This document shows positions 1 to 64,000 of a stretch of DNA of 64,000 nt, piece by piece; positions within the stretch are counted from its first letter, which is position 1; every line of letters starts with the position of its first letter. Made by a program: the position numbers and the translations under genes. The notes below the pieces were generated by a model that was given only the letters and a program-made list of their open reading frames with translations, was not told the origin of the DNA and ran no database searches. Source of the stretch: a bacterium (GTDB lineage: Bacteria; Hinthialibacterota; Hinthialibacteria; Hinthialibacterales; Hinthialibacteraceae); NCBI GenBank assembly GCA_963663405.2, contig CAXXSM010000079.1, positions 1-64,000 on the forward strand, in the 5' to 3' direction.

Positions 1-2
1 AA

Positions 3-3000
3 CTGGAAGCCCTGATCCGGTTTGAAGCGCGGGATCGTGTGTTGGAAGAATGGAACAGCCGGCATCCGGAACAATGTCTGCGTGAACAAGTACGCACTTA
101 CATCCGCACACATACCCAATTGTCCAAATCCACCGCCCGGAAAGAAGTGATCGCGAAACATAAACTAAACGCGGAAACCATCGATCCGCTCAACTACTAT
201 CAAGCGGCGGGTGGCAACAAGCGCTACAACCTGCTCTACACGCCCAGCCGCGTCAATTTGGGCGAACGGGAAAGAGATTCCGTCGTCAAATGGAGCCAAT
301 GGGTTGGCGGCGCCGACCGGTGGGCGGCCCAGGCCGGCTTTGAGTTTTATAGCTTCATCAACGAAGGCGGCGTAGAAGAACGGCCCGCTCTCGCCTCGGC
401 GGAAATACAGAAAACCTCCGAGAACGCGCTCTGCGTAACCCATTTCGCCGGCTCGAACGCGCTCGCGCTGCTCTGCATGGCCGTGTTGGAAGGTGACGCG
501 GAAGACCTCGCCGATCAGATGAATCTCCGGAACGACCGCATGATCCCACCCGCGGGTGAAGGCTACGGCGGCTATTGCGTCCCAAAAGACGGCTTGTTCC
601 TGGCCTTCGTTCTCTCGCTGCAGAACGACATCAAACTGCGCCAGATGGGAATCCCAGAACGGTATCATGAAGGCATCATGGCCTTGGCCAAAGAAGCGCT
701 GCTGAAGCAGAATCAATTCGAAAGCCATTTCGAATGGCAGAAATGGGCGGCGAAAAAACTTTTAAAATACACTGAATTGAAGAAATACTTCGATCTGGAA
801 GAAGACCTTCTCGTTTTCCAGGTCACCAAAATCGCCCACGCCGTAGAAAACTTGGGACTGCCTTGGTACGAAACCACGTCTGGATCCAAACTTCTCGCGA
901 ACCTGGCCGCGCAGTGGGGCGTGGACAAGATGATCATCCGCGCCGAACAGGTCAACCGGTTCATGGTCTTCTACAAAGCCTGGATGATCTACGACGCCCT
1001 GCGGGAAGCGCGCGAAGAAAATCCAAACTGCCCAGCGGAAAAAGACGCGATCATCGCCCTGACGGCGGAGTACAAACCCGTCCAGGACGTGCGCTACTCC
1101 ACAGGTATGCGATTATTTGAAATCCTGGCGCAAACCGGCGAACATCTCACCTATTGCATGGATGAAGAAGGCCAGAATCTTGTGCGCCTGATGACCTACG
1201 GTTTCGATCCCGAATCCGAAAATCCCATCAGCCAGCGGGCGAGTGAGGAAGTGTTGAAATTATTGCGCGTAACTTCGAGCGATCAGGAAATTCTGGATCG
1301 ATTGGCCGAGGCGTTCCCCGCGCACGAACCGCCGGGCGATATTGTGATGACTTCTCCAACGATGTCATCCACACAGGACCTGCTCTTCTATACCAGCGAT
1401 TCCAAACTGGAAGAGATTGCGACGCAGGTGCAAGTTGTGTTGAGCGATTATGGATTGACCGAAGATCAAATCCGCGCCAACGCGACAGTCTATGGAGGCC
1501 AGCTCCGGGATTGGGCGGGAATCAAGCAGCTGCCTATTGAGGAACAGGATGAGCTGATCGCCAAAGTCAGCGGTGATATCCACGCGCTCGTACTGCAAAT
1601 GCGCGGACCGGGCCGTGATTATGAGATGGACGTGCAAGGCGTTGACGTCTTGAACACCGGCATTCCATTCCCCGAACTGCTCGAACTCCTGGATAACATG
1701 CCGAAATTGATCGCGTTGATGCGCAACGGCGCTCCCAACAGCGCTCTCGCCATCGCCGACGGCGCCGCAGGCCGTATGCGCCGCGCGCTCACCTACTATG
1801 ACGTGATGCTCTTCTTCGCCGCCTGCGAGAAGATCGGACGCCGGGGCGTTTACCGCGCGATTGGTTTAGGTAAACGCAACATTGAGCGAATTCGCGAAGA
1901 AATGCATCGGCGGAGAAACCGCGCCGAACGCCTGTACGAAGCCGTCGCAGCGGTCGTGCAAGCGAAGAACAAACAAGAACGGCAGAAAGCCGCCGAAGAA
2001 GCGCTGGAACTCTACCGCCATATGCGCGAAGAAATCACCGCCAGCGACGAAGCCGGAAAAGCGCTGCGGGAAGAAGAAAAGATGAAGCGGTACAAAAAAT
2101 GGAAACCGCGTGATTTCTACACCAGCCAGGCTCTCGTTAAGATCAGCGCCGGGCTTCCTCTGCAGCGCCTCGATTTTGGTATCTGGCTTGCAGGGATCGG
2201 TGGGATCTTCGCTGTCAACGGCGCCCCTGAATCACAGATTAAAGAATATAAACAAATCTGGGAAGACGGCGTCTCTCATCTACTCAAGATCGCGAAAGAC
2301 GACACCCCCGAAGCGGCGGCGTTCGCAGACGAACAACTCGATGATCTCTACACACAGATGATTCGTCCCGAATACGCGCCGGAATCGCAGCGATTCGCGC
2401 AGCAGATGCTGGTGGAATCCTCCAGCAAAGCGGTTGAAATGGCCGCGCGCGAAGCTTTGGAACGCCGGAAAGCGCTCAAAGTCCGCGCCGACCGCGCCCG
2501 CGCCTTCAACGACCGGGAAGACGGTTTCCGCGACTCATTCAACGAACAGAAAATCCCTGCCTTCAAAACCATCTGGGAACAAGCGGAAGAATGCAAACAA
2601 GCGATCAAAGATGATCTCAACCGTATTTACGCATACAACAAAGATGATGAACGCCGGCGGGAATTACAATCCAAGATTAATCACACCTTCGGTCAATACG
2701 TCGGCTATACCCGATCTTTGTTGACCCGTCTTACACTCGATATCATGCCCGAATCGACCGCGGATGAACGCTCCGCCAAACGGCAGATCCTCGCGGATAT
2801 CGGCCTAATCTACACCGGCCGGGAGATCATTTTCGAAGATTGGAAAAAACTCGCGGGTGGATACGAAGATATCGGTGGAATCGCCCGGCTCGGAGACGCC
2901 GCGAAGGATCAGCCTGAACTCCTGGATCAGATCGCCAAAGGCGTCGAAGCCTTCTATATCACCTACGCTTTGGCGCAGACCTTGGAATTCTCCCTTGCGC

Positions 3001-5075
3001 TCCCCGAAGAAGTGGATGTCAGCCTCTTCTGGAAAAACATGACGGATTACTTCGCCGAAACCATCAATGACCACTGGTATGAATACTGGCCTTGGGCGTA
3101 TGAGAAAGGTATCGGCTTCATCGATATTCCAAACGAAGAAAAATACAAATTGGCGGTTGAACGGCACGCGTGGCTCTACGATTACCTGCGCTCGCTTCTC
3201 ATCTACAGGACTGAATTGAAAGATTGGAAAAAAGCCGATCAGGACGCCCTGCTGGGCAACTTCAGTGGGAACAAATCGATCGTGGGCATCGGCGCCGGCG
3301 CGCCGACAGAAGTCGAACGGCAATGGCGCGCGTACAACCATCTGCGCGAAATCTCCTTCGTCAAGAGCGATGGATTCGAACTGCCCGAAGTGTTTGAGGA
3401 ATTCGATCCGGATATCATCGAAGCCGACAAACGGGTAAATGTGACCTTCCTCTTCCCCGTCGGACGCACCCACGTCTCCCGCGCCCTGCGGGAAGGCCCA
3501 TCTTTGAATCAACAGATTCAGGATTCCAAACATCCCGGCGTCAATATCCTCATCACCCGCCATGGCCGGTTTGTGGATGTCGAAGGCGCGGAAAGAAAAG
3601 TCCTGCTCGTAGATGACGCGCATTTCTACATCAGTGAATCTGAATTTACCGAAGCGCTGAAACGATGCCGCAAAATGAACGCGGCGCAGATCAAAAAAGC
3701 GGTGCAAACCGCAAAGGATCGCGGTACCTTAACCACCAAGGGAATCCGGATCGCGGCCCGGTTCGCGAAAAATGGACAGGCCACGCCTGTTGTAGCGGGC
3801 TCTCTGATTCCGTTCCACGGCAATCCAATTCTCACAACAGGACAATGTGAAGAAGAAGGTATGCCCCCCACGATTCAGTCAGCGATTTATCATGATCTGA
3901 CCTACGACAAATCGTTGTATCCGAAGATCTACACCAAAGAATCCGGTGTCCAGCTGCCTCCAGAAATTGATTGGATGAACGAATGGAACGAAGGGCTTAA
4001 GCCAAAACAAATCCGCAAGCGGATCATCGAAGGATTCAAAGAAGAAGGATTCAAGGGCCTGCGGGCATTCGCCCAAGAGCATCCAATCGTCCTGATCAAG
4101 GGCGCGGCGGAATCGGGCGCGCGGAACCTGAAAGTCTTCGATCTTCAAGACGATCACGCGCGGATCAATGAAGTGGAATTGGAAAACGCGGCGAACTTTA
4201 TTTATCTCGTCTCCCGTTCCCAAAACGTCGTCATCCAGGCGGCGGTCTTAACCTCGTCGGAATTCTGGGCCAGCGAAGAATTGATGGAGCGTTTCGTCGA
4301 CCGGCAGGTGCTGGAATGGAACACACCGGTGAACCGCGATAGTTACCCACGGTCTCAGATTTACGGTTCCCTGCGTATTGTCGCGTCGTCACCGCATCCA
4401 TCAAAGAAATACGACACCGCCTTCCCGATCTCCCTGACGAGCCTCCAGGTCGCCACAAACGTCGGCCGCGGCGGGATTTTGGAACAATTGCTGGAAGAAT
4501 TCATCCAGGATCAATACAAGAAACAAATCCTGGACGGTCTCCACGCCGAAGGCCCCAAAGTGATGAATGCGATGGCTGAATACGTCAAAAAACACGGCTC
4601 CGAATGGGAGAAGAAAAAAGGCCGCAAAATCGGCGAAGATCTTCGCGGGATCTCGTACGGATGGCCGAATTATCTAATGAGCGACTACCTCGTCAGCCCC
4701 GTCTTTGAACGCCCCGGCCGTTTGGTGGATATGGAGCCGCTGCATAACGAACAAGGCGAACGCATTGGCTCGGTTCCCATCCTGCAAGACGAGAAGGGCC
4801 GTTTCGAAGGCAAGATTGTCAACTGGGAATTCATCCATCTCGAACCCAATGTCGGCATCGGCCTTTGGGACCGGTATAACCTTCGTGAAGAGGTAAACGA
4901 AACCATCAAAAGCGAACGGGAAAACCGTCCCTTCGATTGGAACAACATCGGTCAGAGCGACCGGATCGTCCTTCGCAACTTCGCGATCGCGGGAAGTGAT
5001 TACTTATCCGCTCTATTTGGGAAAAAAGGAATCAACCGCGAAGCCGTTCAAGCAGCGGTCGAAGAGGAAGAATAA
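3..5075 (+). CDS. Very large fusion protein, 5'-truncated by window edge: UDP-glucose/GDP-mannose dehydrogenase-like core + long helical region + C-terminal ATP-grasp-like domain
   Basis: Frame is open from nt 3 (LEALIRFEARDRV) into the 39..5075 ORF. AEIQKTSENA, GYGGYCVPKD and AEYKPVQDVRYS match nucleotide-sugar dehydrogenase motifs. HPIVLIKGAAESGARN, VATNVGRGG and HLEPNVG resemble RimK-type ATP-grasp motifs. Confidence 0.7.
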   Translation: MEALIRFEARDRVLEEWNSRHPEQCLREQVRTYIRTHTQLSKSTARKEVIAKHKLNAETIDPLNYYQAAGGNKRYNLLYTPSRVNLGERERDSVVKWSQWVGGADRWAAQAGFEFYSFINEGGVEERPALASAEIQKTSENALCVTHFAGSNALALLCMAVLEGDAEDLADQMNLRNDRMIPPAGEGYGGYCVPKDGLFLAFVLSLQNDIKLRQMGIPERYHEGIMALAKEALLKQNQFESHFEWQKWAAKKLLKYTELKKYFDLEEDLLVFQVTKIAHAVENLGLPWYETTSGSKLLANLAAQWGVDKMIIRAEQVNRFMVFYKAWMIYDALREAREENPNCPAEKDAIIALTAEYKPVQDVRYSTGMRLFEILAQTGEHLTYCMDEEGQNLVRLMTYGFDPESENPISQRASEEVLKLLRVTSSDQEILDRLAEAFPAHEPPGDIVMTSPTMSSTQDLLFYTSDSKLEEIATQVQVVLSDYGLTEDQIRANATVYGGQLRDWAGIKQLPIEEQDELIAKVSGDIHALVLQMRGPGRDYEMDVQGVDVLNTGIPFPELLELLDNMPKLIALMRNGAPNSALAIADGAAGRMRRALTYYDVMLFFAACEKIGRRGVYRAIGLGKRNIERIREEMHRRRNRAERLYEAVAAVVQAKNKQERQKAAEEALELYRHMREEITASDEAGKALREEEKMKRYKKWKPRDFYTSQALVKISAGLPLQRLDFGIWLAGIGGIFAVNGAPESQIKEYKQIWEDGVSHLLKIAKDDTPEAAAFADEQLDDLYTQMIRPEYAPESQRFAQQMLVESSSKAVEMAAREALERRKALKVRADRARAFNDREDGFRDSFNEQKIPAFKTIWEQAEECKQAIKDDLNRIYAYNKDDERRRELQSKINHTFGQYVGYTRSLLTRLTLDIMPESTADERSAKRQILADIGLIYTGREIIFEDWKKLAGGYEDIGGIARLGDAAKDQPELLDQIAKGVEAFYITYALAQTLEFSLALPEEVDVSLFWKNMTDYFAETINDHWYEYWPWAYEKGIGFIDIPNEEKYKLAVERHAWLYDYLRSLLIYRTELKDWKKADQDALLGNFSGNKSIVGIGAGAPTEVERQWRAYNHLREISFVKSDGFELPEVFEEFDPDIIEADKRVNVTFLFPVGRTHVSRALREGPSLNQQIQDSKHPGVNILITRHGRFVDVEGAERKVLLVDDAHFYISESEFTEALKRCRKMNAAQIKKAVQTAKDRGTLTTKGIRIAARFAKNGQATPVVAGSLIPFHGNPILTTGQCEEEGMPPTIQSAIYHDLTYDKSLYPKIYTKESGVQLPPEIDWMNEWNEGLKPKQIRKRIIEGFKEEGFKGLRAFAQEHPIVLIKGAAESGARNLKVFDLQDDHARINEVELENAANFIYLVSRSQNVVIQAAVLTSSEFWASEELMERFVDRQVLEWNTPVNRDSYPRSQIYGSLRIVASSPHPSKKYDTAFPISLTSLQVATNVGRGGILEQLLEEFIQDQYKKQILDGLHAEGPKVMNAMAEYVKKHGSEWEKKKGRKIGEDLRGISYGWPNYLMSDYLVSPVFERPGRLVDMEPLHNEQGERIGSVPILQDEKGRFEGKIVNWEFIHLEPNVGIGLWDRYNLREEVNETIKSERENRPFDWNNIGQSDRIVLRNFAIAGSDYLSALFGKKGINREAVQAAVEEEE

Positions 5076-5107
5076 ACTCCGGTTGGTATACAATTGGAAT
5101 GAATCGC

Positions 5108-5138
5108 AAAGGGACGTCCATCGGGGCGTCCCTTTTTT
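5108..5138 (+). terminator. Rho-independent terminator
   Basis: AAAGGGACGTCC-atc-GGGGCGTCCCTTTTTT about 30 nt after the stop at 5075. Confidence 0.85.
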
Positions 5139-5157
5139 ATTGATTTAAGAATGAAAC

Positions 5158-5356
5158 ATCGCAGGGATCATCAGAACGGGTGCCCAGGGCAAGGTTTTTT
5201 TCTGCCCTGGCTACATCCCGTAAATTATACAAGGGAAAAAAAGCCTTCCCCTTGCTACCCAGTTGATTGATATATACTCTGTGCGATCGTAATCTGCGTT
5301 TCTCATTACCAGAAACAAGCCCATTGAAAGCGCAATATCGCAGGGATCATCAGAAC
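5158..5356. repeat. REP-like composite element (family I) flanked by a perfect 20-bp direct repeat
   Basis: ATCGCAGGGATCATCAGAAC at 5158-5177 and 5337-5356. The interior 5176-5329 is nearly identical to 39394-39549 and holds two hairpins, each followed by CTAC (GTAG on the - strand). Confidence 0.85.
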
Positions 5357-5409
5357 AAGAAATCCAGCTTACAATAATAAAGATCCAAACACACAGAGAA
5401 TAAACAAAA

Positions 5410-6903
5410 ATGCCCGATAAAATCCGCTTTTTCATTCAAAATATCAGCCTTTCGATCGCCACGATTTTAATCGTGTTCCTGCTCATTGAAGCAGGTTTCC
5501 GCTTAGCTTCACTGTTTCATACGAAAACCATCGCAGAGAAGCAGCGCGCGTTTATCGACGCGCTGGCCGTTCCCTATTCCTATGGTGTGGTCCGGCCTTA
5601 CGTTCATCTGGACCTGCGGGAGTACTTTCCCACCGGCGCTCAAATCGATAAGCCGGTTCTGATTGAAACGAATTCGTTCGGCATGCGGATGCGGGAAGTG
5701 GCGCGGCAAAAACCAGCCGGCGTGATCCGCATCGCGGTAATGGGCGATTCCTGCACATTTGGATGGATGGTAAAAGAGGAAGAGACATACCCGCGGATTC
5801 TTGAAAACATTCTCAATCAGAACGAAACAGGACGCTATGAAATACTCAATTTCGGCGTCCCCGGCTATACATCGTTTCACGGACTCAAGCAATACGAACG
5901 GTTAGTCAAACAATTTAAACCGGATATTCTCATTCCCGCTTTTGGATTCAACGATTCCTATGAAAGCCGGTTTCCCGAATCGGAGTTTTATGAATATCTC
6001 AAAAAACAGCGCCTTGCGGACGGCCTGTCAGGTTTCTCCTTATTCTTTAATGATTACAGCGCGTTAGGAAATTGGATCCTCAGCCGCTTGGCGAATCAAC
6101 AAAAAGCTCCCATCGATGAGGAACTTAACAAGCGGGCGGCGGATCAGATCTGGCATGCGCGGGTGGGGAAAGAGGAATATAAAACCAACCTGCGAACGAT
6201 GATTAAAGACGCGAAGTCCTATGGAGCCCAGACGGTTCTTCTTCATCTCGATCTACCCAACACATGGGTGAAACAACCAATTCACGAATTAGCGGGAGAA
6301 CTGCGCCTCCCCCTCTTCGACGCGCAGGATCGATTCGTTGAACTCGGACAAACAGACGCGTATTCAGAAGCCAGTGTGGATGGCCTGGCGCCAAGTGGGA
6401 TAGAAACAGGCGGGGCGCCGGATGAGTATTCCCTGCTTTTCCGCGTATACGCGCCAGAATGGATTAAGGTACCTGACTGCCTTTACATTGTAGGCAATCA
6501 TTCCGCTCTGGGTGATTGGGCGCCGAATAAAATCCGGCTTTACGACGACGCCTCGCACGGTGACGAACAAGCGGAAGACCATGTCTGGTCTTTGGAATTG
6601 AATATAAAAGAGCCGCTTCTCTTGGATTACGCGTTCACAAATAGCGGTCCGCATGGTAAATGGATTGAGGCGGATCAAATCTACGAAAACACCCAAAAAG
6701 CGATCCGGCATTACCACCACATCGATCTTGCCAAACTCAAACCCGGTTCACTCTGGCGTTCCCCCCTTCATACGTTGGATAAAATTCCCTACGAGCATTG
6801 GCTGGTTCCAGGCGATCCCATTCATCCCAACGCAAGGGGGAATCGGATCATCGCTGAAGCGATGGCGCCTATGATTCAACAACTGACGGCGGAGAAGGAT
6901 TAA
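5410..6903 (+). CDS. Membrane-anchored SGNH/GDSL hydrolase with inserted CBM20-like module
   Basis: N-terminal TM; GDSCTFG, NFGVPGY, GFND and terminal DPIHPN blocks; LYIVGNHSALGDW (CBM20-like) lies before the DxxH motif. Confidence 0.8.
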   Translation: MPDKIRFFIQNISLSIATILIVFLLIEAGFRLASLFHTKTIAEKQRAFIDALAVPYSYGVVRPYVHLDLREYFPTGAQIDKPVLIETNSFGMRMREVARQKPAGVIRIAVMGDSCTFGWMVKEEETYPRILENILNQNETGRYEILNFGVPGYTSFHGLKQYERLVKQFKPDILIPAFGFNDSYESRFPESEFYEYLKKQRLADGLSGFSLFFNDYSALGNWILSRLANQQKAPIDEELNKRAADQIWHARVGKEEYKTNLRTMIKDAKSYGAQTVLLHLDLPNTWVKQPIHELAGELRLPLFDAQDRFVELGQTDAYSEASVDGLAPSGIETGGAPDEYSLLFRVYAPEWIKVPDCLYIVGNHSALGDWAPNKIRLYDDASHGDEQAEDHVWSLELNIKEPLLLDYAFTNSGPHGKWIEADQIYENTQKAIRHYHHIDLAKLKPGSLWRSPLHTLDKIPYEHWLVPGDPIHPNARGNRIIAEAMAPMIQQLTAEKD

Positions 6904-7524
6904 TTACAAATCGCGCAAGACGGCCCGGCAGGGGCTTCCATCCGAGCCTTGCAGTTTTAGAGGCAGAACGATCAATTCATACCATCCCGGTTTAACCGCG
7001 CGCAGATCGAGCCCTTCCACGAGAACAATCCCTCTCCCGCATAATTCATGATGCACAGGATGACCGGGCGCTTTGAACGCTTCAACGGAGAAATAATCGA
7101 TCCCAATCAGTTTCACCCCGGCTTGCGACAGTTTTTTCGCGGCGTCAAGGCCAACGGAAACATAATCCGTATGAAATACCGTGTCCGCGATGAATTCCGT
7201 ATTACTCGTCTTGAAAATAATTCGTTCCACACCGTTGAGATCCGGAAGGTCTCCCACGGCGATTTGCTGGGGGGAGAAAGTTTCATGGACTAACGCTGGG
7301 CCGATCATCGGCTCTAATGGAAGTTCATCAAGTTTGGTCCCATCCTCCACAAAGTGATATGGCGCGTCGAGATGGGTTCCAAAGTGCGTTCCTACCACAA
7401 TCTTCGACGTATTGTTGGAATCGCCTTTTCGGATTTCAGACATCGGTTCGCGGGAGTAGGGAAGATCCCCCGGCCAAGGCGGCTGTTCAGAACGCAGGGG
7501 GAGAGTGAGATCGTAGAATGCCAT
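6904..7524 (-). CDS. Cyclase family metal-dependent hydrolase (kynurenine formamidase-like)
   Basis: HFGTHLDAPYH signature, GIDYFS, and C-terminal LPLKL..SDGSPCRAV. Confidence 0.9.
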   Translation of the reverse strand: MAFYDLTLPLRSEQPPWPGDLPYSREPMSEIRKGDSNNTSKIVVGTHFGTHLDAPYHFVEDGTKLDELPLEPMIGPALVHETFSPQQIAVGDLPDLNGVERIIFKTSNTEFIADTVFHTDYVSVGLDAAKKLSQAGVKLIGIDYFSVEAFKAPGHPVHHELCGRGIVLVEGLDLRAVKPGWYELIVLPLKLQGSDGSPCRAVLRDL

Positions 7525-7538
7525 AGTAATAGAGCAGA

Positions 7539-7618
7539 GTAGGTTGCGCCTTTATGAAGCGCCGGATTTGCTTATCATTCCAGGTGGGTTGATAAAAAAA
7601 ACACGGCCCACCCTTTAC
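7539..7618. repeat. Degenerate REP-like doublet (family II)
   Basis: GTAGGTTGCGCCTTTATGAAGCGCC, then ATCATTCCAGGTGGGTTGATAAA...GGCCCACCCTTTAC; colinear with 25480-25546. Confidence 0.55.
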
Positions 7619-7623
7619 GTAAG

Positions 7624-9234
7624 TCATCCCGCTGAGGAGATCGCTTCTTCTTCGATTTCTCCCTCTTCAGATTTTTCCGCCTCGATTTGTATGTCTTCAA
7701 GAGTTTTCCCGCTCTTGAGAAATTCATAGGCGGTTCGGAGGGGAGGGCTTTGATCGATCATCCGTTCGAGCCGGCTTACGTGAGTGTAATCTTTATCTTT
7801 CAGTTTATCGTATTCCTCATCTGAAATACGATCGACCTCAATATCCGGCTCAATGCCGTCACCGTGGATGCAGATCCCGTCAGGGGTATAGTATTTCGCG
7901 ACAGTCAAACGCAGACCGGCTTTACCCTTAAGGGGAAAGACTTCCTGCACGGATCCTTTCCCAAAACTCTTCGTCCCAATGACAACCGCTCGCTTGTTGT
8001 CTTTCAGCGCGCCTGTGACGACTTCTGAAGCGCTGGCGGAGTATTCATTCATTAGCACGACCATCGGAATTTCTTCCGCGTATTCATCCCTTGAACTATG
8101 ATGCGAGTAAAAATCCCGCCGGGGAGAACTGCGGCCAAACGTATAAGTAACAAGCCTATCTTCTTTTAAAAAGATATCGGCTACTTTGACGGCTTGATCG
8201 AGATACCCTCCCGGATTGTACCGCAGATCGAACACCAACTTTTTCATCCCCTGTAATTTTAAATACCGCAACGCTTCTAACACATCTTCAGCGGAATGCA
8301 GGTGAAAACTCCTGAGCGTAAGCCAGCCAACTTCATCATCGAGCATCTCTTTGGCGATTTGCTGGTCTGGATTAATGGGAGCGCGTTTCAGCGTGAAATT
8401 AATCACCTCAGGCGCATTTTTCCGCTTGATGGTCAAGGTCACTTCGGTGTCTTTCTCACCCTTGATTAGATCAATCGCTTTGAGCAGTTTCTCGTTATAT
8501 TCATCGTCCCATTCATTCAACCATTCCCCGTCCACCGCGACGATAATATCGCCGGCCATGATCCCATTCCGAAAGGCCGGCGTGCCTGGCAGTGGAGCGA
8601 TAACCAACACTCCGAGATCATTCTCCGTGTCCCAATCGACACTGATGCCGACACCGAAAAACTGCCGGGTTTCATCGCCCTCTCCAGAAAGCGACATCTG
8701 AAGCGCTTCATGCTCTTCAGGAGGGAGGTAAGCGCTGAACTGATCCCCCAACCGATTGACAAGCGTGGCGGTCGCCCGGTTCCATAAATCTTTGACGGCG
8801 GGAGGTGAATTCCGCTCGCCCAACCGGTTGGGAAATCCCAATTGGCTGTAAACGATCATGGAGAGGCTGATGTCTTCGAGATGCTGTTCGTCTAAATCGA
8901 TTCCTTCAACTTCTTTTCTCGCGGCGAGAATAATAGCGTGTTCGATATTCGTCGCGTAAAGATCCCGGATCTCCTTTGAGGTTGAATCGGGGGACGGGGT
9001 CGCGCTGAGAGAATCATCCGTCACAGAGAGAATTTTCGCAAGACTCTCCCAAGAACTCTTATACAACTCCGCTTGGTCGGTCTTCTGCTCGTAACGAGCC
9101 TCGATTAAATTTGTAACTTGAAAGAAATTGGCGCGTCCGGTATCTAAATCTTGATAGGCGTTATTGGCCCAAAGGAACGAACCCAGCGTCAAGCCAATAA
9201 TGATGAACAGCATGAATCGAAACGATTTATTCAT
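7624..9234 (-). CDS. S41 carboxy-terminal processing protease with PDZ domain (CtpA family)
   Basis: FFGVGI PDZ loop, DLRYNPGG, SASASE, GTKSFGKGSVQ. Start placed at MNKSFRF (9234), which has a GGAG RBS and an N-terminal TM. Confidence 0.92.
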   Translation of the reverse strand: MNKSFRFMLFIIIGLTLGSFLWANNAYQDLDTGRANFFQVTNLIEARYEQKTDQAELYKSSWESLAKILSVTDDSLSATPSPDSTSKEIRDLYATNIEHAIILAARKEVEGIDLDEQHLEDISLSMIVYSQLGFPNRLGERNSPPAVKDLWNRATATLVNRLGDQFSAYLPPEEHEALQMSLSGEGDETRQFFGVGISVDWDTENDLGVLVIAPLPGTPAFRNGIMAGDIIVAVDGEWLNEWDDEYNEKLLKAIDLIKGEKDTEVTLTIKRKNAPEVINFTLKRAPINPDQQIAKEMLDDEVGWLTLRSFHLHSAEDVLEALRYLKLQGMKKLVFDLRYNPGGYLDQAVKVADIFLKEDRLVTYTFGRSSPRRDFYSHHSSRDEYAEEIPMVVLMNEYSASASEVVTGALKDNKRAVVIGTKSFGKGSVQEVFPLKGKAGLRLTVAKYYTPDGICIHGDGIEPDIEVDRISDEEYDKLKDKDYTHVSRLERMIDQSPPLRTAYEFLKSGKTLEDIQIEAEKSEEGEIEEEAISSAG

Positions 9235-9508
9235 ATGATAGCTCCGGTTGTCCTTATGAATACTATTGTATGCCCTAGACGAACAAAGAGGAAGAGATTG
9301 GCAATGCACAGTCATAAGACTCTGGGCTGTTGTTTCTTTTCATAAAAATTGCCCAGTGGCTTGCGCTGGCGGCATATAGAGCTTTTCCTTCTCTCTCGAA
9401 ATGGCGCCGCTGGTCCGTCTTCTATACTATTGTATCCTTCCATCCCCTATATTGACAAACGAAAAGTGTAAAATTTTGGTCACTCATTAATTTCCCGAAT
9501 TGTTTGTT

Positions 9509-12022
9509 TTATGGTTGCAGGAAACGAATGATCCCCCAGGCGGCGGAAACCGGCTCATTCAACTGTTCGGGAGTGACGCCCAAGCCGGACGCCTGTTTCC
9601 AATGCGCAAGCGATTCCCACGGATTGCCGCAGATCCAGGCCGTAAGACCGGCGTAATACCATAGCGCGGGCCTGGACCGAAGCGCTTCTTTTTCCAAAAG
9701 ACCGTTCATCAACGACCGGGCGTTCGGCCAGTCTTTACGAGAGAGCAATTCCATCAATACTTTGTTCATCACTTTCGCGCTTGTCATCTCATCCTGAAAC
9801 TCCGAGAGTCCCACGAGCATCCGTTTGGCCAAATCCATCCGGCCGAGTTGGAGGTAATAATCGATGGTTTCATGAAAGATGAGAGGATTCGAGGGCGATG
9901 TCGCCGCGGCCAGATTGAAAAGCAGTGAAGCCGTTTCATGATCCCCCTGCGCATTCGCGGCCCTGGCGCCTTCCAATACCCCGATTTCGGTAAATCCAGG
10001 GAACCGGAGTTCGGTTTCTCCAAACAGTTCCAGCGCCTTTTGTTCTTGCCCACCCTTGGCGTAGAGCAGTCCCAGCTGCACCCAGCCTTCCATAAAGGTT
10101 GGCATGATCGCGGTGGCTTTTTGGAAGTTTTCAATCGCCGCAGTCAGATATTCCGGTTTTTTTGTCAATTCCCATACTAAACGATACGCCCGGCCGAGAT
10201 ATCCATAAGACTCATAAAATGTATAATCGTTCAGTGAATCGTTCAGGTATTGTATCGCTTTAAGATAGAGTTGTTCATCCCCCGCCCTCCGAGCCTTTTC
10301 CATCGCCGCGATGCCAAGAGTGTATAAATTGTTGCCCGCGTCCGGAAGATAAGTCAATGAATATTGTAAATGTTTATAACCATCTTCAATATGCTTGATC
10401 CGCCCTTGCGTGGCGCTGAGCCCATCCGATCCATACCATGCGATAAAATATTCGTCATCCAGCGTACGAGCTTGTTGATCGTTGATACCGTTTTTACGCG
10501 CGATGTAATCCCCTGTTAAATTTGTGGTAATCGGCCGGAAAAGGATCATGCTGACTCCAAACGCGGCGGGAACAATCCACCAATGAAGTGTTTGCCTGGG
10601 ATTGTTCAGCCAAGCAGGAGCCCATTCCATTTCTTTCGAACAGGCGAACCACGAAACCAAAGCCAAGTTTCCTAAAAACAGACAGCTAGCCGCCGCTTCA
10701 TGAAAGGGAAACGCGACACATGCGTGAATCATCGTGGCGAACGTCGCCGCCGACGCGACAAGTCCAGGAAATGGTATGGGCCTCCTTCGAAAGAGGCTGA
10801 GAATACTCTGAAAATGTACAATCAATAACCAAAAAATGCAAAATAGACCGGGAATTCCTAATTCAGCCCATGTTTGTAAAAAATCATTGTGCGCGCGTTC
10901 TGTATGTTGTCCAATCGGAGGCAGGCCGATCTTGGTTTGGGGATACTGTTCAAACCACTGTTCCTGAGTATAGGGATACTCATACGGCCATGCGGCGAAT
11001 CCCACACCCGTCAAAGGATGATCCGCCACCATTAAAAGAGACATCCACCACACACGGGGATACGTGCCCGACGCGAGAATTTCCGTTGATACTTGAAACC
11101 GGCTGAACACGCCTTCAATCTTCCGTTTGGCGAACGGCGCGTTAATCAACATGATGAAGATGAGAATGATACCTGCGGCAAAAACCGGGATTCCGATCTT
11201 GAGTTTTCGTTTAAACGCGGCGCCGGCCGCTTCCGCCTCATCACTCACCGGCGCGCCCTTCCGGCGCCAATCATAGTAAAGGCCATAGAGAATCAACGCG
11301 AGTGATGGTATAACCGCCATCGCCACGCCCCGGCTTCCTCCATAAAAGATCACAGTCAATCCAACCATGACAAACAAACCGAACAGCGCCTGCCAGAGAT
11401 GCCGCCGGAAAACATGCCACAATCCGATCGCATAGAGACAACCGATCCAAACATAGGCGGTGCTGGCGTTATTGTGCCCAAGAAACGCGCCCATGTTTTG
11501 CCGTTCGTAATCCCCGCGGGAAATGGTCATCGCTTTGAAAAAAGAAAAATCGAGCCTCGGATCCTCCATCACGAGCTGCCGCACACAGGCGAGCGTCATG
11601 CAGAATCCAGCGAAAAAAACCGTCCACATAAATAAAGAACGGAAACGAGCGCTTCGAAAATAAGTCACCCACAAAGGAAAGGCCGAAACGATGAGAAAAA
11701 ACACAAAATAGTTCGAACGAGCGGATGATTGCGGCGCGTATAAGGATCCAATCCCCGCCCAAACCACCAACGCCAATGTGGGATAATAGTAGGGACTCCA
11801 AACAAACACAAACCGCCGCGCCGCGATCGATTGACTCAAATAAAAAAACCACGCCGCGAGCGCGAGCGTCTGTCCGAGTAAATATTTATGAACCAACGGG
11901 CTGGTAAAATAAGCGTTAAAATAGAGCGCCGTCGTCACAATCAGGGTTAACAAACAACACTGCGCGGCCCGCTCAAACAATTGCGCCAGCGGTGAAGGAG
12001 GCAAATTAATTTCTTTTTTCAT
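9509..12022 (-). CDS. O-antigen ligase (Wzy_C) family membrane protein with C-terminal TPR repeats
   Basis: Many TMs; GHNN, GSRG, HPLTGVG, RAHNDFLQTWAELGIPG and FPFH motifs; helical TPR-like tail. Confidence 0.85.
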   Translation of the reverse strand: MKKEINLPPSPLAQLFERAAQCCLLTLIVTTALYFNAYFTSPLVHKYLLGQTLALAAWFFYLSQSIAARRFVFVWSPYYYPTLALVVWAGIGSLYAPQSSARSNYFVFFLIVSAFPLWVTYFRSARFRSLFMWTVFFAGFCMTLACVRQLVMEDPRLDFSFFKAMTISRGDYERQNMGAFLGHNNASTAYVWIGCLYAIGLWHVFRRHLWQALFGLFVMVGLTVIFYGGSRGVAMAVIPSLALILYGLYYDWRRKGAPVSDEAEAAGAAFKRKLKIGIPVFAAGIILIFIMLINAPFAKRKIEGVFSRFQVSTEILASGTYPRVWWMSLLMVADHPLTGVGFAAWPYEYPYTQEQWFEQYPQTKIGLPPIGQHTERAHNDFLQTWAELGIPGLFCIFWLLIVHFQSILSLFRRRPIPFPGLVASAATFATMIHACVAFPFHEAAASCLFLGNLALVSWFACSKEMEWAPAWLNNPRQTLHWWIVPAAFGVSMILFRPITTNLTGDYIARKNGINDQQARTLDDEYFIAWYGSDGLSATQGRIKHIEDGYKHLQYSLTYLPDAGNNLYTLGIAAMEKARRAGDEQLYLKAIQYLNDSLNDYTFYESYGYLGRAYRLVWELTKKPEYLTAAIENFQKATAIMPTFMEGWVQLGLLYAKGGQEQKALELFGETELRFPGFTEIGVLEGARAANAQGDHETASLLFNLAAATSPSNPLIFHETIDYYLQLGRMDLAKRMLVGLSEFQDEMTSAKVMNKVLMELLSRKDWPNARSLMNGLLEKEALRSRPALWYYAGLTAWICGNPWESLAHWKQASGLGVTPEQLNEPVSAAWGIIRFLQP

Positions 12023-12224
12023 CGATAACCTGCGTCAATTGCGATCGCCCGGTGAGTTATATAATCACTGGACGATTCGTGGATTGGATCTGCCTGAGTA
12101 TAACATAACGACAGTTCTAACATACCGTCAAGGCAACCCTCATGGAAACTCAATGAATCCCGCCCCAGTATCCATTATCAAATGACGGAATTAATTCAAT
12201 AGACGGAATGAACCATAGCATTGT

Positions 12225-13880
12225 TTATTCTTCCATCTCATACAGGGGCAGATACACCGTAAATGTCGTACCCATGCCGACCCGGCTGGCGACGTCGATC
12301 CGTCCCTCCATCGAGGTGATAATCTGGTGGACGATCGAAAGCCCCAAACCAGTGCCCGCCGCCCGTTTGGTGAAAAACGGATCAAAGATCTTCTCCAGGT
12401 CTTCGCGGGAAATCCCCGAACCTTCATCAGTCACGTCGACAATGGCTTCCTTTCCGCGCGTCCGCATATGAATGCGCAGTTTGGCTTCGGGAGGCGATTT
12501 ATCCATACTCTGCAACGCGTTGAGAAACAGGTTTACAAACACGGCCGACAGCTGGCCTTCGTTGGTGTATACCATCACGGGATCGTTCGGCATGGACAAT
12601 TCGGTTTCCCGCGCGCCCGCCTGGTATTTCACAAGCGAATGGGAATGTTCAAGGATCTTCCGCAGATCGTGCGCCGCGGGCGTGTCACGCTTGGGAGACG
12701 CGAGCGAGAGAAGCCGATCGATAAGGGCGCCGCACCGCCGGGCCTCTTCTTCAATAAGATCATATTCCTCTTTGTTCGGATCGTCGTCAGAGGCTTTATC
12801 ACGCAGATACGCCGCGCAGGAGCGAATCACGCCTAACGGATTCCCCAACTCGTGCGCCAAACCCGCTGCGATTTGCCCGGCGATGGTCAGCCGGTCGGAC
12901 CGCAGTAATCCAACTGACGCGCCTAATTCTGGATTCTCTTCATACGCCAACGCGATGCAGTACTTTTTTTCACCAAGCCCAAAGAAATGCGGGTAGATCT
13001 TGATCGGATGCGTGTATGAATCATCGGGAACAGCGATCGTCTTCTCGATCTCCGTTTTGGAATGGAAACGAAGCAAAATCGCGTTGCGGATAGATTGCGT
13101 CTCTTCCGGCCATTCACGGCTGCCTGGCGCTGGAAGCGTCAATAGTTTTTTCGCCCCACTGGAAACAATGACGATTTCCGCCTGGTCGTCCATCAAAAAG
13201 AAATCCGCTGGGAAGGAATGCAGGACATGTGTCCACAGCGTATTATCATAAACCGTATCATCCATTGTCTGGTTGAGGGAATCGATCCAATTTCTAAGCA
13301 GGCGCAGCGTTGTCCAGATATAAAATAACGCGAACAGGCAGATCAGAAAATTACAGGGCAAAAAACTATCCCGCAGCCGGTTCTCAAGAGATTCGATGGA
13401 TAGCCATCCATAAATGCAAAATAGAATGGTCACCGCGGCGCCGCCGTCAATCAACCATGTGGAGGTTTTCTTCAATCGAGGGACCAGCAATGGAACCGCA
13501 AGAGGCGGAAGAAACATGGTCCACATAATGTTTCCCGCTTTCGGTTGAAACAGCAGAAAAAAAATAAAAACGATATCAACAACAAATGAAAGGACCGTTA
13601 ATCCATTGACCGTCAGCGTGTCTCTGGGATCAATTTGCCCCTCCGCCCGGCGCCAATGAGTGACAAAAAGAACCACGATCATCACCATCGAGATGGCGAT
13701 ATAAAGAATGGTAGGAACGATTAAACTTTGAACGAAAGAACGGGCGGTCGATAGGGGATGAGAGAGAAGCCACTCATAGGATACCGACGCGGGGATCATA
13801 AACCATTTATTGACGACCAATAATCGGAAGATAAGTTTCTCGCGCTCGTCTTGGGAGGCAATCGCCGTTTGGGTATCCAT
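12225..13880 (-). CDS. Membrane sensor histidine kinase (NtrB/PilS-like)
   Basis: About 5 TMs; H-box AHELGNPL, N-box NALQS, G1 DEGSG, F/G2 FFTK..GTGLGL. Confidence 0.92.
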   Translation of the reverse strand: MDTQTAIASQDEREKLIFRLLVVNKWFMIPASVSYEWLLSHPLSTARSFVQSLIVPTILYIAISMVMIVVLFVTHWRRAEGQIDPRDTLTVNGLTVLSFVVDIVFIFFLLFQPKAGNIMWTMFLPPLAVPLLVPRLKKTSTWLIDGGAAVTILFCIYGWLSIESLENRLRDSFLPCNFLICLFALFYIWTTLRLLRNWIDSLNQTMDDTVYDNTLWTHVLHSFPADFFLMDDQAEIVIVSSGAKKLLTLPAPGSREWPEETQSIRNAILLRFHSKTEIEKTIAVPDDSYTHPIKIYPHFFGLGEKKYCIALAYEENPELGASVGLLRSDRLTIAGQIAAGLAHELGNPLGVIRSCAAYLRDKASDDDPNKEEYDLIEEEARRCGALIDRLLSLASPKRDTPAAHDLRKILEHSHSLVKYQAGARETELSMPNDPVMVYTNEGQLSAVFVNLFLNALQSMDKSPPEAKLRIHMRTRGKEAIVDVTDEGSGISREDLEKIFDPFFTKRAAGTGLGLSIVHQIITSMEGRIDVASRVGMGTTFTVYLPLYEMEE

Positions 13881-14022
13881 TCGAAGGCGCTTTCCCTAAT
13901 CCACAAATTCATGTAACGAAAAGGATTAACCAAATATATTTGAATTTAGTTTCTGCAAATTCTTTCAAGACACGGAGGAATTCTGAGAGATGAATTTGCA
14001 GATTGGCCTTGAAAGAATCTAG

Positions 14023-14688
14023 TTAGCTGGAAAGTACGAACAACACAATATTAATCGCCATACGCATGGCCTGTTCGCGCGTTTCCGCCGAATCCAGTGG
14101 ATGCGCGCCTTCGCTCTCCAGTCCATCACCGATATCTGTATCAAAAGTATAGATCACTACCAACCGGCCGTCTAAGTAGACTCCATATAAATGGGGCGGC
14201 CCTCCGTCGTGTTCGTGTATCTTCGGCAGGCCGTGTTCAAATTGATAATAGATCGAAAAGACAGGGTGATCGTATGGGATTTCTTTTAAGGGGTGGTCCG
14301 GGAAAACCTTGGTGATTTCCTCCCGGAACGAAGTGTCAATCCCATAATTATCATCCGCCCACAACACGCCGCCACGCCGGAAATATTCCCGCAGCCGTTG
14401 AATCTCCCCATCGGAAAAGCGGACTGTGCCATGCCCATTCATATACAGCAAGGGATAGCGGAAGAGATCGGCGTCATCAATGGTGACCACCTTTTCCTCC
14501 CGCTCACAGTCCATCTCTAGACGCTCACTCAATTGAATCAAGAGATTGGGGAGCGAGGTTGGATTACTATACCAATCCCCCCCACCGGCGTATTTCAACC
14601 GTGCGATCGTAAATTCCCCGCCGGGTTGTGAAAACGCAGAAGACAAGAAAAAACAACCGATCGTGAAAAGCAGAATAATTCGTTTCAT
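14023..14688 (-). CDS. DUF4159 domain secreted protein
   Basis: Signal peptide; ARLKYAGGGDWYSNPTSLPNL, YPLLYMNGHG and GLPKIHEHDG motifs. Confidence 0.85.
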   Translation of the reverse strand: MKRIILLFTIGCFFLSSAFSQPGGEFTIARLKYAGGGDWYSNPTSLPNLLIQLSERLEMDCEREEKVVTIDDADLFRYPLLYMNGHGTVRFSDGEIQRLREYFRRGGVLWADDNYGIDTSFREEITKVFPDHPLKEIPYDHPVFSIYYQFEHGLPKIHEHDGGPPHLYGVYLDGRLVVIYTFDTDIGDGLESEGAHPLDSAETREQAMRMAINIVLFVLSS

Positions 14689-14799
14689 CTGTTCTATCCG
14701 GTTTCATTTAATCGAACAACGATTAGTTCGTGTATTCAACCTATAATCGCCTGCTAGAGGCGCATCCATAAATACGTTTAATTAATCCTCTTGATCCGC

Positions 14800-15363
14800 T
14801 TATCCACCTGTCTTGCCAAGAGGATAACGGGCGCGCGCTGTATATTCCGCTCCTGATGGTTTGAGAACGCTCTCCATGAGATAATACTTAGTGACCGGTT
14901 CGGGCGAAAACGATACGCGGCCCGCGCTTTTCAAAGAATCAATATACGTCCGCTGATCCCGCCGCGCCCGTCCAATGGTCAAATGCGGAACAAACTTTTT
15001 TTTATCAAAGGACACTCCAGCCGCAATCAAGGTGGAGTGGATCGAGCGTTCCAACGCCATCAATGACTCCGCTCCGTTTTGAATCCCTACCCACAAGACT
15101 GACACTGGCCCACGGGGAGGAAATTTCCCCAATCCACCCAGTTGGAATGTAAACGGCTCATGTTCCAGCGCGGGGGGATCAAGAGCGTGAAGCAGGCTTT
15201 GATACGTCTCTTCCGTTATATCACCCAGGAATTTCAATGTTAGATGACAATTCTTCGCGGGTATCCACCGGATCCCATGAAAACACTTCCCCAGCCGGTT
15301 CTGCAACTGGGCGATTTCCTCTTGCAGAGAAGCGGATAGATTGATGGAAATAAACGCTCTCAT
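14800..15363 (-). CDS. thpR: RNA 2',3'-cyclic phosphodiesterase (2H phosphoesterase)
   Basis: MRAFISI start at 15363; two HxT motifs (HLTLKFLG, PHLTIGR); C-terminal ESVLKPSGAEY. Confidence 0.9.
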   Translation of the reverse strand: MRAFISINLSASLQEEIAQLQNRLGKCFHGIRWIPAKNCHLTLKFLGDITEETYQSLLHALDPPALEHEPFTFQLGGLGKFPPRGPVSVLWVGIQNGAESLMALERSIHSTLIAAGVSFDKKKFVPHLTIGRARRDQRTYIDSLKSAGRVSFSPEPVTKYYLMESVLKPSGAEYTARARYPLGKTGG

Positions 15364-15645
15364 CGCGAATGGTTCCCAATTTTGTCTCGGTTTTGATTCC
15401 CGCGCAACGGCGTTATGGATCGCATTCATCATAGCCGGAACCCGGAATTCTGTCAGCAGGGGCAGACGCGTAAACACGCCCAATGAACGATATTGTCATT
15501 TAATGAATTCCACCTCCCGTTCTTTGTATTTCAACGGGATGAAACCCTAAACCTTCTCCTTGAAATCCGATACTCTAATATGAATCTATGGATCACTTAT
15601 CGATCGAGATCGAACGCAGACTGGTGGACGAAGGAGTATTGAGGA

Positions 15646-17598
15646 ATGCTGTTGATTCCGTGGGCGCTTGTCTTTGGATTGGGGTGTTATGCGCAGACAC
15701 TGGTTCTTGATGACCGTCTCTTTACCGGTCTGATTTTATATTTGATCGCAGGCGTTTTATCCTACCTGATTCTTACAGTATCCACAGGTAAAAACACGGT
15801 CCAACACAAAACGGAGAAAACGAACGGCTGGACCTCCACGAAAGAAGTTTTATACATTCCTCTCATCGCCGGACTTCTCTGTGTAGCGGCGTGTGTTTGG
15901 CTGATCCGAGAGGCCACGTTAGCAAAATCCTACCGCGGTGATCTGTTTTCCTACGGGCTCTACTGCTGGCTTGCATTCTGGCTTTTCACGGCGATCGCGA
16001 TACACCGCCCATTCTTCACCGCGCTAAGGAAAGAGACCTGGCGGTCACTGGCTCCACTGGGGGGATTGCTCCTTCTCGCGCTGCTCCTGAATATGTACCG
16101 GCTGACAACGCTGCCCATCACAGTGCACGGCGATGAAGGCATGGTCGGCGTTCATGCGCGGTATATTCTATATGGCAAGCTTCCGACGTTCTTCTCCACA
16201 TCATGGTATTCGATCCCCCAGTTCTTTTTCAGCGTTCCCGCCGGGACACTCTATCTCTTCGGCGACAATCTCTTTGGATTCCGCATGAGCGCTGTTCTTG
16301 TGGGCGCCCTGAGCGTGATTCCCTTTTATTTCCTCACGCGATGGCTTTGGGGAACGGGGCCCGCGATTGTGACCACGTTCCTATTGATCACGAATCATTG
16401 GATCCTGCATCTCTCCCACAGCGGCGTAAATTACGTTCAGGCGTTGTTCTTCACAACCACGCTGCTCGCGCTCTGGTTTTGGACGTATGAAAAACGCTCG
16501 ATGGCGGCGGCGATCGGAGCCGGAGCGGTGATGGGCCTCGCGCTTCTCTCCTATCAAGCCAATCACCTGCTTCCTCTATTATGGCTCGCATCCCAGATTG
16601 GGATTGTTCTTCTGCGGAAGATTTCATTCCGGTGGTTCGTTCTCACCACTCTGGTCCCACTTGCGCTCGCGTTCTTTGTGATCTCCCCGTTGCTCACCCA
16701 CGACATCATCTTAAGCGGAAGCGCCGCCACTTATAGTTCCCGCGCCCAAGGCGTGATCGCATGGACAGACCATAACCATCGACATTTGGATGGAGTCTAT
16801 AAAGCCAACGGCGATCCCGGCCGAATCTGGCAGGGACAAATCCGGCGCGCCTATCTCGCGCCCATCCGATATTCCGACACAAGTATGCAGTACGCCGGTG
16901 AATGGCCGTTTCTCGATCGAACGATGGCGGTGTTTTTCATGCTGGGGATTGTGACCGCGGCGTTTCGATTTTTCGATCCCCGGTGGTCGATTCCAGTAGT
17001 CTGGATTTGCGCGATCCTAACCGCCGGAGGAGTCTGTACCGTGGACGCGCCATTCTACCCGCGTCTCACGGGAACAAGCGCGCTCTATTTTCTTCCCATC
17101 GCGGGTGTTTTCGCGGGTATTTTACGGTTGGCGGACACCGGGAAAGTCTGGAAATGGTCCGCAATCGCACTGATTGCAGTGGCGGCGCTCATGTCGGCTA
17201 AGACCAATTTGCAAAATTATTTCATTGTCTATGCGAACGAGATCAGTCCTAACAACATCCATTATCCACAAACTCAACTGGGCTATCTTCTCGCGAAAAG
17301 AAAATCCGAAGGAGAGGTTGCGCTCTTTTCCGGCCCCCATTTATCCCTGGGCAGCGGAACCGTCCAGTTTCTAGTGAAGGATACCGAAGGAATCACCACA
17401 AACAAAATTCCACCCGGTATAGACGGCAAACCATTCACCATCTTCGTCGACTCGACGCAATCTTCCATCGTCAAAGAATTGAAAAATTTATTCCCCAACG
17501 CGGTTATGGAGGAACATCGGTCTTTTCGAGGTCAGCTGATGTTCACAACCCTCACACAGAAGGGATCAAGTGATACTCCACCAACAAATCTCAACTAA
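15646..17598 (+). CDS. GT-C fold membrane glycosyltransferase (ArnT/PMT, GT39-like)
   Basis: Many TMs; HGDEG acidic motif in the first large loop; LFGDNLFGFR segment. Confidence 0.75.
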   Translation: MLLIPWALVFGLGCYAQTLVLDDRLFTGLILYLIAGVLSYLILTVSTGKNTVQHKTEKTNGWTSTKEVLYIPLIAGLLCVAACVWLIREATLAKSYRGDLFSYGLYCWLAFWLFTAIAIHRPFFTALRKETWRSLAPLGGLLLLALLLNMYRLTTLPITVHGDEGMVGVHARYILYGKLPTFFSTSWYSIPQFFFSVPAGTLYLFGDNLFGFRMSAVLVGALSVIPFYFLTRWLWGTGPAIVTTFLLITNHWILHLSHSGVNYVQALFFTTTLLALWFWTYEKRSMAAAIGAGAVMGLALLSYQANHLLPLLWLASQIGIVLLRKISFRWFVLTTLVPLALAFFVISPLLTHDIILSGSAATYSSRAQGVIAWTDHNHRHLDGVYKANGDPGRIWQGQIRRAYLAPIRYSDTSMQYAGEWPFLDRTMAVFFMLGIVTAAFRFFDPRWSIPVVWICAILTAGGVCTVDAPFYPRLTGTSALYFLPIAGVFAGILRLADTGKVWKWSAIALIAVAALMSAKTNLQNYFIVYANEISPNNIHYPQTQLGYLLAKRKSEGEVALFSGPHLSLGSGTVQFLVKDTEGITTNKIPPGIDGKPFTIFVDSTQSSIVKELKNLFPNAVMEEHRSFRGQLMFTTLTQKGSSDTPPTNLN

Positions 17599-17640
17599 CA
17601 CTCATTCCCCGGTTGGATTGATGAAACGAGGCGCGCAACG

Positions 17641-18273
17641 ATGTTTACAAGTGTACGGATCTTTTATCGAAATGTGTTCAAACATATTCAAACAACGGGT
17701 TCCATTGCGCCGAGTTCGCGTTTTCTGGCCGCCGCCATTACGCAATGCGTTAAACCGGAAGGTGATCCCATAACCATTTTGGAAGCAGGGCCTGGCACAG
17801 GTCCATTCACAAGAGTTCTGGCTCAAAAACTCCGCCAGGAAGACCGGTTGGATTTATGCGAATTGAACAATGATTTTGCGCATTTCCTTCAACAACAGTT
17901 TGAAACCGATCCAGTTCTGCGCGCGCGGAAGGATCGCATCACTCTCTATCACCAAGCCGTGCAGGATCTGGAAGGAGAAAACCGGTACGATTACATCGTG
18001 TCCGGACTTCCATTCAACAATTTCCACCCGGATTTGGTTAGTGAAATCTTGCAGTGTTATCAGACTCTTTTAAAACCTGGCGGGATTCTATCGTTTTTTG
18101 AATACGCGTGGGTTCGGCATATGAAACGCCCCTTTGTCAATCAAAACGAACGGGACAGGATCAATCAAGTGGAAGCTGCGCTCCAGCGTCATTTTGACAA
18201 AAATAAAACGAAGGAAATTTTTGTCGCTCTGAACATCCCCCCATCAATCGTTCACGTCTGCCAATACCCCTAA
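17641..18273 (+). CDS. Class I SAM methyltransferase (phospholipid N-methyltransferase-like)
   Basis: TGSIAPSSRFLA, ILEAGPGTG, IVSGLPF and LNIPP motifs. Confidence 0.85.
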   Translation: MFTSVRIFYRNVFKHIQTTGSIAPSSRFLAAAITQCVKPEGDPITILEAGPGTGPFTRVLAQKLRQEDRLDLCELNNDFAHFLQQQFETDPVLRARKDRITLYHQAVQDLEGENRYDYIVSGLPFNNFHPDLVSEILQCYQTLLKPGGILSFFEYAWVRHMKRPFVNQNERDRINQVEAALQRHFDKNKTKEIFVALNIPPSIVHVCQYP

Positions 18274-20266
18274 TCTTCCTCACCTTCTGTTTCCTGGTTC
18301 TGGATGGCTTGCTCAAGAGCGTGTATGACGCGGGGATCAAACGAGCGGTTGCTGAGCCGTTTCAGCGCTTTCAGTATTTCCTCCTGCCGGGTTTGATCGG
18401 CGGATCTCGATTGATTCCGGCGGAAAAGAAGTGTGGCGTATGCGTTGGCGGCGGCGATAATTCGTGAACCGAGTGGAATCTGTTTTTTCTGCGTTCCTTC
18501 GGGATACCCTCGTCCATCCCAGGATTCATTCACATGAAACACGATTTCACCGACCTCTTCCGGCAGGCCCAGCGACTCGACAAACCGAACGCTTAATTGA
18601 GGGCTTTTCAGGCGCTGCTCGTCGATGGGGACATGAGTCTGCAGCGCGCGCAGCATTCCCGTGTCATGCAACAGAGACGCATAGGTCAGATTGTTGTACT
18701 CGATTTCATTCAATTTCATGACGCGGGCGATCCGCTGCGCCCATTCACAGGTGGTTACGGTCACACCGGGTTTCGCGGGATCCTGGGTTTCGATCAAGTT
18801 GGAAATGCTTTTCAGAACATTGACCGTAATAGTCCGCTCCCCTTCGTGCAGCTGCGCGTTTTTGATGGCCAGAATGATCTGTTCGGCGAACGTGAGCAGA
18901 ATCTCCCGGTCGCCGGGTGTGAAGCCACCTTCTTTATCCGCGACGACAATCACCCCCTCAATGTCGCTGTCAAAGAGAGCGACCGCCAGATAATCATCGG
19001 AGGGATAACTCTCCCCCCCATCTTTCCACGGCGGCGGTTTTCCCCCAGGACTGTAGACCATTGGATTGAAATTTTCGGCGACCCACCCCGCCAATCCTTC
19101 TCCTAGCGTCAACGGATTCTGACCGATTTCATCCTCTTCCATACCCAGCGTCACTTTGGGGATTAAATTCCGCCGGTCGGAATCGCAGAGCATGATCGAA
19201 CACTTTTTAACTTTTAACAGTTGGCGGGTTAATTGTCCGATTTTGGGAAGCAGTTCATTGACACTAATACTGGCGGAGATTAATCGATGAACGACGTGGA
19301 TCGACGCCAACGCCCGCCGGCGTTGATTCATCTGTTTCAAGGTCAACGCATTATCCAGCGCCGCCGCCGCGCCGATCGACAACAACCGGATCACACTCAT
19401 CTTGCCAACCGATTTCGGATTCATTTCGTCCGTATACGTAAGAAATCCTCCGATCAGCTGTGACTTGCGGTAAAAGGGAACAGCAAGACAGACAGCCTTC
19501 TCATCTTCCCAGCCTAAATCCACTAAGGATTGACTTAACCACTGCTGGATCGGATCATCTTCCAAAAGCGGCTTTAACGGTGACGATGAGATATCCATCC
19601 GGTCGGAGTAATCGTAACGGCTGATATCGAGATTGCGTTGTTTTTCCAATGATTTTGGATAACCAAGCGCGCGCGCGGGATAAAAAACTCCGTCCTCATC
19701 GATTAATAGAATCAATCCATCCGGAACTTGAAGCGCGGAACATAATTCCTCCAACACCCGTTCCAGCAATTCATCCAAACTGACAATGGACAGCGTTTTC
19801 GCCCATAATTCGTGCACCAGTTCCAGATCGTCGTGGTCTTCGAGAGCCCCGGACAACAACACAAGATAACCTTCCATAATCCGGAGAGCTTCACCAAGTT
19901 CCTTCTTGTGCGAGTTTTCCACATGACAAATTCCGATCCCTCCCATCGACTGACCACGGAAACGGAAAATGGCCACACCTTGCAGATAGTCCTCACAACA
20001 GGGAAAATCACCGATTCATATTGTTGTTTCCCGGTAGGCTGAAAAAAGGGTTTTAGATACTGTTCTAACGTTTCGTCCGAGTCTTCACACTCGCAGGAAG
20101 AATTCGATCCCTCCAATGGAAACCGCCGCCGTTTCAGATTCTCATCAATGATCCACCAATTCGCTCCCCGCAAAAGAGGAGTCAATCCCTTTCGAAGAGC
20201 GGTGATATAGGGATTAATCGCAATGTCTGTAAAACGAAGTTGAAAAGAATACTCTGAATCAGACAT
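18270..20266 (-). CDS. Sensor-GAF-GAF-HD-GYP-like signalling protein with degenerate active site; apparent frameshift at ~20001-20007
   Basis: ORFs 19712..20284 and 18270..19976 join if one base is added in TTTTCCC. The ATG at 20266 overlaps the glnD stop. Two GAF-like regions, LLHDTG and WDGRGYP. Confidence 0.75.
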
Positions 20267-22895
20267 TCTTACTATCGCTTTCAATTACGTTTTGGAGTTC
20301 TTTGTGAAGCCGTTCAACCTGCTCTTCTTCCAAAATTTTCCCCCCGGACGAATCCGCGACATAGAAAATCACGGTGAGACGGACACCTTCCGAAATAATG
20401 CGCGCGAAGTGAATATTCAACTTCATCGCCGAAATCACACCGGTGAGTTGTTGAAGCAGATTTCCACTGTCGGCGGAACGGACTTCAACTACGGTAAATC
20501 GCGCCGTAATATCGTTGATAACTTTGATCTGATTCGCGCAGCTGCTGCGTCCCACATTCGAGATTTTCGTCATTTTGGGAATCGGCGGCGTTTCTTCATC
20601 ACTGGGCAATATTCTTGTCAACCGTTCTTGCAACAGATGTTGACGCGACTCAGAAATCGGCCCATTTCTCAAGGTGTCACGGATCACCAGATTATTTACT
20701 ATGACACCGTCACTCCGTGTATTCAACCGCGCTTCGATAATCGAGAAATTCTCCAGCGTCATGGCGGCGCATATGCGGTTAAACAATCCGACTTTATCCA
20801 AATAGACTAAAACCATTTCCCGGCAGTCGGGATCGAGGTGGGGATAAAAACGCGTGACCGGCATGCTTCCATCAAACGCGTTCAAACACGCCAAGTGCTG
20901 CCGGACCTGATCCACCGACTGATGGAGAAGATAACTGGCTGGAAGACACTCCAGATGTTCCCGCACCAAAGTATGTTCAAATTCATCGCCGAGAGCTTTC
21001 ATCAGCGATTCTTTCTGTGAGACCACATGAATGGTCTCATCCGCATCCGCATGAGCTTCATTTTCAAAGACGCGGCGGGTAGCCAGATACAAATCCCATA
21101 GAAGATTATTCTTCCATTCTGTCATCGATTCCGGAGAGACGGACCGCATGTCGGCGTACGTCAAAAGATACATCATATCCAGATCCGCGCCGCTGTCGAA
21201 CGCGTCGGCAAAATCGGCCAATACTTCCGGATCGGATAAATCCCGCCGCTGTGCGGTCCGGCTCATGAGAAGGTGATTCCGGATCAGGAAATCCAACCGT
21301 TTCCGTTTCGCTTCCGGCAGCCGCATCCGCCGTGTGATCCGGTCGACAAGATCGGCGCCGGTGTGCGAATGATTGCCCGGCTTTCCTTTCCCGATATCGT
21401 GGAATAAGGCAGCGAGCCTGAGGGTGTCTTTCTCCTTGCATTCGTTCCAGAGCAGATAGCGCTCCCGGGCGAAGTTGAACGTATCCTCGTGTAGATTCTC
21501 GATATGATACAGCGTCAACAGAGAATGCTCGTCCACTGTATATCGATGCACCAAATCATAGCGTACCAGGTTAGCGATCCCGCGCCATTCTGGAATGATG
21601 GCTTTCAGGATTCCAATACGCCGCATTTCCCGGAGTATGCCTTCTATCCGGTCTGGGAGCGCGAAAAAGCGCCGTAATAAAGCGGCGTTGTGTTTATCAA
21701 AAAGAAATGTGTGATCGATCAATTCGAGATTGTCGTGAATCTCCGAAACTGTGTCCTCCGCCAGCGTCGCCTCCTGTTCAGCGGCGTGGATGAAGACCTG
21801 TAAGAGCCGTTTGGGATTATGCTCAAAAAAGTGAATATCGCGTGGAACATGGATCTGATTATTGCGCACATAAAATCCATCCGCCAGTTTCTTGCTTCGT
21901 TTGAAGGAAAGAAACGACCAAACGGATTTAGGCGCGCAGCGTTGAATAACATAGCTGGAGAATCGGCGGATATTGACTGCGTGTTTATAATACTCACGCA
22001 TCATCTCTTCTTCCGCGAGCCGTCCCCGCCGGTCTCTATAACCGAGACGTTTGGAAACTTCATGCTGAAGCGGCAGCGCCAAGACGTCTTGTTCTTTTCC
22101 CGTCAGGAAATGGAGATCATTGCGCAACCGCCAGAGAAAAGCGATTGCTTCTTCGACCATTGTCATCATTTGATCGTCGATTAGATGGCTGCGCTTCAGG
22201 TGGAGGAGTTTCATGGTTCTCCCCTCCCAAAGCGAAGCCGTCCAGATTCCCAAATGATAATCCCGCAGACCGCCTTTGCTTTCTTTCACATTCGGTTCGG
22301 AGATGTTGATCGTTAAGCCGAACCGGGAAGCGCGTTCTTCGCTCTCCCTCACTTTCCGCCGGATATATTCATACCGGTTTTTCCAGAGCCGGCGCCACAA
22401 ATCATTTTTAAATCGTTCAAACAACCGCCAATCGCCTGACAGGAAACGGCTTTCACACATCGCCGTCTGACTATGCGTGTCCCTTACCGCGATATCGAGC
22501 GCTTCTTTATAACTCCGGCAGCAATGTCCGACTTGAAAACCAAGGTCGAAGAGATTGCGGAAAATCCCTTTAACCAGTTCGCTCTCCTTCTTACTCAATG
22601 GATTCACATGGAGAAACATGATATCCACGTCGGATTTTGGATGCAGTTCCCGCCGCCCATACCCCCCTTGAGCCAGCAAAAGAATATGCGAAGGCGGTTC
22701 ATCACGATCAAGGATTCGCTGCAGATGGTAGAGATAGATCCTTAAAATCAAGGTATCCGTGGTTTCGACCATCTCGCGAACCACTTCACGCGGATCTTCA
22801 TTCGCCTCATGCAAATGGCGAATCGCTGAGACGTCGTTTGTATAATGAGCGTAACCGCTTGATATTTCTGTATCTACAACAGAAGAAAGAGCCAT
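20259..22895 (-). CDS. glnD: [Protein-PII] uridylyltransferase/uridylyl-removing enzyme
   Basis: GGYGRRELHPKSDVD nucleotidyltransferase motif, VKESKGGLRD, HRYTVDEH, LFHDIGKG HD domain, two C-terminal ACT-like domains; 878 aa. Confidence 0.95.
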   Translation of the reverse strand: MALSSVVDTEISSGYAHYTNDVSAIRHLHEANEDPREVVREMVETTDTLILRIYLYHLQRILDRDEPPSHILLLAQGGYGRRELHPKSDVDIMFLHVNPLSKKESELVKGIFRNLFDLGFQVGHCCRSYKEALDIAVRDTHSQTAMCESRFLSGDWRLFERFKNDLWRRLWKNRYEYIRRKVRESEERASRFGLTINISEPNVKESKGGLRDYHLGIWTASLWEGRTMKLLHLKRSHLIDDQMMTMVEEAIAFLWRLRNDLHFLTGKEQDVLALPLQHEVSKRLGYRDRRGRLAEEEMMREYYKHAVNIRRFSSYVIQRCAPKSVWSFLSFKRSKKLADGFYVRNNQIHVPRDIHFFEHNPKRLLQVFIHAAEQEATLAEDTVSEIHDNLELIDHTFLFDKHNAALLRRFFALPDRIEGILREMRRIGILKAIIPEWRGIANLVRYDLVHRYTVDEHSLLTLYHIENLHEDTFNFARERYLLWNECKEKDTLRLAALFHDIGKGKPGNHSHTGADLVDRITRRMRLPEAKRKRLDFLIRNHLLMSRTAQRRDLSDPEVLADFADAFDSGADLDMMYLLTYADMRSVSPESMTEWKNNLLWDLYLATRRVFENEAHADADETIHVVSQKESLMKALGDEFEHTLVREHLECLPASYLLHQSVDQVRQHLACLNAFDGSMPVTRFYPHLDPDCREMVLVYLDKVGLFNRICAAMTLENFSIIEARLNTRSDGVIVNNLVIRDTLRNGPISESRQHLLQERLTRILPSDEETPPIPKMTKISNVGRSSCANQIKVINDITARFTVVEVRSADSGNLLQQLTGVISAMKLNIHFARIISEGVRLTVIFYVADSSGGKILEEEQVERLHKELQNVIESDSKNV

Positions 22896-23612
22896 AAGTT
22901 ATAACACGGGATATTTATCCAAATAAATTCATTACAAGACCACTCTTTCAACATAGTATGATCGCTGACACAAGCGGTCAAGGCTGTTTTGTCTAACATG
23001 ACGGCGATTAACCGAAATCTCAATGATACATCCATAGATATAGATGTTCACAACCATTCGTTATACAAAATATAGTGGATTCATATACTATTATCGCTTT
23101 ATCGCCGTATTATTATGTATTTATAATAATTATATATCTTTTCATAAAATGCGCGGGGGGGTAAATTTAGGAGAAGCGAATGGACGCGCTTGCTCTCATG
23201 AAATTTTACAAAATCTTCTGCTTTCCGCACTGATCTTTTAAAAATTGATCAGCGCTACTAGACTTGTAATAATATTATTTTGAGTTCATTAATCACGCAG
23301 CGGCGGATAGGCTCTGTACTCAGCGCAAGCGCAGGGCCATTTAACAAAACTTCATCATGCTGTGTAAAGCAAACAACCAACACCTATATGGTTAGGTTTC
23401 GGCTGCTTGCCGTTTCGTCATTAATAAACGCCAGATTCTATTATCCATGATATTATTGATTTAGGATTCCGTTTTACTCGATTTACGAACAATCCTAACG
23501 AATCCTACGTCCAAACACCGTACAACAAATTTCTCCTATGCCACAAGCGCTGTTTGGAGAGAAATGCAGCAGAGCGGGATTAAATAGCTGGCAAAGAATC
23601 GAATAGTAGCCC

Positions 23613-23796
23613 TCATGATTGAGATCACAATAGCAAATGAAAATGAGTCGCGGTAGGGCGCCTCACGCTTTATCGACCCACCGGGAAACTCATTTTCATA
23701 TAAACCATCATGATTGAGATCACAACCACAGATGAAAATGAGCTGCGAGAGTAATCTCGAACGAGTAAGTCTTAAAAACTCATTTTCATATAAAAG
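23613..23796. repeat. Two tandem ~95-bp units, each with an ATGAAAATGAG/CTCATTTTCAT inverted repeat
   Basis: TCATGATTGAGATCACAA at 23613 and 23708. IR arms 23637-23647/23689-23699 and 23732-23742/23779-23789. Third unit at 45538-45637. Confidence 0.85.
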
Positions 23797-23806
23797 GACA
23801 TACTGA

Positions 23807-25429
23807 ATGAAAGGTTTTTTAGTCACCACCTTATTTTGTTTACTCATAGAATTCGTCTTACCAGGTAGAGCCTTTACAGAAATCGAAATCGTCCGCAGCC
23901 GGTTTATTCCTTTGGCGATTTACGCGGACGGTTTGCAAACCAGCCGGATGGAAATTCAGTTGAATCCCAACGGAGAAGCGCCACTCTCCATCTCCGTCAC
24001 GAATCCCTACCAATCGATCTTGATCGATGGGCAATGGGAAAGTGTTCTTACATTATATGACGATGGAACCAATGGTGACATTACCGCAGGGGATGGAATC
24101 TACACTCGAAATGGAATTCAAGTCAGTGGAGACACGATCCTCCGCTACCGGGACCATACCGTCGACCGTCTTTCATTCTACCCCTTCGCCAACCTGATCG
24201 CCAATACGACAGAGGGCAGTCAAATCGTTCCTTTCTCTTCGCACAACGCGCCATCCTTGGGTCTCGTTTCACCGGATGTAGGAATTCAGGTTTATGAACC
24301 CGCTTCCGATATACGAATGAGTGACCGGATCGTCAATATGATTATTGAGAGTCCGTTTGAAGACAGCTTTCATCAATCCGGCGCCGTCCTCGAAGAGGGA
24401 ACCATCCAGAATCAAGCCTTACGCCGTTTCTTCCAACTTTTTCACGATGAATACGATTTCATCTTTCTTCTCCCGGAATCAAACGTGATGGGAGACTATC
24501 CGATTCACACTCTGATCACGAATGATGTCAGCGGTATCGGTCTCAGCGCAGAGATCGACTATAGCCAATCGGTTGGAAGCGAGGGATATTTAAAAGGTGT
24601 GATGCGGCTGCCGATGGATCCAAATGGTTCATTTCTTCAAGCGATCATGAGACAGTGGGGTGTTTATCTCAGTTCCGAATTCGGTTTTGGGGGCGAACTT
24701 TACCCCAATTCCTGGGGGCTATCCAGCGTGAATGGCGCGCTGGGTGGATACAATCCCGAATCCTATGTCAATAACATGAATGGAACGGTCAACGTCGATT
24801 TTTTCCTCCCCGGCGGCTCAACGGACACAAAGCCATACGCCGATCTCGAACTCTATCTCGCGGGAATGAAAACCGCCCAGGAAATCACGCCTGTAACAGT
24901 GATCCGTGATGGGCAGATCGAATCACAGGGCCGCACGATCACGATCCGGTTGGGAACGCCGGAGACCATTACGATCCAACAAATCATCAACGTCCACGGG
25001 CCGCGAATTCCAGCGTATCAAGAATCCCAAACGGATTTCCGCGCGGCGTTCATTGTTCTTTCCACGCACCCATTCGAACAATCGGAACTGGCGTTCTATC
25101 ACGCCATCGCCAAACACTTATCTCAAAAATACACCTCCTCCGAATATACCTTCTATTTAGCCACTAAAGGGGAGGGAACACTGGACACAATACTCGGTGA
25201 GTTCAAAGATCCCGCGCTCTGGACTGTCCGCCGCTCCCAACCGACTCCCACTCCCGTGCAGGGCGATTACAACGCCGACGGACGAATTCACATCAACGAT
25301 GTGATCCACTTAGCAAACGAATGGGGGAAAGACGTTTCACAAAATAACCGCTTTGACTTGAATGATGACGGCGCCATCGATCAGCACGATCTCCTGCTCT
25401 TAATTGAAGGGAAAAAGGACCTGCCTTAG
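23807..25429 (+). CDS. Secreted protein: choice-of-anchor X-like domain, degenerate zincin-like domain, PT linker, dockerin/EF-hand tail
   Basis: Signal peptide; LYDDGTNGDITAGDGIYT; PTPTP; GDYNADGRIHINDV and FDLNDDGAIDQHDL Ca-binding repeats. Confidence 0.7.
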   Translation: MKGFLVTTLFCLLIEFVLPGRAFTEIEIVRSRFIPLAIYADGLQTSRMEIQLNPNGEAPLSISVTNPYQSILIDGQWESVLTLYDDGTNGDITAGDGIYTRNGIQVSGDTILRYRDHTVDRLSFYPFANLIANTTEGSQIVPFSSHNAPSLGLVSPDVGIQVYEPASDIRMSDRIVNMIIESPFEDSFHQSGAVLEEGTIQNQALRRFFQLFHDEYDFIFLLPESNVMGDYPIHTLITNDVSGIGLSAEIDYSQSVGSEGYLKGVMRLPMDPNGSFLQAIMRQWGVYLSSEFGFGGELYPNSWGLSSVNGALGGYNPESYVNNMNGTVNVDFFLPGGSTDTKPYADLELYLAGMKTAQEITPVTVIRDGQIESQGRTITIRLGTPETITIQQIINVHGPRIPAYQESQTDFRAAFIVLSTHPFEQSELAFYHAIAKHLSQKYTSSEYTFYLATKGEGTLDTILGEFKDPALWTVRRSQPTPTPVQGDYNADGRIHINDVIHLANEWGKDVSQNNRFDLNDDGAIDQHDLLLLIEGKKDLP

Positions 25430-25479
25430 AGCCGAGATTTGAACCACCATACAAACGTTATATAGAATTATGCCAGCAT

Positions 25480-25546
25480 GTAGGGCGCCTCGCGCTTTAT
25501 CGAGGCGCCATTTTCGCGAATCATTCCCGGTGGGTCATAAAGACAC
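25480..25546 (+). repeat. GTAG-type REP-like palindrome (family II) with partial partner
   Basis: GTAG-GGCGCCTCG-cgctttat-CGAGGCGCC, followed by ATCATTCCCGGTGGGTCATAAAG. Confidence 0.7.
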
Positions 25547-25555
25547 TTCTGCTTC

Positions 25556-25796
25556 ACCCTTCAACCTCCAACCAAAACCTCTATTTAACTTAGCGGGTGG
25601 CCAGGGCAAGGTTTTTTTTCTGCCCTGGCGCTACGTTCCAAAAATCACACTATAACCCTTCAGCCTCCAACCTAAACCCCTATTTAACTTAGCGGGTGGC
25701 CAGGGCAAGGTTTTTCATCTGCCCTGGCGCTACGTTCCGGAAATCATGACGCAACCCTTCCGCCTTCCGTCTTCAACCTAAACCCCTATTTAACTT
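25556..25796. repeat. 99-bp tandem array: family I REP-like hairpin x2 alternating with 3 copies of the adjacent gene's 3' end
   Basis: CCAGGGCA..TGCCCTGG-CGCTAC at 25601-25634 and 25700-25733. CTATTTAACTT segments at 25581, 25680 and 25786; the last contains the TAG stop of the - strand gene. Confidence 0.88.
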
Positions 25797-27089
25797 CTTC
25801 CGCCTGCTTTTCCAATGTGAGGAGGACTTTCACCGCTTTAGGGATAGGCGCCTCGTCCTGTACATATTGTTTTAGCTTGCGAAGATGATTTTTCATATCG
25901 TAATAACTTTGATAGAATTCCAAGAGAGAGGGGAGAGACCGTTCGTCTTTCTTCGCATGTTTCATCGCGGAATCAAGCCGGTCGACCGCTTGCTCATATC
26001 TCCCTGTCGCAAGCAGAGAAAGGCCGTACGCGGTTTGCGCTTCCAGGTCATCGGGAGCGAACGTTAGCAGAGATTTCAATTCCTTCCTCGCCTTGAAATA
26101 CTGCCGTCCGGCGAATAATTTTTTCCCCTTCTCCAACATTAGTTGGGCCGGACTGAGTGTCAGTGGGGAATCCTCGTCTTGATTCACAATCTCACGCAAG
26201 TCCACCGTGATCGGAGACAGATGCGAAGACGGATTAACATTCGTAGAAATATCCTCATCCGCTTGCGTATCAGATCGCCGAGGAACACCGCGGAAAAAAC
26301 TCCTATTTTCAACAGGCGGCAGAGTCGGCGTCATCGTAGGTTTCGGCCGCGGCGCCGCTGTCGGCGTGGAAAGGGGATCAGCGTTGGAATCGGTGTTTGA
26401 GAAACGGCCGGTCCCATCGATATACGTGGCATCAATGTGTCACGTAGATTAAATCCTGCGCCCGGTGGCGGCATATGAATAACATTTCTCTGCCGGGTTA
26501 TGATATCTTCATCAAACGCCCTGGCGCCTTTCATCCACGAGTCGCCATAGATTTGGAAGGATGGATCCCTGAAATATTGATTATTTGGCCGCAGAGGAGG
26601 AGCCCCCCCTCCACCGGTTGGATGCATAATATAAGGTTTATTAATAATATAAGCAATGTTGAGAATGCGCGCATTATTAATAATCTGGGCGTTGTTGAGA
26701 ATATAGGGATTGTGAAGTGTGATCGGTTGAAATCGCATGCGATCCGCTTCAAGACGCTCTTCATTCAGAATGGCCGGTTTATTGAGCGTTTCGGCCTTAT
26801 TCAGGATTTTCGCGTCATTCAAAACCTTCGAATCATTCAGTATTTTGGATTGATTGAGGATTTTAGATTGATTGAGAATGTTGACTTTGTTGAGAATCCT
26901 GGGTTTGTGAAGCAGATGCGCTTTCCGGAGAGTGCGTGGCGACATGATTCCCTGCCGATCTTCCCAGACCATCCCAAAGTCATCCACCCAGACTTTCTTT
27001 TCTTGTGGACTCTCATCCTGCGATAACGTTTCCGGAATCGAAACGCATCCCACCAGAAATGGAAGAAGAAAGAAAAACCGCTTACACAT
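25786..27089 (-). CDS. Exported protein with xxxILN hexapeptide repeats, PT linker and C-terminal TPR; apparent frameshift at ~26368
   Basis: ORFs 26331..27089 and 25786..26334 join as IPFPTPTAAPRPKPTMTPTLPP with one extra C. Signal peptide with possible lipobox LVGC; TPR-like C-terminus. Confidence 0.65.
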
Positions 27090-27235
27090 TATACATCTCC
27101 AACGAACGGATATCTTGAAAAAAAGATATCACACGCCGATTCGTTCCCCTGATCCGCAGGGTTTCCCTTCCTGAAGGAGTGTATCACAATCGAACGGGCC
27201 TGTCCGTCATTCACCATAGAACCAGGAATCCTATC

Positions 27236-27268
27236 AAAACAGCCCGGTCAAAAAACATTGACCGGGCT
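27236..27268 (-). terminator. Rho-independent terminator
   Basis: CAGCCCGGTCAA/TTGACCGGGCTG perfect 12-bp stem followed by TTTT on the - strand, just after the stop at 27293. Confidence 0.8.
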
Positions 27269-27292
27269 GAAAATGCAGAGATTCTGAAAAGT

Positions 27293-28601
27293 CTATATCT
27301 CTTCTGGAACGGTGAAGGGCGTACGATAGTCACCACACAAAATCATGTTCGCTTGATCGTCATCGATGCAGCGTTCCGTTTTCGGATCGAACCGCAAGGT
27401 CCGCTCGGTCAGATAGGCCGCGTTCGCCAAATGACAAAGCGCAGAAGACAGGTGGCCTTCTTCGACAGGCGCGTTCAGGTCTTCTACTTTGCGGCTGCGC
27501 ACGCAATCGATGAAATTGGCCCAGTGATCGCCGCTTTCATCTCCACTAGGTCCTGGTTTCCGTTCACGGCCCAAGTAGACTTGGTACTTGCTGTAACTGG
27601 GAATCACCATATACCCTTTGGAGCCCAGGAATAAGTTCCCGACAACGTTGCCCCGGCTTCCCTCACCCAATTCGTCCTGTGTGATCCAATGGCGAACCTC
27701 AAAGACCATCATTTTGTTCTCTTCCGGGTATTTATACGTCGCGACCATAGTATTCGGCGTTTCCTGGTCGTCGTCAAACATGAAGTGACCGCCAAGACAG
27801 TTGATCTGACTAGGCAGGCCGACATTCAATCCCCACCGGGCGACGTCAAATTGATGCACGCCTTGATTGCCGATATCGCCATTGCCGTAATCCCAATGCC
27901 AGTGCCAGTTATAGTGGAAGCGGTTCTCGGCTGTATGGGCGCTGATCCGCCGGGCCAAGCCATTCATTATAATGCACACCCTCCGGCGGTTCGCTCTCCG
28001 GTGTGTGGCCGATTGTGTTCCGCCATTTATAACACGTGCCTTTCGCGTAATAGACTTCCCCGATTAATCCATCGTGGAGCATCTTCATCGCTTCTTGGAT
28101 CGACGGATTGCTGCGGATTTGCGTGCCGTGTTGGACGATGCGGTTGTACTTCTTCGCCGCTTCCACGAGTTTGCGTCCTTCATAAATATTATGGGAGAGG
28201 GGTTTTTCAACATAAACATCTTTCCCCGCTTGACAGGCCCAGATCGCCATCAGTGAATGCCAGTGGTTGGGGGTGGCGATGGTCACTGCATCGATATCCT
28301 CATTTTGAAGTAAGTCTTTGATATCCGTGTATTTCTTGGGATCGTTCGGAAACCGTGGATCGTTCTTTAACCGTTCCGCCCGGTCGTTCAAGATTTCTTC
28401 ATCGACATCGCACAAGGCGGCGATTTTTACATTGGGAAGTCTCTTGAATCCATCAATATGACTCCGGCCCCGGCCATTCAGTCCCACGCACGCGACATTG
28501 ATGGTGTCGTTTGCGCTCGCTCCCGCGTTAGTCAACACCGTCAAACCAACCGCCGCGCCGGTGGCGCTTTTGAGAAAATTCCTGCGTGTTTCGTTTTTCA
28601 T
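27293..28601 (-). CDS. Tat-exported Gfo/Idh/MocA oxidoreductase; apparent +1 frameshift at ~27929
   Basis: TRRNFLK Tat motif, TPNHWH, DVYVEKP. ORFs 27909..28631 and 27293..27979 join as [28 protein letters not shown] on removing one base. Confidence 0.88.
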
Positions 28602-28767
28602 AATACACTCCATTCCATTCATGAATCCCATTCTCTGTCCGAAAGGGTTTTGTGATTGATTGTATCCCGTATAGTAAAGGTATATATGTATAGGTCAAGC
28701 GGATGGATTTTATTGTTCCCAATATTACTATCTAAGGGGAAAATTATTTCATCCGGAGTCATTATAC

Positions 28768-29826
28768 ATGAAAACGCTATCCACCATTCTTTTAACAATC
28801 GGTTTAATCCTATTCGATTCTCCCTCCCCAATTCCAGCGGCGGAGGTAACGCCGGTTCCTGTCATCTTTGATACGGATATCGGCGCCGGCATCGATGACA
28901 CCTGGGCGCTCGCCATGATCCTATGCTCACCGCAGTTAGACTTAAAACTCATCGTCACCGCCTATGACAATACCGTGAACAAGGCCAAAATCGCCGCGCG
29001 GTTTTTAGAGCGGGTGGGCCGGATGGATATCCCCATCGGGATCGGAATTAAACTCAACGATAACTCTTCTCTGCAAGACGAATGGGTTAAAAACTACGAT
29101 TTGAAACGCTATCCAGGAGCGATTCATGAAGACGGCGTGGCCGCGATGATCAACACAATCCGCGCGTCCAGCGGAACCATTACTCTTATCGCGGTAGGGC
29201 CTTATACAAACATTCACGAAGCCCTGCGCCGGGCGCCGGATATCACCCAGAAAGTCCGTGTGGTCACAATGAGCGGCAGTCTGAACCGGGGGTATGACGG
29301 AACATATTCCCCCGATGCGGAATACAATATCCGTGCCGACATCCCCGCCGCGAAAGCCCTCTATTCAGCGGGCTGGGATCTGACCATCGCGCCCCTCGAC
29401 ACCGCTGGACTGGTGTCAATTAAGGGGATGTCCTATCAACGATTGCTCAAAGAGGAGAAAGAACTCCTCCCTCTCACAGAACGGCAGCTCCGGCGCGGAG
29501 AGATCGCCCGCACACCGAAAAGTCCGTTGATCATCGCCCTGATGGAAAATTACCGTATTTGGAAAAAAGCCGGCCGGCGGAAAGCCGATCCGTTGGTTCG
29601 CAGTTCCATCCTTTATGACACCGTGGCCGTCTATTTGGCCTATGATCAATCTCTTTGTGAAATGAAGGACCTGCGTCTTCGCGTGAGTAACATTGGAATG
29701 ACGGAGTTGAGTTCAAAAGGACAAGTGGCGCATGTCGCCGTTCAATGGAAAAACCAAACTCAATTTGAAGAACAATTGGCGCAGACTCTGATTAATGGGA
29801 TTGTGGAGAAAAAGAAGAATCAATGA
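28768..29826 (+). CDS. Inosine-uridine preferring nucleoside hydrolase family protein with signal peptide
   Basis: IFDTDIGAGIDD (DxDxxxDD), GPYTN, AEYNI, APLD and YDTVAV motifs. Confidence 0.88.
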   Translation: MKTLSTILLTIGLILFDSPSPIPAAEVTPVPVIFDTDIGAGIDDTWALAMILCSPQLDLKLIVTAYDNTVNKAKIAARFLERVGRMDIPIGIGIKLNDNSSLQDEWVKNYDLKRYPGAIHEDGVAAMINTIRASSGTITLIAVGPYTNIHEALRRAPDITQKVRVVTMSGSLNRGYDGTYSPDAEYNIRADIPAAKALYSAGWDLTIAPLDTAGLVSIKGMSYQRLLKEEKELLPLTERQLRRGEIARTPKSPLIIALMENYRIWKKAGRRKADPLVRSSILYDTVAVYLAYDQSLCEMKDLRLRVSNIGMTELSSKGQVAHVAVQWKNQTQFEEQLAQTLINGIVEKKKNQ

Positions 29827-29845
29827 AATTGTAATTCAGATACAA

Positions 29846-31372
29846 TTATCGAATCTCCTGCCACCGGTTCCCATCGCGGACAAGAAGCGAATTCGCTTCT
29901 TCAGGGCCAAGGCTTCCTTTCTCATAAAACACGAGTGGCAGAGACGGCTCCACTTCGATCGCTTGGATGACTGGATCCATAAATTCCCACGCTCTTTCAA
30001 TCGCGTCTTTCCGGGCAAATAGCGTTAAATCACCACGGGCGCAATCGAGCAACAACCGTTCATACGCTTCAGGAGGGCGCCGTTCAAATCCCGCGGCGTA
30101 TTTAAAGTTCATATCCACATTCCCGATCTTTAACCGGTCACCCGGTTCTTTACATACAAAGCGCAGTGAAATCCCTTCATCCGGCTGAATCCGCATAATC
30201 AGCACGTTTGGATCGATCATTTGACAAACGTCTTCCCGCCCGAACAGGCAAAAAGGAATCGGGTTGAACTGGATCGCAATCTCCGTCACGCGCCGTTGCA
30301 ACGCCTTCCCAGCCCGGAGATAAAACGGCACGCCCTGCCAACGCCAATTATCCACCATCACTTTCATCGCGGCGTACGTAGGCGTATGGGAATCGGGAGA
30401 CACATCCGCTTCCTCCCGGTACCCTTTGTATTGCCCGTAGACGGTATGATTCTGAATCGCTGAACCAAGCAGCGGACGCAAAGACCGCAGCAACTGCAGT
30501 TTCTGATCGCGGATATCATTCGCTTGAAATGTAACCGGCATTTCCATCGAACAGAGCGAAAGAATTTCGAGCAAATGGTTTTGAACGATATCCCGGAAAA
30601 CACCGGTCTCTTCATAAAAACTGGCGCGGCCCTCGATGCTGATATCTTCCAACGCGGTGATTTGCACGCAGTCAATAAACTTCCGGTTCCACAACGGCTC
30701 AAAAATCGAATTCCCGAAACGAAACACGAGGATATTTTGAACGGTTTCCTTTCCTAGATAATGATCGATACGGAAAATCTGATCTTCCTCAAGCATTTCC
30801 AGAAGAGTTTGATTGAGACGCCGCGCCGATGCGAGATCACGGCCAAAAGGTTTTTCAATGATGATCCGCTGCCAAGATTTCGAAGAAGGAGCCTGTTTCT
30901 GAATCAGCCCCGCCTTGGTCAAGTGGGAGAGAATGACGGGAAACACCTTTGGTGGTGTGGAAAAATAGAAAATCCGATTGCCATTCGTTCCCCGCTCGCG
31001 GTCGATCTCCTCGATCTGTTTACGGAGAGCGTCATACATCTCTTCTTTGTACACATCCCCGCTCATGCAAGTCAGCGACGGCGCGAACCGGCGCCAAATC
31101 TCCTCATCAAATAAGGGGGAGAATTTCGAAGTGGATTCATGATGCAGATCCCGGAACGCCTCGACAGACGACGCCCGGCGGCTTACACCCATGACGGCAA
31201 AAGGCTCCTTGAGCAACCCTTCCCGGAACAGATTGTAACAGGCGGGGATCAATTTCCGCTTGGCTAAATCCCCCGTCCCTCCAAAAATGATCAAGAGAAA
31301 TGGATCGGGCCGTTCCAAATCGCCGTCCTGAGCGGATTTATGTAAATGAAACATCGTTTCCAATTCAAGCAT
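29846..31372 (-). CDS. zwf: Glucose-6-phosphate 1-dehydrogenase
   Basis: GGTGDLAKRK, EKPFG, RIDHYLGKE, DIVQNH, WRWQGVPFYLRAGK. Start reassigned to ATG 31372 with a GGGAG RBS. Confidence 0.96.
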   Translation of the reverse strand: MLELETMFHLHKSAQDGDLERPDPFLLIIFGGTGDLAKRKLIPACYNLFREGLLKEPFAVMGVSRRASSVEAFRDLHHESTSKFSPLFDEEIWRRFAPSLTCMSGDVYKEEMYDALRKQIEEIDRERGTNGNRIFYFSTPPKVFPVILSHLTKAGLIQKQAPSSKSWQRIIIEKPFGRDLASARRLNQTLLEMLEEDQIFRIDHYLGKETVQNILVFRFGNSIFEPLWNRKFIDCVQITALEDISIEGRASFYEETGVFRDIVQNHLLEILSLCSMEMPVTFQANDIRDQKLQLLRSLRPLLGSAIQNHTVYGQYKGYREEADVSPDSHTPTYAAMKVMVDNWRWQGVPFYLRAGKALQRRVTEIAIQFNPIPFCLFGREDVCQMIDPNVLIMRIQPDEGISLRFVCKEPGDRLKIGNVDMNFKYAAGFERRPPEAYERLLLDCARGDLTLFARKDAIERAWEFMDPVIQAIEVEPSLPLVFYEKGSLGPEEANSLLVRDGNRWQEIR

Positions 31373-31451
31373 ACTGTTCTCCCATCCCAGCGTCTTTTTT
31401 TTGTGAACGCGCGCTGGAATCATTGGGTGAATCGCGTTTTGGGTATTTATA

Positions 31452-32267
31452 TTATCGCCAGTGAGAGACGCCGGGTCTATGTGTCTGGATTTGGTATAAA
31501 CTCGTTCGAGCGGTGATATACAACGTTTTATAATCCGATCCGCCAAAGGCGCAGTTAGCCGGACGTTGAGGCAGTTCAATTGTTTCCAACCGGTTTCCCT
31601 TCGGATCCAAGACAACGATCCCTTCCGTGGACATGGCGTACAGATTTCCCTCCACATCCACTTTCATTCCATCCGGGCGGCCCACCTTGGCGAACACGCG
31701 ACCTTCCTCCAGATCACCATCCGCTGTAACGCGAAAGAGATGTATCTCCTCTTGCTGTGTATCGGCGATATAAAGATGGCTCTCATCAGGAGTGAACGCC
31801 AATCCGTTCGGCCGATCCAATTCCTTGGTCAAAAGAATGGGGGAGGAGCCAGGGAGTACACGGAAGACACCGTTGAATGGGAGTTCTCTCTCTTCCTCCT
31901 TGGTTCCATAAGGCGGATCGGTGAAATAGACGATCCCATCGGAGCGGGAGACACAATCGTTGGGACTGTTGAGACGTTGGTTTTGATAGTGGTCCGCGAT
32001 GGAAACAACCGATCCATCGGGATTCGTCCGGCTTACCCGGCGGGCTTCATGTTCGCAGGCGATTAGACATCCCTCTGGATCAATAGTCAAACCATTGGAT
32101 TGATTACTTGGAGAACGCCAAACAGAAAGCCCCTCATCCTCGCACCAGCGATAAATCGTACTCTCCGGAATATCGCTAAACAGCAGATAACCGTCTTTAT
32201 GCCAGACGGGGCCTTCGAGAAAAGTAAACGATTCAGCGATTGTTTTAACTGCGGAGGAGAAGATCAT
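31452..32267 (-). CDS. SMP-30/gluconolactonase family protein
   Basis: EGPVW, SNGL, LNSPND, FTDPPYG, PNGLAF, PDGMKVD, NCAFGG. Confidence 0.92.
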   Translation of the reverse strand: MIFSSAVKTIAESFTFLEGPVWHKDGYLLFSDIPESTIYRWCEDEGLSVWRSPSNQSNGLTIDPEGCLIACEHEARRVSRTNPDGSVVSIADHYQNQRLNSPNDCVSRSDGIVYFTDPPYGTKEEERELPFNGVFRVLPGSSPILLTKELDRPNGLAFTPDESHLYIADTQQEEIHLFRVTADGDLEEGRVFAKVGRPDGMKVDVEGNLYAMSTEGIVVLDPKGNRLETIELPQRPANCAFGGSDYKTLYITARTSLYQIQTHRPGVSHWR

Positions 32268-32272
32268 GATTA

Positions 32273-32839
32273 TTAAGAATTGAAAAATGGATTGCCGTTT
32301 TTCTCAATTCCCACAGTCGTCATCGGACCGTGGCCGGGGCAGATTAAGAGATCATCGGGCAGTGTGAATATTTTCTTTTGGATATTATCCATCTCTTCAT
32401 TCTTGGCCGCCGCGCCACTCGTTCCACCAATCGATCCGGCGAATAACGCGTCGCCGACAAAAGCGAATCGATTCTCCACAACCAGTGTGATTGAGTTCGG
32501 CGTATGGCCGGAGGTGCGAAGAACGCGGGTATTCAATTTCCCCAGCGGCAGGGAGTCCCCTTCACCAACCGCCTTTCCATTGGACGTTGTCCCTGTGCTT
32601 GAATAGACGGGAACATTGTGACGCCGGAGGATCGAATCCAATCCGGCGTCGTGATCCCAATGCAAATGAGTAAGAAAAACTCCCACAAGCCGCGCCTCAA
32701 TCGCCGATAGAAACGCGTCGTATTCAGGCGTATCATCACCCGCGTCGATTAATAGCGCGTCTCCCGTCTCCCGGCAGCCAACGATATATGTATTCGCCTC
32801 GTTCGCTTCCTTGAGAAAAAATGGTTGAAAGAGAATCAT
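32273..32839 (-). CDS. MBL-fold metallo-hydrolase (glyoxalase II-like)
   Basis: THLHWDH, GHT, GDALF and PGHG motifs. Confidence 0.92.
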   Translation of the reverse strand: MILFQPFFLKEANEANTYIVGCRETGDALLIDAGDDTPEYDAFLSAIEARLVGVFLTHLHWDHDAGLDSILRRHNVPVYSSTGTTSNGKAVGEGDSLPLGKLNTRVLRTSGHTPNSITLVVENRFAFVGDALFAGSIGGTSGAAAKNEEMDNIQKKIFTLPDDLLICPGHGPMTTVGIEKNGNPFFNS

Positions 32840-32852
32840 CGTTCCGCTCCCT

Positions 32853-34310
32853 TTACGGCGCCGGATAGGGTATGGGACTTTCCAACTCTTGCGTCATATG
32901 ATCGGGAAGTATCCAAACGTCGCCCGATTGATTGCAGAAATAGAGACGGGATTCAGATGGCTCCAGCGCGTTTCCATCCGCCCAGAATCCATAAAAATCT
33001 GGATGCGCGTCGATCGGTTTTCGGACATAGGTATGATTGCGGGGACTGTCTTTTGTCATCTGGCGGACCTTCTTCCACGTTTTTCCCGCGTCCTCACTGG
33101 TCCAGAGAGCGATTTCACCACCCGTGCAATACGCCTGCGGCCCAGGTTCCGTGGGAGCGATGATGCGCCAGGTCCCATCGTCTTCGATATAAAGCGAACC
33201 CATATCATAGTTATGATCGGACTGCGTCACAACCTTGCGCTCCCATTCCTTCCCCGTCCAATGAACAATGAGCCACGTGCGTGGACCGTTCTTCGGTCCG
33301 GACTCGAATCCTTTGCTCAACACGACGAGAATCACGGGATTCCCTTTCAGGTCGTAAGTGATATCTTTTAAATAGACCAAATCACCGTCTTTTTGAAAGT
33401 CATAAACAAGGGCGTCATTTTGAGGTGAATCGAGCGGGATCTCCAGTTCTTTCCCATCCACCGTAGTCCAGGTTTTCCCAAAATCGGGTGTTTCCATGTA
33501 ATATAAATTCGTACGGGCGTTCAAACCCACTTTAGGAGGATGCCAGTTAAACGCCGTGCCCCGGCGGGAACCGCCACAACCACAACGGGCGCTGATCTGA
33601 TAGTGCCCGGCGAATCCAGCGATTTTAATATCCTCGCCCCATTCACGGCCGTCCCGGCTCACATTGAAATAACATTCCCGCCCCCCCGTGTATTTCGTAA
33701 AGAGAAATAGAAAACCGAATCCCTCCTCGAACAGCGGCTGGGGATACGTGAATTCTTTTTTCATAACAAGTTCAAACGAATCGATCGAATATGGTTTTAC
33801 ACTCTTCCAGATAAAACCGTCTTTCCCGCCATGCGCGCTGGCAAAGACCCAAAGATACCCGTCAGAATCGAGAGTCAGCACGGGATTATGATGAGCGTCG
33901 GATGTGCCTTTTTCCATGATAAGAGCGGGTTTAGGAACTTTCTTGGCCGTATGATCGTAGTAAGAGACCATAATCAACAGGGCATTTGGTTCATTCACGC
34001 CTTTAGTTCCACCGTACACGAAAAAGGTCTTATTCACTTCCGGCGCATATTGGGCGTGATACCGGTGTTTCGCGCAGTATGTCCCAAGGCCGCCGCTGTA
34101 TTTATACCGGTATTGATCGTCGGCTCTCTGGTTGCTGTACCAAATCCCGCGGTAGCCATCCACCCGCTCCGTTTTGACAATCACGGATTCGAATTTCGGA
34201 GATGTAGATGGACTGTCTTGCGCGACACCTTCCATAACGAAAAAGAAACAGGCCACAGCAGCCAAGCCGCTCCAAATAATACGTGTTCTATTGGTTGTCA
34301 CAATCGTCAC
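32853..34310 (-). CDS. Secreted BNR-4 repeat beta-propeller protein
   Basis: Signal peptide; DAHHNP and FTYPQ; Asp-box-like SRDGREW, TPDFGKTW and SEDAGKTW. Confidence 0.82.
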   Translation of the reverse strand: MTIVTTNRTRIIWSGLAAVACFFFVMEGVAQDSPSTSPKFESVIVKTERVDGYRGIWYSNQRADDQYRYKYSGGLGTYCAKHRYHAQYAPEVNKTFFVYGGTKGVNEPNALLIMVSYYDHTAKKVPKPALIMEKGTSDAHHNPVLTLDSDGYLWVFASAHGGKDGFIWKSVKPYSIDSFELVMKKEFTYPQPLFEEGFGFLFLFTKYTGGRECYFNVSRDGREWGEDIKIAGFAGHYQISARCGCGGSRRGTAFNWHPPKVGLNARTNLYYMETPDFGKTWTTVDGKELEIPLDSPQNDALVYDFQKDGDLVYLKDITYDLKGNPVILVVLSKGFESGPKNGPRTWLIVHWTGKEWERKVVTQSDHNYDMGSLYIEDDGTWRIIAPTEPGPQAYCTGGEIALWTSEDAGKTWKKVRQMTKDSPRNHTYVRKPIDAHPDFYGFWADGNALEPSESRLYFCNQSGDVWILPDHMTQELESPIPYPAP

Positions 34311-34400
34311 CCCTTACCTTTATTTCGCGAATACCGGAAGGAGGCCCCAGGATAATTCCTGGGACCACATTCCGATTCCATAAACGAATAATTGAATGGT

Positions 34401-36449
34401 TTAATACAAACTCCAGTTTTCAACAGGGACCGTGCCGTTGAAGACCGCGTCATTGCCATTCCCGGTGAGATCTTCGAGCATAGTTTCCGTCGCCCCGCGT
34501 GTGGAATAATAGGCGAACAGCCCGTTTGATTTCATCTCCTCGATATCCTCATCCGCCGGCGCGGTCGCGAGCAGCGCCGCGATCTCTTCCTCACTCAAAA
34601 CACGGTTCCAAATTCGGATGTTCTCCATCGAGCCTTCAAATAAACCTGACGTATCGGAAAGAGCGCCAATGTAAATAGGCGATCCGGGCCAATCAATCAG
34701 CCCCGGAGCGTCCACATCATCCACCAGAACGCCGTTGTAGTAGAGTTTAATACTGTTTTCATCATACGTGGCGCAGATGTGAATCCACGTTTCCGGCGTG
34801 GGCATTACTGCGGCGGAATCACCAAATTCAGAAATCTGGAAATGGATGCGGTTTCCATATTGGGATGTGCCATAGAGGCTAAACGCTTCGCTCACGCCCC
34901 CCCAGCTGACGATTCCCCGGCTGCTCAATGTCCGGTCTATAAAAATAGGATCCAAGTTTACCCACGCTTCCACCGTGATGGTATCCACTTGAAACGATTC
35001 GATTGTGTCTACACGCGCGAAAGTAGTCTCTCCATCGAACACAATACCAATCTCCGGCTTGAAGGTGAGAAGTTCTTCACTGATTTCAAATGTGTGAAAT
35101 TCTCCGTCAGAGCCATTCCCGGTCAGGTCCACGACGGTGTTATCATCCTGCACCGAACGCGCCGCCCAGTAGGCGATAAGACCGTTCGCTTTCATGTCTT
35201 CGATATTTTCATCCTCCGGCGCGGTTTGCAGTAAGGCGAGAATCTCATCCTCACCCAGCGCCCGGTTCCAAATCCTGAGGTTTTCCAATTGCCCGTCGAG
35301 ATGGCGGCTGCCGGGTTCCAGCGCGCCGATGTAGAGAGGATTGGCGCTGTCGAGTTGAATGGGAGCGGTCACGTTTTCCCCCACTAACACTCCATTGTAA
35401 TACAACTTGTAGTTTCCTTCTTCATCGTGGGTTCCGAGGATATGCGCCCACGTGTTCGCCGGTGGAACAAACGCATTGGCGTGGCTGTATCCAGCCGCGT
35501 CCTGGACGAGAAACCGGACCCGGTCATAGAGATAGAAGGTAAAATCACTCGGCGCGCCGCCCCGGTTCATGAAAACCTGGTTTTCGTATGTTTTATCGAA
35601 ATAAACCCAGCATTCCAGCGTGAACGCCAACAAGTTAAACGGCGTTCCATCCTCAACTTTGATGTACGTTGTCTTGCCGTCAAAGGCAATGCCGTATTCC
35701 GGTTTGAAGGTCAGATTGGTTTCATCGATGGTGAATTGCTTCCGTTCCAAATCGCTGATACCCGCTTGATCGCTGATGACGTTCTCATCCATCGACGCGC
35801 TGCTCCAATACGAGATGAGTCCATCCGCTTTCATGGCGTCAATATCTTCATCCTCCGGATTCGTAGCGAGAAGACCGGCGATATCCTCCACCGAAAGCGC
35901 CCGGTTCCAGATCCGGATATTCTCCAGCAATCCATTCAAATGACGTTCCCCCGCGATCAAGGCGCCGGCAAAGAGCGAAACATCGCCGAAATTCGTCACG
36001 CCTGGATAGGCGGTTTCCGCCATTAATATCCCATTGTAATAGAGCCGGATGGTCTCTTCATCGTAGGTTCCAGTGATGTGAACCCATGTGTTGGCTGGAG
36101 GAACCGCCGCTTCCGCAAAACCGTAATCAGTTCCCGCGTTTTCGACGAGAAACCGGAAATCTCCATTGTTCGCATACAGCGTGAAGAACTCGGCGGCTCC
36201 ACCCCGGCCTAACAGCTGTTGCTGTCCGGTGTTGTCTCTGAACTTTACCCACGTTTCCACAGTGATCTGATCGACATTGAAATCGTCGACGATCTCGGTC
36301 TCCGCGTAATCGATCGATCCATTGAACGAGATCCCCCGGTCAGGGGTCCAGGTCAACAGCGATTCATCGAGCTGCGCGTATCCACTCTGCACGGCCAGCA
36401 TGAACATCCCCATCCAGATCACTCGTTTTCCCCATATGTTTGCAATCAT
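34401..36449 (-). CDS. Secreted protein with three tandem LamG-like jellyroll domains
   Basis: Three repeats of TVExWV...WxHI...LYYNG...ENIRIWNRxL. Start at MIANIW (36449) with GAGGAGG RBS. Confidence 0.88.
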   Translation of the reverse strand: MIANIWGKRVIWMGMFMLAVQSGYAQLDESLLTWTPDRGISFNGSIDYAETEIVDDFNVDQITVETWVKFRDNTGQQQLLGRGGAAEFFTLYANNGDFRFLVENAGTDYGFAEAAVPPANTWVHITGTYDEETIRLYYNGILMAETAYPGVTNFGDVSLFAGALIAGERHLNGLLENIRIWNRALSVEDIAGLLATNPEDEDIDAMKADGLISYWSSASMDENVISDQAGISDLERKQFTIDETNLTFKPEYGIAFDGKTTYIKVEDGTPFNLLAFTLECWVYFDKTYENQVFMNRGGAPSDFTFYLYDRVRFLVQDAAGYSHANAFVPPANTWAHILGTHDEEGNYKLYYNGVLVGENVTAPIQLDSANPLYIGALEPGSRHLDGQLENLRIWNRALGEDEILALLQTAPEDENIEDMKANGLIAYWAARSVQDDNTVVDLTGNGSDGEFHTFEISEELLTFKPEIGIVFDGETTFARVDTIESFQVDTITVEAWVNLDPIFIDRTLSSRGIVSWGGVSEAFSLYGTSQYGNRIHFQISEFGDSAAVMPTPETWIHICATYDENSIKLYYNGVLVDDVDAPGLIDWPGSPIYIGALSDTSGLFEGSMENIRIWNRVLSEEEIAALLATAPADEDIEEMKSNGLFAYYSTRGATETMLEDLTGNGNDAVFNGTVPVENWSLY

Positions 36450-36533
36450 TGTTTCCTCCTCGTACTTAATTAGAGTATTGTGAAAATTCGTAAAGATTAA
36501 CATACAATGAAGTAGAAAAGTTATTTAAATCGA

Positions 36534-37145
36534 TTATCGTTTCGCGCCGCTCAGATCGGCGTTTTCAAAGTTGGCTTGACCGATAGCGGATGTTAGATCG
36601 GCGTTCACGAGTTTCGCTTTGCGAAAGATAGCGCGTTGAATCTCCGCGTCATGAAACGTAACGCCGGAAAAATCCGCCGCGCCAGGCCGGGAATAATAGA
36701 ATTTCGCGCCGTTGCAATTCGCCTCACGCGCGATCGTTCCGACCAAGTTGGACCGCCGCAGGTTGGCGTTCTGGAGATTGGCGCCGGTCAGGTTCGCCCG
36801 TCCAAGAATCGCGAATTCACAATCCGCGCCGGATAAATCCGCGCCGTCCAGGCGGGCGCTGTCGAGATTCACCCTCTGGAGATTCGCTCCCGCCAGATTC
36901 GCTCCCCGGAAATCACAGCGAACCAAACAGGCGGACGAGAAATCGAAGCCGCCACAGTCCGCGCCGCTGAAATCTACATCCGCCAACACCCATCCCGCGA
37001 GGGATTCTCCCGCGCGGCCTCGTTCGAGAATTTTCTGTGTGAACGCGTCCCGGTCAAGAAGATGTTCCCAGCAATGCTCTTCACCCGTCAAAGCCAGCCG
37101 CCCATCCCCCGCCGCGCATTCAACAAATTGGAAATATGTATTCAT
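36534..37145 (-). CDS. Pentapeptide repeat protein
   Basis: Runs of A(D/N)LxG pentapeptides (ANLAG ANLQR...ADLSG). Confidence 0.88.
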   Translation of the reverse strand: MNTYFQFVECAAGDGRLALTGEEHCWEHLLDRDAFTQKILERGRAGESLAGWVLADVDFSGADCGGFDFSSACLVRCDFRGANLAGANLQRVNLDSARLDGADLSGADCEFAILGRANLTGANLQNANLRRSNLVGTIAREANCNGAKFYYSRPGAADFSGVTFHDAEIQRAIFRKAKLVNADLTSAIGQANFENADLSGAKR

Positions 37146-37350
37146 GAATTTCCGCCTCCCCCACTCCACAACAATACACTCCCTTATACTTTGACCGCGC
37201 GCAAGGGATCAAATGGAATGGATGGATGAAATAATCATAATCTATATAGCGTATATCATACTATCCATTTAACAAATAGGAAACACATCGTAAATATTTA
37301 GAAATAAAGACCTTGAGTGAATAACAGGGAAAGGAGACGGTATCGGAACA

Positions 37351-37878
37351 ATGAAAACCCTCAAACAATTGGATCCAAAACACAAAGAAGTGAATAATAT
37401 GCTGCGCGTAATCGGCCCTATTGTAGCGGCGGCGGGTCTACTTTTCATGTTGGCCGGCTTTATCGATTTTTTTACCTGTGATGGGATGCCTCAATATTTC
37501 TGGTGTTTTTTTGTTGGCATGCCGATTTTCTTTGTTGGATCAGTGTTATCGAAATTCGGGTATATGGGATCGATCACCCGGTATATGGCGGGTGAAATGG
37601 CCCCAGTCGCGAAAGACACATTCAACTACATGGCGGACGGAACGCAGGAAGGAGTCAAAACCCTGGCCAAAGCGGTTGGAGAAGGCCTTTCTTCAGGATC
37701 AGGCGCCGCTGCAACCGTCATTCTCTGCCATAAATGCAACGCGGAAAACGATAAAGACGCGAAATTCTGCTCTCAATGTGGAGCGCCCATCCAAAAATCA
37801 AAACCTTGCCCCCAATGCGCAGAACTCAACGATCCAGACGCGAAATTCTGTGATAATTGCGGGAGAGCGTTTGGGTAA
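37351..37878 (+). CDS. Membrane protein with double zinc-ribbon C-terminus
   Basis: Two TMs; CHKC..FCSQC and CPQC..FCDNC. Confidence 0.85.
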   Translation: MKTLKQLDPKHKEVNNMLRVIGPIVAAAGLLFMLAGFIDFFTCDGMPQYFWCFFVGMPIFFVGSVLSKFGYMGSITRYMAGEMAPVAKDTFNYMADGTQEGVKTLAKAVGEGLSSGSGAAATVILCHKCNAENDKDAKFCSQCGAPIQKSKPCPQCAELNDPDAKFCDNCGRAFG

Positions 37879-37892
37879 GAACTTGCCTTATG

Positions 37893-38041
37893 TATACTGA
37901 GCGCGGTTATAATCTGCGTTTCTCGTTTACCAAAAACCAGCCCATTAATAGCAAATACATGAATTGAAAAGATCTGATTATGCCCGTGCGGGCGCCCAGG
38001 GCAAGGCTTTTTTCTGCCCTGGCTACGTTCCGGAAATTATG
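37893..38041. repeat. Permuted copy of the family I REP-like composite element
   Basis: The 3' part of the element (TATACT..AATCTGCGTTTCTC..CCCATT, 37893-37946) precedes the 5' hairpin CGGGCGCCCAGGGCAAGG..TGCCCTGGCTACGTTCCGGAAATTATG (37989-38041). Confidence 0.75.
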
Positions 38042-38232
38042 TAGAAATACTTCTTTATATTTTTACAGTCTACACTCTCCTCAAACTGAAAAACAAGCGG
38101 ATTCCATCCATACGGAAAAAGTATTCACCCAGCGATTCAAGGGCTTGACGGCGTATATCTTCATAGTGCATCTTGGACTCACGAACGCAGATTCTGGCAT
38201 TCTATATACCACATCACTCCAAGGGGGAAGCG

Positions 38233-39312
38233 ATGAAAAAGTCTATCCAATTGATCGCTATGTTTTTGATCGGCTCCTGTTTGTGTCCTAACGTCTTCGC
38301 GCAGCAAACCGCGGGAGAGGGAGAATATCACGCATGGTGGAACGAGGGTTATTTCGGACGTCCGCGCGCCAATCCGCAGGCGAAAATCCTCCCCTTGATT
38401 CAGGTCCAGGGAAACAGATTCGTCAATCCAGATGGTGAGACGGTATTGTTCCGTGGATTGTCCATCTCCGATCCCGACAAAATCGAAAACCAGGGGCATT
38501 GGTCCAAGGCGCATTTTGAACACGTAAAAGAGACCGGCGCGATGATAGTCCGTATCCCCGTTCACCCCGTCGCCTGGCGTGAACGGACACCGGGGAAATA
38601 TCTGGAACTGCTCGATCAAGCGGTCCAATGGTGTACGGAATTAGAGATGTACATCATCATCGATTGGCATTCGATCGGTAATTTGAAAATGGAACTGTTC
38701 CAAAATCCCATGTACGACACGACACAAAAAGAAACCTATGAGTTCTGGCGCGCGATCGCACGACGTTTCCGGGGCCATAACACCGTCGCGTTTTACGAAA
38801 TATTCAACGAACCATCCATCTACCGGGGACAGCTGGGCCGGGCGGCATGGGGAGAATGGAAAAAGATCAACGAAGACATCATCTATCTAATCCGCGCCTA
38901 CGATCCGGAGACCATTCCACTCGTCGCGGGTTTTGATTGGGCGTACGATTTGACTCCCCTTATCCGGGAACCTCTTGATGCGCAGGGGATCGGTTATGTG
39001 ACACATCCATATTCACACAAACGGACGAAACCTTGGGAACCCAAATGGGAAGAAGATTTTGGATTCGCCGCGGACCGCTATCCTGTATTCGCGACGGAAT
39101 TCGGTTTTGGGCTTCGTGGTGAAGACACTGTGGATGAAGACCATTATGGGAATGTGATTCTCAAATACCTGGAAGGAAAAGGGATCAGCTGGTGCGCCTG
39201 GGTCTATGATCCGGAATGGTATCCCCGTATGCTTGAATCGTGGGACACATATAAACTGACGGGAAGCGGAGAGTTTTTCAAAAACGCGATGCGACACCCG
39301 CTGGGAAAATGA
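38233..39312 (+). CDS. Secreted glycoside hydrolase family 5 (cellulase family)
   Basis: Signal peptide; VRIP, IIDWH, EIFNEP (acid/base), THPY, ATEFG (nucleophile). Confidence 0.9.
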   Translation: MKKSIQLIAMFLIGSCLCPNVFAQQTAGEGEYHAWWNEGYFGRPRANPQAKILPLIQVQGNRFVNPDGETVLFRGLSISDPDKIENQGHWSKAHFEHVKETGAMIVRIPVHPVAWRERTPGKYLELLDQAVQWCTELEMYIIIDWHSIGNLKMELFQNPMYDTTQKETYEFWRAIARRFRGHNTVAFYEIFNEPSIYRGQLGRAAWGEWKKINEDIIYLIRAYDPETIPLVAGFDWAYDLTPLIREPLDAQGIGYVTHPYSHKRTKPWEPKWEEDFGFAADRYPVFATEFGFGLRGEDTVDEDHYGNVILKYLEGKGISWCAWVYDPEWYPRMLESWDTYKLTGSGEFFKNAMRHPLGK

Positions 39313-39393
39313 TAAATAGGGCTCACACTGCATGTGATTACGTAAAGTTTCATATTACTCTCATTTCATGTAATATTATGCAATAATGTTCGC

Positions 39394-39549
39394 ACGGGTA
39401 CCCAGGGCAAGGCTTTTTTCTGCCCTGGCTACGTTCCGGAAATTATGCAAGGGGAGAAAAAAGCCTTCCCCTTGCTACCCAGCTGATTGATATATACTCT
39501 GTGGGATCGTAATCTTCGTTTCTCATTACCAGAAACAAGCCCATTGAAA
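39394..39549. repeat. Family I REP-like composite element, second full copy
   Basis: Near-identical to 5176-5329, including both CTAC-terminated hairpins. Confidence 0.88.
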
Positions 39550-39596
39550 AGCTTCAGATTATGCCCGCGTTCAGTATAAATAGGAATATATAAACC

Positions 39597-40643
39597 ATGA
39601 AACGGCGGACATTTCTTCACTCATTGAACCTTCTCGCGCTCTCAAGCGCTATTCATGGGAAAGCTATATACGCGCAAGATTCGCGGGATGGCAAAATCGT
39701 TACCGTTCTCGGTCCCATCGATCCAGCTGCGTTAGGAACAACCCTTCCACATGAACATGTGTTAGTCGATTTCATCGGCGCGGATCAGATCTCCGAAGGC
39801 CGGTACGACCGGGATGAAGCGTTCGATGTCATCCTCCCGTATTTGAACGAAGCGAAAGGGCATGGCCTTCGCGCGCTCTTTGAATGCACACCCGCTTATT
39901 TGGGACGCGATCCTATTCTCCTGCGGCGCCTGGCTAAAGCGTCCGGACTGCATCTGGTAACAAACACGGGCTATTACGCCGCGATGAAGGAGAAATTCAT
40001 GCCCGCGCACGCCCACAAAGAGACGGCGGATCAACTGGCGGCGCGTTGGATTCAGGAATGGGAAAAAGGGATTGAAAACACGGGCGTATTCCCCGGTTTC
40101 ATCAAAATCGGCGTAGAAACGAAACCGCTGTCCATCATGGACAAAAAACTGGTCCACGCCGCCGCGAAAACCAGCCGCGCGACAGGAATGACCATCGCGG
40201 CCCACACCGGCAACGCCGCCGCGATGGAGGAACTAGAGATTCTCGAAGAAGAAGGCGTCCATCCCAGCGCCTGGATCTGGGTTCACGCCAATCGAGGAGA
40301 TCAAAAAGACGTGCGGCGCGCCGCGGAAAAAGGCGCTTGGATCTCCTTCGATAAAATATCTCCACAATCAATCGCCGACCATGTCAATTTGGTGAAAGAC
40401 ATGAAAGATGACGGCTATCTCAGCCGTGTGATGATTTCACACGACGCGGGATGGTACACACCAGGGGAGCCCCGTGGAGGAAATTATAGGGGCTACAACA
40501 CCGTTTTTGAAGAATTCATTCCGGCTCTGAAAAGCGCTGGTTTAAGTGAGGAAGACATTCACCAGATCATGGTAACCACACCCGCCAACGCGTTCACGAT
40601 CCACAAACAGCTCCATCCCACCGGTACCAAAAAAGATCTATAG
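39597..40643 (+). CDS. Tat-exported phosphotriesterase-family amidohydrolase
   Basis: MKRRTFL; TLPHEH, GFIKIG, AHTG, WVHA and SHDAG metal-ligand motifs. Confidence 0.9.
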   Translation: MKRRTFLHSLNLLALSSAIHGKAIYAQDSRDGKIVTVLGPIDPAALGTTLPHEHVLVDFIGADQISEGRYDRDEAFDVILPYLNEAKGHGLRALFECTPAYLGRDPILLRRLAKASGLHLVTNTGYYAAMKEKFMPAHAHKETADQLAARWIQEWEKGIENTGVFPGFIKIGVETKPLSIMDKKLVHAAAKTSRATGMTIAAHTGNAAAMEELEILEEEGVHPSAWIWVHANRGDQKDVRRAAEKGAWISFDKISPQSIADHVNLVKDMKDDGYLSRVMISHDAGWYTPGEPRGGNYRGYNTVFEEFIPALKSAGLSEEDIHQIMVTTPANAFTIHKQLHPTGTKKDL

Positions 40644-40691
40644 TGTGACGGCGCCGGATTTCTCGGTTTAATCTGTATTAATCCAGTCCGA

Positions 40692-42152
40692 TCAGCTGTC
40701 CCGGTTGAAGACAAAACCAAGCACGTTCGTTCCGGCAAGGGCGACGCGCTTGAATTCATCCCAACTGCGGATGCGTTTCACCCAACGCCAAAGATAACTT
40801 GGCCGCAGGTAAAACTTCCGGTAGATGCGCCGGATGATTTTCCCCATATCCTCGTTGGAGAGATCGGTGAAGAATTGATTGAAGAACGCGTCGGTATGCA
40901 GGCGGCTGATGTCCATCATGCTGCCGTCTCCAATTTCCGGATGCGCGGCTTTCACTTCCTCAAACAACGGCGTTCCTGGATAGGGAGTCGTAATCCCAAA
41001 TGTAATGACCGTCGGTTCGATTTCGAGGATAAATTTGATCGTTCGTTCAATGGTTTCCTTCGTTTCGCCGGGGCTGCCGACCATGCAATGCGCGTGAGTG
41101 TCGATGTCGAATTCGTGACACCATTGGAACGCCTTCCGCGTCTCATCGACTGTGATGTTCTTGTTCACATTATCGAGAATTTCCTGTGCGCCGGATTCCA
41201 CGCCAAACCGTATCAAATGACAACCGGCTTCTTTCATTACTTTCAGCATATCCGGATCGACGTTATTGACGCGGGAACTGCAGATCCACGTCAGATCCAG
41301 TTTCCGTTCTTTGATCCGTTCGCAGATTTCGAAGACGCGTTTTTTAGACGCGGTAAACAATTCGTCGCGGAAAAAGATTTCCCGATATCCGAGATTCTGG
41401 CAAATTTCCATCTCCCGAACAACTTTTTCCGCGCTGATGAAACGCACTTTGTTCCCATAGAAAACGGGTGAGGTGCAATACGTGCACCGGGCCGTGCAGC
41501 CCCGTGTCGTGAACATGGTCGTAAAGGGCATCCGTTTTACGACAGGATTGAAATAATCAATATTTTGTGGAAGCATGGAACGATCGGCGATGGGCAGATC
41601 GTCCAGATTTGGGATCAACGCGGCGGGCGGATTGAGAACCACCTCCCCGTTCTCATCGGTATATCCAATCCCTTTTACGTCTTTATACGCTCCATCCCCT
41701 TTCTCCAACGCGTTCACCAGTTCGACCAAGACGGCTTCCTGTTCGCGTTGAACGGCGAAATCGATTCCCTTGCGGGCGAGGGTGGATTGTGGCATAAAAG
41801 TGGGCTGCGATCCGGTCACGATCGTTTTCATGCCCGGATTCACGGATTTGAGTTCATCCAAGATTTCCGAATCTTCGATCACCGTCATCGTCGAGGTCAA
41901 CATCTGGCAGATATCGTACTTTTCCCGCTTGAAATCTTCTTTGATTTCATCGATCGACATTTGAAGCCCCGCTCCATCCAACAGGCTGGAATCGTGACCG
42001 GCCTCTTTCAACACCGTCGCGACAAGACACTGAGAAACAGGCGGAAATTGAATCCCCGCGATCCGCTTCCCTTTACACCAGCATCCATACACCAGATCGC
42101 GCGCGACATTTTTGCTATGCTTGCTTGGAGGGATTAAAGTAACAATTTTCAT
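40692..42152 (-). CDS. B12-binding domain radical SAM protein
   Basis: TRGCTARCTYC (CxxxCxxC), N-terminal cobalamin-binding-like region, FGVESG, PYPGT. Confidence 0.9.
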   Translation of the reverse strand: MKIVTLIPPSKHSKNVARDLVYGCWCKGKRIAGIQFPPVSQCLVATVLKEAGHDSSLLDGAGLQMSIDEIKEDFKREKYDICQMLTSTMTVIEDSEILDELKSVNPGMKTIVTGSQPTFMPQSTLARKGIDFAVQREQEAVLVELVNALEKGDGAYKDVKGIGYTDENGEVVLNPPAALIPNLDDLPIADRSMLPQNIDYFNPVVKRMPFTTMFTTRGCTARCTYCTSPVFYGNKVRFISAEKVVREMEICQNLGYREIFFRDELFTASKKRVFEICERIKERKLDLTWICSSRVNNVDPDMLKVMKEAGCHLIRFGVESGAQEILDNVNKNITVDETRKAFQWCHEFDIDTHAHCMVGSPGETKETIERTIKFILEIEPTVITFGITTPYPGTPLFEEVKAAHPEIGDGSMMDISRLHTDAFFNQFFTDLSNEDMGKIIRRIYRKFYLRPSYLWRWVKRIRSWDEFKRVALAGTNVLGFVFNRDS

Positions 42153-42582
42153 TACAGTTATACGCCTTTAGAAACGTGATCCCCGGCTCTGGCAGGTGAT
42201 CGCGTTTAGGTTCACCGTTTATATGAAAATGAATTTTATAAACTTGCTCGTTCGAGATTTCTATCACAATTCATTTTCATTTGCAGTTATGATCTCAAAT
42301 CATGATGGTTAAATTGAATTGATAATGATATACGTAAATCGAACGGTTCCGTCACATAAAAATCACGATTATTTTCTCCAAATGGGAAAATAATATCATC
42401 GAAATGGGAAATCTTTTCCATTTATTAAAATCAGAAAGCTGATCCTATATACCCATGATTACACTACTTCGAGAAAAAGACAAGGGAGGGTGTCAAAAAG
42501 ATGGAACGTTTGATCCACAGAAAGGGTACTCCTTAGCTATAGGAAAAGAATGTAGTAATGTTTTCACCAAAAGAACCGGCGC

Positions 42583-43485
42583 TCAATCCTGTCTCGAACG
42601 GCCCTGGGCGACGATCAAATCCGCCAATAATCCCATACACCCGATCAAAACCCCCGCGAGAACGAGAATAATATCGCCCTCCTGCAACGTGCCTTGTTCC
42701 GAAACAAAATCCATGATCCCCCGGACGCAGCCGATCAGAAACAACATCAATCCAACCGGCATAAAAACACGTAGCGGATTGAAATACATCACCATACGTA
42801 TAACGGTAGAAAGGTATTTTCCCGTATCTTTGATAGGATGAAATTTCGATTTCCCGATCCGCTTGTGATATTTTGATGGGATCCACTTCACTGCGTAACC
42901 GTTGCAGAGAAAAGCCAGTGTCATTGTCGTAACGCATGAAAAACCATCCGGGATCACCCAAAGATATTTCATCATCACACTGCGTTTAAACGCTTTCAAG
43001 CCCGTATTCAAATCAGGAATTCGTTGTCCGGATAAATAAATCGCCAACCGGCGAATCAACCATTTCGCAGGCACGCGAAGTAATTTCATCGTCCCTTCCT
43101 CGGACAACCTCTCACCGTTCACTTGGTCCCATTCGGGTAACAATTCCAACATTTTCGGGATATCGGCGGCGGTGTACGTTCCATCAGCGTCCAGCATGAC
43201 GATCAGTTCACCTCTCGCTTCCCGGATTCCCGTTTTCCGGGCGGCGCCGGAACCGCCGTTGATTTGGCGTTTAACGATTCGTACGTTTTTTTCCTGCGCG
43301 ATGGATACGGTCGCGTCTTGGGAACAGTCATCCACCACGAGGATTTCGTAGGCGTAGTCCGTCGAATTCATCGCGGTCCGCACTTCATCGATCACAGGCC
43401 CAATCGCGTCTTCCTCATTGAATGTGGGAAGAACAACGCTGACTTCGACTGGATTTTGGTCATTCGAATGTTCAGGCATAATCAT
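42583..43485 (-). CDS. Glycosyltransferase family 2 (DPM1-like) with C-terminal TMs
   Basis: VVLPTFNE, VVDDCSQD, LDADG, DLNTG. Confidence 0.9.
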   Translation of the reverse strand: MIMPEHSNDQNPVEVSVVLPTFNEEDAIGPVIDEVRTAMNSTDYAYEILVVDDCSQDATVSIAQEKNVRIVKRQINGGSGAARKTGIREARGELIVMLDADGTYTAADIPKMLELLPEWDQVNGERLSEEGTMKLLRVPAKWLIRRLAIYLSGQRIPDLNTGLKAFKRSVMMKYLWVIPDGFSCVTTMTLAFLCNGYAVKWIPSKYHKRIGKSKFHPIKDTGKYLSTVIRMVMYFNPLRVFMPVGLMLFLIGCVRGIMDFVSEQGTLQEGDIILVLAGVLIGCMGLLADLIVAQGRSRQD

Positions 43486-43824
43486 TTATCTCCAATTAGC
43501 ATTGTGCGGCGCGCAGAAAGAAGTTCAAGATCAGGAAGAGCAGGTTTTTCAGTTTTTTATTCTATCCACTTCAACGGCAAAACACATGCAAGATGAAACG
43601 CAGTGTAATCTTATATGTAACGCCTCGATCAATTCCAATCATTTTGCGGACATTGTTTTTCCACCAGTTTTTCTCCATTTCGTTGTACTTGTATATAAAA
43701 ATACTCTGGATAGCGTTATACTAGAATCTTCAAAGGATACAGTCGAATTCATCTTTTATATGCGCTTTACTTATAGTTTGTAGAGAGTTTTTTTTCGAGT
43801 GAACACGCTAGAAAGGAATCCAAA

Positions 43825-45033
43825 ATGGAAAAAAAAGAAACCCGCCGTGAATTTGTCAAAAATACCGCCACCGCTGGATTGGGCATCGCGGCAATGAGTC
43901 AAATCGCGCCTTCTTCGGTTTTAGGCGCAAACGACCGCCTGCGTATTGGAGGCATTGGAACGGGTGACCGTGGCACAGACCGCCTGCGCACCGCCAAGCG
44001 GCTCGGTTGTGAGATTGTCGCTCTATCGGACGTCAATGAAGCGATGTTGGACCGCTGTGATGAACGGTTGGATCAAAAAACAAAACGGTACGTTGATTAT
44101 GGCGATTTATTGGCCCGTGATGACATTGATGGAGTCGTTGTCGCCGCGCCCGATCATTGGCACCACAATATGTTCCTTGACACCCTTAAGGCGAAAAAAG
44201 ACGTTTACATCGAAAAACCTCTCTCCCGCACGATTGAAGAAGGCCAAAACATGGTCAAAATCGCCAACGCTTCCAATCAAATCGTCCAAGTGGGCAACCA
44301 CCGCCGCAGCGGGAAACATTGGGCGATCGCTCATGAAATCGTCGCATCCGGCGCCATCGGCGCGATCCGCTACGTGCGCGCCTGGGATTGCCGGTACCGG
44401 TTGATCGACCCCTACCAGAGACGCGCGGAAGACAAGAATCTCTATAATCCGGAACGAATCGACTGGCAACGCTTTTTAGGAAACGCCCCATCCCGCCCAT
44501 TCGACGCGGAACGATGTTCGGCTTGGCGCTGGTTTTGGGATTACGCGGGAGGGTTAATGACGGATATCGGCCCTCACATGCTCGACGTCGCGATGTGGAT
44601 CACCGAATGCCCCGGCCCCAAGCGAGTGGTCTGCAATGGTGGCAATTACCACTATCCCCGCTGGGAAACGCCCGACAACGTTCACGCCATCCTGGACTGC
44701 TCCACTTACTCCATTGTCTTTGACGTGCAGTTCATGAATGGTTTCGAAGGCGACGGCGCCGCTTTCTACGGTGAAAAAGGAAGCGTCATTCAAGAGCGCG
44801 ACGGGATGTTCCGGCAGTATGACACCGACAACAAAGTCGTGAAAGAATGGAAATACGGTGATGAGGGAACCGCTCATATGCAGAACTTCATGGACTGCAT
44901 CCGGTCGCGGAAAACCGCCAATTCCCCAGCGGATATCGCCCACCGGGTTATCGCTGGCGCGCATTTAGCTAATATCTCCTATCAGACCGGCAAACGAATC
45001 GGCTGGGATCCTCACAAAGAGAAGATTATTTAA
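43825..45033 (+). CDS. Tat-exported Gfo/Idh/MocA oxidoreductase
   Basis: TRREFVK, APDHWH, DVYIEKP, WRWFWDYAGGLMTDIGPH. Confidence 0.92.
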   Translation: MEKKETRREFVKNTATAGLGIAAMSQIAPSSVLGANDRLRIGGIGTGDRGTDRLRTAKRLGCEIVALSDVNEAMLDRCDERLDQKTKRYVDYGDLLARDDIDGVVVAAPDHWHHNMFLDTLKAKKDVYIEKPLSRTIEEGQNMVKIANASNQIVQVGNHRRSGKHWAIAHEIVASGAIGAIRYVRAWDCRYRLIDPYQRRAEDKNLYNPERIDWQRFLGNAPSRPFDAERCSAWRWFWDYAGGLMTDIGPHMLDVAMWITECPGPKRVVCNGGNYHYPRWETPDNVHAILDCSTYSIVFDVQFMNGFEGDGAAFYGEKGSVIQERDGMFRQYDTDNKVVKEWKYGDEGTAHMQNFMDCIRSRKTANSPADIAHRVIAGAHLANISYQTGKRIGWDPHKEKII

Positions 45034-45052
45034 CTGCAGGAGTTATGAAACC

Positions 45053-45409
45053 TTATTCCTCATCCGATTGAAGGGTGTTTTGTAATTCCGTGATCCCTTC
45101 CATGAGAGTATTGATATCGTCTTTGATCGATGTATGGATCGTGACCAAGCTCAATTGGATATGGGCGGCGGCTTTGACGACGGTGTCGATGATTTCCTCA
45201 TGCGGATCTCCATGCCGGAGTTGTTCGATCGCTTCTTCAAGATTTTCTAAAATCATTTTGTTGGTTTCGTACATTTCCGAAAGAGAAGAAAACGACCGGG
45301 AAAAAAAGAGCGGGGATAAATTTTCTTCGTTGACTTTTTCGGAGATCGACTGAATTTCATTTAACATTCCATCCAACATTCTATCACGAAGGAAACGCAC
45401 TTTAGCCAT
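45053..45409 (-). CDS. Hypothetical helical protein
   Basis: 118-aa ORF with GGGAG RBS filling the gap between genes; no recognised motif. Confidence 0.6.
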   Translation of the reverse strand: MAKVRFLRDRMLDGMLNEIQSISEKVNEENLSPLFFSRSFSSLSEMYETNKMILENLEEAIEQLRHGDPHEEIIDTVVKAAAHIQLSLVTIHTSIKDDINTLMEGITELQNTLQSDEE

Positions 45410-45537
45410 AATAAATGTCTCCCATTCTCATAGTCTCAAGAAATTAATACAATCAAAAAGTTGAAATTCGCTTCTTTATTGTACTCAATTTAATCATTGA
45501 AGAATACTCTATTCTTTGGATTTACGTTAAAAAAAGC

Positions 45538-45637
45538 ATATAAACTATCACGATCGAGATCACAACTGCAAATGAAAATGAGTTGCGGGAGTAAATACAA
45601 ACGAGAATGTTTTCGAAACTCATTTTCATATAAAAGG
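45538..45637. repeat. Single copy of the ATGAAAATGAG/CTCATTTTCAT inverted-repeat unit
   Basis: Colinear with 23698-23797; IR arms 45572-45582 and 45619-45629. Confidence 0.85.
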
Positions 45638-45650
45638 CAAAAAAAGTCCA

Positions 45651-46274
45651 ATGGAAAATACTACGATACAGCCGATAAAAAATATTATCTTCGATCTTGG
45701 CGGTGTGCTGATCACCTTCGATCCTCCTGGATTCATCGAAAAAGTGATCGAGCCCGCTGAAGTTCAATCCCGCTGTCACACACTGATCTTTAAAGGCCCT
45801 GAATGGATCGGTATGGATCGCGGGCAACTGACCGCCGAACAGGCCAAACAAGGGATGATCGAACGCGATCCGGAAATGCGGCCCCAAGTGGAGCGCTTTT
45901 TCCAAACCTGGTTCGACATGTTTCATACCATCGATGAAACAGTTCCCATTCTGGAAGAACTGCGCGCAAAAGGATTTCATTTGTATATCCTTTCCAACTA
46001 TATACGCGAGTGTTATGTATACGTCCGGAAAAAGTTCCGTTTCTTCGACTACTTTGAAGGTGAAGTAATCTCTTCCCACGAAGGATACGCCAAACCCGAA
46101 AAAGAGATCTACGAGTGTCTACTACAGAAATACAACTTAAAAGCGGAAGAATGTCTCTTCACCGACGATATGGAGGTCAATGTAGAAGGCGCGCGAGCGG
46201 TGGGAATCAACACGATCCGCTTCCAATCCGCACAGCAGTTTCGTGAGGAATTGAAAAAAAGGGGGATACTTTGA
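45651..46274 (+). CDS. HAD family phosphatase (YihX-like)
   Basis: IFDLGGVL, LSN, KP and FTDD motifs. Confidence 0.92.
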   Translation: MENTTIQPIKNIIFDLGGVLITFDPPGFIEKVIEPAEVQSRCHTLIFKGPEWIGMDRGQLTAEQAKQGMIERDPEMRPQVERFFQTWFDMFHTIDETVPILEELRAKGFHLYILSNYIRECYVYVRKKFRFFDYFEGEVISSHEGYAKPEKEIYECLLQKYNLKAEECLFTDDMEVNVEGARAVGINTIRFQSAQQFREELKKRGIL

Positions 46275-46330
46275 TTCATTGACGGAAATGAAATAGTTGG
46301 GGCGCCAAACACAAAAGAAAGGAATGAGTC

Positions 46331-46643
46331 ATGGAAAAAAGCAAACAAAAGAAGTTGGAACAAGCGGGCTGGAAAGTGGGTGACATTAAGGATTTTCTTA
46401 GACTATCGGATGAAGAAAGCGCTCTGATTGCTAAAACACAAACTCGTACAGCTCGTTCGAGAAACCAGGGCCAATCAAAACATGACTCAACACGCATTAG
46501 CGAAGATCCTTCACTCAAGCCAGTCCCGCATAGCGAAGATTGAAAACAGTTCTCCGGATGTTTCTATCGATCTGATCATGCGGGCGTTATTCGCAATGGG
46601 GGTAACAAATAAGGAGTTGGGGAAAGCGATCATTTCATCTTAA
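46331..46643 (+). CDS. XRE-family HTH (HigA-like antitoxin), frameshifted at ~46430
   Basis: KKLEQAGWKVGDIKDFLRLSDEE N-terminus continues in another frame as LKHKL..MTQHALAKILHSSQSRIAKIE. Confidence 0.75.
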
Positions 46644-46655
46644 CTATCCTATCAA

Positions 46656-49103
46656 TCATCGATTCGGCGTAATCCGCGCTTCGTACCAAAGCGCGTGATC
46701 GCTGGTTGTGTCTCCTTGGGGGCCGGGGCCTGTTTCGAAGGTGAACGAAAGCAGGTGGCGTGAATGTTCGCTCAGGTCAATCTTGCGAATTCTCCAGGTC
46801 CGGTCTTCAGGACGTTCCTGCGGACGAAGCGCATCTTCAAAGAGTAAAAACCGTTTCCCCAGCGCGTGATTTCTCATGTAGAGCCGGTAATCCACACCAT
46901 CGCTGCGATCCACAGCGTTAGGATGGATTCCATACTTAACTACAAGCGATTGATCGAATCCAATCCGAACCGGTGGGATTTCGATACGGTCCACACCCAT
47001 GCCCGGATGCTGCAACACGGAGTAATAGACCAATCCATCGAGATTGATTTTCATCGTCTCGTTGTATCCATCCGGATGTAGATTCCGCTGCAACTCCCCT
47101 GCGAGCGCGCGAGTCAAATCGGTTGTCCACAACGTCTCTGAATAGAGACGCAAGTCTCCCCACTGGAGATCGTGCCCGGTATACGAAAACGTCAGATATT
47201 CAGGCCGTGATCCGGCGTAAATCCAAAACTCCTGCCAGCGTTTGCCTCCCGATTGTGGAACTACTGTGATTCGGCCGAGTTCCGTTTTATTCTGGTTGCG
47301 GACCGTCACACGGACAGGTTTGCCGCTGTGGACATTATGTCCCAATACCCATCCATGCAGCCAGCGCCGTCCTTCTTTCCGAATGGGGGACAAGTCAATA
47401 TGGAGCGCGGATTCTCCAGGCGGGATGACGGCGCCGATGTGTATTTCAACTCCATCATCCATGATTTTTTTCGGTGGAGAGTCGCCATCAGGAGTATGCA
47501 GCAGCCCCATGAGTGAAACATGAGGCGACCAGAGCGATTCCCAAAGCTGTGTGCCCGTCTGTTCGTAGACTTTGGTATAGGATTTATTCAACCGTTCGTA
47601 CAACGGCACGGCGTCAGACGAACGCATTGTGAAAGCGGTTTTGGAATCTCGCTGCGTAATCGCGACGAATTCAGGCCGGTAACGAATCAAAAATTTATCG
47701 GGGAGTGAGACTTTCACCGCATGATAGAAAAAAGCGGTTTCACATCCCGCATAGTAACCCATCGGATCCACACGATTTGTGTACAACAGGGGGCCGCCCA
47801 TCGCCGATCGTCTCTCCTCTTGCAAACAATCCGTCGCGGCGGAACAAATCCGGCCAAGTTGAACTGACGTGAGTAATGGCGTTGTCGTTCGCAGGAAATA
47901 CGTAACAGGAAGGGAAAACACAAGTAGAATGATTGTAAGAATGACCGCTCCCTGCCACCGCAGTCGATCGAGTATCAGGCCATACGCCACACAAAACAAC
48001 GGAGTGAAATAAAAAAGACACCAGAAGTGATTCTGCGATCCACGCGAGAAAATCGCGAGATAGGCGAATGAAAAAGAAGCGAACACAACACACCAATGAT
48101 GCAGCCCTTCCCGGTATTTTTTAGCGTATACAACCCATCCACACCACACCAGAGTTGTCAACGCGAGCGCAGGAGAGCCATAGTGAAAAACACGTTCCAC
48201 CAGTGACGTCCACCATCTCCAATCGGAAAGTATTGGAGGCAGCCGGTACCCGGCGCTGGGCAGAAAGGTTCCCGATTGGACTGTGGCGTGATGCAGAAAA
48301 GTATCCAAGAATCCGATGGAATAGAGAGCGATCGCATACCCGATACTTGCTGTCAAAGCCAATCCCCAAACCAGGTAGACCGGCCGGTAATACGCCTTGC
48401 TTACATCCCGCCGGAACCAGGCAAAAACAAAGAGACATCCCGCAAAAAGGGGATAAGGCCAATCCAGAAGTGTACCCGCCACGGCCAACAATCCCAAACC
48501 AATAAACCGGCTCCAGCGGAAAGAATGATTCAATTCTTCAACCAAAACCGCGGTCCAAATCACACAGGCCACGACGAGTGGTTCAAAATTAACAACTCTG
48601 CCGGAAAAGAAAAACAAGGGAGCGAACGCGTACGCCATCACAACCGCTAACCGCCCATCCGCTGATATCTTTCCGTGTGTCAAACGCCAAAGCCCCCAAA
48701 AAGAAAGAATAAACGAGGCGAGTGGCACAATCCGGCTCGTTTGTTCAGAATCACCGAAGATCCAATAGAGAAACGCGAGGATAAGTTGCAGCAACGGTGG
48801 ATGAATAGGATTGTAATTCGGTTCGGGATCTAAAAATGTAATCGTTGAAATCCCATGCGTTTCCGAAAGACCGGGTTGGAGATGATGCCGTGCGATCATT
48901 TCTTGAAAACCGGTTTCATACGCAAGCATGTAGGGATCTCCAAATCGCCACAACTGCCCTGCGAGAGCGGCGCCAAAAACCAGGATCAACGCGGCTTTCC
49001 GCCACGATGACATATGGTTTCGATCCCGATCGCTTTCACCGGTTCGCAACAATCGAATCAATACATTCTTCACGTCAAATCCTTTTCTGACAACGATGGT
49101 CAA
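46656..49103 (-). CDS. GT-C fold membrane glycosyltransferase (GT39-like) with C-terminal beta-sandwich domains
   Basis: HPPLLQLIL..IFGDSE..SR, many TMs, soluble tail with SDGVDY..W..IDLS..GPGP. Start uncertain. Confidence 0.7.
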   Translation of the reverse strand: MTIVVRKGFDVKNVLIRLLRTGESDRDRNHMSSWRKAALILVFGAALAGQLWRFGDPYMLAYETGFQEMIARHHLQPGLSETHGISTITFLDPEPNYNPIHPPLLQLILAFLYWIFGDSEQTSRIVPLASFILSFWGLWRLTHGKISADGRLAVVMAYAFAPLFFFSGRVVNFEPLVVACVIWTAVLVEELNHSFRWSRFIGLGLLAVAGTLLDWPYPLFAGCLFVFAWFRRDVSKAYYRPVYLVWGLALTASIGYAIALYSIGFLDTFLHHATVQSGTFLPSAGYRLPPILSDWRWWTSLVERVFHYGSPALALTTLVWCGWVVYAKKYREGLHHWCVVFASFSFAYLAIFSRGSQNHFWCLFYFTPLFCVAYGLILDRLRWQGAVILTIILLVFSLPVTYFLRTTTPLLTSVQLGRICSAATDCLQEERRSAMGGPLLYTNRVDPMGYYAGCETAFFYHAVKVSLPDKFLIRYRPEFVAITQRDSKTAFTMRSSDAVPLYERLNKSYTKVYEQTGTQLWESLWSPHVSLMGLLHTPDGDSPPKKIMDDGVEIHIGAVIPPGESALHIDLSPIRKEGRRWLHGWVLGHNVHSGKPVRVTVRNQNKTELGRITVVPQSGGKRWQEFWIYAGSRPEYLTFSYTGHDLQWGDLRLYSETLWTTDLTRALAGELQRNLHPDGYNETMKINLDGLVYYSVLQHPGMGVDRIEIPPVRIGFDQSLVVKYGIHPNAVDRSDGVDYRLYMRNHALGKRFLLFEDALRPQERPEDRTWRIRKIDLSEHSRHLLSFTFETGPGPQGDTTSDHALWYEARITPNR

Positions 49104-49786
49104 TCATTGGATGGAGGCGCGAAATTTCTCGGTTGTGGGATTTCAGAGGTGGGAATTGGGGCGTCTTTCAGCGCGTTATTCAGGGCATCTTGTTTTTCAG
49201 CGACTTGCGCGTTCAGTTCTTCCAAGGCGGATTTTGTTTTTTCCATATTCGCAAGATTAAACGTCTTTTTCTGTGCGATGTCTTCCTGCTGAATCTTCAA
49301 TTCACTCAAATCCTTCATGAGATAATAGCCGGAGATAGCAAGCGTTACAACTAAAAAGAATAGCGCGGCCATTGAAAACTGAAGGACCAGCGAGAGCAGC
49401 ATAAAGACTCCCCCCACAATCCCCAGCAGAACGGAATTAATTCCAGGGATTACACTGGGCTTCAAGGAGGCGTTCTGAAACTCAAGCGTCTCCAACCGTT
49501 CGTTCATATCACTTCGTTTTCGCTTCAGGGATTCGATCTCTTCTTTCAGAGCCTCCGCATCAACAGCGGGTTCCCCCGGGCCGCCTTCTCGATTGACTTG
49601 CCGCTGCGCTTCTTCAATCAATGTATCAAGTTGATCGACATTATAACGGGTTTCCCCGGCGAGAGTATTCAGCGCCTCGATAAAATCTTCTTGCGCCGCG
49701 GATTCAACGGATCTCAGAAGCCCTTCCGGAAAAGAGATCTCGCTGCGGTGCACTTGGAATGCGAGATTGAACGCTGCGCTTTTCAT
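49100..49786 (-). CDS. Hypothetical membrane protein, coiled coil-2TM-coiled coil
   Basis: Heptad-rich segments flank two hydrophobic helices; stop overlaps the next ATG (ATGA). Confidence 0.65.
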   Translation of the reverse strand: MKSAAFNLAFQVHRSEISFPEGLLRSVESAAQEDFIEALNTLAGETRYNVDQLDTLIEEAQRQVNREGGPGEPAVDAEALKEEIESLKRKRSDMNERLETLEFQNASLKPSVIPGINSVLLGIVGGVFMLLSLVLQFSMAALFFLVVTLAISGYYLMKDLSELKIQQEDIAQKKTFNLANMEKTKSALEELNAQVAEKQDALNNALKDAPIPTSEIPQPRNFAPPSND

Positions 49787-50132
49787 TTGTTATCACAGTA
49801 TTGCGGGTTTTGCATTCGCACGTTGATTTAACTTATAACAATACCACAGTTTTTCGAGAAAGGCAAAAAACCAATTTTTCTTGCACGAAATGGTCAATAT
49901 GGTCAATAGACGAAGATGACAATCGTTTCCTATAGATATCGGCCTTGATTCACTTTTTCTATACAACAATCCTTCCGGTTCGCCTCAAAGAATCTTTTTA
50001 TCGCTTCTTCTTTTGAATTTTCAACAAATCATATTACAGCATATATATTTTATACGAAAGAAAAAAATGATAGAAAAGAGAATTGTTTCTGTCATCACTT
50101 GAGAGCATTTGTGTTTTAAGCCTATGGAATTA

Positions 50133-51075
50133 TTAGAGTGATAAATGTTGGCGATACCATTCAATCGTTTTTTCCAAACCGGCTTCGAAACGGATCTGGG
50201 GTTCGTACCCGAGTATAGACCGGGCCTTTTCAATCGAAGCGCAGGAATGTTGAATATCACCGGGACGGGGCGGCGCAAAGACCGGCTCGATATTTTTTCC
50301 TAAGATTTCATTAATGGTTTGAACGATGTCCAAAACACTATATCGCTCACCACAAGCTACGTTGATGACCTGCCCCGGCGCTTGTTCCGCCGTCAGAGCG
50401 GCCATATTCGCCTGCACGTTATTGTCGACGTAGGTGTAATCCCGCGAGGCCGATCCATCGCCATAAATCACGGGTTGTTTATCTTGCAGCATTAGAGGAA
50501 TAAATATCGCCATGACGCCGGTATAGGGGGAATCGGGATTCTGCCGGGGACCGAACACATTGAAATATCGAAGCGATACGGTTTCCAGCCCGTAGCTATG
50601 ATAAAACGCTTTGCAATAATATTCCCCCGCCAGTTTCGCCGCTCCATACGGAGAAATCGGACAAGGGGACAACTCCTCATGTTTGAAAGAAACGTCCACA
50701 TCCCCATACGCTGAAGACGACGCGGAATAGAGAAACCGCTTCACACCCGCGTCCCGCGAGGCGATCAACGCGTTCAGGATTCCCGTTGTATTGTGCTCGT
50801 GGCTTTCCGCTGGATTTTTTACGGAGCGGGGAACGGACGGGAGCGCGGCCTGATGCAAGACATATTCCGCGCCGATTATGGCTTGTTTTACTGCGTCCCC
50901 ATCCCGCAGATCGATCTCATGCAGGGTGATCCGGTCCCGGAACGGTATTAGATTTTCACGAAGCCCCGTAACGAAATTATCAATCACATGCACTTCGTGA
51001 TTCTCGGCGAGTAAGCGATCAATCAAGTGAGAACCGATGAAACCGGCGCCTCCCGTCACTACAAAAACGTGCCAT
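50133..51075 (-). CDS. NAD-dependent nucleotide-sugar epimerase/dehydratase (WbpP-like SDR); apparent frameshift at 51063-51067
   Basis: VTGGAGFIGSH, HQAALPSVPRS, YGAAK, RYFNVFGPRQ. ATG 51075 with GAGG RBS gives MARFVVTGG if one T of a T5 run is removed. Confidence 0.9.
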
Positions 51076-51292
51076 CCGTAGTTCCTCACAATCAAATTTG
51101 TCTCGTTCTTTTCACGATCACATAAGTTAGGGCGATCATAAAAACGTATAATACACAGTAAAAGAAACTATAATTTTAGCCGTATGGGTAATGTTTCGTA
51201 CACCCCCTATAGAAACACTTCAAGATTTAATACCAAAATGGACACATGAAAATGAGCAGCGGCAAAGCTCTATTTTAAGGGTGAAAATGGAT

Positions 51293-51974
51293 TTAAAAGG
51301 GGCGATCCATCGAGAGAGGGTGGATGGGTGGATCGGGATCCGGATCCAGCGTCAACCGGGGGCGCTGATCGTTGGAGACTGAGGATTCTTTAGAAAACAA
51401 CGCAACATTCGCGGTTCCCTGAAGAACAAACGCAAGCGTGGATTGTCCTTTCAAGAGATCCACATGCGCTGTAAAAACCGGACACACAGCGGAATCAATC
51501 ACATGCTCTTGAAGCAAGGAACCTCGTTCATTCGGACCCGGCCGCGCCTGGGATTTCCCAGGGCCTGGAATTATAATGTTGATGACTCCATGTTGGATAA
51601 TCACTGTCTACTGGAGGGGGATAGTGATAATCTCCTGGATCCGTCCAATCGACCGCATTCAGTCTATAGACCGCCATGGTTCCACTCGTAATAAAATCAG
51701 AAATAGTGAATTCCAGTTTGAATTCATATTTTCCAGGAGAGATAGTAAGGTTATCAAATTTAAGAACACTTATTTTAGTTACATTTCGAATCGCGAAAAT
51801 ATACCCATTGGAGAGCATGGGAGCCTCCTCTTTGATGTAAACTTCCCCTGATCCCGTATAGCCGTTCTCTCCTTCTTGAAAGGTATAGGTTTGCGCTTCC
51901 GCTATTCTTGTCACTAATAACGCACATAAAAAAACGATTAAATAACCTGTACGTCTTGTCGTTTCTTGATCCAT
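51293..51974 (-). CDS. Secreted DNRLRE/CBM96-like domain protein; apparent frameshift at ~51538
   Basis: Signal peptide; TFQEGENGYTG, LKFD, PWEIPGA. Continues as GPNERG...FSKES..RPRLTL on removing one G. Confidence 0.6.
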
Positions 51975-52302
51975 TATTTTTTCTCCTTTCTTCGCAGGAT
52001 GCCGGGGAATATATAGTGGAGCGTAGTCAGGAAAATCCACTCTCCCACTCATTGTAAAAACACCGCAAAAACGAGCGGATACATCCTGCGCAGGATCGTT
52101 TTTTGAAGGGAAAAAACACAATCCGGATCGATTGTAAGAATGGGCAGTTCAATCCGTGTGGCTTGGGTTCAATCCCCATTCCGAGATACAATTCCCAACA
52201 TAAACCAAATCCTGGAATGATTCGTCTGGAAATGGAGATTGTTTCACTTCGTCCCTTTGTACTACTATTCCTAGTGGATGAGATCCCCTTGGAGGAAACT
52301 AG

Positions 52303-53439
52303 ATGGAAATATCGGACCTATTCAAACTTACAGCGGAGAAGGGCGCTTCCGATCTTCTCTTAACCGCGGGCGCGCCTCCCATCCTCCGTATCCATGGAAA
52401 ATTGAAACGCACGGACTACGCCGCTCTTTCTCCGAATGAAGTCAAGCGGTTGGTCTATAGCCTGTTAAATGAACAGCAACGCTTGACTTATGAGCAAAAC
52501 AAGGAATTGGACCTTTCCCTTGGAATGGGCGCGCACCACCGGTTCCGTGTCAACGTGTATCTTCAGAAAGGGTGTGTGGCGGCGGCGTTCCGGCCCATCC
52601 CCAGGACAATACCGAAATTAAAAGATCTCGGCCTGCCACCGATTGTCTACGATCTGTCGTTTCTGCCTCATGGAATGATTCTAGTCACCGGCCCGACCGG
52701 CCACGGCAAATCGACGACGCTGGCTTCGATGATCGACCTGATCAATACGAACAAGCAATGCCATATTATCTCGATTGAAGATCCGATCGAATACATTCAT
52801 TCCCATAAAAACAGTATCATCGATCAACGGGAGTTGGGGGGAGACACCTTGTCCTTCTCTGGAGCGTTGAAATATGTGCTGCGGCAGGATCCCGATGTGA
52901 TTCTCGTCGGCGAGATGCGGGATCAGGACACAATTTCAGCGGCGTTAACCGCGGCGGAAACCGGTCACTTGGTATTGGCGACGCTGCATACAAACGACGC
53001 CGTACAAACCATTGACCGGATTATCGATGTATTTCCCGAACGCCAGCAACAGCAAGTGCGCGTCCAGCTCTCACTCACGCTGCGGGCGATTATCTCGCAG
53101 CGATTGCTTCCAAAAGCAGATGGAAATGGGCGAGTTCTGGGCCTGGAGGTTCTTAAAAACGTTCATTCTTCCGCCAATCTGATCCGTGAAGCGAAAACCC
53201 ATCAGCTCTATAGCGTGATCGAGACCGGCACAAAGGAAGGCATGTCCACCATGGACGCGTCCTTAATCCATCTTACCCAAAAAGGCTTGATTACGATGGA
53301 AGAAGCGCGGATTCACATGCGCAATCCACAAGCGCTTTTAGAAGCCACCATGAACCAACCCATCGACAAAAAAACACAGACGGCCGTCAAACAACCCGAA
53401 GCCAATGGCAATAAATCAAGGCTATGGAGCCGGTCGTAG
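52303..53439 (+). CDS. pilT: Type IV pilus retraction ATPase
   Basis: ASDL, RFRVN, GPTGHGKSTT, IEDPIE, LRQDPDVILVGEMRD, GHLVLATLH. Confidence 0.92.
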   Translation: MEISDLFKLTAEKGASDLLLTAGAPPILRIHGKLKRTDYAALSPNEVKRLVYSLLNEQQRLTYEQNKELDLSLGMGAHHRFRVNVYLQKGCVAAAFRPIPRTIPKLKDLGLPPIVYDLSFLPHGMILVTGPTGHGKSTTLASMIDLINTNKQCHIISIEDPIEYIHSHKNSIIDQRELGGDTLSFSGALKYVLRQDPDVILVGEMRDQDTISAALTAAETGHLVLATLHTNDAVQTIDRIIDVFPERQQQQVRVQLSLTLRAIISQRLLPKADGNGRVLGLEVLKNVHSSANLIREAKTHQLYSVIETGTKEGMSTMDASLIHLTQKGLITMEEARIHMRNPQALLEATMNQPIDKKTQTAVKQPEANGNKSRLWSRS

Positions 53440-53458
53440 TTCATTCAAGATAAAAAAC

Positions 53459-53496
53459 AAAACCGGGGATCATGTTGAATCAATCCCCGGTTTTTT
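53459..53496. terminator. Bidirectional Rho-independent terminator
   Basis: AAAACCGGGGAT...ATCCCCGGTTTTTT between the convergent pilT and PiT genes. Confidence 0.85.
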
Positions 53497-53518
53497 ATTG
53501 AATTAGAATTCCGCCCTA

Positions 53519-55103
53519 CTACATTTCATCGCAGTCCTGATCGGTTGCGAATTGTGTTTCTTGCGAAGTATCGGAATCTCCTAACAGGATTTTTTTCCGT
53601 TCAGCGGCTTCATGCCGCAAGCGGTTTTCCTGTTCATCGGAACGTCTTTTCATCAAGGCTCTAACGTAGAGGTTAATTCCCAAACAAATAAGAATTCCAA
53701 TTGATCCAAACAGACAAATCACTTTGGCGCAAATACCAGTAACAATGGCGGGCGATAAAAGCGGAAATAAACCAACAAAATACAACCCAAATTGTTCGGC
53801 CCATTTTCAAATGGGCGTCACCGCGAACGAAAATTCTATCCGCCCACCCAGTTGCGATAACGGCGGCGAATGCGACATACGTCGTTGACACAGGTAAACC
53901 CATCCCTGAAGCGAACGCAATCACACTTCCTGAGACAGAGGTAATAACAGCCGCCCGTAACGCGTCGTAATGTTGTAATTTATGCTTTTCCGTAAAATGA
54001 GGTTCGGGAGCCAAAGCCTCATCGGGTTTCCGTTCCTTGATGAATTGTTTGGCAAGAGTTACACACCATTTGGGCGCGTATAACCTCACGACATCCCCTT
54101 GACTGCCCGTATTCACCTCAGCGCGCGTAACACGCTGAGCGGTTCGTGTGGCCATACCCAACGCCAAGAGGACTCCGCACAAAAGAAGCAGATAGATCGA
54201 GACCGGCACTTCAGCCAACATTTTGACGTCTTCCCCTAAATGTTGAAGAATCATCAAGGAGGAGACACCGGGAGAAGCGCAATTGGCGAGATCGTTTTGA
54301 CCAAATGCGATGGCTGTCGCCAACATACCTAAAACCGCCATTCCTGCAAACAGATTTTTCTGTATGATCTCCCCCCCCAATCGAAGCGCCATCCAAGAAA
54401 GAAAAGCCAATACTGCGAACACAATAGTAAGCACAGCAGGGGCTCCAAGCGCTTCAAATGTGGTTTTTTGTATAGAGGCGACGAAATCTACATGGCTCAT
54501 CCCTTTGATAAGCATGAAATAGACCAGACCGGTCATAAGAAAGGCCGCGATCCAAGGCCCATGAAGACGGACTCGTTCCGTATCTTCACATTCTTGACCG
54601 ATCGCCCCACGAAACGCGCGCTGGATAAAAAAGCCGATTATCCCGCTAAAAATAATCGATAGGATAATACCAAGAATCACTCGCCCGCTTGAAATCCACT
54701 GGATTGTGTCATAACCGCCGACAGCATAGCCTCCCCCAAGCAACGCGAAAACAAGAGTGGCCGTCGTCGAGACGGGCATACCATACGAGGAAAAAGAAAA
54801 AAGAAGCACAGTATTGGTAATATAAACAGCTAAATAGATTGCGAGAGCATCTGTAAGAGAAATCGTAGTGGGATCAAAGATTCCTTTCCGGGCGGTTTCC
54901 ATAACCTGTGAGGATGCGACGGCGCCGAGAATTACAGCGAGTCCCGCAATCCGGACAGCCCATTTCCGCTTCATTACCCGGGCTCCAAAAACTGCGTTCA
55001 CAATATTCGCCGCATCGTTCCGACCCACTTCAATCGTGTTCCAGACAAGCATAACACCGGCTATACAACCTGCGAGATAAAAAAAGATATAGGATTCATT
55101 CAT
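53519..55103 (-). CDS. PiT-family inorganic phosphate transporter; apparent +1 frameshift at ~53750
   Basis: GRNDAAN and GQNDLAN signatures, PVSTT twice. ORFs 53673..55103 and 53519..53785 join as FIAAIVTG on removing one C. Confidence 0.88.
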
Positions 55104-55650
55104 AGCAGGATTCAGCTCCTATTTTCCCTTTGCCTTGTTTTCACGTACCCAAAATTACGTAATTGCGGATGAACTTCTTTCAATTGCAGGATGGAAAATT
55201 GATTGTGGTTTTTAGAAAAATAGATGAGAGAGACCCATGGCGAGTCAATCAGTGGATAACGATTTTGAAATCCTATATAAGGATTATTATTCATGTTCGA
55301 TCGTTCTGCTCGTCATACCAAAGTGAGTTCGACCGGTTTTAGGGATTCCGAGATAGTTGTAGTCCTGTTTTGTTTTTTCATTAAACATGGCGCATTGCTG
55401 CAAAGCCTTCTATCCAGTGCTGACCCCGGACGTTAAATGAAACTCAAGCCAATTTTATATACAATAAGTTTCTCAACAACTAGATCAATATTTCCTTTTT
55501 TTTCTGGCTTTTAAACGTTTCATTTTATAACGAAAAAACATTAATTTTATTTATTTTTCAATGTTAACATACAATTTACAGACTCGATCGAAAACCTCAA
55601 GCCGTTCAGCATGGATTAACAATTCTCTAACAATACATAAAATAACATAG

Positions 55651-55687
55651 AAAAGACCGGCCCAAGCTCCGCCTGGTTACCGGTCTT
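55651..55687 (-). terminator. Rho-independent terminator closing the candidate sRNA
   Basis: AAGACCGGT-aa-CCAGGC-gga-GCTTGG-GCCGGTCTTTT on the - strand. Confidence 0.75.
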
Positions 55688-55821
55688 AAAGTTACCGAAG
55701 GTTGGTCAGTTAGCTCCGCCAACATAAACCTTCGTCAATTCCGAAGGCTGTTTCGGTCACCTCGGCAGTTCACTCGAAATATCCTGTCGAAGTTCCTGTC
55801 AACCTTCTCTACAGCACCCAG
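55651..55821 (-). ncRNA. Candidate sigma54-dependent small RNA with GGA-loop hairpins
   Basis: GC-richer, hairpin-rich block with no listed ORF inside AT-rich intergenic DNA, bounded by a -24/-12 promoter and an intrinsic terminator. Confidence 0.6.
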
Positions 55822-55832
55822 GCTATTTATTT

Positions 55833-55848
55833 ACAAATCGTGTGCCAA
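55833..55848 (-). promoter_or_regulatory. Sigma54 (-24/-12) promoter
   Basis: TTGGCAC-ACGAT-TTGT vs consensus TGGCAC-N5-TTGC: correct spacing, one mismatch at -12. Confidence 0.75.
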
Positions 55849-55896
55849 TTCAGTTTTGAAATAGAAATCCAGGGTTAATTGACAACAAAAAGCATA

Positions 55897-55909
55897 TAAA
55901 ACACTGATT
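55897..55909 (-). promoter_or_regulatory. IHF-like binding site
   Basis: AATCAGTGTTTTA matches WATCARNNNNTTR about 50 nt upstream of the -24 element. Confidence 0.5.
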
Positions 55910-56059
55910 TAAAAGAGTTTAAAAAATAACAACATAAAAAGCGGCCAGATTGAACTTACGAAAAAGAGAACGAATAGAAAAGTGATAAGTAGGAATTTTT
56001 TACCTAATGGACAAACCATACCGGAATGAATCGTCTACAGAGACCTACGCGATTTCTTA

Positions 56060-56758
56060 TTACTCGGTATCCGATCCAGCGGCGACAACAACACCTTCCT
56101 GGATTTCATATTCGTCATACGCGTATCCCGGTTTTAAAACACGAGTGATACAACCGGGTTTCACGGTATCCGAAGATTCCTGTCCAGAACAATGAACATA
56201 CTCCGGATCAACTTTATCACCGACAACCGCCGTCCGGCGCAGCGGCATTTTATCAACCGCGGCGGAAAACAGATCGGCGGACTGACTCATCGGCTTATGG
56301 ATGAAGATAAAACTGTTCTTTAAAACGCCTAAATCCCCTTCTTCGACCTTTTTGTCCATGAAAAGCATCGTCTCAAGGAAAAGATCGAACCGTGTCAATA
56401 GATCCGCCATCCGGTCTTCCCTGATCGAAACGGTGTCAGCGCCTCTGTAAGAATAAACCTGGTAGGAGAGCGTCTCCTGTCCATACGGGAATTCCTGCAA
56501 GCGGCCCAACCGGCCGGGATGTTCTCCCGATTCTTCCATAACAATCTCCTGCGCCGAAGAGAGAAACCGTATCAGATGATTATGACATTTCTCAATTGCT
56601 GTGCCGATATCTCCTGAGACTGTCGCCGTGTACCGCTCAAACGGTTCCAAGGCGCGGGAAAAGGCGGGATCCATCCCCCGTGGAAGGGGAGCGACCAGAT
56701 CAGTCATGGTTCGCCAACTCTCAGCGGGCACATATAAATCTCTAAGGCTTTGGGACAT
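56060..56758 (-). CDS. Protein with C-terminal GrpE-like head domain
   Basis: VGDKVDPEYVH...KPGCITRVLKPGY...EGVVV resembles the GrpE FDP..H..GY motif. Confidence 0.6.
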   Translation of the reverse strand: MSQSLRDLYVPAESWRTMTDLVAPLPRGMDPAFSRALEPFERYTATVSGDIGTAIEKCHNHLIRFLSSAQEIVMEESGEHPGRLGRLQEFPYGQETLSYQVYSYRGADTVSIREDRMADLLTRFDLFLETMLFMDKKVEEGDLGVLKNSFIFIHKPMSQSADLFSAAVDKMPLRRTAVVGDKVDPEYVHCSGQESSDTVKPGCITRVLKPGYAYDEYEIQEGVVVAAGSDTE

Positions 56759-58142
56759 CTTGAATATTCTCCTCTTTTATTTCAGAAAATCCGGGGCCGC
56801 GGGTTTCTTCCTCAGCGGCGCCCCGGTTCGAAAAAGTCTGATAGATCCACTTGCCAGAATCGGTCAGAGACGCGATGCCGATCCAACTATAAAGGATTAA
56901 AAATGGTTCTATCGGCATTCGAAACCGGGTGCGGGCGAAATAGATTAAACAAATAAAAGTATAGAGAATGATAATAGAGATCAAATGCCCATGACGGAAC
57001 CGATGAAGGAACGCGTAAACGAATCCCGCAAAGGCCATCAACAAAAGAAACGGATTCCACCGGAAAACAGGCCATCGAATCCCGCTGGGGAAATTCAATC
57101 CCCTCGTCTGGTTGGTGATGTATTCCTCCCAGGGCCAAGGTTCTATGTCCATTAGATACAGAAAATAGAGTTTCATGATTGAATGGCGTATGAGAAGCGA
57201 TGGATGCTGTATAATATTCTCTACCCCCAGCTGGAAGAAATACCGGTCTTCCAGCGCCTCATCGGCGCCAAATTGTTCTTTGAATTCCCGGCGGATTTCT
57301 TCTTTCTCTCCCGTGTAGAAATAATCATAGTTTGGATGATGTCCGATATAGAAATTGACGCCCGAATTGGTCGTGATAAAAACAAAATGGCCCAGTTGAA
57401 TTGTATTCCGCACACTCCAAGGAATAATGGGGAGCAGCCAGAGAAACAAAGGAATCCAGATCGCTGCGCGCCAGCGTTCTTTTGGAATGACCCATAATGT
57501 CTTAAAGACGAGAATGGGAAGAAAAACCAACGCCATTGGCCGGATTAAAACCAAAAGCCCAAGCAGAAGCGAAGCAAGATATAAATAGATGGTTTTTCCG
57601 GATGGCGCGCATCGCATCAGGAGCCACGCCCATACAAGAAGGAGAAAAATAAATAGGGTTTCCGTCATCAGAATCGCGCTGAAGAAGATTTGATCCGCGA
57701 ACCAGGCAAAAGTTAATCCCGCGCCAAAGGGAATCCAGATCGAGCGGGACCACCATGTAAGCGGTGTGTTTTTACGGGCGTTTCTGAGCAGTCTATGCGC
57801 GATGAGATACAATAAAACCGCGGAAGCCGAGCTGAGAATCGATTGAATCACACGGATTGAAAACAGATAGTTATCGGGAAAGCACTTCATACACGTGGCG
57901 ATGAAAAGAGGATACAACGGCGCCCGATACGCGAGCCGGCCCGGTTCCATGGCTAAGAGCGTATGTCTTAGATAATTGAATGCGCATAGATAATAATCTT
58001 CCATATCCGAAAAGGGCGGTGGATGTTGAACCCACGCCCATAGCAACCGTGGAATCAGGGCGAGGCCAAAAAGCAAGACGCCCAATCCCCACAAAAGGAC
58101 CACGGGGCGGTCAATCTCCGTTGATAGCGAAAAACGTTTCAT
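56742..58142 (-). CDS. GT-C fold membrane glycosyltransferase (GT39/ArnT-like)
   Basis: SDMEDY, AYRAPLYPLF, MTETLF, PWSVRN..GHF..TTNSGVNFYIG, RFRMPIEP. Confidence 0.78.
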   Translation of the reverse strand: MKRFSLSTEIDRPVVLLWGLGVLLFGLALIPRLLWAWVQHPPPFSDMEDYYLCAFNYLRHTLLAMEPGRLAYRAPLYPLFIATCMKCFPDNYLFSIRVIQSILSSASAVLLYLIAHRLLRNARKNTPLTWWSRSIWIPFGAGLTFAWFADQIFFSAILMTETLFIFLLLVWAWLLMRCAPSGKTIYLYLASLLLGLLVLIRPMALVFLPILVFKTLWVIPKERWRAAIWIPLFLWLLPIIPWSVRNTIQLGHFVFITTNSGVNFYIGHHPNYDYFYTGEKEEIRREFKEQFGADEALEDRYFFQLGVENIIQHPSLLIRHSIMKLYFLYLMDIEPWPWEEYITNQTRGLNFPSGIRWPVFRWNPFLLLMAFAGFVYAFLHRFRHGHLISIIILYTFICLIYFARTRFRMPIEPFLILYSWIGIASLTDSGKWIYQTFSNRGAAEEETRGPGFSEIKEENIQDVPKP

Positions 58143-58312
58143 ATTATCTAGTATTAAGTTGAAGGTTTTCCCCGTTCATCGTCGGTCTCCAGTCTAAACC
58201 TCTTACCCATTCGATTCTAGGAAACCGTTCTTTTGATAGAGCAATCTCAAAACTTTCCTCAAGGTCTATCGTTTTATTATTTTGGGGGCTGAATGTGCGA
58301 AAAGGAGAGAGA

Positions 58313-58729
58313 ATGATGTGGAAAATGGCAATCGGAATCGTTTTGGCTTTTTACGCCGCGTCTGATGATGAGCGTATCCTATCCATTTTTGGATGGGCGC
58401 CGCAGTTGGAAACTAACGAAGATCGCGAAGAGACCGTTATCAAAACTGAATCACTGAAAGTCTATACAATCCAATATACACCGCGCCGTTCCGAAGGAAA
58501 AAGTGTTAAATCTCGACAAGCGCCACGGCGGTTTCAACCATACACGCTTCCTCCGGATGTGATCATTCAAAGACCGTGGGAGAAATTCCTTCCACCTCGC
58601 TGTTCCATTCGAGTTCAGAAGCCGGATCCATCGATGGATTATTCCATCAATCTCAATCCACCGCCTCCGAATTACCAAGGATCTATCCGTTTGAATCCTG
58701 GCCATTCCAGCAAGAATCAAACTCAATAA
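58313..58729 (+). CDS. Hypothetical exported Pro-rich protein
   Basis: AAGGAG RBS before MMWKMAIG; hydrophobic N-terminus. Confidence 0.55.
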   Translation: MMWKMAIGIVLAFYAASDDERILSIFGWAPQLETNEDREETVIKTESLKVYTIQYTPRRSEGKSVKSRQAPRRFQPYTLPPDVIIQRPWEKFLPPRCSIRVQKPDPSMDYSINLNPPPPNYQGSIRLNPGHSSKNQTQ

Positions 58730-60478
58730 TCATTTTTTCTCTCCGTCTTTGCATACGAGTGAAGATTCGAGCAGATTGGTGATTTGGGCGTATATGTCAT
58801 GAAAGATTTGGATAGATTGACCGAATGGATCTTGTATTTCAAAAGAACCTACATTGTGAAGGCGCCCAAGATAATGTATTTTTGATGCGGCGTATGGATA
58901 CGAACGCTTTAAAACGGAATGATTTTCTCTATCAAAAACGAAGATGATATCCGCGCGTTGTATCATCGAATCCGAAAGCGTCTTTGAACGATGAGACCGC
59001 ATGTCAACTTGGAAATCCTCAGCCGCTTGGATGGCTTCTATTGGACAGGAGCGTTCACTGATGGGATAATACCCCGCAGAAAAGAACTCTTTCTCTCCCT
59101 GCCAAAGCGAGTCCGCGTAATACTGAGCAAATGGGCTTCGGCAAATATTTCCCTTACAAACGAATAAAACCGAACGGGCATTCTGAAAATTCTTGATTAT
59201 TGTTTTCATCTTTCTCGATCGGACCGGTTTCCATTGAGACACTTTGAAACAACCCCGGTTGAACAATTCAGACGCGCAATGTTGAAAAAACTGCCTGAAT
59301 TCAACAATGGCCGGCCATAGATCATCCCACACCCACGTATCGCTGGATTCTTTGAATTGAAGAAGATGAAACCATTCCATGAACGATTGGATTACTGGAG
59401 AATGATTCAAGGTTCGATCGCTCCGATCCGCGCGGAGATTTTGAACCATCCATCGGAAATCAAGAATCCAGTTACGGCAATAGCGGTGAATCGGATATTC
59501 GGTTGGAAAAGAATTTCTATTACGAACAAGCATTTCATAGAGGAAAAAAGGAAAATCGATACCGCAAGAGACCGCGAGTGGAAGCGATCCCCAAAAACGG
59601 GCGTTGATTTCGACAAAAATCCACTCGCCTGTGGTCAGGTTTTTGCGGAATTCAATCATGGCGGCCCCAGTATAGTTCAACTCTCGAATAATACTTTCCG
59701 CCGCTCTTCTAAGATCGGGATCAATCGGAACACTCATTCGATACGAACTGCCACCGCCATGCAGCGGTTCATGAACGCGTTGATGTTGAAACGCGGTTCG
59801 AACCTCTCCATCCTTTGATAAAATCTCAATCCCTACACCTGTGCCGAAAAAAAATTCCTGCGCTAACAAAGGAAACATATCCCGCCGATTCGCGATCCAT
59901 TGGACCGCCTCGGCCACATCGAACGCGCGGCCCACCGTATTCCGCCGCCAGAGAGCCTGTTTCGACACCGAGAAACCGGGTTTAATCACAATTGGAAAAC
60001 GAAGAGATTCAATGCGTTCACGCGCGGTGTCAGGATTATCAAGAATTACACTCTTGGGCGCGGGAATGGAAAGGCGGCTGATGAATGTATGGGTTTGGCA
60101 CTTATTAAAAAGCAGATCATAGTTTTGCTCTTCCGGAATCGCCATCCGGCACAAAGGTTCGATGCGCCTGCGGTTTTCATGCAGCGGGATAATGAAGGAA
60201 TCAGCGCATGGAATCAGTAAATCATACCGTTCAGCGGTTAGAATACGGATGAGTTTCTCGATCCATTCCTCATCCTGACCGATCCGATATTCCGGGAGAA
60301 TATGAATCTGAGTGATGTATTTTGAGTGGCTGGCAGGATCCGATTCCCGGCAACCAACGCTATGTACTTGTATGCCTTTCCGGCCTAAGGAGCGCGCGAC
60401 TGTTAAAAAACTGCGAGTATCGGCGCCGAATACAAGGACTCTGCCGGTAACATCAGAGGAAACGTTTTGATTACTCAT
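58730..60478 (-). CDS. ATP-grasp carboxylate-amine ligase fused to LMW protein-tyrosine phosphatase domain
   Basis: FPIVIKP, LAQEF, HGGGSSYR, VEINARFWGS; C-terminal CKGNICRS P-loop and IQDPF. Confidence 0.85.
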   Translation of the reverse strand: MSNQNVSSDVTGRVLVFGADTRSFLTVARSLGRKGIQVHSVGCRESDPASHSKYITQIHILPEYRIGQDEEWIEKLIRILTAERYDLLIPCADSFIIPLHENRRRIEPLCRMAIPEEQNYDLLFNKCQTHTFISRLSIPAPKSVILDNPDTARERIESLRFPIVIKPGFSVSKQALWRRNTVGRAFDVAEAVQWIANRRDMFPLLAQEFFFGTGVGIEILSKDGEVRTAFQHQRVHEPLHGGGSSYRMSVPIDPDLRRAAESIIRELNYTGAAMIEFRKNLTTGEWIFVEINARFWGSLPLAVSCGIDFPFFLYEMLVRNRNSFPTEYPIHRYCRNWILDFRWMVQNLRADRSDRTLNHSPVIQSFMEWFHLLQFKESSDTWVWDDLWPAIVEFRQFFQHCASELFNRGCFKVSQWKPVRSRKMKTIIKNFQNARSVLFVCKGNICRSPFAQYYADSLWQGEKEFFSAGYYPISERSCPIEAIQAAEDFQVDMRSHRSKTLSDSMIQRADIIFVFDRENHSVLKRSYPYAASKIHYLGRLHNVGSFEIQDPFGQSIQIFHDIYAQITNLLESSLVCKDGEKK

Positions 60479-61484
60479 GTAGCGCCTTTGTAGATGAACG
60501 CTGGACAAAGAAGTGATAAAAATCTGTTAGCCCCGCTCCTGTATAGTTCTTCGATGCGGTTTCAAATAGAATTTCCAGATTTTCATACAATTTATCTATA
60601 CTCTCCCGATCTGGAAATGTTGGGCTGCCGCCGGGCATAAATTCAGATGAATGCAACATAAATTCGACGCAACTTCGCTTTTCATGCAATGCGCGTTGGA
60701 CAATAGCCAGCATCGCATTCAGATTGTTTGTACCCGGACGAAGCCAGGACATTCGCAATAATCTATTCATCACTCGCCGAAGAAGAGAAATGTTTGGCGC
60801 CAGCTTTCGTATTGGTTCAAGCCAAACCCATTTTGTCGATATAATCGTCATGGGAACTTCGAGCAGTTTTGAGTTACCGGGTTGTTGTATGTTGTTGAGA
60901 TCGAGAAAATATGGCTCTTCTAAAAAATGGGTATAATCCGTCCCTCCATTTTGTTCTGGATCCCCCCGCACATCCCGCCAGGAAATATGCGGCGTGACGG
61001 AACAGTCAACCAGATATCCTTTCTCCTCCAGGATCGAGATATAGAATTCATTCAACGCCCACCGGCCGGAACGGTGACTGGTCATTTTTATCCCGAATGT
61101 GTCTTCCAATAACTGGGTCAAGTAATCAATCTTGTCTCGTATGATTTGTGGTGGATACTCGGTTAAATAGGGGAGATATTGATAATCATCATCCGTCAGC
61201 GCTTGAATCGGGGGTGAATTCCAAGCATGCAGGTGCATCCCGATTTCCCCCACTTTTCTCTGTATGACATCCCGGCCAAATTCTTGAAAGACAGGGTCGA
61301 TGGCCATTTCATAATTGGTTAAATACGTTGGTTTGAATCCATAGTGATCACAGAGTGATTGGAACCGGGGAAGGAATGAAGCGTTTTGTGTGGTTATATT
61401 TTTTGGACTGGTCCAAAGGTTATCCCCTTCCGTATCAATGGTTATCAAAAAGAAAGGTGGTTGTTGATCTTTCGTGCCATGCAT
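60471..61484 (-). CDS. WalW-like polysaccharide deacetylase
   Basis: FLITIDTEGDNLW, GEIGMHLHAWNSPP, SHRSGRW, MLHSSEFMPGGSP. Confidence 0.82.
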   Translation of the reverse strand: MHGTKDQQPPFFLITIDTEGDNLWTSPKNITTQNASFLPRFQSLCDHYGFKPTYLTNYEMAIDPVFQEFGRDVIQRKVGEIGMHLHAWNSPPIQALTDDDYQYLPYLTEYPPQIIRDKIDYLTQLLEDTFGIKMTSHRSGRWALNEFYISILEEKGYLVDCSVTPHISWRDVRGDPEQNGGTDYTHFLEEPYFLDLNNIQQPGNSKLLEVPMTIISTKWVWLEPIRKLAPNISLLRRVMNRLLRMSWLRPGTNNLNAMLAIVQRALHEKRSCVEFMLHSSEFMPGGSPTFPDRESIDKLYENLEILFETASKNYTGAGLTDFYHFFVQRSSTKALHE

Positions 61485-61598
61485 TTGACTGCGCGCCCCC
61501 CCTCATTTTCCTTTGCGCGTTGCGATCTCAATTATGATGGATTGTATATATTACATAGAGGTGGACCAAAGTCAACAATATGATTCCCACCTAACCAA

Positions 61599-62072
61599 TC
61601 ATGATAGATTGACGATGAGTTGCACTTCCCCACGGGGCAGGCGAAGTTCTTCAGCGATTTTTTCAAGCGGCCAGCCTTGGCGGTGGAGTTCGATAATGCG
61701 GTCTTTTTCTTTATGCTTGGAAAAACCCTGTTTAGGGGCGAGAGGGACGATACGAGCTGGAGGCTTTCCAGACTCAACCGGAGGAGGATCAATTTCCATC
61801 AGTTTCATTTCCATGCGTTCGCACATCGTTTGAATCGCCTGGGTTTGCACGCGCATTCGCTTCAGTTGAGATTCGGTGTAAATCTCAACGTTTTCGACTA
61901 AATCCTGCATAAACGTTTGTAAATGATGTAGATCTTTGACGGAAAGAGTCCCCGGTTTGGGGGGGCTGTGCTCGAATTCCCGCTCGACTTTAGTCAACCG
62001 GGTTTTCAACTGGAGCAACCAAGACACCAGTCCTATGTTGAGGAGAATCAACAAGAATTCAATAATCGACAT
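61599..62072 (-). CDS. Single-TM coiled-coil protein with C-terminal HTH (DUF2802/DUF6115-like)
   Basis: N-terminal TM; C-terminal IAEELRLPRGEVQLIVNL. Confidence 0.65.
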   Translation of the reverse strand: MSIIEFLLILLNIGLVSWLLQLKTRLTKVEREFEHSPPKPGTLSVKDLHHLQTFMQDLVENVEIYTESQLKRMRVQTQAIQTMCERMEMKLMEIDPPPVESGKPPARIVPLAPKQGFSKHKEKDRIIELHRQGWPLEKIAEELRLPRGEVQLIVNLS

Positions 62073-62210
62073 CACTGCCCTCAACCGAAAAAATCGGAAT
62101 GAAATCTATAGAAAATAAAGATAAAATTGGTTCATCCGGTAAGTAAATACGTAAAGTAAAAAATATTCTCTTTCCATGGAAGTTTGTGTATCCATGTTCA
62201 CCTATCAGTA

Positions 62211-62256
62211 TGTCCCTCCGGGACAAAAGAAAATAGCCCAGGGTTTTAACCCTGGG
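62211..62256. repeat. Pair of short intergenic palindromes (REP-like)
   Basis: TGTCCC-tcc-GGGACA and CCCAGGGTT-tt-AACCCTGGG. Confidence 0.5.
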
Positions 62257-62334
62257 GATAGAGGCATGTGCTTTCTCGTTATTAGCAGCATTTACAAATA
62301 GTACTCACTTACCAAATGAGCCATAAAATATACG

Positions 62335-62667
62335 TTACGCCTGAATATCCAGGATATGTCCATGAACGCCGTCGCTGGCGCGAGGCTGGGTTTGTGTTTT
62401 CTCTTTTTCATCCCGCCGCGCGGCCCGGCGGCGGGGGAGTTTTCTTTTGGAACCGGTGTCCCCGCGTTCCGTGTCTTCTTCGTTGATGCGGTCTTTCTCG
62501 CTCTGTTCCTTCGTTTCCCGGACAGAGCGCTGCTCTTCCAGGACATCTTCCTCGTTCTCCTGCATGAGGATAACAGGAGTCGATTGAACCTGCGTTTGCT
62601 GTGTCTGCTGCATCTGCTGCATCACAGGCATGTTGGCTAACGGATTCTGGAAGTCGGCGAGACTCAT
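62335..62667 (-). CDS. Hypothetical Gln/Glu-rich disordered protein
   Basis: Q-rich N-terminus, charged centre, C-terminal HGHILDIQA motif. Confidence 0.6.
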   Translation of the reverse strand: MSLADFQNPLANMPVMQQMQQTQQTQVQSTPVILMQENEEDVLEEQRSVRETKEQSEKDRINEEDTERGDTGSKRKLPRRRAARRDEKEKTQTQPRASDGVHGHILDIQA

Positions 62668-62779
62668 TCCCGCGCACCTGCCTCGTTCAAATCGTTACAA
62701 TACGGCGCGGCTATATTATAACAATTTTAACATGCAATACAAGCGGGTTTATTAAAAAGGATAGGCTATTATAGATAGA

Positions 62780-62817
62780 ACCGGGCAGGAGTAAAATTGT
62801 CACATCTCCTGCCCGGT
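62780..62817. terminator. Strong hairpin downstream of the 62834 gene (possible terminator)
   Basis: ACCGGGCAGGAG/CTCCTGCCCGGT perfect 12-bp stem; weak U-tract. Confidence 0.5.
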
Positions 62818-62833
62818 CACTAGGATTCGTCAA

Positions 62834-63835
62834 TCAATAATTCCCCCAAATCAACTTTTCATCTTGTCTTTTTAATTCATCTAGTGATACATTGTCCGGT
62901 ATATTTAGTTTTTCTCGTATTTTTCTCTCTCTTTGTTTCTGACGTTCCGTTTTTTCTTTACATACATTTCGAATCGAATGCCGCCATTTGATCAACTTAT
63001 CTTTTATGCATTGTACTTGTGTGGCTATATTCGGTTCTAAACTTTCAAGTAATTCTTGATCGAGGATGTTCGGATCGATGGTGTTTAGGAATGACGCCGC
63101 GCGCAACCGCAAATCTTCCCGGAGATTCTTGTCTTGAAGAGCGCTGATTAATTTTGGAACAGACTGCTCTTGATTTTTCAAGATTGCGAACGCTGAGGGC
63201 CAAAATTTAAGCCGTTGATCGGGTATAATCGTTTGATACGCGTCAATAGTGTTATCCCAAAGTTTTGAAAACATTGGTAGGCTCCCCGTCGCCAATGAAT
63301 CATCACCGATATAAACCGTGGAGAATTCGAGATACGGTTCGATTTGTTGAATCGAGCCAATACATCCAGAAATAAGAATGGCAGCCAACACGCGAGCAGG
63401 ATTGATTCTCTCTGGATCTTTTGAACTCACAGCCATCAAGCCATTCATTCCTTCAATAGGAAATCTGTTTTTCTTGGTCATCTCTTCCTTTAATAAAGAT
63501 GACAAATAATCATCTCGTTTTTCTTTAACTAAAGAACCAGACCAATACATTGCGAGTATCTCACGGCTTACGATACCGTTTTCAAGGTTTTTTATGCTTC
63601 CAAGCCGCATTTCCACAATTTTATCAACTCCATTCCTGTCATATGGGAAACCAATAAGTGTTTTAAGTATTTCATAATCTGCGATTTGTTTCTCATTTGG
63701 TAACTGTTGATTTCGAGATTTTTCAAGCAAAGATCCAATCGATGGATCTCCTAGTTCAACAGGCGGCCCATCTTGCGAAACAGATAGTTGAACGCTGAAG
63801 AGTAGAATGATTGAGGCTGCGTAATATTTGAACAT
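62834..63835 (-). CDS. Hypothetical secreted helical protein, AT-rich codon usage
   Basis: Signal peptide, AGGA RBS, 333 aa, HEAT-like segment near the C-terminus. Confidence 0.65.
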   Translation of the reverse strand: MFKYYAASIILLFSVQLSVSQDGPPVELGDPSIGSLLEKSRNQQLPNEKQIADYEILKTLIGFPYDRNGVDKIVEMRLGSIKNLENGIVSREILAMYWSGSLVKEKRDDYLSSLLKEEMTKKNRFPIEGMNGLMAVSSKDPERINPARVLAAILISGCIGSIQQIEPYLEFSTVYIGDDSLATGSLPMFSKLWDNTIDAYQTIIPDQRLKFWPSAFAILKNQEQSVPKLISALQDKNLREDLRLRAASFLNTIDPNILDQELLESLEPNIATQVQCIKDKLIKWRHSIRNVCKEKTERQKQRERKIREKLNIPDNVSLDELKRQDEKLIWGNY

Positions 63836-64000
63836 TGGTTTCCTATCCCCAACTCCTTGGTCTTATTCCATCTTAGGTACAGAAACATAACTAGCGGGAG
63901 AAATAGAGGTAACGCATGGAGTATATAATCTACGATGCGGATAGAATGTCAGGATGAGAATGACTTAATTAGAAAATCGGTTCTAATTGTTCCCCAATCC

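Follow-up and report, generated by a model that had tools for sequence, protein, structure and literature searches.

Can a single polypeptide unite a nucleotide-sugar dehydrogenase with an ATP-grasp ligase and, if so, what would such an enzyme make? The question is raised by a giant reading frame at the beginning of a bacterial contig, of which a stretch of 64,000 nucleotides (the window) was analyzed. In the initial annotation the frame was read as an oxidize-then-amidate enzyme that could produce an NDP-uronic acid and couple it to an amino acid for a surface glycan.

The frame belongs to a large, strongly conserved family that extends across many bacterial phyla and of which sequence libraries recognize just a dehydrogenase-like stretch of ~135 residues. 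Two well-known catalytic superfamilies are paired in this family, an arrangement of which literature searches returned no description. In the dehydrogenase part, the hallmarks of dehydrogenation are gone and the residues of covalent catalysis are kept, and the family thus offers a natural test of how the scaffold of UDP-glucose dehydrogenase (UGDH) is repurposed. The C-terminal domain, as judged from its predicted structure, represents an ATP-grasp clade absent from Pfam.

Extent, fusion and distribution of the family

The frame is open at the 5' edge of the window and contains, in one frame, all six motifs quoted in the initial annotation (Table 1). Its relatives are 2,400–2,730 residues long and the full-length ones, among the 120 listed of 161, cover 98–100% of the window fragment; in the closest relative (the L005 protein, 2,679 residues, 74% identical), residue 992 is the counterpart of window residue 1. 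About 990 N-terminal residues therefore lie off-window, and the dehydrogenase-like part of what was annotated as a >1690-aa ORF, correctly open at the edge, stands in the middle of a protein of ~2,680 residues and not at its start. The conserved core comprises, in this order, ~780 off-window residues, the dehydrogenase-derived module, a helical bundle and a divergent ATP-grasp domain. The distance between the two groups of motifs, initially put at about 1000 residues, is close to the ~1,170 measured from Cys192 to Lys1366. The frame is thus read as coding for the last 63% of a soluble enzyme of ~2,680 residues from an uncharacterized, widely spread family; taken jointly with the mechanism proposed below, this explanation is tentative, falling somewhat short of an even chance.

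Table 1. Coordinates of the giant reading frame, its predicted regions and motifs, and its 3' flank (residues are numbered from the window edge)
Feature	Residues	Nucleotides	Strand	Basis or remark
Coding frame, open at the 5' edge of the window	1-1690	3..5075	+	C-terminal 1,690 residues and stop codon (5073-5075) of a ~2,680-residue protein
End of an all-helical region where a canonical Rossmann sheet would stand	1-69	3..209	+	L005 model
Region with homology to nucleotide-sugar dehydrogenases (last part of N-domain, central domain, Cys loop)	70-205	210..617	+	TIGR03026, PF00984, PDB alignments
Ser82	82	246-248	+
Motif AEIQKTSENA	133-142	399-428	+
Lys137	137	411-413	+
Motif GYGGYCVPKD	187-196	561-590	+
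Cys192	192	576-578	+
Helical insertion between Cys loop and C-domain motif	206-345	618..1037	+	helices at model residues 401-546
Alpha/beta region carrying AEYKPVQDVRYS, probably C-domain-derived	346-641	1038..1925	+	weak collinear stretch, conserved motif, model strands
Motif AEYKPVQDVRYS	355-366	1065-1100	+
Long helical region and helical bundle linking both modules	642-1128	1926..3386	+	models A3, A2
Predicted divergent ATP-grasp domain with large N-terminal substrate-side subdomain	1129-1690	3387..5072	+	model, Foldseek, conservation
Motif IKGAAESGARN		4095-4127	+
Motif VATNVGRGG		4449-4475	+
Motif HLEPNVG		4836-4856	+
Terminator-like hairpin (12-bp stem, T-run)		5108..5135	+	33 nt 3' of the stop codon

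A total of 161 near-length relatives were found, and a pattern search of the genome collection gave 174 matches, 100 of them coding for a relative. Of these, 80 were kept; they represent at least 10 phylum-level groups and include those of two cultured, non-pathogenic methanotrophs, Methyloglobulus morosus KoM1 and Methylovulum miyakonense HT12, so genetic and biochemical work on the family is feasible. At 50% identity there are 147 representative clusters, with proteins of up to 7,944 residues; residue conservation was counted on representatives of 50%-identity clusters and the tree was built with FastTree. The dehydrogenase-like part is directly followed by the helical-bundle/ATP-grasp part in 49 of the 53 representatives of at least 1,800 residues, the remaining four beginning inside the latter part. 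The same collinear architecture is found in 55 full-length ORFs (>2,300 residues) from independent assemblies, among them two isolate genomes. The fusion of the UGDH-related module with the ATP-grasp domain, as first annotated, is real, old and conserved. An artefact of assembly or gene calling that joined two unrelated genes, a possibility already raised by the annotation, found nothing in its favor and is refuted by this recurrence, which leaves it a vanishingly small probability. In a few loci (L028, L029, L058, L070) the gene is divided into two ORFs.

Relatives in the core family of ~2,400–2,700 residues are named, among the matches listed, 'hypothetical protein' or given a generic domain label, and the enzyme family is uncharacterized. 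When the full-length family profile was compared with PDB sequences, dehydrogenases were the only matches and the other ~2,400 positions had none. PADLOC assigned neither the giant protein nor its partners to a defence system. For the off-window N-terminal 784 residues of the L005 protein, the best-scoring ESM Atlas match (0.83) suggested a zinc peptidase; this reading was rejected because HExxH is not conserved in the 55 relatives.

The dehydrogenase-derived module

The resemblance of this module to nucleotide-sugar dehydrogenases is, judging from profile comparisons, above chance. PF00984 matches residues 132–201 (E 1.7e-8; 34.9 bits, cutoff 25.4) and TIGR03026 aligns with residues 70–205 over positions 142–277 of its 413 (E 1.5e-14) but the window protein, at 53.6 bits, does not reach the curated cutoff of 189.8 bits; the family profile also matches 3g79_A in the PDB (E 4.4e-8). 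The Lys/Asn helix and the Cys loop of the family align with the same elements in the PDB enzymes. Ser82, Lys137, Asn141, Cys192 and Lys195 are kept in all 46 aligned representatives, position 196 (Asp196 in the window) is occupied by Asp in 30 of them and by Glu in the other 16, and Cys192, present in 55/55 full-length relatives, is the sole cysteine kept in at least 52 of these. The spacings K137–N141 (+4), C192–D196 (+4) and K137–C192 (55) correspond to those of the catalytic residues Lys220, Asn224, Cys276 and Asp280 of human UGDH, as given in a study of that enzyme (PMC3265891).

The AF2 model of the L005 homologue has pLDDT <50 at window residues 77–198, exactly over the predicted active site. 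A Foldseek search with the model of the module gave no match at E<=1e-3, and UGDH chains ranked no higher than 32nd and 35th (E ~0.5, probability 0.30); the top rows are large helical proteins, such as PEP carboxylase and Mg chelatase H, with non-significant scores and were treated as noise. Low model confidence at the active site, together with the loss of the NAD domain and of the deacylating Glu (see below), would suit a module that is a dead structural or regulatory remnant, the ATP-grasp domain being the sole catalyst. This is very unlikely, since column conservation in the dehydrogenase-like stretch (0.69–0.86) is the highest of the whole protein and, with the five residues invariant in 46/46, is not what is expected of a decayed site.

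The helical insertion that follows the Cys loop is ~85 residues longer than canonical, as estimated from TIGR03026 coordinates, with gaps and lower conservation at window residues 249–285. Beyond it, residues 346–641 probably derive from the sugar-nucleotide-binding C-domain, as suggested by the conservation of K358 (46/46), D362 (45/46) and R364 (45/46) in the motif AEYKPVQDVRYS, by a second, weak collinear stretch in 4r16_A (i-E 27) and by strands at residues 557–561, 653–657, 756–758, 790–793 and 823–826 of the L005 model (pLDDT mostly >85). The window protein has no match to PF03720 at E<=1.

A canonical NAD-binding domain was sought in the upstream sequence of the relatives, where the initial annotation had proposed to look for a GxGxxG Rossmann motif. 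No such motif is conserved among the 55 full-length relatives, in which the only conserved G.G..[GA] lies inside the Cys loop (53/55), and PF03721 matches 0 of 19 full-length relatives (6 scanned at E<=0.1 and 13 longer ones at E<=1e-3). At the position of the Rossmann sheet, the model has ~230 residues of confident helices and no beta-sheet ahead of the homologous stretch (L005 model residues 35–267, block pLDDT mostly 83–94; window numbering is model minus 207). In addition, the tripeptide PER, found in both 3g79_A and 4r16_A, is matched in the alignment by P81-S82-R83, Ser being present in 46/46 representatives; position 82 is taken here to be that of Glu161 of human UGDH, with which the spacing agrees. 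In the human enzyme this Glu hydrolyzes the thioester, and a mutant study reports a kcat 610-fold lower for E161Q (PMC3265891). By alignment, and by analogy with that mutant, Ser82 would stand in place of the thioester-hydrolyzing Glu.

These findings weigh against canonical binding of NAD by the dehydrogenase-derived module, and an NAD site could come, unrecognized, from the N-terminal ~780 residues. Given the missing GxGxxG motif and PF03721 domain, the helices upstream and the Ser in place of Glu, it is doubtful that the module releases free NDP-uronate through an NAD-dependent oxidation. A working NAD+-dependent four-electron dehydrogenase, which would release an NDP-uronic acid for the ATP-grasp domain to amidate with an amino acid, has on its side the significant homology, the retention of the catalytic Lys, Asn, Cys and Asp/Glu and the ATP-grasp fold at the C-terminus; in view of the four contrary observations just named it is considered unlikely.

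The C-terminal ATP-grasp domain and partner genes

The two modules are linked by helices at residues 831–994 of model A3 and 54–353 of model A2 (window 823–1122, pLDDT >90); for residues 642–1128 the family profile found only coiled-coil noise among PDB sequences. At the C-terminus, a three-subdomain ATP-grasp fold is confirmed at the level of the predicted structure, which upholds the part of the annotation that had been made to depend on this fold. The model (pLDDT 89.7, pTM 0.87) has 78 Foldseek matches in the PDB at E<=1e-3 (e.g., 1ehi_A, E 2.2e-6; 3lwb_A, TM 0.61 on target), of which the best ten are ligases forming D-Ala-D-Ala or D-Ala-D-Lac; further down the list are DcsG and a biotin carboxylase domain. 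The modeled likeness to the D-Ala-D-Ala and D-Ala-D-lactate ligases extends over the three subdomains (Foldseek probability 1.00, TM on target 0.49–0.61), whereas sequence identity is 8–12%; as ~550 aligned columns face ligase targets of 300–360 residues, the window domain must contain large insertions.

Conservation among aligned representatives is nearly complete at K1366 (47/49), S1371 and R1374 (49/49 each), R1458 (48/48), N1486 (47/47), D1561 (37/37), and E1614 and N1616 (31/31 each). The Lys, E-x-N and N-x-G-R-G-G type motifs presumably have their known ATP-grasp roles, and K1366, D1561, E1614 and N1616 are assumed, from motif resemblance, to be ATP/Mg ligands; we infer from these residues that the domain keeps its nucleotide- and metal-binding motifs.

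Sequence profiles do not reach this domain. The window protein has no match to the ATP-grasp families of Pfam or NCBIfam, a Pfam scan of 54 family members gave YheCD once (E 0.12), ATPgrasp_ST once (E 0.26) and no other ATP-grasp match, and a profile built from the family's C-terminal 921 residues found coiled-coil noise (E>=0.014) and no ATP-grasp among PDB sequences. ESM features lead to clusters of the RimK/YheCD type (scores 0.92–0.95). A search for stand-alone or split forms of the ATP-grasp part returned 37 short proteins, most of them on contigs <5 kb and therefore probably fragments, with no evidence of a free-standing form among them.

In many relatives the giant protein is accompanied by a second ATP-grasp, which is the next same-strand gene in 37 of the 66 loci having a downstream ORF; in 26 of 53 long representatives it follows the module within one fused protein. 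This partner matches PF14397 (ATPgrasp_ST, E 4.5e-9), the 'sugar-transfer associated ATP-grasp' family, whose name ties it to sugar metabolism and for which a literature search by family name and accession found no paper. The window ATP-grasp is not a member of PF14397 and has no significant similarity to the partner family (hhalign probability 0.2%, E 0.29), the motifs aligning by eye; of 53 proteins, only two (P0185 and P0195) have a window-type ATP-grasp that is reached by the partner HMM. Of 13 proteins scanned, 10 carry a GHMP_kinases_N domain on the C-terminal side of the module, and the partner kinase matches the fucokinase half of Fkp (E 2.8e-36). Partner ATP-grasp and kinase are unrelated by BLASTP and linked only via fusion proteins; they were counted with separate HMMs. 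GalU occurs near the giant gene in four Methylococcaceae loci (333.4 bits, cutoff 326.8).

The adjacent or fused second ATP-grasp, the fucokinase-like kinase and the nearby GalU point to an NDP-sugar substrate, in agreement with the nucleotide sugar of the initial annotation. This argument is borrowed from other clades, because in the clade to which the window belongs (9 rows, support 100) the gene adjoins neither a second ATP-grasp nor a GHMP kinase, and neither occurs anywhere in the 64-kb window, where tblastn with ten neighbor families gave no match. The surface glycan named as the destination of the product gained no support, the gene being followed by a terminator-like hairpin and unrelated neighbors; positions 4900–5500 hold four terminator-like sites (0.8 expected), of which this hairpin is the sole one on the + strand.

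Two ATP-grasp domains per system, fused in about half of the long representatives, and weak matches of the partner to models of the RimK family and of cyanophycin synthetase (E 3e-5 to 3e-3, with scores far under the cutoffs) could also indicate a polymer or oligomer synthetase, in which the ATP-grasp domains would attach one residue after another, as cyanophycin synthetase or RimK does, and the dehydrogenase-like module would only bind or prime a primer derived from a sugar nucleotide. The regulatory genes upstream in Latescibacterota and Gemmatimonadota loci (PAS histidine kinase, sigma-54 activator and HDOD protein) are counted in favor of this explanation as well. However, no polymer synthetase was matched significantly, and the invariant Cys/Lys/Asn set argues that the module is catalytic beyond binding, so iterative synthesis appears rather improbable.

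Proposed mechanism and known systems

Nucleotide-sugar 6-dehydrogenases (PF00984, TIGR03026), of which the nearest solved members are 3g79 (NDP-N-acetyl-D-galactosaminuronic acid dehydrogenase) and 4r16 (putative UDP-ManNAcA dehydrogenase), have in common with the family a homologous central domain and Cys loop and an equal spacing of the Lys/Asn helix and the Cys-x-x-x-Asp loop, and their C-domain motif is resembled by the K-x-x-x-D-x-R-x-S of the family. They differ in size, the matched solved chains having 418–495 residues whereas the family module is embedded in ~2,680, as well as in the Rossmann NAD domain, which is not detectable in the family, the deacylating Glu, replaced by Ser, and the large helical insertions.

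The chemistry of the initial annotation, in which a UGDH makes a C6 carboxylate and an ATP-grasp enzyme amidates it, has a precedent in the HS:2 capsule of Campylobacter jejuni. According to two reports (PMC11800397; PMC11800379), Cj1441 oxidizes UDP-Glc as a normal NAD+ enzyme, and the carboxylate of the glucuronate is then amidated with ATP by the ATP-grasp domain of Cj1438. These activities reside on separate proteins, with the C-terminal TupA-like ATP-grasp amidoligase of Cj1438 fused to a GT2 glycosyltransferase, and the amidated GlcA is reported to belong to the growing polysaccharide chain. The likeness of the family to Cj1441/Cj1438 is one of proposed chemistry. Both this precedent and GalU, which makes UDP-glucose, near the Methylococcaceae genes speak for NAD+-dependent oxidation followed by amidation. 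Of the oxidize-then-amidate proposal, the fused UGDH-related module, the ATP-grasp fold and the sugar-gene partners stand, whereas the oxidation is in doubt, and covalent chemistry at the Cys, coupled to a ligation driven by ATP, is the likelier activity.

In the reading preferred here, partner enzymes would phosphorylate and nucleotide-activate a sugar, and the dehydrogenase-derived module would bind the NDP-hexose or NDP-hexuronate. C6 would be handled as a Cys192-linked acyl (thioester) intermediate shielded from hydrolysis, and the ATP-grasp domain would carry out an ATP-dependent carboxylate/amine ligation. The predicted product is an amide-linked sugar-acid conjugate, which a second ATP-grasp, where present, may extend further. 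That the protein is a soluble enzyme of ~2,680 residues, coupling Cys-thioester handling of the C6 of an NDP-sugar to ATP-grasp ligation, is a prediction held at slightly less than even confidence.

A more specific version of this chemistry, advanced as a speculative and improbable one, is an ATP-driven acyl-transfer machine: a scaffold devoid of NAD domain and hydrolytic Glu would run only the thioester half of UGDH chemistry, the ATP-grasp domain would phosphorylate the C6 carboxylate of an NDP-uronate, Cys192 on a mobile loop would capture the acyl group and an amine or hydroxyl would accept it, the second ATP-grasp and the sugar kinase completing an assembly line. In some lineages, components of the system are fused in single proteins of 3,000–7,900 residues.

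Gene size and module order

The reading frame at the 5' edge of the window is stop-free from the first bases and encodes 1,690 residues, which supply the residue numbers used here; the six motifs quoted in the initial annotation were all found at their nucleotide positions. The gene is real, with a best relative at 74% identity across the entire fragment and 161 near-length relatives; an artefact is barely conceivable. Relatives encoded on long contigs have 2,363–2,733 aa and cover 98–100% of the fragment (among the matches listed). In an alignment of the fragment with 55 full-length ORFs, residue 1 corresponds to residue 992 of the closest relative, the L005 protein (2,679 aa), so about 990 residues lie beyond the window edge.

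Domain architecture was scored with five purpose-built module HMMs in 53 representatives of at least 1,800 aa. The proposal that the two halves belong to one polypeptide held among relatives: the dehydrogenase-like part is followed directly by a helical-bundle/ATP-grasp part, in constant order, in 49 of the 53, while the remaining four start within the latter part and appear to be N-terminally cut. Short proteins matching the C-terminus come mostly from contigs <5 kb. An exhaustive profile search yielded 147 representatives, some of 3,000–7,944 aa. A second ATP-grasp (ATPgrasp_ST type), distinct from the C-terminal one of the window protein, is fused immediately after the window-type module in 26/53 long representatives, and GHMP_kinases_N occurs farther C-terminal in 10 of 13 proteins scanned.

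Distant family members outside the window (P0163–P0232) reach 5,000–7,944 aa, with 650–3,400 added residues ahead of the conserved N-terminal region and 1,000–2,800 residues past the second ATP-grasp that match none of the five module HMMs; P0183 shows a short CsrA-like match (E 4.5e-8). A D-x-D motif within E..D.DEKR (alignment column 477, in the off-window N-terminal region) is present in 50/55 full-length relatives; such motifs are found in some glycosyltransferases.

The dehydrogenase-like module

Homology to nucleotide-sugar dehydrogenases is significant yet partial, as judged from sequence profiles. PF00984 matches residues 132–201 (E 1.7e-8) and TIGR03026 residues 70–205 (E 1.5e-14; model positions 142–277 of 413), the latter well under the family cutoff. 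The family profile recovers the solved enzymes 3g79_A (4.4e-8) and 4r16_A (2.7e-7), followed by 4a7p_A and Cap5O (3ojl_A), and in the profile alignment the Lys/Asn helix and the Cys loop line up with their counterparts. Conservation was counted in 46 aligned representatives of clusters at 50% identity: K137, N141, C192, and K195 are kept in all, with Asp (30) or Glu (16) at position 196. No Cys other than Cys192 is shared by 52 or more of the 55 full-length relatives. A C-domain is likely present: its motif AEYKPVQDVRYS retains K358 in 46/46, D362 in 45/46, and R364 in 45/46 representatives, and the region is collinear with the C-domain of 4r16_A in a weak alignment (i-E 27); PF03720 finds no match in the window protein.

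In the window protein, P81-S82-R83 takes the alignment positions of PER in 3g79_A and 4r16_A, and Ser82 is present in 46/46 representatives, so the deacylating Glu is replaced family-wide. Glu161 of human UDP-glucose dehydrogenase (UGDH) is presumably the position of Ser82, as spacing supports. The E161Q variant of the human enzyme has a 610-fold lower kcat and traps a covalent intermediate, according to PMC3265891. The NAD-binding domain PF03721 was found neither in six full-length relatives (E<=0.1) nor in 13 longer ones (E<=1e-3). The GxGxxG Rossmann motif that was to be sought upstream did not emerge, the sole conserved G.G..[GA] in 55 relatives being GEGYGG within the Cys loop. The window protein would work like nucleotide-sugar dehydrogenases but is not a member of their family; two defining features were looked for and not found. 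A dead dehydrogenase remnant appears very unlikely.

Nor does an NAD-binding domain stand out in an AlphaFold model of the dehydrogenase-like region (residues 785–1780 of the L005 homologue; pLDDT 81.1, pTM 0.65). The model shows a lone strand in the conserved LH[VI]LTT[EQ]SAGMT, then about 230 confident helical residues and then the homologous stretch; it is unreliable right at the active site (pLDDT <50, window residues 77–198). Foldseek returned no significant match for this model, with UGDH chains at ranks 32 and 35 (E ~0.5), so the dehydrogenase relation is founded on sequence rather than on fold search.

The ATP-grasp module and the proposed reaction

The C-terminal ATP-grasp is recognised by none of the sequence models tried, in the window protein or the family profile; single members out of 54 touch ATPgrasp_YheCD (E 0.12) and ATPgrasp_ST (E 0.26). 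The fold assigned to the last 350 aa by the initial annotation was nevertheless recovered by structure prediction. Residues 770–1690 were modelled confidently (pLDDT 89.7, pTM 0.87) as a helical bundle (residues 823–1122) followed by alpha/beta subdomains, and Foldseek gave 78 PDB matches at E<=1e-3. The best ten of these 78 are D-Ala-D-Ala or D-Ala-D-lactate ligases (best E 2.2e-6, probability 1.00, target TM 0.49–0.61); DcsG and a biotin carboxylase domain are also among the matches listed. An ESM Atlas feature search pointed, as a lead only, to RimK, YheCD, and GSH-S type clusters (0.92–0.95). The motif residues are essentially invariant among aligned representatives. Judged from the predicted model, the window protein belongs by fold to the ATP-grasp superfamily and lies outside its curated sequence families.

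The system comprises two modules with conserved residues, obligatorily fused and accompanied by partners. In the reading tentatively preferred here, at slightly less than even odds, the dehydrogenase-derived module would bind an NDP-hexose or NDP-hexuronate, Cys192 would act covalently and the acyl-enzyme would persist, the hydrolytic Glu being gone; the ATP-grasp would activate a carboxylate at the expense of ATP and then ligate it to an amine. The literal sequence of NAD+ oxidation, uronate release, and subsequent amidation is rated unlikely because both the NAD domain and the deacylating Glu are missing. A bolder scheme, in which the ATP-grasp loads an acyl group onto the Cys and the scaffold performs the thioester half of the reaction only, is somewhat less probable again, and an iterative polymer synthetase is comparably doubtful.

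Functionally, the nearest precedent comes from capsule synthesis in Campylobacter jejuni, where glucuronamides are made by a separate UGDH, Cj1441, together with the TupA-like ATP-grasp domain of Cj1438 (PMC11800397, PMC11800379). No description of an ATP-grasp combined with a dehydrogenase, an amidoligase or a GHMP kinase was found among the papers listed in literature searches covering a minority of subscription journals, so a published account may exist. Nothing relevant was found on a fucokinase with ATP-grasp, nor any description under the partner family's name or accession. Databases name the core family of ~2,400–2,700 aa 'hypothetical protein' or by generic domain labels.

Partner genes, distribution and other window features

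The genes next after the hairpin (see table) are unrelated (GDSL esterase with CBM20, cyclase, S41 peptidase, Wzy_C/TPR protein), and none of ten neighbour families from other loci occurs within the 64-kb window. The neighbourhood table covers 79 loci and the window, L024 being absent from the ORF clustering. Other clades share a conserved set of neighbours. It includes a ~500-aa ATP-grasp (ATPgrasp_ST, E 4.5e-9); of 66 loci having a downstream ORF, 37 have a gene of this type as the next one, in the same orientation. A ~620–645-aa protein whose C-terminal part matches Fkp in its fucokinase half (E 2.8e-36) occurs in 15/80. Subsets of loci have downstream a stand-alone GHMP kinase, GalU (333.4 bits vs. 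a cutoff of 326.8), SDR, DUF2064/TIGR04282 protein, or MFS transporter. Since gene order repeats domain order, the giant protein, second ATP-grasp, and sugar kinase form one functional system. Nucleotide sugars are made by anomeric sugar kinases and GalU, and a sugar-nucleotide substrate fits these neighbours. Upstream genes comprise a PAS histidine kinase, sigma-54 activator, and HDOD protein in Latescibacterota and Gemmatimonadota, and a PfkB kinase (RfaE domain I-like) with a HAD hydrolase in the window's clade (L004, L006, L009); L023 has the hydrolase without the kinase.

Coordinates of features in the window and in loci of relatives (L-numbers)
Sequence	Position	Strand	Feature
Window	3–5075	+	Giant-enzyme fragment
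Window	5108–5135		Strong terminator-like hairpin, 3' of giant gene
Window	9509–12022	-	Cell-envelope sugar gene
Window	15646–17598	+	Cell-envelope sugar gene
Window	27293–27979	-	GFO/IDH/MocA oxidoreductase, C-terminal half (overlapping ORFs)
Window	27909–28631	-	GFO/IDH/MocA oxidoreductase, N-terminal half (overlapping ORFs)
Window	42583–43485	-	Cell-envelope sugar gene
Window	46656–49103	-	Cell-envelope sugar gene
Window	50133–51095	-	Cell-envelope sugar gene
Window	58730–60508	-	592-aa ORF, ATP-grasp region and C-terminal LMWPc domain
L051	14870–18145		Partner ATP-grasp and fucokinase-like kinase in a single ORF, 1,092 aa
L065	15399–18182		928-aa ORF, kinase HMM match only
L077	15399–18182		928-aa ORF, kinase HMM match only

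With one genome per species, the taxonomic scan gave 174 pattern matches, of which 100 were confirmed as relatives and 80 kept; the labels of these include Omnitrophota MAGs, Latescibacterota, Gemmatimonadota, Methylococcaceae, Myxococcales, delta-proteobacteria, Acidobacteria, Planctomycetota, Armatimonadota, Handelsmanbacteria, Rhodothermales, and a Leptolinea MAG. Isolates carrying relatives include Methyloglobulus morosus KoM1 and Methylovulum miyakonense HT12, and Candidatus Hinthialibacter antarcticus has one at 66% identity. In a FastTree phylogeny of 56 rows, the window pairs with L005 (support 99) within a 9-row clade (support 100) including 'Omnitrophota'-labelled MAGs; two subfamilies, longer and shorter, are resolved, with some phyla represented in both. 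Two MAGs carry the giant gene twice, on separate contigs (L046 and L060; L054 and L070), and L054 and L060, from different MAGs, are tree partners, which suggests old paralogues.

The scattered cell-envelope sugar genes of the window (a Wzy_C/TPR protein, two PMT_2-like glycosyltransferases, a GT2, and an NDP-sugar epimerase/dehydratase) do not adjoin the giant gene. The split oxidoreductase may reflect a frameshift or sequencing error. The 592-aa ORF matches ATPgrasp_Ter (E 1.4e-7), CPSase_L_D2 (E 5.3e-7), and the low-molecular-weight phosphotyrosine phosphatase LMWPc (E 7.1e-21), an unusual pairing.

Follow-up and report, generated by a model that had tools for sequence, protein, structure and literature searches.

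Flagellar assembly provides a textbook example of genes expressed in order. In Campylobacter jejuni, the RpoN-dependent sRNA CJnc230 (FlmE), which is tied to the hook gene flgE and processed from flgE mRNA, base-pairs with flagellar mRNAs, with flgM and Cj1387c as targets, and thereby links middle-class to late-class (flagellin) expression, according to the excerpted source (PMC11187230). Other regulatory RNAs act on the protein CsrA: the CsrB and CsrC sponges carry 13–22 GGA sites, as given in the portion of the source consulted (PMC6546359). sRNA antagonists of CsrA are described for Gammaproteobacteria, with only predicted sRNAs elsewhere, and FliW is the CsrA antagonist in Bacillus and Campylobacter (PMC11934962, in excerpt). 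FliW-type CsrA systems are described, in the same partial sources, as working without antagonist sRNAs. Here we describe a locus from an uncultured bacterial lineage that bears likeness to both kinds of system. Like CJnc230, it is sigma54-type, hook-linked, and predicted to pair with flagellar mRNAs; like CsrB, CsrC, and RsmX/Y/Z, it specifies a putative non-coding RNA showing GGA at hairpin tips in a genome with CsrA. No regulatory RNA from this lineage was described in the excerpts returned by our literature search, which was not aimed at the lineage by name.

The locus lies on the minus strand of the stretch of DNA that we analyzed, 64,000 nt in length and referred to here as the window, which derives from an 82% complete assembly (G000). 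The whole unit (55848–55651) comprises a sigma54-type promoter, a non-coding RNA of ~170 nt, and an intrinsic terminator, all of which we confirmed at the positions assigned to them in an earlier, sequence-only reading of the window. The promoter, TTGGCAC-N5-TTGT (−24/−12), occupies 55848–55833, and the sRNA extends from a predicted +1 to the T-run of the terminator (55651..55821; covariance model R1, 157 bits). No ORF of at least 60 aa overlaps the gene, and one of 32 aa does (55627–55725). A simple terminator scan did not flag the sRNA terminator, the stem of which is interrupted by an inner hairpin. From these elements we infer transcription of the sRNA and the ends of the transcript.

The promoter is a conserved feature, with TGGCA[CT]-N5-YYG[CTA] kept in each of the 23 genomes that carry the sRNA and the canonical TGGCAT-N5-TTGC in the second of the families represented. 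Invariant RNA sequence (GGGUGCU) starts 13–14 nt after the −12 element. Farther upstream, the sequence-only reading had missed a conserved upstream activator site (UAS). In the window this is the 13-bp palindrome-type motif GGTAAAAAATTCC (55992..56004, minus strand), located 157 nt 5′ of the T of TGGCAC; its form is of the GGCAA-N3-TTGCC type. The site, as GG[CAT]A-N5-T[TGA]CC, is found in 23/23 genomes; its distance from TGGCA is −134 to −161 in 22 of them and −200 in the other. In both promoter and activator site, which is expected at about 80–200 bp, the gene resembles the sigma54-dependent sRNA genes, a promoter-defined class that includes Qrr, GlmY, CrcZ, and CJnc230. Between UAS and promoter lies an A+T-rich stretch with an IHF-consensus-like sequence, AATCAGTGTTTTA (55909–55897, minus strand). 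The IHF consensus reported earlier is thus present in the window, but we consider the element weak because only 2/23 genomes have its strict form in a comparable position. A search for rpoN did not find Sigma54_DBD in the incomplete G000 assembly, and found it in 19/19 same-family relatives; Sigma54_activat matches in G000 number 36. An enhancer-binding protein would bind GGCAA-N3-TTGCC ~135–160 bp upstream and activate sigma54 RNA polymerase at TGGCAC-N5-TTGT. We looked for a cognate enhancer-binding protein gene adjoining the sRNA gene and found none.

A covariance model built for the RNA located it in 23 of the 35 genomes of this small uncultured phylum, one copy per genome and all within one order: in G000 and 17/19 relatives of its own family, 4/4 genomes of a second family, and 1/2 of a third. 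BLAST returned near full-length matches (E ≤ 2e-5) in 21 relatives (17/19 same-family, 4/4 second family). Most of the alignments start near the promoter (query 8–14), and nearly all stop at the terminator (query 208–218). Both methods indicate that the sRNA is single-copy in G000. The T-run, the GCGGAGC sequences at two hairpin tips, and TGGCA[CT]-N5-(Y)YG[CTA] are kept in 22/22 aligned sequences and in a more distant 23rd. Rfam contains no family matching the locus; cmscan, run on the whole window at the gathering score and on 55100–56100 at E ≤ 10, returned only two chance-level matches to eukaryotic families. These observations support an unannotated, stand-alone sRNA gene that forms a discrete unit.

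We considered whether the RNA is a cis-acting leader or attenuator of the gene downstream, which is PiT in the window and NagB-like in the second family; that it is only a PiT leader was a doubt voiced in the sequence-only reading. A PHO4/PiT gene does lie downstream on the same strand in 10/23 genomes, and a Glucosamine_iso gene lies 63–145 nt downstream in 3/4 genomes of the second family. However, the downstream gene varies among genomes and is convergent in at least three (G004, G011, and G013), 548 nt separate the terminator from PiT in the window, and the sRNA unit everywhere keeps its own UAS, promoter, and strong terminator. The conserved upstream neighbors reflect shared gene order, not a functional link. 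The RNA is not a dedicated PiT leader, and we regard a cis-acting role at any downstream gene as extremely improbable.

The sRNA folds with a minimum free energy (MFE) of −66.6 kcal/mol (z = −3.76), a value matched by 0/200 shuffled sequences. An RNAalifold consensus computed on the MAFFT alignment was muddled, and we replaced it with a structure derived by hand from single-sequence folds, which was then tested. This structure has three domains (all coordinates on the minus strand). Domain 1 (55743..55807) is helix P1 (55807–55801 with 55749–55743) around hairpin P2 (55792–55784 with 55768–55760). Domain 2 (55696..55734) is helix P3 (55734–55727 with 55703–55696) around hairpin P4 (GTTGGC-GGA-GCTAAC, 55723–55709), the tip of which reads GCGGAGC. 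Domain 3 (55651..55687) is the intrinsic terminator, consisting of helix P5, an inner hairpin P6 (CCAGGC-GGA-GCTTGG, 55676–55662) with the same tip, and the T-run. The recurring GAAGGTT/AACCTTC complements pointed out earlier are real and make up helices P1 and P3.

Compensatory changes back all six helices. In the sequence-only MAFFT alignment, 91.7% of cells are paired, and sliding the partners brings this figure down to 51.5% or less; compensatory changes occur at 10 pairs versus 3.7 ± 1.5 in shuffles. The model-fitted alignment contains 95.2% standard pairs, with compensatory changes at 20/41 pairs versus 6.1 ± 1.9 in shuffles. In this alignment, both-side changes occur at 5/7 pairs of P1, 4/8 of P2, and 5/9 of P3; pairing stands at 97.7% in P4, 100% in P5, and 96.4% in P6, with compensatory changes in P5 and P6. 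An alternative topology (a with b′, b with a′) was rejected: it is the MFE fold of only 2/22 sequences and misfits G023, the most distant sequence, which separates the P1/P2 topology from the alternative pairing.

Four single-stranded motifs of the RNA are invariant or nearly so. These are GGGUGCUGU in the 5′ region (55811..55819), which has an A at one position in one genome; CGAGUGAAC in the apical loop of P2, containing UCGAGUGA (55770..55777) and likewise nearly invariant; and GCGGAGC at the tips of P4 and P6. The two GGA tips highlighted in the earlier reading are both kept, with GCGGAGC invariant in 23/23 sequences and the gap between the two copies constant at 36–40 nt. Two GACAGGA copies, also noted then, are present in the window (55800–55794 and 55788–55782), but they are not conserved as such; by eye, ~18/23 aligned sequences have a GGA at the P2-loop entry, and roughly half have one in the internal loop. 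GGGUGCUGU and CGAGUGAAC both lie outside the supported helices, and we propose GGGUGCUGU as seed 1 and UCGAGUGA, within CGAGUGAAC, as seed 2, the latter acting through a kissing loop. As computed, the three hairpin domains would leave all four invariant motifs exposed.

The 5′ motif and the P2-loop motif each match, as exact antisense, a conserved site in the long putative leaders of flagellin mRNAs, and we take this match as the strongest pointer to the function of the sRNA. The 5′ tail GGGUGCUG would pair with CAGCACCC, and the P2 loop UCGAGUGA with UCACUCGA, its exact reverse complement, which lies in the loop of a covarying flagellin-leader hairpin. Among 30 flagellin upstream regions, antisense CAGCACCC occurs 13 times in 9 regions (0.24 in shuffles), GCACCC 35 times in 21 (3.9 in shuffles), and TTCACTCG 4 times in 4 (0.16 in shuffles); the sense versions of these motifs are absent from the same 30. 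We also compiled an unbiased profile, in which every 7-mer of an sRNA was compared with the flagellin leaders from the same genome (28 leaders in 23 genomes). Antisense matches peak at two places only, the 5′ motif (14–17) and the P2 loop (14–17), and at both peaks sense matches number 0–1 and shuffles give ~1. Searched genome-wide, the bipartite pattern yielded 28 matches versus 1 for the control; 18 are the antisense strand of the sRNA gene itself, and 7 of the 10 others lie 100–150 nt upstream of flagellin genes. The second family has 0/4 for the strict bipartite pattern, with AGCACCC in two of its leaders.

The complementary sites lie 100–290 nt upstream of the flagellin start codon, and their order fits simultaneous antiparallel pairing with the sRNA, so that a 5′-seed duplex and a loop-loop kiss could form at once. 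In one flagellin leader of G000, duplexes are predicted at −127 (−19.3 kcal/mol) and −174 (−17.3 kcal/mol). The leader hairpin displaying UCACUCGA is 87.4% paired, versus at most 49.7% when slid, with compensatory changes at 7/11 pairs. Eight flagellin leaders from four genomes of families without a detected sRNA contain neither TCACTCG (0/8) nor CAGCACCC (0/8). An Rfam search of six flagellin loci matched no family; isrG alone came up, at 23 bits where its gathering score is 100. The leader hairpin of G000 has U-rich sequence after it and may instead serve the upstream gene as a terminator. One genome, G016 (86% complete), has the leader hairpin, and the sRNA was not found in it.

Three further points speak against pairing or limit the support for it. 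Kin share leaders, and therefore the counts overstate the independent support for pairing. Since the seeds never vary, compensatory covariation between sRNA and target is impossible; for the single variant sRNA, that of G007, the one leader examined has no matching change. Finally, a duplex scan in a single genome, pitting five sRNA segments against 6,724 crude gene calls, performed no better than shuffled seeds, within windows of −70 to +30 around start codons that leave out the far-upstream flagellin sites.

The complementarity might be a by-product, with both RNAs or their DNA carrying sites for one factor, a reader of a near-palindromic motif, and no pairing between them. Because UCACUCGA is the reverse complement of UCGAGUGA, the same pattern could in principle arise from a DNA-binding dimer or a strand-blind motif, and a sense-like UUUCGAGUGGAA does occur upstream of one flagellin gene in G000. 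Against this speak the strand asymmetry (14–17 antisense versus 0–1 sense matches, and 0 sense 8-mers in 30 leaders), the covariation, at the RNA level, of the leader hairpin whose loop holds the site, and the match of two distinct motifs in the order required for antiparallel pairing. We judge this explanation very unlikely.

The promoter region of the sRNA gene ties it to the flagellar hook. The same palindrome and a sigma54 promoter precede the hook operon fliK-flgD-flgE-flbD-motAB; by Pfam, fliK, flgD, and flgE lie downstream in G012, and fliK-flgD-flgE-flbD-motA-motB in G000. A strict pattern of UAS, gap, and promoter gave 13 matches in 26 genomes versus 1 in the control: nine at the sRNA gene, three at fliK promoters, and one sharing the fliK UAS. 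Querying with the DNA of the G012 fliK leader lacked sensitivity, with three real matches, and upstream DNA was instead taken after a Pfam FliK search. By this route, UAS plus promoter precede fliK in 19/20 genomes with data, from the two main families. Intergenic UAS-promoter pairs in G000 occur only at the sRNA gene and at fliK, and the reversed control gave 0. Two further pairs with a UAS-like element, C3:17224 and C52:24139, were set aside, their context not being flagellar. A Sigma54_activat fragment lies ~10 kb from fliK, amid unrelated genes.

Taken together with the leader matches, these features lead us to favor, as the probable function, a hook-stage base-pairing sRNA aimed at flagellin mRNAs and possibly also binding CsrA. 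The ~170-nt sRNA would act in trans, and its stand-alone gene would be a member of the flagellar "middle" (hook-stage) sigma54 regulon. The sRNA would bind flagellin mRNAs and couple hook-stage transcription to flagellin expression, in either direction. CJnc230, from which we set this sRNA apart by description, the Rfam scan having given no family match, differs in its arrangement and predicted targets. Here, the sRNA gene resides on contig C79 and fliK-flgE on C160, and the gene has its own UAS, promoter, and terminator; the predicted targets are flagellin leaders, contacted through a 5′ seed and a loop-loop interaction, and the RNA additionally carries two GGA hairpins.

We turned to these hairpins and the proteins that might read them. 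The genome has csrA, fliW, and hfq, each of which we looked for. The csrA gene (PF02599, C132:103888–104046, 93.9 bits) immediately follows fliW in a fliW-csrA operon. Flagellin leaders of G000, its relatives, and outgroup families have a GGC-A(N)GGA(W)-GCC hairpin and a GGA-bearing Shine-Dalgarno (SD) site, and the loops vary within one genome (AUGGAC, AGGGAA, AUUGGAC). These are features shared with the CsrA-FliW control of flagellin (hag/flaA) in Bacillus subtilis and Campylobacter jejuni, as far as the excerpted descriptions go: a fliW-csrA operon, a leader GGA hairpin, and a GGA-bearing SD. The hag/flaA systems, in those excerpts, are without an sRNA component, whereas the RNA described here, with its extra GGA hairpins, is predicted to bind these leaders at positions 5′ of the CsrA sites. 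The leader of fliK has a hairpin tipped with CGGAG in 14/16 same-family genomes and in one genome each from two other families (hairpins partly by eye), together with a CsrA-type SD site, CA[CAT]GGA[AT]GG.

The sequence-only reading had cast the RNA as a CsrA sponge in the manner of CsrB and RsmZ. As a pure sponge it would titrate CsrA through the GGA hairpins only, with the other motifs serving stability or processing. Such a role would be in keeping with the two invariant GGA tips, whose spacing of 36–40 nt is one that a single CsrA dimer could bridge, with up to three more GGA motifs in some genomes, with csrA adjoining fliW, and with the fliK leader, which has the same CGGAG hairpin by a CsrA-type SD site. 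Yet the conserved sites number only two, as against 5–22 in known sponges. The tips read GCGGAGC, without the 5′ A that begins the ANGGAN motifs of the flagellin leaders in the same organism. CsrA is found in 35/35 genomes of the phylum, including the 12 without a detected sRNA, versus 23 with the RNA. Moreover, a pure sponge leaves unexplained the exact antisense match of the other two invariant motifs to flagellin leaders. These data do not support a CsrB/RsmZ-like sponge as it was put forward, and we consider the pure-sponge explanation improbable. The RNA differs further from CsrB, CsrC, and RsmX/Y/Z in that, beyond its two invariant tips, other GGA motifs occur in only some of the 23 sequences; it has a sigma54-type promoter with a flagellar UAS rather than a GacA/UvrY-dependent one; it does not match the Rfam models of the gammaproteobacterial sponges; and the CsrA here is partnered by FliW. 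Nor are such hairpins enriched elsewhere in the genome: of 829 occurrences of GCGGAGC, 16 (1.9%) fall in hairpins, inside the spread of 19 control permutations, and CGGAG hairpins precede 29 genes in 5′ regions versus 12–50 for control pentamers, with crude gene calls that missed fliK.

A sigma54-driven protein sponge had also been put forward as new regulatory wiring. GlmY is sigma54-dependent and already constitutes such a sigma54/enhancer-dependent protein decoy, and therefore the arrangement is not in itself new. GlmY is a decoy sRNA for RapZ that mimics its sister sRNA, according to the excerpts consulted (PMC4152352, PMC7073468). In contrast, the present RNA differs from GlmY in protein, fold, and pathway, and its hairpins mimic an mRNA leader hairpin.

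A weaker form of the CsrA idea survives because the fliK leader, which lies behind the same kind of promoter, has the same CGGAG hairpin by a CsrA-type SD site. Since the sRNA tips copy this hairpin, the two probably bind the same protein, and that protein is most likely FliW-partnered CsrA, a less certain assignment. The sRNA might then deliver CsrA to flagellin mRNA, or else draw it off flagellin and fliK mRNA. A specific version, which we put forward tentatively as one possible mechanism, is that of a tethered CsrA adaptor: made with the hook genes, the sRNA would dock on flagellin leaders through its seed and kissing loop and place two CsrA-binding hairpins beside the CsrA sites of the leader. 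Its effect would be either to strengthen the repression of flagellin by CsrA up to hook completion or to strip CsrA from flagellin and fliK mRNAs. OxyS reportedly pairs with fhlA in a bipartite manner, sRNA hairpin loop with mRNA hairpin loop, and McaS is said both to base-pair and to bind CsrA through few GGA motifs. These are analogies of mechanism only; the organisms, targets, and promoters differ, and we claim no relatedness.

Alternatively, the sRNA may act by base-pairing only, with the GCGGAGC hairpins serving structure or stability, or binding another protein, and CsrA having no role. The antisense evidence stands without CsrA. In addition, hfq is present, and Hfq-dependent sRNAs typically combine an A/U-rich linker with a terminator hairpin and a U-tail, as this RNA does. 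CsrA, with its loose ANGGAN, would also not need GCGGAGC to be fixed at every one of its seven positions. However, the same CGGAG tip occurs in the fliK leader beside CA[CT]GGAUGG, a CsrA/RsmE-type SD site; this sharing argues for a common GGA-reading protein, for which CsrA is the only candidate found. We think a pairing-only sRNA rather unlikely.

The circuit that we favor, hook-stage expression of an sRNA directed at flagellin mRNAs, can be tested by sequence at three points: the enhancer site common to the hook operon and the sRNA gene, the two sRNA seeds that match flagellin leaders, and the two hairpins that copy the fliK-leader hairpin. If true, it would insert a step of RNA control between the hook stage and flagellin production and might provide the first sRNA that talks to FliW-partnered CsrA. 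Should the adaptor mechanism hold, the sRNA would be a partner of FliW-type CsrA outside Gammaproteobacteria, uniting antisense pairing, protein capture, and a sigma54 flagellar checkpoint in one molecule.

By comparative sequence analysis, the RNA constitutes a new family in an uncultured bacterial lineage, defined by structure, alignment, and covariance model, and the locus provides this lineage with a well-defined family in all three respects. A scan of the genome collection with the pattern CGAGTGANC...GCGGAGC...GCGGAGC found at least 113 loci. When 100 of these were given to the covariance model, 87, mostly from high-G+C genomes, did not match, and 13 did.

The small RNA (sRNA) locus is a single-copy non-coding gene, conserved and structured, that carries a sigma54-type promoter of its own, an enhancer-like palindrome, and a terminator. 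The predicted ~170-nt RNA (55651–55821, minus strand) lies in a 950-nt gap between a 232-aa open reading frame (ORF) with a weak GrpE match (56060–56758) and a PHO4/PiT gene (53673–55103). A sequence-only reading had described this locus as a sigma54-driven sRNA and candidate CsrA/RsmA sponge, and every element it listed is present on that strand at the positions it gave. The predicted RNA region (181 nt) folds at −66.6 kcal/mol (z = −3.76), a stability that none of 200 shuffles reached. In Rfam, a check proposed in the same reading, the sRNA matches no family, either at gathering score across the whole window or at E ≤ 10 over 55100–56100. BLAST with a 221-nt query against 40 relatives returned near full-length matches (68–82% identity, E ≤ 2e-5) in 17/19 genomes of the same family and 4/4 of a second family; these mostly start near the promoter (query positions 8–14, with one third at 25–42), and almost all of them run to the terminator (208–218). 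A covariance model built from 22 sequences found the gene in 23 of the 35 phylum genomes in our collection, never more than once per genome. These belong to three families of one order: 17/19 relatives in the main family plus G000, the genome of the window, where BLAST likewise gave a single copy; 4/4 in the second; and 1/2 in the third. The main-family misses are two assemblies that are only 85–86% complete, and the model found no copy in the remaining three families of the phylum (0/9). Scanning the species collection by pattern yielded at least 113 loci, of which the model scored 100; 13 match, and the 87 that do not are mostly from high-G+C genomes. Among the matches listed, the records are named "uncultured bacterium," "bacterium," and, in three cases, "Candidatus Omnitrophota bacterium." A GrpE-like gene lies upstream of the sRNA in 10 genomes. 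We rejected a role as a PiT leader because the downstream gene varies: it is a same-strand PiT gene in 10/23 genomes and a NagB-like gene in 3/4 of the second family, and it is convergent with the sRNA in at least three genomes.

A promoter of the form TGGCA[CT]-N5-YYG[CTA] (55833–55848 in the window) stands 13–14 nt 5′ of invariant RNA sequence in 23/23 genomes, with the canonical TGGCAT-N5-TTGC in the second family. Upstream of the sRNA, all 23 genomes also carry a 13-bp palindrome-type motif, GG[CAT]A-N5-T[TGA]CC, often perfect (GGCAA-N3-TTGCC or AGGAA-N5-TTCCT) and located at −134 to −161 relative to TGGCA in 22 genomes (at −200 in the remaining genome); in the window it reads GGTAAAAAATTCC (56004–55992, minus strand). 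With the promoter kept throughout, accompanied by this palindrome and the RNA's own terminator, the designation "sigma54-driven sRNA" stands, and we infer from these conserved sequences that sigma54 transcribes the gene. The IHF consensus noted with it is present in the window, and its strict form is kept in only 2/23 genomes. The rpoN gene (Sigma54_DBD) was not found in G000, an 82%-complete assembly; it occurs in 19/19 same-family relatives and 37/41 genomes overall, and G000 holds 36 Sigma54_activat matches. Elsewhere in G000, sigma54-like promoters (contig positions C41:37796, minus strand; C83:25606 and C157:1947, plus strand; TTGT at −12 in some) precede ORFs that by eye resemble two ammonium transporters and NifH/nifH, which suggests a sigma54-controlled nitrogen regulon. 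Two intergenic sigma54-like patterns, C41:71811 at a contig end and C93:25870 before a short ORF with a good Shine-Dalgarno (SD) site (both plus strand), have no ORF ≥80 aa within 450 nt and could mark further small genes or sRNAs.

The arrangement of palindrome and promoter recurs at the hook operon. A strict pattern (palindrome, 118–148 nt, sigma54 promoter) searched in 26 genomes of the order gave 13 matches, versus one in the reversed control. The sRNA gene accounts for nine, orthologous loci 5′ of a long Ser/Lys-rich ORF account for three, and the thirteenth lies on the opposite strand, with a palindrome common to the Ser/Lys-rich-ORF locus. Pfam assigns this ORF and its followers to FliK, FlgD, and FlgE in one relative (G012), and gives the order fliK-flgD-(136 aa)-flgE-flbD-motA-motB in G000. 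Comparison of the DNA upstream of fliK in 27 relatives and G000 placed palindrome and promoter (TGGC[AG]Y-N5-TTGC) in 15/16 main-family and 4/4 second-family genomes, the palindrome falling at −109 to −135 and once at −173; the two genomes of the third family and three from outgroups have the promoter and, by pattern, lack the palindrome. Across the 8.4 Mb of G000, only the sRNA gene and fliK carry an intergenic palindrome–promoter pair (reversed control, 0), a restriction that makes it most likely that a single enhancer-binding protein activates both the sRNA and the hook operon. In G000, fliK is split in two ORFs (C160 ~18733–21749, minus strand; loci L226/L227), where the N-terminal part stops after residue 273 and the Flg_hook domain lies in a 731-aa ORF that follows. 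The split reflects either a frameshift or misassembly of a low-complexity gene. Divergent from fliK are folB and recG (G000 C160:21989–24669; G008 C21 ~17365–17533, L182/L215), and in the relative G008 a sigma54-like pattern lies on the recG side, with the palindrome in common with fliK.

Single-sequence folds give the same architecture in 20/22 sequences: an unpaired 5′ tail, a first domain in which helix P1 encloses hairpin P2, a second in which P3 encloses hairpin P4, and a third consisting of terminator P5 with inner hairpin P6. When aligned by MAFFT from sequence only, 91.7% of cells form standard pairs, versus ≤51.5% with slid partners, and 10 pairs are changed on both sides, versus 3.7 ± 1.5 in shuffles (0/500 reach 10). 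A model-fitted alignment of 23 sequences, which is biased toward the structure, is 95.2% paired, with both-side changes in 20/41 pairs versus 6.1 ± 1.9. The recurring GAAGGUU/AACCUUC complements are present and allow two pairing schemes; the topology is fixed by the most distant sequence (G023), whose P1 and P3 carry different sequences. Four non-helical motifs are invariant: a 5′ GGGUGCUGU, a P2-loop CGAGUGAAC, and a GCGGAGC tip on each of P4 and P6, the two copies being a constant 36–40 nt apart.

The 5′ and P2-loop motifs are exact, strand-specific complements of conserved sites in flagellin leaders. Upstream regions of 300 nt were taken for 30 flagellin genes in 26 genomes. The 5′-motif antisense CAGCACCC appears in them 13 times, spread over 9/30 regions (shuffles 0.24, maximum 2), GCACCC 35 times in 21/30 (shuffles 3.9), and the P2-loop antisense TTCACTCG four times (shuffles 0.16); sense 8-mers of the two motifs are absent from these regions. 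An unbiased scan that compared each 7-mer of an sRNA with the flagellin leaders of the same genome, and whose counts (28 leaders, 23 genomes) span kin genomes that are not independent, gave only two antisense peaks, at alignment columns 2–4 (14–17 matches; 7 at column 5) and 61–62 (14–17). Sense matches at the same columns number 0–1 and shuffles ~1, and other windows have ≤4 matches on either strand. The bipartite pattern TCACTCGA-N15-45-AGCACCC matched 28 times in 26 genomes, versus one control match; 18 of these are trivially the antisense strand of the sRNA gene, seven lie 100–150 nt upstream of flagellin genes, and three are in unrelated contexts. It was found in 0/4 second-family genomes.

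In 12 of 13 aligned leaders, UCACUCG(A/G) lies in the loop of a hairpin of 11 bp (87.4% paired versus ≤49.7% slid; compensatory changes in 7/11 pairs), and CAGCACCC lies ~25 nt 3′ of it, often with a second copy ~95 nt upstream. The mRNA loop site is 5′ of the seed site and the sRNA seed 5′ of its loop, the order required for simultaneous antiparallel pairing of both sRNA motifs; in one G000 leader the duplexes predicted at −127 and −174 have energies of −19.3 and −17.3 kcal/mol. In G000 a U-rich run follows the leader hairpin, which could also terminate the transcript of the upstream gene. Among eight flagellin leaders of four genomes from families without a detected sRNA, TCACTCG and CAGCACCC each occur in 0/8. 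One genome, G016 (86% complete), has the leader hairpin and no detected sRNA. Because the seeds never vary, no seed–target covariation is demonstrable; from the complementarity, we infer that the sRNA pairs with flagellin mRNAs. Second-family fliK leaders (L203, L205, L206) are longer (~130–190 nt) and also hold CAGCACCC and UCGCACCC, antisense of the sRNA 5′ motif; fliK mRNA may therefore be a further pairing partner of the sRNA there. The only sense-type match seen is UUUCGAGUGGAA, a sense-like near copy of the P2-loop motif at ~−115 upstream of a G000 flagellin gene (C3 ~29120, L173).

The genome check suggested for csrA, fliW, and hfq located all three in G000, with csrA directly after fliW. 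CsrA occurs in 35/35 phylum genomes, and its distribution therefore speaks neither for nor against a link to the sRNA. Three G000 flagellin leaders have a hairpin loop (AUGGAC, AGGGAA, or AUUGGAC) and then an SD site with GGA. This layout, also found in flagellin leaders of relatives and outgroups and kept in the eight leaders from families without a detected sRNA, resembles that of the CsrA-controlled flagellin leaders of Bacillus and Campylobacter, a GGA hairpin and then a GGA SD site. A fliK leader hairpin tipped by CGGAG (GGC-CGGAGN-GCC and variants, the 3-bp stems read by eye), followed by CA[CAT]GGA[AT]GG at the SD site, occurs in 14/16 main-family genomes, G020, and G023; leaders L203, L205, and L206 have a CACGGAU-GGA-AUCCGUG hairpin in its place. 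Both sRNA tips carry the same CGGAG. The invariance of these tips and the presence of csrA favor the proposed CsrA sponge; against it, the sRNA has only two invariant GGA tips, and the 5′ A of ANGGAN is missing. Genome-wide, 16 GCGGAGC occurrences (1.9%) form hairpins, inside the control range, and CGGAG hairpins in 5′ regions number 29 versus 12–50 for controls; neither kind is enriched. These three points disfavor a classical sponge, and sponging would be at most part of the sRNA's function; the two tips would be bound by CsrA or another reader of GGA hairpins. A non-exhaustive literature search, including excerpts of PMC11934962, found no verified sRNA antagonist of FliW-type CsrA. At least six identical copies of a 374-aa ORF, a presumed insertion-sequence transposase, occur in G000 (C1, C7, C22, C77, C102), and their identical upstream stretch has a 12-nt match to the arm of the first GGA hairpin of the sRNA (−22.6 kcal/mol); this is probably chance, being inside the shuffled-control range.

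The nearest known system is CJnc230/FlmE of Campylobacter, which is RpoN dependent, linked to flgE, and base-pairs with flagellar mRNAs; its source is the flgE mRNA, from which it is processed, and its targets are flgM and Cj1387c (PMC11187230). With CsrB/Rsm sponges, GGA tips are the only common feature. Transcription of GlmY is sigma54 dependent. GlmY is a protein-decoy sRNA, and a sigma54-dependent protein decoy is thus not new in itself. We rate the window's sRNA as a putative flagellar sigma54-dependent regulator that would dock on flagellin leaders at two points, an unusual arrangement, and may offer a handle for CsrA.

The sole Rfam match in the window, unrelated to the sRNA, is a full-length Acido-Lenti-1 RNA (RF01687; 62211–62256, minus strand; 38.6 bits versus a gathering score of 37). 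In an unusual fusion, a 592-aa ORF (58730–60508, minus strand) combines ATP-grasp domains with a low-molecular-weight phosphotyrosine phosphatase domain at its C terminus.
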